30,819 bases of DNA from a virus (lineage: Duplodnaviria; Heunggongvirae; Uroviricota; Caudoviricetes), in IMG/VR virus record IMGVR_UViG_2740892433_000003. One strand, written 5' to 3'. A program made the translations under genes and the position numbers. Of the stretch, positions 1-30,819 are shown in pieces. Below the pieces are notes generated by a model, which worked only from the letters and a program-made list of their open reading frames with translations, did not search any database and was not told where the DNA came from. Numbering within the stretch: position 1 is the first letter of the stretch; each line of letters begins with the position of its first letter.

Positions 1-219
1 TTACATCCACATAATTTGCTGCCCTGACGGCAACGGGTGCGGTCTTACGGCGTGGACTTCTCCCGGCTTCACGATGTATCGCTGTACCGACTCATAAGTG
101 ATGAACGTGGCGCTGCAATTCACGTTCTGACACTGGTGATAACGCTCTTTTGTCGTGTCAGTGATATAGCGACTTGTACGCGCATGTGCGGCATGCTGGC
201 ATAAAGGACAATGAAACAT
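1..219 (-). CDS. ogr: Ogr, zinc-finger activator of late transcription
   Basis: 72-aa product MFHCPLCQHAAHARTSRYITDTTKERYHQCQNVNC... with a C-x2-C-x22-C-x4-C motif; ATG at 219..217 preceded by GGAAGAGG; the ORF track extends the N-terminus via a TTG at 282 (an in-frame ATG at 255 is an alternative). Confidence 0.85.
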   Translation of the reverse strand: MFHCPLCQHAAHARTSRYITDTTKERYHQCQNVNCSATFITYESVQRYIVKPGEVHAVRPHPLPSGQQIMWM

Positions 220-300
220 CGCGAGCACCTCTTCCGGTTTTGTTGATGGTGCCATTTTAGTTAATTTATCCTTATAAAACAAATAGATAAAATAAAAACA

Positions 301-1464
301 TCACCCATCATCTTCTGTTTCGTACTCCACATCAGAAAGCCTGACCTCAAGCTCTAAGGACGTCGTGAAGCCGCTATTATTCAGAAAATGTGTCACCTTA
401 GTGATTGTCCAGTCCTGCTCGTCTATGACGCGCTTAAAGCCTGACACTTTAACCGGTGTTTCCGTGTAAATATCTGCCCGACCGGTAGCCAGGCTGATGG
501 AAAACTCCGCGACGCCCCGTTGCAGTTTGTCCCACTTCGCCTGAGCGGCGCGCATGGCCTGTGCTTTCGTGGCATAAACCGTGGTCAGGGCAAAAACGTT
601 GTCAGCCTCACCGACCATGTATTCACCTTCGCGCGCTTCCGGTACTTTTGGCGCTTTCTTCTGCGTGACCGGTTTCGCTTTGGGGTGCTCCAGTGCGCGC
701 AGGTGTTTCTCTTTCTTTTTGCGTTTCAGTTTTACCTTCTGCTTTTGCGGCTTCGGGTCTTTGGTGTGTAACCACTTTGCCGTTACGCCGGTGTAGGCTC
801 CACGGTCAGCAATCGCAAAATGATGACGGTCGCCGTCGCTGCGGGTTATGGTAATCTGCGGGATTTTTTTACCGCTGGCCGTCACTCCCTGCCCCGCTTT
901 GAGAAACAACAGTTTTCCCATTTTTACCGACACCTCACCGCCGTTGCGTTCAGCAAGGCGGGTCAGGAATTTTGCATCAGACTCCTGCGACTGGTCGATG
1001 TGCGGGATTTTAATTCCGGCCAGTGACGGCGCGACACTGGCTTCCAGCCTGTTACGGGAGGCTATCACCTCAACAATCGCACCGAGCGTGGTGTCATGCC
1101 AGGAGCCTTCACGGCGGGAATTGAGCGTCCCGCGAAAATCTGCACTCCGGGCGCGGATGGTAACCACATCCGGCGCGCCCCGGTGTTCAACCTCATCAAC
1201 GGTAAATTTCCCTTTGCATACCAGGGCAAAACCTTTCCAGCCGATATACACCGTCAGGACAGCGCCACGAATCGGTAGCCCGACCTGCCCGTCGGCATCG
1301 CTCAGTTCAATATCAAGCTGGTCAGCCTCAAAGCCCCGGTTATCCGTCAGGGTCATGCTCATCAGACGGTCGCTGATATTGCCGGTAATATCCCTGCTGT
1401 CGAGCATCAGCATGTAATCCGGCGTCAGCGTACTGCCTGCATCAAATGTCAGTGCATCCAGCAT
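301..1464 (-). CDS. D: Tail protein gpD (late gene D)
   Basis: 387 aa, same length and position as P2 gpD; start ATG overlaps the U stop (TAATG). Confidence 0.9.
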   Translation of the reverse strand: MLDALTFDAGSTLTPDYMLMLDSRDITGNISDRLMSMTLTDNRGFEADQLDIELSDADGQVGLPIRGAVLTVYIGWKGFALVCKGKFTVDEVEHRGAPDVVTIRARSADFRGTLNSRREGSWHDTTLGAIVEVIASRNRLEASVAPSLAGIKIPHIDQSQESDAKFLTRLAERNGGEVSVKMGKLLFLKAGQGVTASGKKIPQITITRSDGDRHHFAIADRGAYTGVTAKWLHTKDPKPQKQKVKLKRKKKEKHLRALEHPKAKPVTQKKAPKVPEAREGEYMVGEADNVFALTTVYATKAQAMRAAQAKWDKLQRGVAEFSISLATGRADIYTETPVKVSGFKRVIDEQDWTITKVTHFLNNSGFTTSLELEVRLSDVEYETEDDG

Positions 1465-1943
1465 TATCCCGCCCCCGTCATACCCGTGAATTTAGTCGCC
1501 ATACTGCCAGCCTTACCGATGAGCGACTCCGCCTGTTTACCGATATCGCCATAAAGCGCGGCCAGTGATTCATCAACGCGGGTGAGCGACAGCGTAAAAT
1601 CAATTTTCCGGGGTGTGCCGTCTGCAAAGAAAATACTCCCTGTTTCACTCACCCTGCTGATGACATACATGCCGTAAATCATGCCGGTGCCATCCAGCAA
1701 CGGCCACGCCCGGCCTTCCTCTGCCATCAGTCTGAGCGTGGTCATCGTCAGCTTTCCGCCGGTCAGTTCGGGATAAAGCACACCGGCCAGCGTGATGTTT
1801 TCCTCACCCACACCGAGAAACTGAAAGGCGTCCCGTTTACCGATACGGGAATTTGACGGCCAGCGATAATCTGATTCACGCTGCATGGTCTGGTGTGGCA
1901 GCGTCTGGCGCATAAAAACAAACATACCTAACGCGAGCATCAT
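1464..1943 (-). CDS. U: Tail protein gpU
   Basis: 159 aa, P2 gpU length and position between T and D. Confidence 0.9.
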   Translation of the reverse strand: MMLALGMFVFMRQTLPHQTMQRESDYRWPSNSRIGKRDAFQFLGVGEENITLAGVLYPELTGGKLTMTTLRLMAEEGRAWPLLDGTGMIYGMYVISRVSETGSIFFADGTPRKIDFTLSLTRVDESLAALYGDIGKQAESLIGKAGSMATKFTGMTGAG

Positions 1944-1957
1944 TTTTCGTCACCTCC

Positions 1958-4405
1958 TTAACCGTCATGCATCATGCTGGCACGGGCGCGCGCACGTTTA
2001 TCCCGCTCGTATTTTTCGAGCGCATCCTGTAACTGGCGGTCAAGCTGTGTCCCCGGCGCAGTACCACCCGTCAGGCTGATGTGATATTCGTTTTTACTCT
2101 GGTCCACATAAGAGCGGCCAGCCGGTGCCGTGACCGGCTGATAAGCCTGATAGCCTGCATAAGAGCTGGTCGCCGGAATATAACCACCGGTGCCATACGT
2201 GGCGGCATGAGTTCTGGCGGCGGTCTGGTCAAGTGTGTCTGACTCTTTGTTGATGACCCCGAGCTTTTCCAGTACCCAGTCAATGCCGCTGCGCAGTTTG
2301 TTGAACGCATTAAGCGGCAGCATCAGCGCGTCAGCCAGTGCCTGCCCGAACATGACACCCGTATCACGGCAACGGTTCAGGGTGTCCTGTGTGGCTTTGA
2401 CCGGGGCAATCAGGTTTTTAAACCACTGCCACGCGGCCTGTAACTTTTCACCCAGCCAGTCAAACACCGGCTTAAGTGGCGTGAACAGTTCCCCCACTGG
2501 CGCAAATGCCGCTTTCAGCCCTTCAACCACACCGCCAAAGAATGCGCTGACAGGCTCCCAGTATTTACGGATAAGCAACGCCCCGGCGACAATGGCGGCC
2601 ACCACGGCCACAACCGGCCAGCTAATCGCCCCGATGGCCGTCATAACAGCACTGCCAACCGTCGTGAAGATTGCTCCCATTGCGCCTGCTGCCGCGATAA
2701 TGGCATTGATGCCGGTGATAACCGGCCAGGCTACGAGGCCAATGGCACCGATGACACCAGTCAGTGCCAGTGCACCACCGGCAATGATGCCGATGGTTGA
2801 CGCCAGTGATTTGTTTTTCTGGATCCAGCCGTCGAGTTTTAACACATACTTTGTGGCCGTCTGCGTGAGCTTACGCAGTGCGCCTTCCTGCTGGTCAAAC
2901 AGGTCAGTCCCCACCGCCTCATAAGCGGACTGAAACTCCTTAAAGTCACCGCCGAGATTGTCCTGCATAATATTTACCAGCTCTGCGGTCTTCCCGTCTG
3001 AGGCTTTAAACGCAGCAGTCAGTTTGTCCAGCTTTCCGGTTGAGGCGGCAGTCATCAGCACGGCGGCGGCTGAGCTGGCTTCCTCCCCGAAAATGGTTTT
3101 CATGTATTCGGCCTGCTGGGCAGTACCGAGCCGGTTTTTCTCAAAACTGGCCTGCATTTCTTTCAGAATGGTAAATATTGGCCGGGTGTTTCCCTTGCTG
3201 TCTGAGGTTTTCACGCCAAGCTCTTTGAGTGCATCCCATGCTTTTCCCGTTGGTGCCTGCAGGCGACTTAACACGGCACGGCTTCCCGTCCCCGCCATTG
3301 AGCCTGTAATTTTTGCATCATGCAGCGCCCCGACCATTGCGGCGGTTTCTTCAATGCTGACACCGGCATTTTTTGCCACAGGTGCGGCATAGGTCAGCGC
3401 ATCGCTCATGCCGTCAAAATCGGCGGCGGTTTTGTTCATCGTCATGGAGAGAACATCCCCGATATGAGCGACCTTATCGTTTGAAAGCTGAAAGGCGGAT
3501 TTCATCCCCATCAGCAGGGCGGCGTTTTCTTCCATCGTGCGGCGGTTCGCCAGCGCCATATTCAGCGTGACCGGCGTTGCCGCCTGAATAGCCGCAGCAT
3601 CTCCACCCGCTTTCGCAATGATAATCTGTGCACCGGCCGCATCATCCGCCGAGGCGGCGGTGTTGTCGCCGAGCTGGCGCGCCTGTTTGCGGAGCGCGGC
3701 CATTTCGGCGGAGTCTTTTGCCACACCGAGCACAGCCTGCAATTCTGAGTTTTTCTGCGCAAACTCATAACCGGGCATCAGCAGCTTAACTCCGGCCATC
3801 GTTCCCGCCGCCGCAATCCCCACACCGGCAGCGCCCACCGAGGCCATATTTCCGGCCAGTTCCTTGCCTGCCTGATAACGCTGTTTGACTGCGTTAAGTT
3901 TTGCCTGTTGCGCACTGACACGCGCCAGCGCGTCGCGCTGACGGTTAAGCTGTGCGGTGGTTTCACTGATACGGTTTTTCAGCCCTCGTTCATCATGCGC
4001 CAGATTACGGGTATTAATACCCGCCTGACTCAATTCCTGACGCTGGCGCTGTACCGACAATCTCAGGCTGTTATATTTCGCCTGTAACTCAGACGCATTT
4101 TTACGCGCGGCTTCCATTGCCTTTGCCTGTGCATTTGTCGGTCGTTCAGTATTTTTAAACTGGACAGCCAGAGCTGCGGCTTCCTGTCTGGCTTTTTTCA
4201 GTTCCTGACCAGTCACGGCGAGCTGTGCGCTGGTCTTGCGAAATCCCTCAATACGGGATGCGTGACCGTTCAGCTCGCGCAGTGATTTTTGTGTTTCCCT
4301 GATATCCCCCGACAGCGACTTGCTCGCTGTACGGATGGATTTAAACGGGCGGGATGCCTGGTCAACAGCCCTGAGCAATACCTGTAATTTTACATTGTTA
4401 CTCAT
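1958..4405 (-). CDS. T: Tail tape measure protein gpT
   Basis: 815 aa, Ala/Gly-rich with coiled-coil and hydrophobic stretches typical of tape measure proteins; P2 gpT length. Confidence 0.92.
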   Translation of the reverse strand: MSNNVKLQVLLRAVDQASRPFKSIRTASKSLSGDIRETQKSLRELNGHASRIEGFRKTSAQLAVTGQELKKARQEAAALAVQFKNTERPTNAQAKAMEAARKNASELQAKYNSLRLSVQRQRQELSQAGINTRNLAHDERGLKNRISETTAQLNRQRDALARVSAQQAKLNAVKQRYQAGKELAGNMASVGAAGVGIAAAGTMAGVKLLMPGYEFAQKNSELQAVLGVAKDSAEMAALRKQARQLGDNTAASADDAAGAQIIIAKAGGDAAAIQAATPVTLNMALANRRTMEENAALLMGMKSAFQLSNDKVAHIGDVLSMTMNKTAADFDGMSDALTYAAPVAKNAGVSIEETAAMVGALHDAKITGSMAGTGSRAVLSRLQAPTGKAWDALKELGVKTSDSKGNTRPIFTILKEMQASFEKNRLGTAQQAEYMKTIFGEEASSAAAVLMTAASTGKLDKLTAAFKASDGKTAELVNIMQDNLGGDFKEFQSAYEAVGTDLFDQQEGALRKLTQTATKYVLKLDGWIQKNKSLASTIGIIAGGALALTGVIGAIGLVAWPVITGINAIIAAAGAMGAIFTTVGSAVMTAIGAISWPVVAVVAAIVAGALLIRKYWEPVSAFFGGVVEGLKAAFAPVGELFTPLKPVFDWLGEKLQAAWQWFKNLIAPVKATQDTLNRCRDTGVMFGQALADALMLPLNAFNKLRSGIDWVLEKLGVINKESDTLDQTAARTHAATYGTGGYIPATSSYAGYQAYQPVTAPAGRSYVDQSKNEYHISLTGGTAPGTQLDRQLQDALEKYERDKRARARASMMHDG

Positions 4406-4825
4406 TCGTGTTTCCGCTTCGCCGGAGCGCCTTTTCGCGCCATGTGATGAGTTCGGTCAGACTCATGGGATACAGTTCTGATGGCGGCCAGTGAAATATC
4501 ACTGCCACATCCGCCATCAGGTCATCGACCGAGAGATTTTTCGGGAACGTTACTGCACCGAGTTCGGCGACAAAAAACCGACCACCTTACCGGCCAGCGC
4601 CACAAGGTCAGGCAGTTCCAGCGCGGCAACTTCCTGTTCGGTCAGCATCGGTGCCGTCATGCGCGGCAGCACTTTAATCAGTGCATCGACTTCGGAGTTC
4701 GCGACCGCAGCCAGACTGACACCGCGCAGCGTCCCGGCATTGGGTTTCATTAGCGTGACCTGTTCGATGACCTGCTCACCACGCTTGACCGGATTGTCCA
4801 GGGTAATCACATTTTCTTTGTTCAT
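4398..4825 (-). CDS. E+E': gpE+E' tail assembly chaperone made by a programmed -1 ribosomal frameshift
   Basis: Slippery T TTT TTG at 4577..4571 (minus strand); the -1 frame then stays open for 58 codons (VAELGAVTFPKNLSVDDLMADVAVIFHWPPSELYPMSLTELITWREKALRRSGNTNE) to TAA at 4400..4398, overlapping the T start ATG (4405..4403). Predicted product ~143 aa against ~142 aa for P2 E+E'. Confidence 0.65.
4550..4825 (-). CDS. E: Tail assembly chaperone gpE
   Basis: 91 aa, P2 gpE length; C-terminus ...GKVVGFLSPNSVQ, with GGT TTT TTG containing the slippery heptamer. Confidence 0.9.
   Translation of the reverse strand: MNKENVITLDNPVKRGEQVIEQVTLMKPNAGTLRGVSLAAVANSEVDALIKVLPRMTAPMLTEQEVAALELPDLVALAGKVVGFLSPNSVQ
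4571..4577 (-). other. Programmed -1 frameshift slippery heptamer TTTTTTG (E to E+E')
   Basis: Plus strand reads caaaaaa, minus strand TTTTTTG, at the 3' end of E; the downstream -1 frame is open to the T start. Confidence 0.65.
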
Positions 4826-4881
4826 GGTTTTCTCACTTCTGAATCAGGGTTAACCGGTCAGCCTGGCTGACCGGATGAAAA

Positions 4882-5400
4882 TCACAGGCCGATATTGCGG
4901 CGGTGTTGCTCCAGCCGGTCGACGCCGTTCACCTTCTCAATCATGTTGATGGTGTCAATTTCGACCAGCTCCTTACCGTCCATCGTCAGCCGGAAATAGG
5001 TGCAGACCACGGAGATTTTCGACTCGGTATCTTCTCCCTGTTTCCCCTCGCCGGTGTCGATTTCTTTCTGACGTCCACGCATGACTACTTCGACGGCCAC
5101 CGTTTCGCCGGTATCGTCGCGCTGGTAAGAGCCAGCAAAACGAATCGGCACGGCATCCACGCCGGTTGCGGCGTAAAGCTCCCAGATAACCGAATCCGGG
5201 AAGCCCCCGAGCGACCACTCCATTGACAGCGCATCGTCATCAAGGCCGAGGTCTACCGGTGCGCTGCCGTTCATCCCCGCACCGCGATAGTTTTCGAGCT
5301 TACGGGTCAGTTTTGGCAGCGTGACGGACTTTGCAACGCCCTGATAGCTGTAGCCGTTCAGAAAGACGTTCATTAACTTGAGTTTGCGCGGCATTGCCAT
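4882..5400 (-). CDS. FII: Tail tube protein gpFII
   Basis: 172 aa, P2 FII length and position. Confidence 0.9.
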   Translation of the reverse strand: MAMPRKLKLMNVFLNGYSYQGVAKSVTLPKLTRKLENYRGAGMNGSAPVDLGLDDDALSMEWSLGGFPDSVIWELYAATGVDAVPIRFAGSYQRDDTGETVAVEVVMRGRQKEIDTGEGKQGEDTESKISVVCTYFRLTMDGKELVEIDTINMIEKVNGVDRLEQHRRNIGL

Positions 5401-5412
5401 CGGTCAGGCTCC

Positions 5413-6603
5413 TTAATTGCTGTTAACCGAGGTGACCAGATTTGCCAGGTATTTATCGGTAATACGCTGGCGCAGGGTCAGGTTTTCAAGAGGAGGCACC
5501 GGGGTATAGTCGTAGTCGATATACAGTTTTCCGGCCTTGAGGGTTTCCGCATCGTTGGATTCTTCGCTGAACCAGCAGGTCGCATCCACGATATAGCCGT
5601 TTGTTTTCAGCTCACGGAATTTGGCATTAATGCCGTCAACGATGTCGCGAATCAGCGTTGCGGTGATGGGCTTGTCCACCGCCCACATGTGCGCCTCAGC
5701 CATCGTGTCGGCCAGCACCTGCGCGGTGCGGGTGTAGTTTTCAAAGAGGAACAGCGGGTCATCAGAGCAGGTACGGTTACCCCAGAAGCGGAAACCGTCG
5801 CGGCGAATCAGCGTTGTGACACCAGACTCGTTAAGCAGGTCAGCATCGGTGCCGGACTCCTGCAAATCCCAGAAGACGGATGCGCTGATGCCGGTAACAC
5901 CGTTCACCCCGACATTGGACAGCGTTTTATGCCAGCCCTGCTCCTGGTCGATTTTAGCGCGCAGACCCAGCGCACGGGCGGTGGCATACGCGGTGGCGGT
6001 GGTACTGCTGACCGTATCCCATGCGAGGAAATCCGGCCAGATGACCATCAGCTCACGCTGGCTGAAATTCTGACGGTAGGCTTTCACCTCGGAAATGGTT
6101 TTACAGTCCCATGCGCTGATATACCCGAAAGCGCGCAGCTTCTGACAGACTGATGCCAGTGCAACAGCCACCTCTTTGGTGTCCAGTCCCGGCACACCGA
6201 GAATACGCGGTTTAACACCGGTTACCGACTCCGCCGCCAGCAGGGCTTTCAGTCCGGTGTACTGACCATTTTCGTCGGTGGTGCCGATGATATTGGAAAC
6301 GGTCTGCGCGAGTTTCGTTTCTTCGTCGTCGCCGGTGCCGTCTTCCACGCGCACAACAACGGTGACCGGTTTTGACTGGTCTGCGATGGCCTGTAACGAC
6401 GCCGCCAGCGTGCCTTTTTTACCGGCCTTTGCAATTGCGCTCTGCACATTGGTAATCAGCACCGGTTTATTGAGGGGGAAGGTTTCCGCATCCGCATCGC
6501 TGGCCGTGCAGACCATGCCGACAATGGCCGTGGATACGGTGGAAATGACGCGGGTGCCGTCGTTAATTTCCAGCACCTGCACGCCGTGATGATAGTCACT
6601 CAT
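5413..6603 (-). CDS. FI: Contractile tail sheath protein gpFI
   Basis: 396 aa, P2 FI length; GGAG RBS 8 nt upstream of the ATG at 6603..6601. Confidence 0.92.
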   Translation of the reverse strand: MSDYHHGVQVLEINDGTRVISTVSTAIVGMVCTASDADAETFPLNKPVLITNVQSAIAKAGKKGTLAASLQAIADQSKPVTVVVRVEDGTGDDEETKLAQTVSNIIGTTDENGQYTGLKALLAAESVTGVKPRILGVPGLDTKEVAVALASVCQKLRAFGYISAWDCKTISEVKAYRQNFSQRELMVIWPDFLAWDTVSSTTATAYATARALGLRAKIDQEQGWHKTLSNVGVNGVTGISASVFWDLQESGTDADLLNESGVTTLIRRDGFRFWGNRTCSDDPLFLFENYTRTAQVLADTMAEAHMWAVDKPITATLIRDIVDGINAKFRELKTNGYIVDATCWFSEESNDAETLKAGKLYIDYDYTPVPPLENLTLRQRITDKYLANLVTSVNSN

Positions 6604-6700
6604 CCGTTTAACTCCGTGGTTAATGGGTGCAACTATTTTCCGTTGGGTAGTGCATGAGACGCTATTTGACCTGGCTGGTCAGTGGATGAAACAACAGATA

Positions 6701-6725
6701 AAGAAAAAGCGGGCAATTCGCCCGC
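6701..6725 (-). terminator. Rho-independent terminator ending the G/cargo transcript before FI
   Basis: Perfect stem gcgggc(6709-6714)/gcccgc(6720-6725) with loop aattc; on the minus strand it is followed by UUUUUCUUUAUC (6708..6697). Confidence 0.6.
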
Positions 6726-6726
6726 C

Positions 6727-6744
6727 TGTCCTGATTTGTACACA
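6727..6744 (-). promoter_or_regulatory. Candidate Ogr-dependent late-promoter element (TGT-N12-ACA dyad) upstream of FI (putative P_F)
   Basis: Exact TGTcctgatttgtacACA (TGT 6727-6729, 12-nt spacer, ACA 6742-6744), ~130 nt upstream of the FI start. P2 late promoters carry a TGT-N12-ACA dyad near -55 (recalled). Position relative to the transcription start is not verified. Confidence 0.3.
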
Positions 6745-6932
6745 CTCATTTTCCGACTGACAATTTACATAACCCAAAAGTTATCAAATCTGACAGTCTG
6801 CTTTGATCAAGAAGCGGACATTTGCCTGTCAGGGTATATGCCGCTCTGCGGTTATTATCCAGAATCAATAATTCATCTGAGTTGGATTACATATAAAACA
6901 TAGTTATCCCATGAATAACCATTAGCAGATCA

Positions 6933-7526
6933 TCAATTATGTAAATCTTTTGTTTCAGGTTTTTTGAGGTGTTGTGACAACAAATGGCTATAGCGTTTAA
7001 GCAAAATATTAGAAAGATTAAACTCATTCATGAAGTGTTCTTCTAATAAGTAACCATCAATATCAACTTTAATATCATTATTGCTTTTCATCTTCTGTAA
7101 CGTAGATTTTACACACTCCAGCAGGATGCTTTGCTCATTGTAATAGTCCATAAGAAGAGTAACATCCTCTTTATCAAGTTTACTTAATTCACTGAAGTAG
7201 GCTTTAAACACTTTATCAGTCTGGTTTAATGCAACCTGTAAGCGAGGCCCTCCTAATGATTTGACATTAATGGCAAAAGGCTCGCCAACAAAATGCTCCG
7301 AATTTTCGTCAAAGCCAATATGTCTCGTTTTATCAAGAAAAGTGAGAGCGCGATGGTTATTAGCGATTTCATATGCAAACATTGTTCTGATACTGTCCCT
7401 CTCAGCCTCCATGCTTATATCATCACGGTGATTTGTGTAAAATATATTTCCAACAAAGAGAACCATAGCAAGAATCACTGAACTTGCCTCCCAGTTAATA
7501 TTTTTTAATCGTCGCTTAGTAAACAT
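6933..7526 (-). CDS. Hypothetical single-pass membrane protein (197 aa) in the Z/fun cargo position; candidate superinfection-exclusion or abortive-infection protein
   Basis: ATG at 7526..7524 with AAGGTG RBS 5 nt upstream; N-terminal basic segment MFTKRRLKNINWE followed by hydrophobic helix ASSVILAMVLFVGNIFY; AT-rich codon usage unlike flanking G and FI; sits exactly between G and FI. Confidence 0.75.
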   Translation of the reverse strand: MFTKRRLKNINWEASSVILAMVLFVGNIFYTNHRDDISMEAERDSIRTMFAYEIANNHRALTFLDKTRHIGFDENSEHFVGEPFAINVKSLGGPRLQVALNQTDKVFKAYFSELSKLDKEDVTLLMDYYNEQSILLECVKSTLQKMKSNNDIKVDIDGYLLEEHFMNEFNLSNILLKRYSHLLSQHLKKPETKDLHN

Positions 7527-7747
7527 ACCGCACCTTAATTATCAAAAATATTCCTTCAGTGTTATCTGGTTAGCCTAAACCAAGTCATTAAAGTCCGCAG
7601 GATATCATATACATAAAATGTATTGATTAGAATTTGCACTAATAAAATAATGCTTTACTAAAATCTACTCCAGACACAGAGCGGTCTGTCAGATTAGGCT
7701 TTACTCTGTGCTATAGATATGTAAGCTCACACCAGAGATCATACAAC

Positions 7748-8275
7748 TTATTGCGGCATTTCCGGCCATTCGGGATTTGCAGGATCCACACGACTGACCA
7801 GAACGCTGTAGCGTTCCCATGCTTCCAGTCGGCTGCGTTCCTCATCCGTCGCCATATTCAGCCTGACAGCGCGTTCCAGCGGAAAAATCACGGATTCAGC
7901 TTCGGAAAGTAAAGCTGCCTTTTGTGATTCTGCCTGTTGCTCCTGTTCATCTGCCGTATAAATCCGCTTAATCACGGCACCATCCTTAAACATCCATTTA
8001 CCTGAGTCATCAGCACGTCGGTTGGAGGTAATATCAGGAACCTCGACAACGCTGAAACCTTCAGGGTTAAGCGTTGAAGCATCTCTGGTGATGCCGACAA
8101 TTATATTATTCTCGTCGTAAACAATCTTTATCGTGTCTTCCTGAAAATTACTTACTTCCTCATACCAGTTTTTTCCCTCTTCGGACCATAACCAGATAAC
8201 ATCAAAATTTTTTGTCAGTTGATATTGGGCAACAGTTTTTGGATTACCCGCAGTAATATTTTTTAAATGCTGCAT
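7748..8275 (-). CDS. G: Tail fiber assembly protein gpG
   Basis: 175 aa, P2 gpG length, immediately downstream of H. Confidence 0.88.
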
Positions 8276-8278
8276 AAA

Positions 8279-10324
8279 TTACACCTGTGCGACGTTATAC
8301 CATGTGCCATTGATGTATTTTTGTATTGGCCTGAATACTGCGGGGTCATCACCATCGACTTCACCGACAATACCAAGCCCGGTAATTACGTGCCCTGCTT
8401 TCTCATACATCACCCCTTTCTGCATGGTCTGGACAACACGTGTGCCAAGTCTGATATCTCTCACATAGCGGGAATCAAAGTTACCGTAATCCGAGGGATT
8501 AACACGCCCCGTAATATTTATGGTCTTATTACTTTGAATGCTTCCGGAAACAAAGCGCATAACATGGACGTTATTAGCATAAACATCCAGATTACCATCG
8601 CCATTTTGTTTAAATCCGGTGTCGTTATCACCAAGAACAATAGAGTTCCCACCCAACGCGTTATTCGTGCCAAGTGCCAGCCCGCCATCAATCCTGGCAC
8701 CATTACCAACAGACACAACTCCTGTTCTTAAGTTGATGCCGAATGGCCTTAATGGCCCAATATCTCCATTTTCACCCTCATTTTCTCGTGTAGGGATGAT
8801 ATACAGGTTTTCTTCAGAACGGCGAAAAATAGCACCAAAAGATGAATTAAATATCCTCAGTGCATTGACTGTAGATATTTTTACTTCACTGCTGAAAAGG
8901 GCTTTAACAAGAACATACAGAGCATCCCATTTAAGATTCATCAGGTCTTTTGTTGTGGTGCTCTGGCGACTTCTCCATTTGAAGTATTCATTGCCGTTGT
9001 CACCTGTTTCAAACCACATATATGAATCAGTGTCACCATCGGCATCATTTTTAAATCCAATCTTCGCCCAGTCAGTATTTCGAATCCAGGCAAGGATTGA
9101 GTCGTTTTCAAAAGTAAGTCCACCGGACAAGGTATCGCCATTTTTTTGCACGGCGTTCCCGGCTCGGTTTACCGTTTCCTGTAAACCGAGATATTCGATA
9201 ACGGCGGAAACGGTCGATTTCGCAAGAATATCCCGCCCGACTTTTGTCAGAGTTGCCAGACTGGCAACATCATTCCCCGTAAAATACGGAAACCTGTCTG
9301 CCGCAGTAGCAAGCCCCGCCAGCGCCGTCAGGGTAGCATCTTTCGGTTGCTTACCCGCAAGCGCATTAGTCATAGTGGTAGCAAAATTCGGGTCGTTGCC
9401 CAGCGCCGCTGCCAGCTCGTTCAGCGTATTCAGTGCGTCAGGCGACGAGTCTACAAGGGCGGCAATCGCGGCCATAACGAAAGCCGTGTTTGCGATCTGA
9501 GTATTATTCGTTCCCTGTCGCGCAGTTGGCGTCGTTGGCGTTCCGGTCAGTGCAGGGCTGTTTAATGGCGCTTTCTTGTTCGTTTCATCCATTACCGTCT
9601 TAACGGCTTTTGGTGTTGCGGCCAGTGTTTCAGACGTGCTGTTGGTCGCACTGCTTAGCTGGACAAGACCTTTTCGCGCTGTGGTAGCGTCCTGTGCGGT
9701 ATATTTCCCGTTAGCAAGGTCATATGCGGCCTTAACCGCTTTCGGCGTTGCGGCCAGTGTTTCAGATATGCTGTTGGTCGCACTGCTTAACTGAGTAAAA
9801 CCTTTTGCGGTCAGCGAGGCGTCCGGGTGACGTCGTGACTGTTCGTGCTCTGCAATTTTGTCATCAACGTAATCCTGCGTCGCCATCACCGTTGTGGTGT
9901 CAATGGTCAGCTCCACTGAGGCCACACTGCTGACGATGATGACCATGCGACAGGTCTGCGAACGCCCTGAGCCTTCGGCAAGAGCGGGTTTATAACTTTC
10001 GGCCATGTTCGCCACGGCAATTAGCGTTCCCGCATCATCGTACAGGCCAAGCTCACGCATCCAGAAACCGCCCACCTCCGGCGGAATAACCAGCTCTGCG
10101 ATAATATAATTACTGTTTCGTTTGTCCTGGCTGATTTTATTCAGCGCATGTCGCCAGACTTTATGGATAAGCCCGGTCTGTCCGGCATCCGGGACAGGCA
10201 ATTTACCACCGCCATCCCCGACGGCCATCGTGGTAATGTTGACCTTCCGCCCTCCCGGCGTGGTTGCCGCTGCCAGCTTTGCTGCACCGGCAGTGGTGAT
10301 AACGGTTCTGAATTTTGTGCTCAT
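8279..10324 (-). CDS. H: Tail fiber protein gpH
   Basis: 681 aa; conserved N-terminal region MSTKFRTVITTAGAAKLAAA...; internal repeated motif LSSATNS(I/T)SETLAATPKAVK; C-terminal half more AT-rich (receptor-binding region). Confidence 0.9.
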   Translation of the reverse strand: MSTKFRTVITTAGAAKLAAATTPGGRKVNITTMAVGDGGGKLPVPDAGQTGLIHKVWRHALNKISQDKRNSNYIIAELVIPPEVGGFWMRELGLYDDAGTLIAVANMAESYKPALAEGSGRSQTCRMVIIVSSVASVELTIDTTTVMATQDYVDDKIAEHEQSRRHPDASLTAKGFTQLSSATNSISETLAATPKAVKAAYDLANGKYTAQDATTARKGLVQLSSATNSTSETLAATPKAVKTVMDETNKKAPLNSPALTGTPTTPTARQGTNNTQIANTAFVMAAIAALVDSSPDALNTLNELAAALGNDPNFATTMTNALAGKQPKDATLTALAGLATAADRFPYFTGNDVASLATLTKVGRDILAKSTVSAVIEYLGLQETVNRAGNAVQKNGDTLSGGLTFENDSILAWIRNTDWAKIGFKNDADGDTDSYMWFETGDNGNEYFKWRSRQSTTTKDLMNLKWDALYVLVKALFSSEVKISTVNALRIFNSSFGAIFRRSEENLYIIPTRENEGENGDIGPLRPFGINLRTGVVSVGNGARIDGGLALGTNNALGGNSIVLGDNDTGFKQNGDGNLDVYANNVHVMRFVSGSIQSNKTINITGRVNPSDYGNFDSRYVRDIRLGTRVVQTMQKGVMYEKAGHVITGLGIVGEVDGDDPAVFRPIQKYINGTWYNVAQV
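9599..9793. repeat. Two ~63-bp direct repeats (~90% identical, 132 bp apart) inside tail fiber gene H
   Basis: 9599-9661 cttaacggcttttggtgttgcggccagtgtttcagacgtgctgttggtcgcactgcttagctg against 9731-9793 cttaaccgctttcggcgttgcggccagtgtttcagatatgctgttggtcgcactgcttaactg; encodes the repeated peptide ...QLSSATNS(I/T)SETLAATPKAVK. Confidence 0.75.
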
Positions 10325-10334
10325 TATTCCTCAC

Positions 10335-10865
10335 TTATCCGGGGTAAACCGTAATTACATCGCCGTCATAAGCCACACCACCGGCGAACAGGTAGCCGGG
10401 AATGTCCCGGGTAATGTTCAGACCAATAAGGTGACGGCTTGCAGGTTTGGCATCAGCAATCAGCCGTTCCATTTCCTGATACATTGCCTCTGTGATACCG
10501 CTTTCCAGTACACCAATATCAAGGCGGAAGGTGCCGGGCGGGTCACTGTTTTCCCACCACTCCGTCACGTTGATGAGATAGCCGAGCGGCTCCACCACAC
10601 GCCGGATTGCGCCGATAGTGCCTTTATGACAGTGGATGAAATAGGCATCGCGGATAACGGCGCGTTTTGTCGCTTCCGGCCACTTTTCATCCCACCTGTC
10701 GACCGAAAACGCCCACGCCAGCCACGGCAGCAAATTTGCCGGGCAGGTGTCCGGGTTCCACAGCTCACGAATCCTGACCGGCGTTTTTTCAATTTCCGCA
10801 CAGGCTTTTGCGGCAGCAACTTCAAGCGGTGATGAGCCGGTCGGCAGCAGTCGCGAATCACTCAT
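10335..10865 (-). CDS. I: Baseplate protein gpI
   Basis: 176 aa, P2 gpI length and position. Confidence 0.9.
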   Translation of the reverse strand: MSDSRLLPTGSSPLEVAAAKACAEIEKTPVRIRELWNPDTCPANLLPWLAWAFSVDRWDEKWPEATKRAVIRDAYFIHCHKGTIGAIRRVVEPLGYLINVTEWWENSDPPGTFRLDIGVLESGITEAMYQEMERLIADAKPASRHLIGLNITRDIPGYLFAGGVAYDGDVITVYPG

Positions 10866-11766
10866 CCGAGCCTCCGGTCACGACGCGGTATTCGGTGCAG
10901 AAAGACGCCTGCGTACTGTTGAGCACGATGTCGGCCAGTGGTGCGGCCAGCTCGACACGCTGCACGCCTTCCACATGCAAAGCGGCATAAATGGCAGACA
11001 GACGGATGTCGCGCCCCAGCCGGTGCTGTGCCGTGATGTACGCTTCCAGTTTTTTCACGGCAGCAGCGCGGATGGGTTCGCTTTCGGGACCAGGGTAAAG
11101 GTAAAGCGTGGCGTTTATCTGGTATTCAACGATGGCGGCAGACTGCACGGTCACGCGGTCGGCCACCGGCCTGACGTCCTCACCATTAAGGGCGTTACGC
11201 ACCACGGCCAGCAGGTCTTCGGATGCCACACCGTTATTTTCACGTGACAGCACAGAGATGGTGACGCAGGCCGGAGACGGACTGGTGACAGAGATATCCG
11301 CGACGCGCCCGTCGGCACTGCGACCATGATACTGATAGGCACCCACCGACCCGGCGACGCTTAAGCCCTCAAACGCCTGCTGAATACGCAGACGATAATC
11401 GGTGTCAGACTCCATCACTGCCGGTGTCGGCGGGATAGTCGAATCATCTGCCGGGGTGATAATCAGGCGCGTGGTGTTGTAATTGGCACCAATCACATCA
11501 AGGTCATTACCCGCGGCACAGGCCAGCATCACCGCCCGTGCGGCCTCATTCACACGCTGACGCCAGATAAGCTCACGATAAGCATTTTCCTCCAGCAGTT
11601 TGACGAGAGGCTCGGATTCCAGCGTCAGGGTACGGGCGACCGCCTCCTGCTGGTCTTCCGGGTAAAGGGAAATCAGTGTCGCCTTGCGTTCGGCAAGAAT
11701 GGTTTCAAAGTCCAGCTCCTCGACCACATCCGGTGCAGGTAGCTGGTTCAGGTCGATAATCGGCAT
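10858..11766 (-). CDS. J: Baseplate protein gpJ
   Basis: 302 aa, P2 gpJ length and position. Confidence 0.9.
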   Translation of the reverse strand: MPIIDLNQLPAPDVVEELDFETILAERKATLISLYPEDQQEAVARTLTLESEPLVKLLEENAYRELIWRQRVNEAARAVMLACAAGNDLDVIGANYNTTRLIITPADDSTIPPTPAVMESDTDYRLRIQQAFEGLSVAGSVGAYQYHGRSADGRVADISVTSPSPACVTISVLSRENNGVASEDLLAVVRNALNGEDVRPVADRVTVQSAAIVEYQINATLYLYPGPESEPIRAAAVKKLEAYITAQHRLGRDIRLSAIYAALHVEGVQRVELAAPLADIVLNSTQASFCTEYRVVTGGSDE

Positions 11767-11770
11767 GGTT

Positions 11771-12118
11771 TCAACTCACAGGGATGGTTAACGAAAGTGG
11801 CTGGCCGGTGTCGTTGTGCTGGCCGGTTAACGTAACTGTCATTCGCCCGTCAAAACTGCGCTCAGTGGTGACGGATGACAGGGTGACGCGGGGTTCCCAT
11901 TTCAGCACCGCCATGTAACAGGCGACCTTAATCTGCAACTCAAGCGCCGGGGTCTGCGGCTGGTCAATCATTGACGCCAGCAACGAGCCGTAATCACGAC
12001 GCATCACCCGTGAGCCGACCGGTGTGCGCAGGATATCGCCGATACTCTGGCTGATATGCTCAAGGTCAGTGACAGTCAGGCCATCACTGCGATTCATTCC
12101 GAGATAACGCGCTGTCAT
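11771..12118 (-). CDS. W: Baseplate wedge protein gpW
   Basis: 115 aa, P2 gpW length and position. Confidence 0.9.
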   Translation of the reverse strand: MTARYLGMNRSDGLTVTDLEHISQSIGDILRTPVGSRVMRRDYGSLLASMIDQPQTPALELQIKVACYMAVLKWEPRVTLSSVTTERSFDGRMTVTLTGQHNDTGQPLSLTIPVS

Positions 12119-12750
12119 AGAGGGCTCCCGGTTGTGCCGCCGCTGTCGCCGGGGTGTTTATGGGTATGCAGTACCTTACCGTTTGATGAGAGTTCACCGC
12201 CGGTGTGTTCAATGTTGCCGCGCATCGTCCCGCCCTTCTGCACTTCCAGCGTGCCGGTAATCAGCCTGTTGGTGCAGACCACCTCCGGTGTGTCCAGGGT
12301 GACGCGGGTTGATGCTTTCACCATGACCACCGGCACCGTGGCAGTAACAGAATCAGAAGCCGTCACGCTGGCCGTTTTAATTCCGCTTACCGTGAGTGCA
12401 CTGGTTTCGGGTTCATACTCAATCACCGCCCCGTCAGGGAAACGGATATGCAGGGCATCCGCCGACGCAGACGGCGCGGGGTTATCGCCGGAATAAATCC
12501 CCGGCAGAACAAACGCCGTGTCAAGTTCACCGCCCACGGCCAGAATCAGCACCTGTTCCCCCACGGACGGTGCCCACCATGTGCGCGAACGTCCGGCGCG
12601 ATGGGTCAGCCACTGCAGCCAGTCGGTACACATGCCGCCGGTCTGCACACGGCAGCGACCGGCGTTAAGGTCGGTTTCGACGATAATGCCGGTGCGGATC
12701 ATGTTGCGCAGTGCGCGCGCGAGTTCCTGAATATTTGCGAGAGTGTTCAT
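12115..12750 (-). CDS. V: Baseplate assembly/spike protein gpV
   Basis: 211 aa, P2 gpV length and position; the stop overlaps the W start. Confidence 0.9.
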   Translation of the reverse strand: MNTLANIQELARALRNMIRTGIIVETDLNAGRCRVQTGGMCTDWLQWLTHRAGRSRTWWAPSVGEQVLILAVGGELDTAFVLPGIYSGDNPAPSASADALHIRFPDGAVIEYEPETSALTVSGIKTASVTASDSVTATVPVVMVKASTRVTLDTPEVVCTNRLITGTLEVQKGGTMRGNIEHTGGELSSNGKVLHTHKHPGDSGGTTGSPL

Positions 12751-12816
12751 AACGGGAAGGATGCCGCCGGGTCATACCGGCGGCAATGTGACGATGAGGT
12801 GTCAGGAATGGCACAA

Positions 12817-13269
12817 CTAACGGTCGAGGTGAGCCAGGATAATCTCTTCAATCATCTGCACATCCTCACCGGTAAAGCCGAGCAGAGGACGCGCCGGATA
12901 ATCAATTTTCTTACCGTCCTTCCGGGTTTCTTCCGACAGACCGAACTGATGCACACTGGCTATTTTCGGTGACTTCCCGCCGTAAAACTCCATTGATGCC
13001 TGTTCAGGGCTGGCGCGGATATGCAAAAAACGACTGGTGATAAGTTTCGCAAACATTTTTCGTTTAACGCGACCGGTCTTTTTTCTGGCGCTCTGCTGCT
13101 GGCGTGGTGCGTAGGGTGTGCCGTCCGGGGCTTTCTGTGCCATCACCCGGCGTTGCTGACTCTGACGCAGACGTTTCGCCAGTTCGGCGCTCAGTCGCCG
13201 ACGCCCTGACGGTGACAGCGATTCAATCAGTCCGGTCAGCCGGTCTTCAAAACGCTTAAACTCATTCAT
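12817..13269 (-). CDS. S: Tail completion protein gpS
   Basis: 150 aa, P2 gpS length and position. Confidence 0.88.
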   Translation of the reverse strand: MNEFKRFEDRLTGLIESLSPSGRRRLSAELAKRLRQSQQRRVMAQKAPDGTPYAPRQQQSARKKTGRVKRKMFAKLITSRFLHIRASPEQASMEFYGGKSPKIASVHQFGLSEETRKDGKKIDYPARPLLGFTGEDVQMIEEIILAHLDR

Positions 13270-13729
13270 CCCACTTGCTCACCAGTTCGCCATTGATATA
13301 AAGCTCCATCGGGCGGGTGACCGGCTCCGGCGGCGGAGGTTCCGGGATATTCTTCACATGCAGTGCGCCGTCAACCTCACTGACCAGCGTGCGCTCGGTC
13401 AGCATCAGACTGATACTGATATCAAAGCTGCTGTCATTGTTGATGTCTGCATAAAACGTGAAGCCCTTTTTCTGGCCTGCGTCGGTGGTCATTATGTCGG
13501 GCTGATTTTCCCGCAGCCACGCCAGCACCGGCACGATGAGCAGGTCAAAATCACCGGTAAAATCGGTCACAATGACATTGAGCGTGTAACGCTTTTCGAA
13601 TGACAGCGACGTCGCCAGTGTGGAGGCAATACTCCCGTTATCCACGAATATCCGCAGCATCTCGGGGCTTGTTTTCAGCACCGTGACGGCATCAGTCAGC
13701 GCCCTGCGCAGGCTGTCGGGTTTGAGCAT
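13262..13729 (-). CDS. R: Tail completion protein gpR
   Basis: 155 aa, P2 gpR length and position. Confidence 0.88.
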   Translation of the reverse strand: MLKPDSLRRALTDAVTVLKTSPEMLRIFVDNGSIASTLATSLSFEKRYTLNVIVTDFTGDFDLLIVPVLAWLRENQPDIMTTDAGQKKGFTFYADINNDSSFDISISLMLTERTLVSEVDGALHVKNIPEPPPPEPVTRPMELYINGELVSKWDE

Positions 13730-13982
13730 CGGTTTCGTCCTGACAGTGTTTAATCATTTTTACCAAGCTGGCACAGCGTGCCAGCGCGTTCTCAAGCTGC
13801 CGGATATCGGCACTTAAATCGCCGTTCGTCTCCGGGTCACTGCCCGGCATCGGGCAAAGGCTCACTTTCGGGCAGGCGTTGTGGACAATCACTGGCGTCG
13901 GCGCAGGCCGGGCGCTGGTGCAACCGGCGCACAGCATCAGGCAGGCCAGCGCCGTACCAGCGGCGAAAATCTTCGTTTTCAT
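13692..13982 (-). CDS. lysC: LysC, outer-membrane spanin lipoprotein (Rz1-like), overlapping lysB
   Basis: 96 aa with a lipoprotein signal peptide and lipobox (LMLCAGC); the 5' part lies in an alternative frame within the 3' end of lysB. Confidence 0.8.
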   Translation of the reverse strand: MKTKIFAAGTALACLMLCAGCTSARPAPTPVIVHNACPKVSLCPMPGSDPETNGDLSADIRQLENALARCASLVKMIKHCQDETDAQTRQPAQGAD

Positions 13983-14262
13983 TCAGTAACCTCGCGATGG
14001 TTTTCTCGCGCTGTGCTTCACGCTTCGCGGCGTTCTCCAGTTCCTGACGCAGTGCCACCTGCGCCAGCTCGTTTTTGTCTGCTCTGGTGAGGGCAACATG
14101 AAGCTGATTTTTCAGCATGGTGATGGTCGTCTGCTGCCCGCTGGCGACGCTGTTCGCCCTGTCCAGTGAGGTGCGCAGGCTGGCATTTTCATGCTTCACC
14201 AGAAACAGCCCCGGCACCGCCAGTGATAACAACACAACCAGCACCGTCATCAGCTTTGACAT
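13837..14262 (-). CDS. lysB: LysB, inner-membrane spanin (Rz-like)
   Basis: 141 aa; N-terminal TM segment (LMTVLVVLLSLAVPGLFLV) followed by a coiled-coil periplasmic domain. Confidence 0.85.
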   Translation of the reverse strand: MSKLMTVLVVLLSLAVPGLFLVKHENASLRTSLDRANSVASGQQTTITMLKNQLHVALTRADKNELAQVALRQELENAAKREAQREKTIARLLNENEDFRRWYGAGLPDAVRRLHQRPACADASDCPQRLPESEPLPDAGQ

Positions 14263-14675
14263 GGTTCCCGCCCCTCAAAACGCTGACGGCAGGCCGTACG
14301 TATCAGCCGGAAAAACAGCGACGCCACAAGATAAATCAGCGCAGTAAAAATCCACCCGGCAGCGACCAGCGAGATAAACGTCGCCACCATCACTACCAGA
14401 GCCACTGACCGCCTGCGCCACGGCACCGGCTGCAAAAACAGCGCCGTGACAATCTTCACGGCCAGCGATTCCGGCGGCAGCTCCCGCCCGTAGCGTTCCA
14501 GCACATACTCAGTGGCATACACGCCGACACCACCGGCAACCACACAGATAACCGTCGCCAGAATTGCCCAGGCAGCGACAAAACTGACAGCCACGCTCTG
14601 CGGGTAAATCAGGGACAGTGCCAGCATCAGCGCCAGCGACACGTTCAGCATCAGTGAAATGGATAATTTCTTCAT
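14250..14675 (-). CDS. lysA: LysA, membrane protein of the lysis cassette
   Basis: 141 aa with several hydrophobic helices; P2 LysA length and position. Confidence 0.85.
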   Translation of the reverse strand: MKKLSISLMLNVSLALMLALSLIYPQSVAVSFVAAWAILATVICVVAGGVGVYATEYVLERYGRELPPESLAVKIVTALFLQPVPWRRRSVALVVMVATFISLVAAGWIFTALIYLVASLFFRLIRTACRQRFEGREPCQS

Positions 14676-14689
14676 GGTGTTTACTCCGT

Positions 14690-15187
14690 TTAAGCCGGTA
14701 CGCCGCCAGCGGTACGCCAGACGGTGACCAGTTTTTCCAGTGAATGCTCACGCTGACCGTAACCGGCACCCGGCAGGGACGCCCAGATATTGCGACAGCG
14801 TGAAATGGCGCGCTCAATGCGTCCCGCCCGGATGTCATCCAGTGCACCGCGTTCGCGGATCAACTGAATGGCGAGTCTGTCCTGTGATAACGGACTGAAA
14901 TCCGGCAGGGCAAGCTGTTTGCGGTAGTGCGGCCAGAACAGGTAAAGCTGCTGATAGCGACCGGAGGCCGTGGATTTTTCACCGCGACGGTTAAACACCT
15001 TCGCCGGTCGGCCATGTGCGAACGGGTGGTCACTGTAGTCGGTGAAGATTTCCGGCTTCCCGTCCAGTCCGGTGACTATCACGTCATAGCCCCGGTTTTT
15101 CGTCAGCGGGTGATTCGCCGTCCCTTCGGACACGGCCAGCATGTCGAGAAAGGCCGCGATATTCTGATGCGTGTTAATAACCGGCAT
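14690..15187 (-). CDS. K: Endolysin gpK
   Basis: 165 aa, P2 gpK length, between holin Y and lysA. Confidence 0.9.
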   Translation of the reverse strand: MPVINTHQNIAAFLDMLAVSEGTANHPLTKNRGYDVIVTGLDGKPEIFTDYSDHPFAHGRPAKVFNRRGEKSTASGRYQQLYLFWPHYRKQLALPDFSPLSQDRLAIQLIRERGALDDIRAGRIERAISRCRNIWASLPGAGYGQREHSLEKLVTVWRTAGGVPA

Positions 15188-15468
15188 TACTGTTTCCCCC
15201 TGCCCTTAAAGCGGCGCTGAATGGCAATCTCAATCACCTGATAACCGGCGATACCCAGCATGGAGCCGATGCCGCACACCGCAGGCAGTGACAGGTCAGG
15301 AAACTGCACCAGAACAACACCGGCAACCATCGAGACAAAACCACCGAGCAACATGCGCCCGATAAACAGACGCGGGGTGATGGGTTCACCACCGGCAAGC
15401 ACCTTGCCGACAACAATCAGCACTCCAATCATGAAAAGCGACAGGACGCTTTTTTCTTCTGCTGTCAT
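15187..15468 (-). CDS. Y: Holin gpY
   Basis: 93 aa, hydrophobic helices with a charged C-terminus (RRFKGRGKQ); P2 gpY length. Confidence 0.88.
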   Translation of the reverse strand: MTAEEKSVLSLFMIGVLIVVGKVLAGGEPITPRLFIGRMLLGGFVSMVAGVVLVQFPDLSLPAVCGIGSMLGIAGYQVIEIAIQRRFKGRGKQ

Positions 15469-15471
15469 GCG

Positions 15472-15675
15472 TTACTCCCACAGATTGACAGTTTCAGCCA
15501 CGGGCGCGGTCTGAACGTCGGGCAGTTCGACGGCGGTGCCGTGCGGCAGCACCGCACCCAGTTCAGCCAGTCCCGGATTTGCGGCGAGCACGGTCTCAAC
15601 CACGCCCTCAGTGCGCCCGTAATACCGGACACAAATGGCGTCGAGCGTGTCGCCCTGTAGCGCAAAGGTCTTCAT
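15472..15675 (-). CDS. X: Tail protein gpX
   Basis: 67 aa from the ATG at 15675..15673 (MKTFALQGDTLDAICVRYYG...), overlapping the L stop as ATGA; the ORF track extends it from a GTG at 15744. Confidence 0.85.
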   Translation of the reverse strand: MKTFALQGDTLDAICVRYYGRTEGVVETVLAANPGLAELGAVLPHGTAVELPDVQTAPVAETVNLWE

Positions 15676-16184
15676 CAGATTTGACTCACGATGCAGCGCG
15701 GCTTGTCCTGGATACGCGCCACCGCCCAGCGCATATCCCGCCACAGTTCATCAATGGTGCTGTCAATGCTGTCGGCCTTCTTGTCGCCTTTCGCACTGGC
15801 ATCCACGCCGCGGTAACGCTCATAAAGCGACGCGGTCGCCATCGCACACACGGCGCGCTCGTAGTAAAAAACTTTGATGCTTTCACCGTCGATGTCGTCC
15901 GCCGGAACGTCCGCCAGACGCGTAAAACCGGCGGCAATTTTCTGTTCGCGGTACTCGTACAGCTCCGCATTCGTCTCCGCCATGCCTGACTTGATGGCCT
16001 CACGCAGACGGGCGGGGGCGACGGTCTGCTCAAGGCGCATACGTTCCCGGACGCGCTTCGGGTCGATATCGGGAAAAAAGAACGTGTTTTTAATCACCGG
16101 CTCGTCGCCTGCCGGTTGCGGGATGACCACCGTACCCTCACCGGACACGGGAGCCTCCTTTCGCGGAATAATCAGCGTCATCAT
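15675..16184 (-). CDS. L: Head completion protein gpL
   Basis: 169 aa from the ATG at 16184..16182 (MMTLIIPRKE...) with AGAGGT RBS; the ORF track N-terminus derives from a GTG at 16244. Confidence 0.85.
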   Translation of the reverse strand: MMTLIIPRKEAPVSGEGTVVIPQPAGDEPVIKNTFFFPDIDPKRVRERMRLEQTVAPARLREAIKSGMAETNAELYEYREQKIAAGFTRLADVPADDIDGESIKVFYYERAVCAMATASLYERYRGVDASAKGDKKADSIDSTIDELWRDMRWAVARIQDKPRCIVSQI

Positions 16185-16283
16185 GACTACCTCTGAAAAG
16201 TCGGGCGGTGGACGCCGGTGCAGTGTCAGGTGATTCACCCTCACTGACCGGCGTGCCGCCCTGGCGCGGGGCGCATTCGGTTG

Positions 16284-17027
16284 TTAACTGGCTTTCTTTT
16301 TCGGGCGTCCACGTTTTGCCGGTGTCACGCTCCGGGTCTTACGCGGGGTACGGGTGGCCGCTTTGGGCTGCGGCTCCGGCTTCGGTTTCAGCTCCCGCTC
16401 CAGTCGTTCAATCTCTTTTTTGACGCCTGCCTGACAGTCGAGCTGTGTCGCACGTTGCAGGTGAGCCAGCGCACCGGCGGCATCACCACCGTCACGCAGA
16501 AACAGACCGGTGATTTTGTGCAGCTTTGCGCGCACTTCATCAGGCATGTCAGCAGCGGCAGTCAGTTCAAGGGTCTCCGTCAGCAGGCGGGTATCCACAG
16601 ACTCACCGGCCGCGTGGGCGCGCATGGCCGCAAGCGCTACCTCCTCGGTGAACATGTACGGCGGGGTGCGGCGGTGTTTACCCGGCATGGTCAGACCGTA
16701 CTTCAGGGCATAACGGGCAATCTCCAGCGCACCGGCAATATCGCCGGTATCCAGACGCCACAGCATGACCGTCATCAGAATGTCATCCTGTGCGCCTTTG
16801 CCCTGCTCCAGCACGCCGTTCACCCACGGCAACCAGAACGGCAGCAGTTCGCGTTTTTTCGCGGCCTTCAGCTCTTTTGAATAAATCGCTTTCAGTGTGC
16901 GCTGGTCTGCGGCCAGCTTGACCAGCATCTGCTCATAGACAGTTGCATGTCGCAGCGGGGCGGCTTCCCGCTGCGCGGTCATCGCTGCCGAGACCCGCAT
17001 CATGTGGCGCTGTGCGGGACTCGTCAT
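16284..17027 (-). CDS. M: Terminase small subunit gpM
   Basis: 247 aa, P2 gpM length; basic C-terminal tail (KRGRPKKKAS). Confidence 0.9.
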   Translation of the reverse strand: MTSPAQRHMMRVSAAMTAQREAAPLRHATVYEQMLVKLAADQRTLKAIYSKELKAAKKRELLPFWLPWVNGVLEQGKGAQDDILMTVMLWRLDTGDIAGALEIARYALKYGLTMPGKHRRTPPYMFTEEVALAAMRAHAAGESVDTRLLTETLELTAAADMPDEVRAKLHKITGLFLRDGGDAAGALAHLQRATQLDCQAGVKKEIERLERELKPKPEPQPKAATRTPRKTRSVTPAKRGRPKKKAS

Positions 17028-17030
17028 CGG

Positions 17031-18104
17031 TTACGCTCCCGGCTCTGCGGTCGCCTTAGCCGGTGTGGAGAAATCACCGACCTTAATTTTTTCCACCAGG
17101 CAACCGGCGGCGTAGTCTTCCACCACGTAATCAATGTTCATTGACTCGTAGTTCTCCACGCGGTCGAGTTTCGGGTTTTCCTCAATCACGCGGCGATGGC
17201 TGTCATCCATGTAGTAGATGGACAGGTTTTCCAGCTTCGTGATGAGCATCGCATCCGCCGGGAAGTACGGGACGCGTACCGCTGGCAGGTTGCCGATGCG
17301 TTTCTGGCTGATGATGACGTCAGCGGCCAGCATTTCGCTGTTGTCCTGCTCCTTGTTAACGATGGGGAAATACTTGTCCGCCAGTAGCTGACGCCCCACA
17401 ATCACCACAAGGTCAGGGTCTTCCTGATACCACGGCTCAATCAGGTTGTTGGTCGCATCCATCACCAGTGCATCAAGGCTGGCATAATCACCGCCCTTAC
17501 CCACGCGGATGACCTCAGAGGTGGTATGCCCTTCCTCGTCAGTGACCTTGCTCATCACGCGCGCCGGGGCTTCATTGCGGTATTTCTGCAGCCAGCCGAC
17601 CGCCACATCCTGCAGCATCGGGTTACTGCTGCGGTCAGAGGTTTCGGCACGCTTCACGCCGTTAAAACCGGCCATGATGAAATCAAGGGACTGGCGTTTG
17701 ATAATGGCGTTACGGATACGGAGCTGGAAATCCTGATAACGCGCCCACAGGTCAAGCGTTTTGTAGCGGATATAAAAATCGAAGTTAATCTGGTCGCATT
17801 CGTACTTGTTTGACGCCAGCTTCGAGAAGTCCTTCGGCTGACGCTCGGTGCCACCGGCGGTGTCGGTGGTGCTGGCGATGGAGCCGGTGACACCGATACC
17901 AATTTTTTCCCCTTTCATTTCGCTGACCGGCACAATGTTGATGCGGGTCAGAAAGTCAGAGGACTCCTGCATGGTGTTCATCAGGGTCTGGGTGACCGAC
18001 GGTTCAACGGTGAATTTTTTCGACACATCACCGGCGTCGATGCCGTTCAGCTCGGCAACACGGGACAGGTAGGCATTAAATTTAAAGCGGGTTTCCTGGC
18101 GCAT
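17031..18104 (-). CDS. N: Major capsid protein gpN
   Basis: 357 aa, P2 gpN length and position. Confidence 0.92.
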   Translation of the reverse strand: MRQETRFKFNAYLSRVAELNGIDAGDVSKKFTVEPSVTQTLMNTMQESSDFLTRINIVPVSEMKGEKIGIGVTGSIASTTDTAGGTERQPKDFSKLASNKYECDQINFDFYIRYKTLDLWARYQDFQLRIRNAIIKRQSLDFIMAGFNGVKRAETSDRSSNPMLQDVAVGWLQKYRNEAPARVMSKVTDEEGHTTSEVIRVGKGGDYASLDALVMDATNNLIEPWYQEDPDLVVIVGRQLLADKYFPIVNKEQDNSEMLAADVIISQKRIGNLPAVRVPYFPADAMLITKLENLSIYYMDDSHRRVIEENPKLDRVENYESMNIDYVVEDYAAGCLVEKIKVGDFSTPAKATAEPGA

Positions 18105-18162
18105 AGTTTTTCCTGAAATTAAGGGTTAATCGTGAAGGTTTTCCCGGACTGACTGACGCCGG

Positions 18163-19017
18163 TCAGCAGTTCGTCATCAGGGCGTCACCGCCACCGCCGG
18201 TGGCCTTGCTGCGGCGCTGCTGGGTCAGACTTTCGGTGTGGTCGAGGCTGTTTTTCAGGCGGGTGAATGCCTGGCTGGTTTCATCCGCCCTGTCAGTCAC
18301 ATCCTGCTTAAGTGCGGAAAAGGCGGTTTCCATCTCAGCGAGGCGCTGCTCAGTGGCGCTCAGTTTTTCCTGCACATGTTCAGCAACAGCGGTCACCGCT
18401 TCATGCACGTCATTCAGACGGGCGTCATCGCTGGCCTGTTTGCGGCCAAAAATGGATTTCACCTTTTCGGTCAGGGCGGTGAACACGGTTTCAGGCAGGT
18501 CTTCAAATTCCAGCTCAACAGGCGTTGCCACTGAAATCAGGTTTTCAGGGCTTAATTTGAAGCGGTTCAGGGGGTTGTGTTTTGCCGTGCGGCAGAATTC
18601 CAGGTATTCCGTGCCGAGGCTTGCCGGGTCATCGGTGACGGCCAGCCCCACCAGATAACATTTGCCTGTATTGGCAAAGTTCGGCTGAATTTCCATTGAG
18701 GTATAGACCTTCTGCGCGGCCTTGTTCATCGCGATAAGGTCATCGGTCGGGGTGATTTTCGCAAACAGCGCCCATTTGCCTTTCAGCGCCGAATCATCGT
18801 CAATCTTTTCGGCCTTCAGTTCGGCCACATCGCCATAACGCTTAAAAATACCGTCAGGCAGGATGCCGCGCAGATGTTCCAGGTTAATGCGGCAACCATA
18901 GACACGCGGGTCAAAGGTTTCGGCCATTTCCTGAATATCCTGCGCACTGATGACACGCCCGTCACAGGTGTCACCCTCAACGCCGATACGAAAGAATTTT
19001 GAGACTTTTTTTGCCAT
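18163..19017 (-). CDS. O: Capsid scaffolding protein gpO
   Basis: 284 aa from the ATG at 19017..19015 (MAKKVSKFFRIGVEGDTCDGR...) with CAGGAG RBS; an in-frame ATG at 19083 would add 22 residues, judged less likely. Confidence 0.85.
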   Translation of the reverse strand: MAKKVSKFFRIGVEGDTCDGRVISAQDIQEMAETFDPRVYGCRINLEHLRGILPDGIFKRYGDVAELKAEKIDDDSALKGKWALFAKITPTDDLIAMNKAAQKVYTSMEIQPNFANTGKCYLVGLAVTDDPASLGTEYLEFCRTAKHNPLNRFKLSPENLISVATPVELEFEDLPETVFTALTEKVKSIFGRKQASDDARLNDVHEAVTAVAEHVQEKLSATEQRLAEMETAFSALKQDVTDRADETSQAFTRLKNSLDHTESLTQQRRSKATGGGGDALMTNC

Positions 19018-19190
19018 TGTCAGGAGTCCTGAATAGTGATTAGAGGAGTCACATGTCGGCATCAGTTTCCCGACGATGCGCATCCTCCGCCATCAGTCCC
19101 GGATGGCTTATCACTGACACAACAGCACCTTAGCGAATCGCGGGGCGCGACTCAGTAGCCTTGCCGTGTATTCATCACGGCGAGGTATTC

Positions 19191-20963
19191 ATGACCATCA
19201 CCACAGACACCACTCTTTTACACGACCCGCGTCGTCAGGCGGCGCTGCTGTACTGGCAGGGGTTTTCCGTGCCGCAGATTGCCGCCATGTTGCAGATGAA
19301 ACGCCCGACGGTGCAGAGCTGGAAACAGCGCGACGGCTGGGACAGCGTTGCCCCCATCAGCCGTGTCGAAATGAGTCTGGAAGCGCGACTGACCCAGCTC
19401 ATCATCAAACCGCAGAAAACCGGCGGTGACTTCAAGGAAATTGACCTGCTCGGACGCCAGATTGAACGACTGGCACGGGTCAACCGCTACAGCCAGACCG
19501 GCAACGAGGCAGACCTTAATCCGAACGTCGCTAACCGCAACAAAGGCGGGCGGCGCAAACCGAAAAAGAATTTTTTCAGTGACGAGGCCATCGAAAAGCT
19601 GGAGCAGATTTTCTTTGAGCAGTCTTTCGAATATCAGTTGCACTGGTATCGCGCCGGGCTTGAGCACCGCATCCGCGATATCCTGAAATCCCGCCAGATT
19701 GGCGCGACGTTTTATTTTTCCCGCGAGGCGCTGCTGCGCGCCCTGAAAACCGGTCATAACCAGATTTTTCTGTCGGCCAGTAAAACGCAGGCGTATGTGT
19801 TCCGCGAATACATCATCGCCTTTGCCCGTCTGGTTGACGTTGACCTGACCGGTGACCCGATTGTCCTGGGCAATAACGGCGCAAAACTGATTTTTCTCGG
19901 CACCAACTCCAACACCGCACAGAGCCATAACGGCGACCTGTACGTCGACGAGATTTTCTGGATCCCGAATTTTCAGGTACTGCGTAAGGTGGCATCAGGT
20001 ATGGCCTCACAGAGTCACCTGCGTTCGACCTATTTCTCCACCCCGTCCACGCTGGCGCACGACGCCTACCCGTTCTGGTCAGGTGAACTGTTCAACCGGG
20101 GACGCGCCAGCGCCGCCGAACGCGTGGAAATCGACGTCAGTCATAACGCCCTTGCCGGAGGTCTTCTCTGTGCGGACGGCCAGTGGCGGCAGATTGTCAC
20201 CATTGAGGACGCCCTGAAAGGCGGCTGCACGCTGTTCGACATTGAGCAGCTCAAACGCGAAAACAGCGCCGACGATTTTAAAAACCTGTTCATGTGTGAA
20301 TTTGTTGACGACAAGGCATCGGTGTTCCCGTTCGAGGAGCTGCAACGCTGCATGGTCGACACGCTGGAAGAATGGGAAGACTATGCACCCTTTGCCGCCA
20401 ATCCGTTCGGCTCCCGCCCGGTATGGATTGGTTACGACCCGTCACACCGTGGCGACAGTGCCGGATGCGTGGTACTGGCACCGCCGGTGGTGGCCGGTGG
20501 CAAATTCAGAATACTTGAGCGTCACCAGTGGAAAGGCATGGACTTTGCCACCCAGGCTGAATCCATCCGCAAACTCACCGAAAAATATAACGTCGAATAC
20601 ATCGGTATTGATGCCACCGGCCTCGGTGTCGGCGTGTTCCAGCTCGTGCGCTCGTTCTATCCTGCCGCGCGCGATATCCGCTACACACCGGAAATGAAAA
20701 CCGCAATGGTGCTCAAGGCAAAAGACGTTATCCGCCGTGGCTGTCTGGAATATGACGTCAGCGCCACCGACATCACCAGCTCGTTTATGGCTATCCGCAA
20801 GACCATGACCAGCAGCGGACGCAGCGCCACCTATGAGGCCAGCCGCAGCGAGGAAGCCAGCCACGCCGACCTCGCCTGGGCGACCATGCACGCCCTGTTA
20901 AATGAGCCACTCACCGCCGGTATCAGCACCCCGCTGACATCCACCATTCTGGAGTTTTACTGA
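19191..20963 (+). CDS. P: Terminase large (ATPase) subunit gpP
   Basis: 590 aa from the ATG at 19191 (MTITTDTTLLHD...) with GAGGT RBS; the track ORF starts at a TTG at 19161; P2 gpP length. Confidence 0.9.
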   Translation: MTITTDTTLLHDPRRQAALLYWQGFSVPQIAAMLQMKRPTVQSWKQRDGWDSVAPISRVEMSLEARLTQLIIKPQKTGGDFKEIDLLGRQIERLARVNRYSQTGNEADLNPNVANRNKGGRRKPKKNFFSDEAIEKLEQIFFEQSFEYQLHWYRAGLEHRIRDILKSRQIGATFYFSREALLRALKTGHNQIFLSASKTQAYVFREYIIAFARLVDVDLTGDPIVLGNNGAKLIFLGTNSNTAQSHNGDLYVDEIFWIPNFQVLRKVASGMASQSHLRSTYFSTPSTLAHDAYPFWSGELFNRGRASAAERVEIDVSHNALAGGLLCADGQWRQIVTIEDALKGGCTLFDIEQLKRENSADDFKNLFMCEFVDDKASVFPFEELQRCMVDTLEEWEDYAPFAANPFGSRPVWIGYDPSHRGDSAGCVVLAPPVVAGGKFRILERHQWKGMDFATQAESIRKLTEKYNVEYIGIDATGLGVGVFQLVRSFYPAARDIRYTPEMKTAMVLKAKDVIRRGCLEYDVSATDITSSFMAIRKTMTSSGRSATYEASRSEEASHADLAWATMHALLNEPLTAGISTPLTSTILEFY

Positions 20964-21997
20964 TGAGCAAGAAAAAAGGGAAAACACCGCAACCTGCGGC
21001 AAAAAAAATGACCGCCAGCGCCCCGAAAATGGAGGCATTCACCTTTGGTGAGCCGGTGCCGGTACTCGACCGCCGTGACATTCTGGATTACGTCGAGTGC
21101 ATCAGTAACGGCAGATGGTATGAGCCACCGGTCAGCTTTACCGGTCTGGCAAAAAGTCTGCGTGCTGCCGTGCATCACAGCTCACCGATTTACGTTAAAC
21201 GCAATATTCTGGCCTCGACATTTATCCCGCATCCGTGGCTTTCGCAACAGGATTTCAGCCGCTTTGTGCTGGATTTTCTGGTGTTCGGTAATGCGTTTCT
21301 GGAAAAGCGTTACAGCACCACCGGTAAGGTCATCAGACTGGAAACCTCACCGGCAAAATATACCCGCCGTGGCGTGGAGGAGGATGTTTACTGGTGGGTG
21401 CCGTCCTTCAACGAGCCGACAGCCTTCACGCCCGGCTCCGTGTTTCACCTGCTGGAGCCGGATATCAATCAGGAGCTGTACGGCCTGCCGGAATATCTCA
21501 GCGCCCTTAATTCTGCCTGGCTGAATGAATCAGCCACACTGTTCCGCCGCAAGTATTACGAAAACGGCGCTCATGCCGGATACATCATGTACGTCACTGA
21601 TGCCGTACAGGATCGCAACGATATCGAAATGCTCCGCGAAAACATGGTGAAGTCGAAAGGCCGCAACAACTTTAAAAATCTGTTTCTCTATGCCCCACAG
21701 GGGAAAGCCGACGGCATCAAAATTATCCCGCTCAGTGAAGTGGCAACGAAGGACGATTTTTTTAATATCAAAAAAGCCAGCGCCGCTGACCTGCTGGACG
21801 CGCACCGCATCCCCTTTCAGTTGATGGGCGGCAAGCCGGAGAACGTCGGGTCGCTGGGTGATATTGAGAAAGTGGCAAAGGTCTTTGTCCGCAATGAGCT
21901 TATCCCGCTACAGGACAGGATCCGCGAGATAAACGGCTGGCTCGGCCAGGAGGTCATCCGCTTTAAAAACTACTCACTGGACACTGACAACGGCTGA
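20963..21997 (+). CDS. Q: Portal protein gpQ
   Basis: 344 aa, P2 gpQ length; ATG overlaps the P stop (TGATG) with GGAG upstream. Confidence 0.92.
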   Translation: MSKKKGKTPQPAAKKMTASAPKMEAFTFGEPVPVLDRRDILDYVECISNGRWYEPPVSFTGLAKSLRAAVHHSSPIYVKRNILASTFIPHPWLSQQDFSRFVLDFLVFGNAFLEKRYSTTGKVIRLETSPAKYTRRGVEEDVYWWVPSFNEPTAFTPGSVFHLLEPDINQELYGLPEYLSALNSAWLNESATLFRRKYYENGAHAGYIMYVTDAVQDRNDIEMLRENMVKSKGRNNFKNLFLYAPQGKADGIKIIPLSEVATKDDFFNIKKASAADLLDAHRIPFQLMGGKPENVGSLGDIEKVAKVFVRNELIPLQDRIREINGWLGQEVIRFKNYSLDTDNG

Positions 21998-22002
21998 ACA
22001 AC

Positions 22003-22024
22003 GCCGCCTGCGGGCGGCTTTTTT
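22003..22024 (+). terminator. Rho-independent terminator downstream of Q
   Basis: Stem gccgcc(22003-22008)/ggcggc(22013-22018), loop tgcg, followed by TTTTTT (22019-22024), 6 nt after the Q stop. Confidence 0.7.
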
Positions 22025-22166
22025 ATAACCCGCCATCACGCCCTCACACACTCACCACCGCACAAAACAGCCCGCAGACACACCAACGCCCCGGTGCACA
22101 ATCTAAACGCCATCAAGACGCGCTCAGACGCTGAAAAAATAAAATCAGCACCACCGCCAGCGCGCA

Positions 22167-22185
22167 GTGCTTTCCCCGCCTCGCC
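22167..22185 (-). other. cos: cos site: 19-nt cohesive-end sequence GGCGAGGCGGGGAAAGCAC (read on the minus strand)
   Basis: Plus strand gtgctttccccgcctcgcc is the reverse complement of the recalled P2 cohesive end; it lies between Q and the replication/cargo region, in the expected position and orientation. Confidence 0.65.
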
Positions 22186-22316
22186 CGCCCGCTTCATGGG
22201 GCGCTTTTAATGCAACAATGCGTCCTCACGAAAATAGGCAGGATAATCTCTAAACAATAAAACCTTCAAACTACCAGTACATGCAAATACATGCACTGGT
22301 ATGCAAATGATAAACC

Positions 22317-24668
22317 TCAAAGTTCTGTGTATATTAGTTGTAACATATCTCGCGCGTAGCTTCTCATATCTTCATCAGTCCATTCACGGATAACGTGCAT
22401 AGGCTCATTTAGTTCAGTCCTAAAGCCATGAATTCTTCTGGCCGTGGCTGCGTCCAAAATACCATCATCAGCCAGTCGGCTAATACACACAGAAAAATCC
22501 GTTCTATCATTCAAGTTTCGTTCAGCCAGTTGTTTACGATAACGAGAACGGAATTCTGCTTCCAGATATGGCCTTAAAGATTGTATTATCGTTTTATCGG
22601 TATCTACACCATCTATAAAGCCAACAATCCTCTCATAGCACTTTTCATGGTCTGAAGCTATCAACTGCTCTACTTGTAGTGGTTCAAAATTAGAACCATT
22701 AGAACCTTGTTTGATCTGAAGGATTCTATCTAAGTTAAATTTTTTAGATGTCTTTGCTGCCATTCCTTTATAGTGTGTAGTAATAAACATCTGTTTTACA
22801 TTAGGCTGTAACTCATACAATCTCTGCAAAATACAAGATATTCTTTCCTCATCAAAACTTGTCACAGGATCATCCATAATCAAAATAGCTTTTGACTTCT
22901 CATCCTCAGAAAGTAAATATATTTTAGAAAGAAATATACATAGAGCTAAAGCCCGGCGATCTGATTCACTAAACAAACAATTAAGTTTGTTTTTTTCAAC
23001 TGACTTCCCATTAAATGAAACGTCAAGTTCATAAACAATTTTCGTACCTTGCCTGTTTATTTTTTTATTTATAGCGAACTTACTTGACCCAACAGAACAA
23101 AACAGAGAATTAATATGCTCAAAATATTTATTTAAAAATTCCTCCTGGCATTCTTCTAATGCCTTTTTATTCTCTTTATAGTTATTTTCTCTAACCTCTA
23201 TTTCTCTTTTTAAATCAAGATATTCTCGACAGGCTGGCTCAAGAGATAATCTTTTTTTATTAGCTTCCAATTCCCTAAGATCTTTATGATGGCTATCCAT
23301 CAATGCGTCTAATGCTGTGGCATTGACACTTTCTTTATACTTCACTAACTCATCATTGAGTTGCTGAATAATGCTATTATATGATTCTAATTCACCATAA
23401 ATTTCATTTTCAAATTGTAAAAGAGCCGAAAAGTCAAACTCCTTCATTTCATTGTATACAGCTAATTCTTTTTCATCATATATACGCTCCAGCGATTGCT
23501 GAGCCTCTAGCAGTTCTTGATTAAATTTTAATATATCATTTCTTGCCTGTTCATAAATACTGCTACATGAGGCAAGCAATCCTTTGTTATCTAATTCTTT
23601 TTTTATCTCCTCCTCTAAATACTGCGACAAAACACTAATATTATCCCCATGTATGCCATCAATTACATCTAGCGAGACAAATGAAAGGTTACTTCGTCTT
23701 ATCTCTTTTATTTCTTTTTTCATACTCTCAATGAAGCGTATAAATGACTCATCAAATGAATCTTTATAAGCATTAATCAGTTCTTTTGATTCTCCTGATA
23801 TATTTTGGCCGCAAAATGGACATATTTCTGAAACCATACTGAGGCCATTTGATGCCCATCCGTTAAAATGCTCATGAGCTTTTACTTTCTCTTTATGCCG
23901 TTCCAATATAGAAAGCGCATCATCATGAATTTTGGCCATCCCAGAAGAAAGACATTTGTTAACCCTAATGGAAATATCTTTCAATTTTGGCGTGCAGTTA
24001 ACTAAATCAAGTAATGGCCTAGCTTTAATATATTTTATGGATGCTTTTTTCTTCTCAATTTCTTGTATTAACTCAGTAACCCCGTTTATTTTTGACTCAA
24101 TAAAATCGAGATCTGTTATGACAGGTTCACTAATGGCATACTCATCAACATTAGTAATTTGATGTGATTGAATCAAACTCTTTTTATTTCTTAGCTCCCC
24201 CCTTAAACTTCTTAATTCTGAATTTTCCTTTTCCAATGCTTCAAAAGCAGCAACATTATCTTCACCCAAAATAAATGCAGTAACGCATTCAGAGTTTTCT
24301 CGATTAGATATCGTACCAGCCATTACATTTCTATGAACAAAACTCTGATCAAAGATATATAATTTGGAATCAGGTGGGGGTAATTCTAACCATTTATCTA
24401 CATTAAATTTAACAACTTTATTTAAATCACCCTCTGTGAATTGCAATTCAATCTTTGGAGTTACGTCCCCTTCCCCCTCCAGAATAGTCTTCCTGTTGAC
24501 AACTAATTCAGGAGAGTTCGTTGACAAGGAATAAAAGATGTCACAAAGAGTACTTTTACCATGTCTATTTTCACCGTAGATAACATTTATGTTATTAAAC
24601 TCATAAGAACGTGAATGAGCTCTAATATAGTTACCAACGCCCTCTATTGATTTAATCCTCTTTAACAT
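22317..24668 (-). CDS. Rad50-like split ABC ATPase (783 aa) with coiled-coil CPxC hook and C-terminal putative nuclease domain; RloC/PrrC-like candidate anti-phage effector in the tin/old cargo position
   Basis: ATG at 24668..24666 with AAGGA RBS; Walker A G32ENRHGKST40; Q-loop Q108 (IFDQSF); ~390-aa heptad-rich Lys/Glu segment with C283-P-F-C286 near its centre; signature-like S567ESDRRALAL; Walker B A594ILIMDD600; H-loop FITTH632; extra C-terminal domain 645-783 with R699-x3-E703, H747 and R750-x7-H758. Strongly AT-rich. No adjacent partner gene. Confidence 0.55.
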   Translation of the reverse strand: MLKRIKSIEGVGNYIRAHSRSYEFNNINVIYGENRHGKSTLCDIFYSLSTNSPELVVNRKTILEGEGDVTPKIELQFTEGDLNKVVKFNVDKWLELPPPDSKLYIFDQSFVHRNVMAGTISNRENSECVTAFILGEDNVAAFEALEKENSELRSLRGELRNKKSLIQSHQITNVDEYAISEPVITDLDFIESKINGVTELIQEIEKKKASIKYIKARPLLDLVNCTPKLKDISIRVNKCLSSGMAKIHDDALSILERHKEKVKAHEHFNGWASNGLSMVSEICPFCGQNISGESKELINAYKDSFDESFIRFIESMKKEIKEIRRSNLSFVSLDVIDGIHGDNISVLSQYLEEEIKKELDNKGLLASCSSIYEQARNDILKFNQELLEAQQSLERIYDEKELAVYNEMKEFDFSALLQFENEIYGELESYNSIIQQLNDELVKYKESVNATALDALMDSHHKDLRELEANKKRLSLEPACREYLDLKREIEVRENNYKENKKALEECQEEFLNKYFEHINSLFCSVGSSKFAINKKINRQGTKIVYELDVSFNGKSVEKNKLNCLFSESDRRALALCIFLSKIYLLSEDEKSKAILIMDDPVTSFDEERISCILQRLYELQPNVKQMFITTHYKGMAAKTSKKFNLDRILQIKQGSNGSNFEPLQVEQLIASDHEKCYERIVGFIDGVDTDKTIIQSLRPYLEAEFRSRYRKQLAERNLNDRTDFSVCISRLADDGILDAATARRIHGFRTELNEPMHVIREWTDEDMRSYARDMLQLIYTEL

Positions 24669-24936
24669 TCTTTTTCCTTAATTAATTGTTAAATGTCGCT
24701 TACGACCCACACAATAAATTTAAGGAAATCAATATAATGTACAACAACAAAACTCACAATACCTTACACGCTCGTTACCTACTGCGAATTTACGTTACAA
24801 CACTAATAATCAAGTTTGAAATTATAAAATTACCACATGGAATAGCCATACAGCAGAGGCACCTTTGAGCTATAGCTAAAATGTCTATTCTTCAAACAGC
24901 AAGTTTTCTCAATTTTTAACCACATTAATTTCTACA

Positions 24937-27204
24937 TCACATAAAATCTATCCACTCATCAGTAACTGGGTAAATAAATTTTTTCCCGTCATAATTTACT
25001 GTTGCGCCACGCGCCAGCGCCTCAAGCTCCCATCGCTGCGGCCTGATACCGTTCTGAGCAAGGTCAACGCGGATACGGGTAATTTGCATTCTTTCCGACC
25101 GGGTCAGTCTGGCCGATGGTGCAATTTCATGTGGTTTTAACGGGCTTCCGTTTCTTTGCTGACGGTTTGGCGTTCGCAGGTCGTGTTTTAATGCGCCCCT
25201 GAGCGCCCTCACGACCTCCGGTTCATTCCATTCAATAACACCGTCATCAACCAGATTAAGCACTGCTGCGGCGTGCTCAGAAGGTGTGGGAGCCGGTAAC
25301 GAAGTATCACCACCGGTGAGCTTTCCACAGTTATTGACAGGACTCCGAGGCGCGGCGATGCCGCTTTTTAAAGTCAAAGGCTCCACGACCGGAACTTTCG
25401 GCACAATGCGCCAGTCCGTCGTTCTGGTGATATGAATATGACGCGCGCCGAGATGCGGCGCGTAAATGCCGACCACTCTCTCGACTTCTTCCTCGTACTC
25501 GTTAACTTCATCCGACGGGCTACGGGCGACTCTGACAGTCTGGCAATCGCGCGGAACATTTGCCCCACCCTGCGCACTGATATACAACGCAAAATCGCCA
25601 CTGTCTGCGGCAGCGCGTGCAGCCTCGACGCGTTCGTCAAACTCATCAGCAATGCTGACGCCGCGAGGCAATTTGCGTAGTTCACGGTAAGCCCCCATTG
25701 TCGGCAGACCAACCGTTTTAAATTGCGGGATGCGCCACGTTGACGCCCATGCAGTAACAGCCGCGGCAGTATCTTTCAGAGGTCTGCCGGTATCGTTATC
25801 GAGCTGACCATCCAGTGCATAGCCGTCGATGTTTTTTGAGATGTATTTCGCGATATACCCCGCAGCACCGCCCCGATTAAGGTGTTTTGCCTGAAAACGG
25901 TTTCGCGCGGCTCCTCTTTCGTCGCCATCCTCTTTGAGCGCATAGCGACGCATGATTTCGATAATCTGGTTACGCTGGCGTGGATTACAAAAAAGCATCA
26001 TATGCCAGTGCGGCGTTCCGTCGTGGTGTGGCTCGACGACACGCAAACCGTAGACCTGTAAATCATTATCCTTGAATGCCGTGCGCATCAGGCTCCAGAT
26101 ACGGCAGAGATAACGCTGCGCATCCTTTGGATTAAATGCCTCATCGTTCCAGCCGTGATTAAGCTGAACGGTTTTACTTTCGCCTTTTCTGACCTGACGT
26201 GTCGGGTGATACTTTGACGGCGCGGTCAGCGTGATAAACATCCCCACATCACCCTCTGCGGCGGCGTAACGCTCAATACCGGCAATGGTGTTCATCAGCT
26301 CCATCCGGCGAATTTCAGGATTAGAAATACTGCCCATCACCTTACTGATAAGGTCGATGCGCTCGCCGGTTTCCTTGTTTTCAAGGTCACACGATTTAAG
26401 AAATTCCAGATTTGCCTGGCGGCGTGCACGCACATCACGAATGGCATGTTTACTGGCATAAGGAGAACGGTCTTTATTGACCTCCCCGACAGCAATCAGT
26501 AACGCCTCATGCCAGCGCATACGCTGGCCTTTAAGCTGATGAGTCCACCACTCATCGTTAAACAGGCGGGCAATGGCAGAATATGCCTGCCTCGTGGTCA
26601 TCTGTCCTTTACGGTATTTTTTCCAGTAGAGCGGGGAAATATTGAAAGCACGTGCAGCGCCAGCAACATGACCATAGAGGTGAGCCTGCGCCTCATCCGT
26701 AAACAGCGATTCTTTTTCGCCATGCGCATCCACCCAGGCATCGCAGAGTTCCTCATACATCATGAAAAGCTGCGATGAGATACGGGCGGCAAACTTTTTC
26801 AGCTCCTTATCATTCATCCCCGGCAGACGCGCATAATGGTCACGCTCTGCCAGAAACAGCAACGACGCGTCGGTGTTCATTTCATGGCGCTGATTCACGC
26901 GCTCAATGCGCGGCCATAAACGACGCTGAAAAGTGGATGTGAGGAAATAAAACCCGTGCACCGGGCTTTTATTGCGCCGGATGTAGTCATAGCGTGAAGT
27001 AAACAGCGAGCGCAAAAAGTAAGGCAGGCGGTTAATCGTGGATAAAACACCTTGCACCTGACGCATCTCGTCACGTGTAAGGGGTCTTTCGCGCCCGACG
27101 GCCTCGCGTGGCGCGTTCCATGCATAAGCACCGGTAAACGCCTTACCGGTGCCTGCAGCAAATGCTGACGGAGGGACAAAACGCCCGGAGGCTTTAACGG
27201 CCAT
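24937..27204 (-). CDS. A: Replication initiation protein gpA (rolling-circle initiator)
   Basis: ~755 aa from the ATG at 27204..27202 (MAVKASGRFVPP...), overlapping the upstream ORF stop by 11 nt; the track ORF begins at a TTG at 27246; P2 gpA size and position. Confidence 0.9.
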   Translation of the reverse strand: MAVKASGRFVPPSAFAAGTGKAFTGAYAWNAPREAVGRERPLTRDEMRQVQGVLSTINRLPYFLRSLFTSRYDYIRRNKSPVHGFYFLTSTFQRRLWPRIERVNQRHEMNTDASLLFLAERDHYARLPGMNDKELKKFAARISSQLFMMYEELCDAWVDAHGEKESLFTDEAQAHLYGHVAGAARAFNISPLYWKKYRKGQMTTRQAYSAIARLFNDEWWTHQLKGQRMRWHEALLIAVGEVNKDRSPYASKHAIRDVRARRQANLEFLKSCDLENKETGERIDLISKVMGSISNPEIRRMELMNTIAGIERYAAAEGDVGMFITLTAPSKYHPTRQVRKGESKTVQLNHGWNDEAFNPKDAQRYLCRIWSLMRTAFKDNDLQVYGLRVVEPHHDGTPHWHMMLFCNPRQRNQIIEIMRRYALKEDGDERGAARNRFQAKHLNRGGAAGYIAKYISKNIDGYALDGQLDNDTGRPLKDTAAAVTAWASTWRIPQFKTVGLPTMGAYRELRKLPRGVSIADEFDERVEAARAAADSGDFALYISAQGGANVPRDCQTVRVARSPSDEVNEYEEEVERVVGIYAPHLGARHIHITRTTDWRIVPKVPVVEPLTLKSGIAAPRSPVNNCGKLTGGDTSLPAPTPSEHAAAVLNLVDDGVIEWNEPEVVRALRGALKHDLRTPNRQQRNGSPLKPHEIAPSARLTRSERMQITRIRVDLAQNGIRPQRWELEALARGATVNYDGKKFIYPVTDEWIDFM

Positions 27205-27469
27205 ATGAGCCAAAAGCCTCTGAACAACGCCTGCTGAGTTGCTCAACCTGCGCGTTTAAATCAGCAAAAGACTTTGCGCTTCCGGTCAGAATATCGTGAT
27301 GCATCAGGCCGGAAACGAGCTGGCTTAATTTCGGGTAATAACCAACCACCGCCAGCCATTCCTGACCGGCGTTTTTACCGCTTTCCGCTCTCTTTTTCTC
27401 GTGGAGAATAAACTGAAAGCTGTCACTGGTAACGACATAACGTTCGCCAATTTCAATACGAATACTCAT
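27194..27469 (-). CDS. Hypothetical protein (91 aa), early operon, P2 orf83 position
   Basis: ATG at 27469..27467; translationally coupled to A; position matches the small ORFs between B and A in P2. Confidence 0.7.
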   Translation of the reverse strand: MSIRIEIGERYVVTSDSFQFILHEKKRAESGKNAGQEWLAVVGYYPKLSQLVSGLMHHDILTGSAKSFADLNAQVEQLSRRCSEAFGSYGR

Positions 27470-27690
27470 GCCGTTCTCCGGTAATGTTTGTTTTTTGCTT
27501 CAAAGACTGACTGACAGGAAACACAACGCGTGGCTGACGGATAAGCCGCACGACGGGCAGCAGGTATTGGCGCGTCACACTCTTCGCAAACCAGCGCAGA
27601 AGCACCGCAATGTTTTACCCTTGCCGCGTTAATCTGGCGCTCCAGTAATTCAGCCTGTTGTTCCTGAATAAAATCTACGTTGTCCGGCAT
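27466..27690 (-). CDS. TraR/DksA-family C4 zinc-finger protein (74 aa), P2 orf82 position
   Basis: C-x2-C-x17-C-x2-C motif (CEEC...17 aa...CVSC); ATG at 27690..27688. Confidence 0.75.
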   Translation of the reverse strand: MPDNVDFIQEQQAELLERQINAARVKHCGASALVCEECDAPIPAARRAAYPSATRCVSCQSVFEAKNKHYRRTA

Positions 27691-27992
27691 TACCAGTTCC
27701 TTTTGTCGTTAAGGTTTTTAAATTCATCAGCGCAATAGCTGGCGATTTCTGTCGTTAATTTCGTCAGTTCATCCACGGAGGAGATTTGCTTGTGAAACAC
27801 AGCGCGTTTAACAAGTAAATTGACCACATCAGACAGGAGGTTTAATTCGTTCTGATAAATCGCGATAACAGACTCAGTTATTTCGCGTTTTTCTTTATCA
27901 AGACCAAGTTGAATAAGAGACAAATCGCCATTTTTCATAACGGCGATTTTTAAGGCGTTATTCAGTAATACAACTGAACGAGAACAGGACAT
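27690..27992 (-). CDS. Hypothetical protein (~100 aa), early operon, P2 orf81 position
   Basis: ATG at 27992..27990 overlaps the upstream ORF stop (ATGA); the track start at 27995 is a TTG. Confidence 0.65.
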   Translation of the reverse strand: MSCSRSVVLLNNALKIAVMKNGDLSLIQLGLDKEKREITESVIAIYQNELNLLSDVVNLLVKRAVFHKQISSVDELTKLTTEIASYCADEFKNLNDKRNW

Positions 27993-28216
27993 CAAAGCAC
28001 CTCCCCGCGAGACAATCCGATATTGTGAAATTTTTCCGACTCCTGACTGAGCAGCTCGACTATCTCCACGCGGGATAACTCCGCCTTTGTGATGTGGCGA
28101 ATCATGGCATCAAGATGAGAAGAAAAGCGCGTCGCAGCGTCGGCCTGTGCTTCGGTTCTGGCCTGTTGCAGCAGTAATGCGTATTTACCGCACTGATTTT
28201 CAGAAACTGTATGCAT
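27992..28216 (-). CDS. Hypothetical protein (74 aa), early operon, P2 orf80 position
   Basis: ATG at 28216..28214 with GGAGA RBS 5 nt upstream. Confidence 0.7.
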
Positions 28217-28279
28217 GACTTTCTCCAGGCAAAAAGAAGCCCCGCACGATTAAGTGCGTTAAAAACTCTGGTTAATTAT

Positions 28280-28780
28280 TTAATGCAGATATTGCTCTGG
28301 TTTTACCGACGTCAGAATTGTCGGTGCGTACTCAAACAGACTGAATAGTTCACGTAATGCACGGAATAAAGCATCACGCCAGTAACATGACTCTTCATTA
28401 ATTCGCCAGTATGGCTGATTGAATTCTTTTTCAGTCAATCCGGCATGCATAAATAAAGTACGACGCTGACTGACTGTTAAAAAACTAATATATGCATACT
28501 CACTTGCGCCAACCTGACGGCGTTTTGAGAATGCCCCACGCAATTCATCAATTGCACAAACCAGCCGTTCACGTTCGACGTCGTTCATTTCTTCAAAACG
28601 CATCGTTGCGTGACGCTGTTTTAACTGCGCATGGAAGCAAACCGTTAGCCGTTCGCGTTCCATCATCTGATTATAATAATCGCATGTCTCCTGCCAGCGA
28701 GGGACGGCAAGATGCTTACCAATTATCCGGCGCATAGCTGCTGGCTGTTTTTCGACGAGATTAAGCGTCATCACTGTCAT
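28280..28780 (-). CDS. B: Replication protein gpB (helicase-loader-like)
   Basis: 166 aa, P2 gpB length, downstream of cox/orf78 in the early operon. Confidence 0.85.
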   Translation of the reverse strand: MTVMTLNLVEKQPAAMRRIIGKHLAVPRWQETCDYYNQMMERERLTVCFHAQLKQRHATMRFEEMNDVERERLVCAIDELRGAFSKRRQVGASEYAYISFLTVSQRRTLFMHAGLTEKEFNQPYWRINEESCYWRDALFRALRELFSLFEYAPTILTSVKPEQYLH

Positions 28781-29034
28781 TTCCAGACCCTCCGGCTTTT
28801 CAGAAAGGTCAGAGCCTTTTTTAACGGACTCTGTTTTTTGGTACGGATAATGATTCCCTTGCGCCCCTTCCCGTGGGTGATGGTGAAGTCAATCGCCCTG
28901 GGGCTTTCGTTACGCAATAACTGAGCAATACAACGAGGCTCGTTCATCCTTTCCACCTTAAGCCGCACGGCCATGTCTTGATTTGCTGTAACTAATGCGA
29001 TTTTTCCAGTCATGCCATTCTGTCGGAGCTTCAT
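28777..29034 (-). CDS. Hypothetical protein, P2 orf78 position (start uncertain)
   Basis: ORF coupled to B (ATGA overlap at 28777-28780); candidate ATG starts at 29034 (85 aa, overlapping the cox 3' end by 77 nt) or 29013. Confidence 0.45.
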   Translation of the reverse strand: MKLRQNGMTGKIALVTANQDMAVRLKVERMNEPRCIAQLLRNESPRAIDFTITHGKGRKGIIIRTKKQSPLKKALTFLKSRRVWK

Positions 29035-29314
29035 CAACTAGCTGGGCTGCGTACTTGTCCCACTCACGACGATTAATCCATAACTCAGCATGACCGCCCG
29101 GCTTTAATGGGTCCGTCATATAAAAGGCTGGTAACTTGCCTGCTTTCGCCATTTCAGCAACAGCACGAGGCGTCTTACCGATGTAAAGAGCAAAACCCTC
29201 TTTCGAGAGCAAATCCGACGGTGCGGCTGCAAGTTTGATGTCACATTTTTTACTTTTTGTGAGATCAGATACTTTTTCTCCAACATCGTTATTCATTTCT
29301 GATCCAATACTCAT
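28958..29314 (-). CDS. cox: Cox-like excisionase / transcriptional switch protein
   Basis: ATG at 29314..29312 with GAGGAT RBS; helix-turn-helix-like segment FALYIGKTPRAVAEMAKAGKLPAFYMTDP resembling the recalled P2 Cox; divergent from C. 118 aa against 91 aa for P2 Cox, so the N-terminal extent is uncertain. Confidence 0.7.
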   Translation of the reverse strand: MSIGSEMNNDVGEKVSDLTKSKKCDIKLAAAPSDLLSKEGFALYIGKTPRAVAEMAKAGKLPAFYMTDPLKPGGHAELWINRREWDKYAAQLVDEAPTEWHDWKNRISYSKSRHGRAA

Positions 29315-29418
29315 TTTGATATCCTCAACTTTGGTGCCATTCAATCAGAGCTATTTGAAGCCGCTCTGCGTTGTTCTGGCGTGTCGCATACAACATAAAT
29401 TACGAGATACGACAATTC
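29315..29418. promoter_or_regulatory. Immunity switch region between divergent cox and C (expected Pe/Pc promoters and C operators)
   Basis: 104-bp intergenic region between divergently oriented starts; direct 8-mers ATACAACA (29387-29394) and ATACGACA (29406-29413), 19 bp apart, are candidate operator half-sites. Confidence 0.4.
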
Positions 29419-29730
29419 ATGTCAAATACACAAATCACATCTCAAGCAGAGAAACTCGCACTTATTCGGGAATCAGAAAGAATGACAAGGAAGCAAGTTG
29501 CTGAATTAACTGGAATTAACTACAACACCTATGCTGGATATGAGCAGGGAAAAGTAAAGATGTCTTTTGACGCAGGTATGAAATTTTTCAAGCCAGAAAG
29601 ATTTCGCAAGTACCGTGACTGGTTCATGTTTGATGAAACTGATCCCGCTGGCGGACAAATAGCCCCGGCGCTCGCGCACATTGGGCAAGACTCAACAACC
29701 TTGCACCACTCAGACCAAAAGACTGGCTGA
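29419..29730 (+). CDS. C: Immunity repressor C
   Basis: 103 aa from the ATG at 29419 (MSNTQITSQAEKLALIRESERMTRKQVAELTGINYNTYAGYEQGK..., helix-turn-helix); C-terminus ...GQIAPALAHIGQDSTTLHHSDQKTG resembles the recalled P2 C; the track start is a TTG at 29371. Confidence 0.85.
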   Translation: MSNTQITSQAEKLALIRESERMTRKQVAELTGINYNTYAGYEQGKVKMSFDAGMKFFKPERFRKYRDWFMFDETDPAGGQIAPALAHIGQDSTTLHHSDQKTG

Positions 29731-29823
29731 CGATTTATTCAGCATATGTGTGCAGTAAATGTACGAAAGAAAATTGCATTAATTTTCAAGTAGTAGAAGT
29801 AAACAGCGTCATCGGAGGGCTTT

Positions 29824-30819
29824 ATGTCTATTAAAAAGCTCGATGATGGTCGTTATGAAGTGGACGTCAGACCGCAGGGTGCAGATGGAAAACGTATCAG
29901 GCGGAAATTTAAAACTAAAGGTGAAGCTCAAGCATTCGAACGTCATGTCCTGGTTAACTACCACAACAAAGAGTGGTTGGAGAAGCCGGCCGACCGCCGA
30001 ACTCTTACAGAGTTGTTAGGCAGATGGTGGATATATCACGGAAAATCACATGAGCGTGGAGATATTGAACGAGGGCGTTTGACGACAATAATCGCCAAAT
30101 TTGCCGAGATGGGAGTGTCCAGGGCGGACCAGCTAACAAAGAAAACGATAACTGATTATCGCGTTGTAATGATGAACGATGGCCTAAAACCAGCCAGCGT
30201 AAATCGGCATCTGGCAATAATGAGCGGGATGTTCACCAAGTTAATTGACGCCGGTGAATATCACTCTCACAACCCGTTCCGTGAGGTTAAGCGGTTACGT
30301 GAAGCTGTTACGGAAATGGCTTTTTTGTCCAGTGAAGAGATTACGCGGCTGTTATCCATGCTTGATGGTGATGAGTTAAATGCAACTCTGGTCTGCCTTT
30401 CTACTGGTGGACGCTGGAGTGAAGTGTCTAATTTGAAAGCTGAACACATCATTAACCAGATGGTTACGTTTATGAAAACTAAAAACGGAAAGCGCAGGAC
30501 AATTCCCGTTTCGCAGGACCTGATTAAACGGATCAAGACCAAAAATTCAGGCAGGCTTTTTAATGCCAGTTACTACAAAGTGCGCAACGCTCTCAGGGAA
30601 GTAAAACCCGATTTACCTGACGGACAGGCAGTGCATGTTTTGAGGCATACATTTGCCACACATTTTATAATGAATGGAGGTAACATAATCACATTGCAGC
30701 GCATCCTGGGTCATTCTAACATTCAGCAAACTATGACCTACGCACACTTTGCACCGGATTTCTTACAAGATGCTGTGACTCTTAACCCGGTGTCAGGAAT
30801 GTCCATAATGCGTCCATAA
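29824..30819 (+). CDS. int: Tyrosine integrase
   Basis: 331 aa; C-terminal catalytic region with HxLRHT...Y motifs (VLRHTFATHF...MTYAHF); GGAGGG RBS; P2 int position downstream of C. The window ends at its stop codon. Confidence 0.92.
   Translation: MSIKKLDDGRYEVDVRPQGADGKRIRRKFKTKGEAQAFERHVLVNYHNKEWLEKPADRRTLTELLGRWWIYHGKSHERGDIERGRLTTIIAKFAEMGVSRADQLTKKTITDYRVVMMNDGLKPASVNRHLAIMSGMFTKLIDAGEYHSHNPFREVKRLREAVTEMAFLSSEEITRLLSMLDGDELNATLVCLSTGGRWSEVSNLKAEHIINQMVTFMKTKNGKRRTIPVSQDLIKRIKTKNSGRLFNASYYKVRNALREVKPDLPDGQAVHVLRHTFATHFIMNGGNIITLQRILGHSNIQQTMTYAHFAPDFLQDAVTLNPVSGMSIMRP

What the first reader, a model, noticed from the sequence alone, without database searches (positions are those of the whole stretch)
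6933..7526. Orphan AT-rich membrane-anchored protein in the Z/fun cargo slot between tail genes G and FI
Seen in sequence: a 197-aa ORF with a good RBS (AAGGTG) and AT-rich composition sits alone between G and FI, bounded downstream by a terminator. The product has a short basic N-terminus, one predicted TM helix (ASSVILAMVLFVGNIFY) and a ~165-aa soluble domain with no motif I recognise. Established knowledge: this is the position of P2 Z/fun, which excludes phage T5, and a known variable cargo site in P2-like prophages. Inference: a single-gene exclusion or abortive-infection factor acting at the envelope. I cannot tell from memory whether it is a diverged Fun homologue or an unrelated protein.
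Basis: partly seen in the sequence, partly recalled or inferred. Interest (0 to 1): 0.65.

Follow-up and report, generated by a model that had tools for sequence, protein, structure and literature searches.

The report
Membrane-anchored cargo gene in P2 tail slot
A P2-like prophage of E. coli carries, in its known swap-in slot between two tail genes, a real and conserved gene for a small membrane-anchored helical protein of untested function; it belongs to a rare family that travels alone on phages, satellites and plasmids, and it is a reasonable but ordinary candidate for a phage-exclusion factor.

Summary
A 197-aa ORF (6933-7526, minus strand) lies alone between tail genes G and FI. Its GC is 0.35 against 0.52 for the window, it has an AAGGTG ribosome-binding site, and a strong terminator follows it.

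It is a real gene: dN/dS is 0.05-0.17 between divergent copies. It is not an orphan. It matches phrog_3829 (unknown function) over its full length and occurs in 201 of 5,426 complete E. coli genomes. NCBI sometimes names it "lysogenic conversion protein"; I found no experiment behind that name.

It is unrelated to P2 Fun(Z) and to four other cargoes of this slot, and it matches no Pfam, NCBIfam, PADLOC or PDB family.

The AlphaFold model (pLDDT 84) shows a basic N-terminus and one membrane helix running into a four-helix bundle with no catalytic fold. The membrane helix is the most conserved segment. Predicted topology is N-in, bundle in the periplasm.

Relatives always travel as single genes: in P4-like satellites, conjugative elements, plasmids and islands. 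Some travel as a ~0.96-kb cassette with inverted-repeat ends.

My best guess, at low confidence, is envelope-level exclusion. Against this, published lysogens carrying the gene showed no protection attributable to it; T5 was not tested.

The parts
6933..7526 (-). 197-aa cargo ORF (identical to WP_032157885.1): basic N-terminus, one membrane helix, four-helix bundle
   Evidence: ORF. RefSeq identity. phrog_3829 full length, E 8e-133. dN/dS 0.05-0.17. AlphaFold model with pLDDT 84.3.
7434..7493 (-). Codons for the membrane helix (residues 12-31). This is the most conserved segment of the family, with invariant N11 W12 E13 A14 S16 V17 L19 A20 M21 F24.
   Evidence: Hydropathy and flanking charges. 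Invariant columns. Per-segment conservation of 0.90 (close family) and 0.66 (wide family), the highest of all segments.
7531..7536 (-). Shine-Dalgarno AAGGTG, 4 nt before the ATG, inside the block TTTTTGATAATTAAGG that is invariant across replicons
   Evidence: Sequence read. Alignment A3.
7599..7626 (-). Candidate extended -10 promoter: TCAATA at 7626-7621, TG at 7607-7606, TATCCT at 7604-7599. It lies in an upstream block that travels with the gene in other replicons.
   Evidence: My own reading of the conserved block in alignment A3. The consensus scan did not report it, because its -35 matches only 3 of 6. Inferred, not shown.
6823..7674 (-). Cargo cassette, GC 0.344. Homology with P2, Wphi, L-413C, P2-EC30 and P2-EC31 stops at 6818-6822 on one side and at 7675 on the other.
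   Evidence: Local blastn breakpoints. GC.
7661..7695 (.). G-side arm of the inverted repeat that brackets the slot
   Evidence: the repeat finder pair I2. Annotated 'left inverted repeat' in the homologous records AJ512676 and AJ512677. Homologous terminal repeats flank the same gene in L005 and L012.
6787..6820 (.). FI-side arm of the inverted repeat (backbone-conserved)
   Evidence: The annotated 'Right inverted repeat' in AJ512677 maps here.
6699..6727 (-). Rho-independent terminator (stem 6727-6707 plus T-run). It ends transcription coming from G and the cargo, and it is a backbone feature just upstream of the FI late promoter.
   Evidence: It lies in the block conserved among P2-like phages with other cargoes.
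6629..6700 (-). Late promoter of the F operon, placed by homology with P2: activator-binding site at about 6672-6700 and transcription start at about 6629
   Evidence: P2 annotation, mapped through the 88.6% alignment.
7748..8275 (-). Gene G, tail-fibre assembly protein (upstream neighbour)
   Evidence: Pfam Caudo_TAP, E 5e-35. RefSeq annotation.
5413..6603 (-). Gene FI, tail sheath (downstream neighbour)
   Evidence: Pfam Phage_sheath_1 and Phage_sheath_1C. RefSeq annotation.

Best explanation
The ORF is an accessory ('moron'-type) gene carried in the variable Z/fun slot of a P2-like prophage. It encodes a bitopic inner-membrane protein. The short basic N-terminus faces the cytoplasm. One sequence-constrained membrane helix runs straight into a periplasmic four-helix bundle with no catalytic site.

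Most likely it acts by binding rather than by catalysis. Through its membrane helix and bundle it would bind either a host inner-membrane component or part of an incoming phage's DNA-delivery apparatus. That would block genome entry of a narrow set of phages, in the manner of HK97 gp15 or P22 SieA.

Shown here: gene reality, position, foreign origin, family, solitary mobility, predicted architecture.
Inferred: topology, expression in the lysogen, and the exclusion function itself.
For: 1. Location. It sits in the documented P2 Z/fun cargo site. P2 Fun(Z) there blocks T5, and the tail-gene hotspot is reported to hold 16% of P2 defence systems (PMC13586616; bioRxiv 10.1101/2024.10.15.618418).

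2. Slot turnover. Five other unrelated AT-rich cargoes occupy the same breakpoints.

3. Solitary mobility. Relatives are always single genes on mobile elements:
- 29 IMG/VR loci with the identical G-ORF-FI layout, despite G alleles of 75-100% identity.
- Four P4-like satellites, directly after the alpha primase. That position is a reported minor P4 defence hotspot.
- An IncFII plasmid, a plasmid leading region, conjugative elements and a Pantoea island.
- Neighbours include a Dcm-type methylase with DUF4928, a TIR protein 39 nt upstream, and a Cap4-nuclease gene.

4. Architecture.
- One hydrophobic segment, and an N-terminus that is net positive in all full-length members.
- CxxxxC pairs in the C-terminal domain of four distant members, compatible with periplasmic disulfides.
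- The model shows helix 12-66 running from the membrane into a four-helix bundle.

5. Constrained membrane helix. It is the most conserved segment, which argues for a specific intramembrane contact rather than a passive anchor.

6. Selection and regulation. Purifying selection is clear, and about 200 bp of upstream sequence travels with the gene between replicons.

7. Design precedent. HK97 gp15 is an inner-membrane exclusion protein encoded by a moron inside a tail operon (PMC3594210). [quoted passage not shown]
Against: - No sequence or profile similarity to any known exclusion, Abi or defence family: PHROGs gives only an unknown-function family, and PADLOC, Pfam and NCBIfam give nothing.
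- The fold is generic, so it carries no functional information.
- AC1 and SIDE7 carry the gene. Of the four P2-like E. coli C lysogens tested against lambda, T4, P1, 186, CLB_P2, LF82_P8, AL505_P2 and T7, only AC1 was reported to protect, and a cloned TIR system from elsewhere reproduced that protection. The SIDE7 result is inferred from the paper's silence.
- Topology and lysogenic expression are predictions. The candidate promoter is weak, and AT-rich cargo is often silenced by H-NS (bioRxiv 10.64898/2026.09.05.749240).
- There is no terminator between G and the ORF, so expression may come partly or mainly from late read-through.
- Presence on plasmids and conjugative elements does not single out phage exclusion over other envelope functions.
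Confidence: 0.35

Rival explanations
1. Abortive-infection or signalling-type membrane effector. The helical domain senses a phage cue or a small molecule, and the conserved membrane helix then oligomerises to disturb the inner membrane and stop the infected cell.
For: - The membrane helix is the most conserved part and carries polar or small residues (N11, E13, S16, N27) suited to helix-helix packing.
- A distant homologue (P0044, 28% identity) lies 39 nt downstream of a TIR-domain gene, next to an integrase. Another is divergent from a Cap4-nuclease gene.
- Membrane proteins are assumed effectors in several TIR or cyclase systems (PMC9122126).
Against: - There is only one membrane helix.
- No partner gene is present in the window, in the 29 viral loci or in the P4-like loci.
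- The TIR pairing is a single independent context.
- The membrane proteins of the AC1 TIR system are not homologous to this family.
- No lysogen phenotype was reported.
Confidence: 0.2
2. Lysogenic-conversion factor unrelated to phages: an envelope protein that improves host fitness. Examples would be immunity to a periplasm-acting bacteriocin, tailocin or T6SS effector, conjugation entry exclusion, or stress or serum resistance.
For: - The predicted periplasm-facing, membrane-tethered small helical protein is a common design for immunity proteins (established knowledge, not tested here).
- The Pantoea copy lies about 4 kb from an Rhs toxin and SUKH immunity cluster.
- Copies occur on plasmids and conjugative elements.
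- P2 hotspots also carry non-defence cargo such as cytolethal distending toxin and partition systems (PMC9122126).
- The negative lysogen phage panel fits this reading.
Against: - No cognate toxin gene is adjacent in any locus examined.
- Its two recurrent homes, the P2 tail slot and the P4 primase-att slot, are both reported as defence hotspots.
- There is no similarity to any known immunity family.
Confidence: 0.2
3. Lytic-cycle accessory. The gene would be made mainly by read-through of the late V-to-G tail operon. It would act in the producing cell, for example to stop progeny or competitors from injecting into an already infected cell, or to tune the envelope before lysis.
For: - It is on the same strand as G and FI.
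- No terminator-like site lies between G (ends 7748) and the ORF. The only strong terminator follows the ORF, at 6727-6707.
- Spacing is identical in 29 viral loci.
Against: - The gene is absent from most P2-like phages. Of the 1,001 E. coli genomes that match the flank, 201 carry it, so it is dispensable.
- The same gene, with its own upstream region, lives outside any late operon on plasmids, islands and satellites.
Confidence: 0.1
4. Selfish or functionless passenger: a cassette kept in place only by its inverted-repeat ends and the recombination activity of the slot.
For: The gene sits in an inverted-repeat-bounded unit of about 0.96 kb that recurs in unrelated replicons.
Against: - dN/dS is 0.05-0.17 over saturated synonymous divergence.
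- Length and architecture are conserved down to about 20% identity.
- The copies in P4-like satellites and Salmonella lack the repeats yet keep the ORF intact.
Confidence: 0.05

Closest known systems
Phage P2 Fun(Z), the classical occupant of the G-FI slot
   Same: It occupies the same insertion site between G and FI, with the same backbone breakpoints. It is also AT-rich (GC 0.33 against 0.35 here), nonessential, single-gene cargo.
   Different: No sequence similarity: BLASTP E 3.3 and a negative profile score. Fun(Z) is 528 aa against 197 aa here. It is on the opposite strand to the tail genes, whereas this ORF is co-oriented. The T5 block of Fun(Z) has not been tested for this protein.
HK97 gp15 (YebO-like moron, superinfection exclusion)
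   Same: It is a small inner-membrane protein encoded by a GC-deviant insert inside a tail-gene cluster. It is a single gene with no enzymatic domain (PMC3594210). This is the closest analogue in design.
   Different: No Pfam family matched at all, so no YebO-family match either. This protein is much larger, with a ~165-aa helical domain. Exclusion has been shown for gp15 but not here. The terminator here belongs to the phage backbone, not to the insert.
P22 SieA
   Same: It is a prophage-encoded inner-membrane protein that acts alone at the DNA-entry step (PMC10883804).
   Different: No similarity was detected: PHROGs returned only phrog_3829. The topologies differ. The target specificity of SieA (P22 ejection proteins) has no counterpart established here.
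phrog_3829 / NCBI 'lysogenic conversion protein' (e.g. WP_032157885.1)
   Same: This is the same family: a full-length match at E 8e-133. The identical protein is in RefSeq and was seen on 161 contigs.
   Different: The family has no assigned function. I found no paper or experiment behind the NCBI name.
Periplasmic four-helix-bundle sensor domains of chemoreceptors and histidine kinases (Tar, Tsr, PcaY, PilJ)
   Different: The top matches are de novo designed bundles and talin rods, so the resemblance is generic. There is no Pfam 4HB_MCP match, no second membrane helix and no signalling output domain.

Membership tests
P2 Fun(Z) | Sequence homology to Fun(Z) (NP_046777.1) | tested here: not met
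   BLASTP E 3.3 over 34 residues. hmmsearch with the family profile scored -3.6 bits.
P2 Fun(Z) | Located between tail genes G and FI | tested here: met
   Backbone alignment with P2. Neighbours confirmed by Pfam.
P2 Fun(Z) | Transcribed opposite to the tail genes | tested here: not met
   fun(Z) is on the opposite strand to G and FI in P2. This ORF is on the same strand.
P2 Fun(Z) | Blocks growth of phage T5 | not testable with these tools
   Needs plaque assays. The published AC1 and SIDE7 lysogen panel did not include T5.
Moron (independent accessory transcription unit in a phage genome) | An extra insert between genes that are adjacent in relatives, with deviant base composition | tested here: met
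   Breakpoints at 6818-6822 and 7675. GC 0.344 against 0.515.
Moron (independent accessory transcription unit in a phage genome) | Own promoter | tested here: inconclusive
   About 200 bp of upstream sequence is conserved across replicons and contains an extended -10-like element (my reading). The consensus scan found only a 9/12 site too close to the start codon.
Moron (independent accessory transcription unit in a phage genome) | Own terminator | tested here: not met
   The only minus-strand terminator downstream (6727-6707) lies in backbone DNA shared with phages that carry other cargo.
Moron (independent accessory transcription unit in a phage genome) | Expressed from the repressed prophage | not testable with these tools
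   Needs RNA-seq or proteomics of lysogens.
Superinfection-exclusion proteins (HK97 gp15/YebO, P22 SieA and others) | Homology to a described exclusion family | tested here: not met
   Pfam and NCBIfam gave nothing, and PHROGs gave only the unknown-function family phrog_3829.
Superinfection-exclusion proteins (HK97 gp15/YebO, P22 SieA and others) | Inner-membrane localisation | tested here: inconclusive
   One hydrophobic segment and a positively charged N-terminus across the family. The model shows a membrane-length helix. This is prediction only.
Superinfection-exclusion proteins (HK97 gp15/YebO, P22 SieA and others) | Blocks DNA entry without blocking adsorption | not testable with these tools
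   Needs adsorption and DNA-entry assays. Indirect published lysogen data are negative for eight phages.
Known anti-phage defence systems (PADLOC-DB 2.0.0) | Match to a model of a known or candidate defence protein | tested here: not met
   No hit for the protein. Across 24 diverse family members there were only scattered single hits at E > 0.004.
phrog_3829 | Full-length profile match | tested here: met
   E 8.1e-133, residues 1-197 on profile positions 1-197 of 197.
TIR-associated membrane partner | Adjacent TIR-domain gene | tested here: not met
   There is no TIR gene in the slot or in the 29 viral and 4 satellite loci. Only the distant homologue P0044 has one.

The most novel reading that the evidence does not exclude
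The family is a previously unrecognised envelope-immunity module used by very different mobile elements: P2-like helper phages, their P4-like satellites, conjugative elements and plasmids. It would block passage of foreign DNA, or of contractile-tail or tailocin machinery, across the inner membrane through a sequence-specific membrane-helix contact. In some lineages it would have been recruited as the membrane arm of a TIR system. A second unexcluded reading is that the inverted-repeat ends mark a cassette-exchange mechanism that supplies the P2 Z slot from other replicons.
Probability: 0.15. Interest if true: 0.7.

Novelty: new member of a known kind. Interest (0 to 1): 0.4.

Why it matters
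The slot is already known as a defence and cargo hotspot, so finding cargo there is expected. What is useful is a defined, experimentally untouched single-gene family:

- It is common in E. coli: 3.7% of complete genomes, and about 20% of the P2-like prophages that match this flank.
- It is under purifying selection.
- It is small enough to clone easily.
- It is shared by a helper phage lineage and its satellite lineage.

If it turns out to be an exclusion factor, it adds a new inner-membrane exclusion family. It would also give a way into how contractile-tail phages cross the inner membrane. If it is not anti-phage, it is a counter-example to guilt-by-association in P2 and P4 hotspots.

Tried and rejected
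Family and fold searches that gave nothing specific:
- Pfam, NCBIfam, PADLOC and PDB-sequence searches with the single protein, with 24 diverse members and with a profile.
- Rfam on the whole window and on the slot.

Hypotheses rejected:
- Fun(Z) homology.
- Homology to the membrane proteins of the AC1 TIR system.
- An Ogr-type TGT-N12-ACA late promoter upstream of the ORF. There is none between 7527 and 7747, and the motif count in the window is at chance level.
- Plasmid prevalence: only 3 of 72,556 records.
- The consensus promoter hit ATAACA-16-GATAAT at 7565-7538. Its -10 abuts the Shine-Dalgarno sequence, so I do not believe it.

Literature dead ends:
- No mention of the accession numbers or of phrog_3829 in any held paper.
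- Nothing in the DefensePredictor supplements.
- No supplements are held for PMC13586616.
- Nilsson et al. 2004 and Odegrip et al. 2006 are not held. Statements about the inverted repeats therefore rest on the GenBank annotations of AJ512676 and AJ512677 and on my own alignments.

Other:
- The species-representative genome scan found only one locus.

Full report
**1. The observation**

The window carries an ATG-initiated ORF of 197 aa at 6933..7526 on the minus strand. AAGGTG sits at 7536-7531, four bases before the start (sequence read).

GC drops to 0.33-0.38 across 6600-7800, against 0.55-0.59 in the flanking tail genes. The ORF is 0.348 GC, the insert 0.344 and the whole window 0.515.

The upstream neighbour, 7748-8275(-), is a Caudo_TAP tail-fibre assembly protein. 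The downstream neighbour, 5413-6603(-), is a tail sheath protein. Identical DNA in E. coli O25:H4 strain 18044 is annotated the same way.

Alignment with phage P2 puts the ORF exactly where P2 carries fun(Z), between G and FI.

A strong rho-independent terminator lies on the minus strand at 6727-6707, followed by a T-run. The region gave 4 terminator-like sites against 0.9 expected from shuffles.

The product has a basic N-terminus (4 K/R), a single hydrophobic segment at residues about 12-31, and about 165 residues with no Pfam, NCBIfam or PADLOC match.

**2. It is a real gene with a family, not an orphan**

The protein matches PHROG family phrog_3829 (function unknown) end to end at E 8e-133. 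The exact sequence is WP_032157885.1 and was seen on 161 contigs. Its 90%-identity cluster has 569 members. These are named either 'hypothetical protein' or 'lysogenic conversion protein', and I found no experiment behind the second name.

The 1,144-bp G-FI interval is present at 80% coverage or more in 201 of 5,426 complete E. coli genomes, always on the chromosome. It is also in 13 phage records.

A word-indexed search found 37 homologues in Enterobacterales: Escherichia, Pantoea, Salmonella, Kosakonia, Pluralibacter and Enterobacter. An exhaustive profile search of 1.84 billion cluster representatives found only 27. The family is real but rare.

Distant members (19-38% identity) keep the same plan: basic N-terminus, one hydrophobic helix and a helical domain. 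R47, N57 and L117 are invariant, and A51, E53, I54 and Y129 nearly so.

Pairwise dN/dS between divergent copies is 0.05-0.17, with synonymous sites near saturation. The protein is therefore under purifying selection.

**3. Anatomy of the slot**

Homology with P2, Wphi, L-413C, P2-EC30 and P2-EC31 stops sharply at 6818-6822 on the FI side and at 7675 on the G side. The cargo is therefore about 6823-7674.

The breakpoints sit in an imperfect inverted repeat, 6787-6820 against 7661-7695 (and my alignment). The same arms are annotated as 'left' and 'right inverted repeat' in the GenBank records AJ512676 and AJ512677.

The five other cargoes differ in length and, for two of them, in strand:
- P2 Fun(Z): 528 aa, opposite strand.
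- Wphi orf44: 299 aa.
- L-413C ORF: 259 aa, opposite strand.
- P2-EC30 ORF1: 471 aa.
- P2-EC31 ORF1: 362 aa.

All five are AT-rich (GC 0.32-0.39). None is detectably similar to this protein.

- The terminator lies in the backbone block 6400-6818 that all these phages share. It sits immediately upstream of the F-operon late promoter, whose activator site maps to about 6672-6700 and whose transcription start maps to about 6629 by P2 homology.
- No terminator-like site lies between G and the ORF, and the ORF is on the same strand as the tail genes. Read-through from the late V-to-G operon is therefore plausible.

**4. The gene moves as a unit**

In a Pantoea island (L005), a metagenomic contig (L012), a plasmid leading region (L013) and an Enterobacter IncFII plasmid (L009), nucleotide similarity extends beyond the ORF. 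It covers about 110-200 bp upstream and about 150 bp downstream.

These copies end in terminal inverted repeats: GCCAGGAGCGGACATT on one side and AATGTCCGCTC on the other. In L012 the repeat is 35 nt at 77% complementarity with 894 nt between the arms. These repeats are homologous to the arms of the P2 slot.

The upstream block contains the invariant stretch TTTTTGATAATTAAGG, which includes the ribosome-binding site. It also contains a conserved element that I read as an extended -10 promoter: TCAATA at 7626-7621, TG at 7607-7606 and TATCCT at 7604-7599. This is my inference. The consensus scan did not call it.

Copies in Salmonella and in P4-like satellites lack the repeats.

**5. Genomic company**

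All 29 E. coli-type IMG/VR loci show G-ORF-FI with identical spacing, even though their G alleles range from 75 to 100% identity.

Four relatives at 60-62% identity sit directly after the alpha primase of P4-like satellites: Pantoea ananatis, two Kosakonia and one viral contig. That position is reported as a minor defence hotspot of P4 (PMC13586616).

Other copies are:
- At the end of a lambdoid prophage in Salmonella, beside a Dcm-type methylase and a DUF4928 gene.
- On plasmids.
- In a conjugative-element transfer region.
- Divergent from a Cap4-nuclease gene.
- In one distant case (P0044), 39 nt downstream of a TIR-domain gene beside an integrase.

No partner gene recurs. The gene is very rare on plasmids overall, at 3 of 72,556 records.

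**6. Structure and topology**

With a shallow alignment, AlphaFold gave pLDDT 72.8, with the other four models near 50. With the more diverse alignment, all five models agreed at 81-84 and the best reached pLDDT 84.3 and pTM 0.72.

The model has one long helix, residues 12-66, running from the membrane segment into an up-down four-helix bundle (helices 92-116, 119-148 and 151-178).

The N-terminus is net positive in every full-length member, from +1 to +7. The C-side flank is neutral or negative. Four distant members have a CxxxxC pair in the C-terminal domain. Together these favour an N-in topology with a periplasmic bundle, but this remains a prediction.

The membrane segment is the best-conserved part of the protein. 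The mean majority fraction is 0.90 in the close family and 0.66 in the wide family. N11, W12, E13, A14, S16, V17, L19, A20, M21 and F24 are invariant among close members. A passive anchor would not be this constrained, so a specific contact within the membrane is likely.

**7. What it probably does**

The combination is the design of prophage exclusion proteins: foreign single-gene cargo in a known defence and cargo slot, a constrained membrane helix, a non-enzymatic and probably periplasmic bundle, and carriage by phages, satellites, conjugative elements and plasmids.

Two published examples share this design. HK97 gp15 is a moron inside a tail operon whose inner-membrane product blocks genome entry (PMC3594210). 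[quoted passage not shown]

I therefore rank envelope-level exclusion first, at only about 0.35. The rivals are:
- An abortive-infection or signalling membrane effector (0.2), supported mainly by the single TIR adjacency.
- A non-phage envelope or immunity function (0.2).
- A late-expressed lytic accessory (0.1).
- A passenger with no function (0.05), which the selection data make unlikely.

**8. Evidence against a broad anti-phage role**

Phage P2_AC1 carries a 99% identical allele. P2_SIDE7 (OU784746) carries a 94% identical one. Rousset et al. lysogenised E. coli C with four P2-like phages, including these two. They tested the lysogens against lambda, T4, P1, 186, CLB_P2, LF82_P8, AL505_P2 and T7.

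Only AC1 was reported to protect, against lambda and LF82_P8. The cloned TIR system from the A-Q hotspot reproduced that protection (PMC9122126).

Any activity of this protein must therefore be narrow, conditional or silenced under those conditions. H-NS silencing of AT-rich prophage cargo has been described. T5, the target of P2 Fun(Z), was not in the panel. The SIDE7 result is inferred from the paper's silence, not from displayed data.

**9. Novelty and score**

The slot and its turnover are well documented. The gene is already catalogued as an unknown-function family. This is a new, uncharacterised member of a known kind of element: hotspot cargo or moron.

It is a good cloning target because it is common, short, under selection and shared by a helper-phage lineage and its satellite lineage. 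A specialist would not be surprised by it. Interest 0.4.

Noticed in passing
window 22317-24668 (-): The other classical P2 hotspot, between replication gene A and portal gene Q, holds a 783-aa AAA_13 ATPase. It matches the PADLOC candidate defence family PDC-S06 end to end at E 5e-157.
   Followed up: partly
window 6787-6820 and 7661-7695; L012 4777-4811 and 5706-5740; L005 4791-4811 and 5706-5726: The inverted-repeat arms of the P2 slot are homologous to terminal inverted repeats that flank the same gene in non-phage replicons. L012 has a third copy 41 nt after the right arm, which hints at tandem cassettes. No recombinase is adjacent, and the exchange mechanism is unknown.
   Followed up: partly
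L019 5090-6657: A distant family member (P0044, 28% identity) lies 39 nt downstream of a 290-aa TIR-domain gene, next to an integrase in a conjugative island. This may be a two-gene system. It is a single independent context.
   Followed up: partly
L010, L011, L027, L057 (P4-like satellites): Four relatives at 60-62% identity sit directly after the satellite's alpha primase. The same family is therefore carried by both a helper-phage lineage and its satellite lineage.
   Followed up: partly
window 7800-9200: GC is also low (0.41-0.46) across G and the 3' part of tail-fibre gene H. G alleles next to the same cargo range from 75 to 100% identity in viral contigs. The receptor-binding module therefore appears to be swapped independently of the cargo.
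   Followed up: no
window 6727-6744: A perfect TGT-N12-ACA dyad, the P2 late-activator motif, abuts the terminator stem. It lies about 30-45 nt upstream of where the P2 activator site maps by homology (about 6672-6700). The motif count in the window is at chance level.
   Followed up: no
L004 34450-36752 (E. coli O25:H4 strain 18044): In that strain the otherwise matching prophage has an IS21-family ISEc12 inserted between the terminase and portal genes. In the window the two genes are adjacent (19161-20963 and 20963-21997).
   Followed up: no
window 6623-6760 (+): Some phage records annotate a 38-aa ORF on the opposite strand, inside the conserved F-operon promoter region. It is probably an annotation artefact.
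   Followed up: no

Follow-up and report, generated by a model that had tools for sequence, protein, structure and literature searches.

RloC proteins and related ATPase-nuclease systems

RloC is described as a wobble-nucleotide-excising, zinc-responsive anticodon nuclease, the cue of which is linear DNA or double-strand breaks (PMC2610378, PMC3458546, PMC3874168). GkaRloC from Geobacillus kaustophilus and AbaRloC from Acinetobacter baylyi are single polypeptides of 804 aa and 826 aa, respectively, and the hooks of canonical RloC proteins read C-x-F-C-G/Q. In the canonical proteins, two successive cuts excise the tRNA wobble nucleotide, with tRNA-Glu, -Gln or -Lys as targets for GkaRloC and AbaRloC; a DNA-dependent ATPase activates the nuclease, and hook mutations relieve its repression. 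The 2008 RloC paper names an orthologue from E. coli with phage replication and capsid genes on its flanks, and in Rousset 2022 'RloC-like' ranks fifth among the systems of the P2 hotspot. PrrC, from the E. coli prr locus, is likewise a translation-disabling abortive defence in which an ABC-ATPase N-domain regulates a C-terminal HEPN anticodon nuclease (triad R320/E324/H356). P2 Old, Gabija GajA and PARIS AriA/AriB also couple an ABC-ATPase sensor to a nuclease, of TOPRIM type in these systems, with Old occupying the same gpA-gpQ slot in P2. Lamassu LmuB, SbcC and Rad50 combine a head, an antiparallel arm and a CxxC apex with separate nuclease subunits acting on DNA (LmuA, SbcD and Mre11), and proteins with an ABC ATPase and a classical HEPN domain (ERFG_01251-type) form a separate group (Anantharaman 2013).

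The window analysed here, the whole 30,819-nt stretch of DNA from a Caudoviricetes record (IMGVR_UViG_2740892433_000003), contains on its minus strand an ATG-initiated gene (22317..24668) coding for a 783-aa RloC-like protein with ABC-ATPase, zinc-hook and HEPN regions, delimited from the ORF and from PADLOC, Pfam and RefSeq data. Its RefSeq entry, WP_001535223.1, is labelled 'AAA family ATPase', and the main value of the analysis lies in a corrected annotation, in which this label can be replaced by that of a candidate RloC-type abortive-infection protein directed at translation. We estimate at roughly 70% the probability that the gene is prophage-borne defence cargo coding for a single-polypeptide RloC-type abortive-infection RNase, in a known swap-in slot for anti-phage genes of an E. 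coli P2-like prophage. The protein is of a known kind, RloC-like P2 cargo being already catalogued; the novelty is modest and consists, as judged by sequence comparison, in a deep sub-clade with a remodelled nuclease domain.

The gpA-gpQ slot and its cargo

The gene is bordered on the left by the replication gene A (24937..27204, minus strand; Pfam Phage_GPA, E 6.5e-123; RefSeq 'replication endonuclease') and on the right by the portal gene Q (20963..21997, plus strand; Pfam Phage_portal; RefSeq 'phage portal protein'). Its GC content stays at 31-34% along its length, compared to 51-60% in the flanks (~33% vs ~55%). The 19-nt sequence GGCGAGGCGGGGAAAGCAC at 22167..22185 (minus strand), which we take to be the P2 cohesive end, was found as a single exact match with 0 expected by chance, 132 bp from the stop codon, and putatively marks the cos-proximal hotspot. 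The flanks were common to 2155 genomes and the RloC-like gene was present in 23 (23/5426 genomes); this variable gene lies between gpA and gpQ and adjoins the putative cos, in line with cargo of the P2 hotspot (Rousset 2022). The initial annotation, which placed a lone AT-rich gene between cos and gene A in the cargo slot of P2-like phages, is borne out in both respects.

The ORF list of the window showed no second credible ORF in the slot between gpA and gpQ. Homologues in other bacteria are also single genes, in mobile or accessory contexts next to integrases, Fic and Bro-N genes and polyvalent proteins, and no conserved partner gene was present in any locus context examined, at the locus itself or around the homologues, in agreement with the self-contained module proposed earlier. 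A promoter-like site TTGTGA-17-TATATT (24731..24759, minus strand), found by a consensus scan 63-91 bp upstream of the ATG, is weak evidence, the scan being uninformative with 8 such sites in the region vs 10.7 expected from shuffles. Terminator-like sites were more numerous than expected (7 vs 1.9), and one such hairpin directly downstream of gene A (24831..24855, minus strand) is consistent with the cargo gene forming its own transcription unit.

RloC-like proteins belong to the most frequent cargo of the P2 hotspot, and DefenseFinder and PADLOC class them with the 'defence systems'. The protein might instead be not chiefly anti-phage, acting as a toxin that stabilises the prophage or responds to DNA damage and stops translation upon double-strand breaks in the lysogen, with a benefit to the prophage such as an addiction module or modulated induction. 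AbaRloC is indeed activated by inducers of double-strand breaks in its native host with no phage needed, and part of the P2-hotspot cargo is non-defensive, e.g. partition systems and cytolethal distending toxin. In the literature searched, neither phage-protection data for any RloC nor a direct phage-challenge assay of this clade or of any RloC-like protein was found, a gap behind the defence label that the present locus exposes. We nevertheless regard this role as unlikely, as validated defence systems are strongly over-represented in the slot, the neighbours of the homologues are typical of defence or mobile contexts, the PADLOC family was itself derived as a candidate for defence and HEPN-ATPase fusions are recurrent abortive-infection effectors.

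Rad50-like head, helical arms and hook

The architecture is that of a Rad50/SMC-like head split by a long helical arm with an invariant apical CPFC motif and followed by a HEPN-fold domain. Conservation was counted over 134 diverse aligned relatives, and all of the motif positions given by the initial annotation (GENRHGKST 32-40, CPFC 283-286, SESDRRALAL, AILIMDD, H632, R699, E703, H747, R750 and H758) were confirmed, with a conservation that speaks against chance occurrence of the motifs. The N-terminal half of the ABC-ATPase head (aa 1-122; 24303..24668, minus strand), delimited by motif, conservation and AF2 model, is beta-rich with a pLDDT of about 90 in the model and carries the Walker A motif GENRHGKST (aa 32-40; 24549-24575, minus strand), with K38 and N34 conserved in 134/134 relatives and G37 in 133. 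The C-terminal half (aa 526-665; 22674..23093, minus strand), recognised from motifs, conservation and profile matches to the signature/Walker B regions of RecF and Rad50 among PDB sequences, contains the signature SESDRRALAL (567-576), the Walker B motif AILIMDD (594-600) and the H-loop H632, then a beta-hairpin (648-665). Residues D599, D600 and H632 were found in all 134 relatives, Q626 in 133 and S567 in 131. The Walker A lysine, signature, Walker B aspartate and H-loop histidine that define an ABC head are thus 98-100% conserved, and the split ATPase read earlier from the sequence stands except for its Q-loop, since Q108 is a glutamine in only 10 of the 134 relatives.

The two halves are separated by a helical insert of ~400 aa. 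In the AF2 model, the ascending arm (aa 123-273; 23850..24302, minus strand) is made of helices 123-167, 187-216 and 229-273 and is the least conserved part in the family (about 19%), and the descending arm (aa 293-525; 23094..23792, minus strand) has a pLDDT mostly of 86-94; confidence is low for residues 273-280, where the hook has its apex. These predicted long helices agree with the coiled coil of ~390 residues proposed initially, and Foldseek returned Rad50, SMC, LmuB and JetC heads with coiled coils. The apical CX2C motif, CPFC (aa 283-286; 23811..23822, minus strand), lies inside an invariant block, W271...G275...CPFCGQ, and was identified by conservation and alignment: C283 and C286 are present in 134/134 relatives, F285 and Q288 in 119/134 each, and the motif aligns with CPFC of the ENT4 protein and CPYC of the Javan105 RloC. 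The earlier comparison with the Rad50 zinc hook is thereby supported.

Head and arm form a chassis, detected by Foldseek and PADLOC, that is shared with LmuB, SbcC and Rad50, but the effector is here fused to it and of RNase-type fold. Lamassu was rejected, the LmuB match being partial (E 4.9e-19; head and arm only) at single-gene loci without LmuA or LmuC. OLD, GajA and PARIS were also rejected: Pfam, PADLOC and NCBIfam gave no TOPRIM or DUF4435 match, the C-terminal domain is an all-helical HEPN domain and there is no partner gene; the PADLOC AriA matches were weak (E 4.5e-7) and limited to the shared ATPase motifs. The initial annotation had named a TOPRIM domain as the mark of the Old family, and the HMM searches gave no such placement. 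Cleavage of tRNA is reported for AriB, and OLD is an abortive tRNase according to a 2026 preprint; therefore the biological outcome of these systems and of the 783-aa protein is, by analogy, probably alike. PrrC differs in its size of about 400 aa without a coiled-coil or hook insert, in always lying within a type Ic hsd locus, by which it is silenced, and in its trigger, the T4 Stp peptide; identity with PrrC was rejected for a 783-aa protein with a 400-aa insert, with gpA and gpQ and no hsd as neighbours, and with no PADLOC PrrC match. DARNA (PD-T7-3), a DNA-activated tRNA-cleaving HEPN protein, was rejected because it carries HEPN at the N-terminus and lacks both an ABC ATPase and a hook.

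Family position and the C-terminal HEPN domain

The whole protein (residues 1-783) matched positions 1-780 of 784 of PDLC04895, a model of PDC-S06, the dedicated PADLOC candidate for such proteins, with an E-value of 4.9e-157, and Pfam AAA_13, which like the COG 'wobble nucleotide-excising tRNase' stands for the RloC-like ABC-HEPN family, was matched at E 3e-34 (119 bits vs a cutoff of 36). Together with the hook and the catalytic triad in register with the canonical clade, these matches support the RloC-type reading made initially. The domains common with RloC are the Rad50-like head, the C-x-F-C-G/Q hook and a C-terminal HEPN-type Arg-x3-Glu...His domain, in a standalone gene without R-M linkage, and the landmarks are nearly collinear: K38 with K44, the hook cysteines 283/286 with C291, D599 with D572, R699/E703 with R692/E696, and H758 with position 737. 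The link of the clade to the characterised GkaRloC, AbaRloC and PrrC runs through intermediate sequences, and among the 287 relatives retrieved no sequence shows the landmarks of GkaRloC (K44/C291/D572/R692/E696/H737) at their positions.

The canonical 'RloC-like' P2 cargo (system #5 in Table S5B of Rousset 2022; YP_852004/APECO1_4465 of APEC O1; the 742-aa ENT4 protein) has in common with the 783-aa protein the gpA-gpQ slot beside cos, the single gene, the domain order, the CPFC hook, the R-x3-E...N-x3-H motifs in register and the assignment to PDC-S06, in sub-models 04886/04890 instead of PDLC04895. Identity between the two is only 22-27%, confined to head and hook, and the 783-aa protein exceeds the canonical one by about 40 aa and is rarer (23/5426 genomes vs 420 occurrences of system #5 among 18,150 P2 loci). 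Its exact sequence and accession were not found in the rows of the Rousset 2022 tables searched or elsewhere in the literature searched, and tblastn found no counterpart of it in 50,697 phage records; at the 50% identity level, the clade has no fewer than 150 representatives. In the canonical clade, the match covers the whole of AAA_13 (about 370 bits; positions 10-713 for the ENT4 and Javan105 proteins) and the PADLOC PrrC model is hit as well (E 2e-14 for ENT4), whereas the match of the 783-aa protein to AAA_13 stops at position 576 and the PrrC model gave none, so that its nuclease domain is seen neither by AAA_13 ~577-713 nor by PrrC. One family member, P0049, does reach AAA_13 position 705.

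The C-terminal domain (aa 666-783; 22320..22673, minus strand) is all-helical with a predicted HEPN fold and contains the motifs R699-x3-E703 (22560-22574, minus strand) and R750-x3-N754-x3-H758 (22395-22421, minus strand). R699 is conserved in 134/134 relatives, H758 in 133/134, E703 in 124/134 (93%) and N754 in 84%. R699 and E703 were thus rightly picked out as catalytic in the initial annotation, and H747 wrongly: it is a histidine in only about half of the relatives, and for this reason the triad histidine is, on conservation grounds, assigned to H758. The triad R699/E703/H758 is in register with R646/E650/H690 of the canonical RloC-like clade (95%, E 8e-9); with the helical part alone the figure is 67-74%, a moderate similarity for HEPN only. 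A Lamassu-like or SMC-like DNA sensor with a non-catalytic, RNA- or protein-binding C-terminal HEPN domain, as in MtlR, and an unlinked effector is very improbable, as the catalytic positions are conserved, no conserved partner gene occurs in the contexts examined and the LmuB similarity is limited to the shared SMC-like head and arm.

The triad deviates from the published RloC pattern by a Glu-His spacing of 54 instead of 36-52, by R-x7-H instead of R-x6-H and by the lack of Ser before the His. The domain alone matched no Pfam family, its profile found nothing meaningful among PDB sequences, and the nearest solved folds were MNT-associated HEPN toxins, at non-significant Foldseek E-values and with no PrrC or RloC structure among the PDB matches. 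Sub-threshold matches to DUF4145, a different HEPN family, were found in 9/21 C-terminal domains of the family, over the R...N...H helices. From these comparisons the nuclease domain appears as the most diverged part of the protein, and for that reason its exact RNA target is uncertain. The same chassis might carry another effector specificity, a hook-controlled, DUF4145-like HEPN RNase cutting mRNA, rRNA, other tRNA sites or tRNA without wobble excision, and the protein could then match the ABC plus classical-HEPN (ERFG_01251-type) group that the HEPN paper sets apart and not RloC proper. The escape from canonical RloC/PrrC models, the DUF4145 matches, the MNT-type folds and the R-x7-H motif without Ser-His point in that direction, and the profile aligns to the canonical RloC-like domain with the triad in register; we hold the other specificity to be rather improbable. 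Tentative, and less likely than not, is the broader proposal that the ~780-aa clade forms a lineage of its own in function, made up of hooked Rad50-like RNases with a remodelled HEPN domain (R-x7-H, DUF4145-like, longer spacing) and another RNA target or cut. Within that proposal, a P2-borne copy would have to ignore the cos ends of P2 itself and its gpA-nicked rolling-circle DNA, and therefore the trigger would be narrower than 'any linear DNA end'.

For the favoured RloC-type abortive-infection RNase, a sequence of events can be proposed by analogy with the G. kaustophilus and A. baylyi proteins (PMC2610378, PMC3458546, PMC3874168). The protein would be present at low level in the lysogen with its RNase silent, zinc bound by the hook cysteines keeping the arms in their silencing conformation. 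Upon contact of the head with a DNA cue associated with infection, ATP hydrolysis would switch on the HEPN domain, which may then cut host tRNA anticodon loops, so that translation would stop and the superinfecting phage would be aborted. As a clonable single gene with mutational targets K38, C283/C286 and R699/E703/H758, the diverged clade is a convenient test case, through which one can approach the gating of an RNase by a Rad50-like DNA sensor and the means by which a prophage copy escapes triggering by the DNA ends of its own phage. The prophage carriers include clinical E. coli lineages, among them O25:H4.

Gene, slot and distribution

The initial annotation had placed one AT-rich gene between cos and gene A, and this was borne out. 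The ORF is located on the minus strand at 22317-24668, with an ATG start and a product of 783 aa, and coincides with a compositional island having a GC content of 0.31-0.34 (22501 to 25000) compared to 0.51-0.60 on both sides. Its neighbours are the replication protein (P2 gene A; Pfam Phage_GPA, E 6.5e-123) and the portal protein (gene Q), assigned on a Pfam/RefSeq basis. A cos-like sequence of 19 nt, which we take to be the P2 cohesive end, occurs once, at 22167-22185, 132 bp past the stop codon. An ORF scan of the gene A to cos interval gave no further credible ORF. The start of gene A is ambiguous, the ORF call beginning at a TTG at 27246 (769 aa, window 24937-27246) and the RefSeq annotation at 27204 (755 aa). 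The same gene order is annotated by RefSeq in E. coli O25:H4 strain 18044, within a complete P2-like prophage whose integration site adjoins pflA.

The gene A and cos ends of a 3-kb query matched 2155 of the 5426 complete E. coli genomes, whereas the gene itself was present in only 23 of them, a distribution expected of hotspot cargo and not of phage machinery. The carriers fell into two alleles, one at 99-100% identity (11 records) and one at about 86% (12 records). Overall, the window protein shares 83% identity with P0002, a retrieved relative representing the other allele found in this P2 slot. This identity is uneven (93% in the C-terminal head half, 85% in the HEPN domain, 79% in the hook block and 75% in the descending arm), so that the arms and apex are diverging fastest. 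Many RefSeq E. coli chromosomes have the gene at record positions 2535-4888 (hits H2, H6, H8-H13, H15 and others); coordinate 1 is therefore the start codon of the prophage gene A (window 27204). It looks as if an assembly-rotation tool took P2 gpA to be the replication-initiator gene of a chromosome or plasmid.

Conservation and predicted fold

A first homology search yielded about 50 full-length relatives (27-42% identity) from Shewanella, Alteromonas, Acinetobacter, Zhongshania, Pseudomonas and metagenomes, several of them named 'wobble nucleotide-excising tRNase' by JGI. The family is much larger than this search indicated, as an exhaustive profile search gave 9957 matches with E<=1e-3, of which 1791 reached E<=1e-30. 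Of the 150 best representatives, taken from clusters at 50% identity, most were about 780 aa long and aligned end to end, and a minority were truncated or fragmentary. All motifs listed in the initial annotation were found at their residues by a motif position check, and conservation was counted after aligning 134 of the 150 representatives. K38, C283, C286, D599, D600, H632 and R699 were invariant. H758 was kept in 133/134, W271 in 132/134, G275 in 131/134, E703 in 124/134 (Gln replacing it in 7), N754 in 112/134 and R750 in 97/134. Two of the proposed roles were not upheld: the residue taken as the Q-loop, Q108, is Gln in only 10/134 relatives and is thus not a conserved Q-loop, and H747, taken as the triad histidine, is His in about half of the 134, so that H758 is the histidine that matters.

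In the AlphaFold2 model computed with the family alignment (mean pLDDT 84.5), residues 1-122 and 526-665 together build a beta-rich head. The helical arms expected from the sequence were recovered as long helices, 123-273 and 293-525, flanking CPFC; the hook apex next to this motif (273-280) was of low confidence. Foldseek comparison of the model with the PDB returned Rad50 from MRN complexes and the coiled-coil-bearing heads of SMC, cohesin and condensin, with further matches to Lamassu LmuB, JetC and MukB. Within the family, identity to the query was lowest in the arms (about 19%) and highest in the hook block (41%).

Relationship to RloC

In the definition of Davidov and Kaufmann, RloC combines ABC-ATPase motifs of the PrrC kind with a coiled-coil insert bearing a CX2C zinc hook and, near the C terminus, an Arg-X3-Glu-X36-52-His triad; of this triad they state that 'Ser often precedes His'. 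The landmarks of Geobacillus kaustophilus RloC (GkaRloC), K44, C291, D572 and R692/E696/H737, were all validated by mutagenesis, and the window protein is near-collinear with it (K38, C283/C286, D599 and R699/E703/H758). The canonical hooks in the 2008 RloC supplement, C-x-F-C-G/Q, resemble CPFCGQ of the window protein. The GkaRloC landmark positions were found in none of the retrieved sequences. The comparison was anchored on proteins that others had named RloC: the 'RloC-like' P2-hotspot system #5 of Rousset et al., whose printed 399 aa are 100% identical to P0253, a relative from the canonical clade; the Enterobacter phage ENT4 protein, 47% identical to the system #5 protein and occupying, as the window gene does, the Q-gene A interval; and a Streptococcus prophage protein (Javan105) annotated 'translation-disabling ACNase RloC'. 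These anchors cover the whole Pfam AAA_13 profile (positions 10-713, about 370 bits), and the ENT4 protein matches the PADLOC PrrC model through the nuclease domain (E 2e-14).

Several observations are contrary to RloC. The AAA_13 match of the window protein (119 bits) ends at profile position 576, the PADLOC model search gave no PrrC match for it, and it shares 22-27% identity with the canonical clade, limited to the head and hook. Glu and His are separated by 54 residues, the position preceding His is not occupied by Ser, and the distance from Arg to His (R750...H758) is 7 versus 6 in canonical proteins. Moreover, DUF4145, another HEPN family, gave sub-threshold matches in 9/21 C-terminal domains (best E 4.8e-5; 14-17 bits in those members inspected, against a cutoff of 23.1), spanning the helices that carry the R...N...H motif. 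These matches hint that the HEPN module of this clade resembles DUF4145-type HEPN more closely in sequence than the canonical RloC module does.

The family profile aligned to the ENT4 and Javan105 anchors at 98.6% (E 9e-16) and 99.1% (E 1.7e-18). The hooks fell in register, and in the ENT4 alignment LRPYLE was placed onto MRNILE. The region after the H-loop only, compared profile to profile, gave 95% (E 8e-9) over 120 columns, with R699-R646, E703-E650, N754-N686 and H758-H690 in register. Because this region includes a conserved beta-hairpin, the helical part was retested alone and gave 67-74% (E 7e-6 to 3e-5) in the same register, compared to 2% (E 0.024) for a reversed-template control. P0049, another family member, aligns to AAA_13 up to position 705 of 713. 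The RloC-type reading is supported, with residue-level corrections, and we place the window protein within the RloC-like ABC-HEPN family as a genuine member, in a deep sub-clade whose nuclease domain is the most diverged part. Membership of the canonical RloC clade was rejected on the low identity, the partial AAA_13 match and the missing PrrC match. PrrC, OLD/Gabija/PARIS and Lamassu were also rejected for this protein.

Earlier records, proposed mechanism and neighbouring elements

The gene is a known kind of element, already catalogued as candidate defence. An orthologue from E. coli APEC O1 (YP_852004, 738 aa, with the hook) was tabulated in the 2008 RloC paper (Table S1), its flanks given as 'Phage replication initiation, Capsid', and the 2013 HEPN survey put PrrC/RloC/APECO1_4465 in one group, APECO1_4465 being found in prophages. 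In Rousset et al. 2022, the gpA-gpQ hotspot is defined and the AAA_13 'RloC-like' system ranks fifth in frequency (420 occurrences) but is not among the systems tested there. The PADLOC sub-model for candidate PDC-S06 matches the window protein end to end, and a 2025 preprint considers an E. coli PDC-S06 ATPase probably a true defence protein. What is new is limited to the diverged sub-clade; the literature searched contained no phage-challenge data for PDC-S06 or any RloC.

Beyond the architecture, conservation and context observed here, a mechanism may be proposed by analogy with characterised RloCs, in which ATP hydrolysis by the DNA-dependent ATPase is needed to switch on an otherwise silent nuclease, mutation of the hook uncouples the nuclease and relieves its repression, and DSB inducers activate anticodon-loop cuts in tRNA-Glu/tRNA-Gln in vivo (PMC2610378, PMC3458546, PMC3874168). 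The window protein would follow the same logic, the prophage using it to abort superinfection, in line with what Anantharaman et al. proposed for ABC-HEPN proteins carried by prophages. Of the steps in this scheme, the RNA target is the least certain.

The Acinetobacter homolog lies directly after a phage integrase and close to a 3127-aa polyvalent protein, the Pseudomonas indica homolog adjoins YhfG/Fic and Bro-N genes, and the Zhongshania homolog is an isolated insertion amid housekeeping genes. No partner gene is conserved across these contexts, so the system is self-contained. The Acinetobacter sp. SFA locus (LSZI01000012.1, L004 13745-18349) comprises a phage-type integrase, the RloC-like homolog, six small unannotated genes and then the polyvalent protein, which carries InPase, ddrB-ParB, ART-PolyVal and LPD domains. 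It looks like an integrative element with the RloC-like protein as its first cargo gene.

A second low-GC island (0.36-0.43) was found at window 6500-9000, between the tail sheath and tail-fibre assembly genes, the position of P2's other variable locus (Z/fun). Its ORF at 6933..7526 (minus strand, 197 aa, RefSeq 'hypothetical protein' WP_032157885.1) had no Pfam or PADLOC match and may be an uncharacterised cargo gene of this second hotspot. In the otherwise identical prophage of strain 18044, terminase gene P and portal gene Q are separated by a copy of ISEc12, an IS21-family element with istA/istB (L001, the strain 18044 locus in NZ_AP022326.1, 14467-16769). The equivalent P/Q junction of the window, near 20963, lacks the insertion, and the window therefore comes from another strain. 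About 7 kb past the prophage integrase of strain 18044, beyond pflA, ycaD, ycaC and dmsABC, a second integrase is accompanied by HTH and Cox-family genes and by a number of small DUF genes (L001 34107-39001); this is another P2-family or satellite-like element in the same genome.
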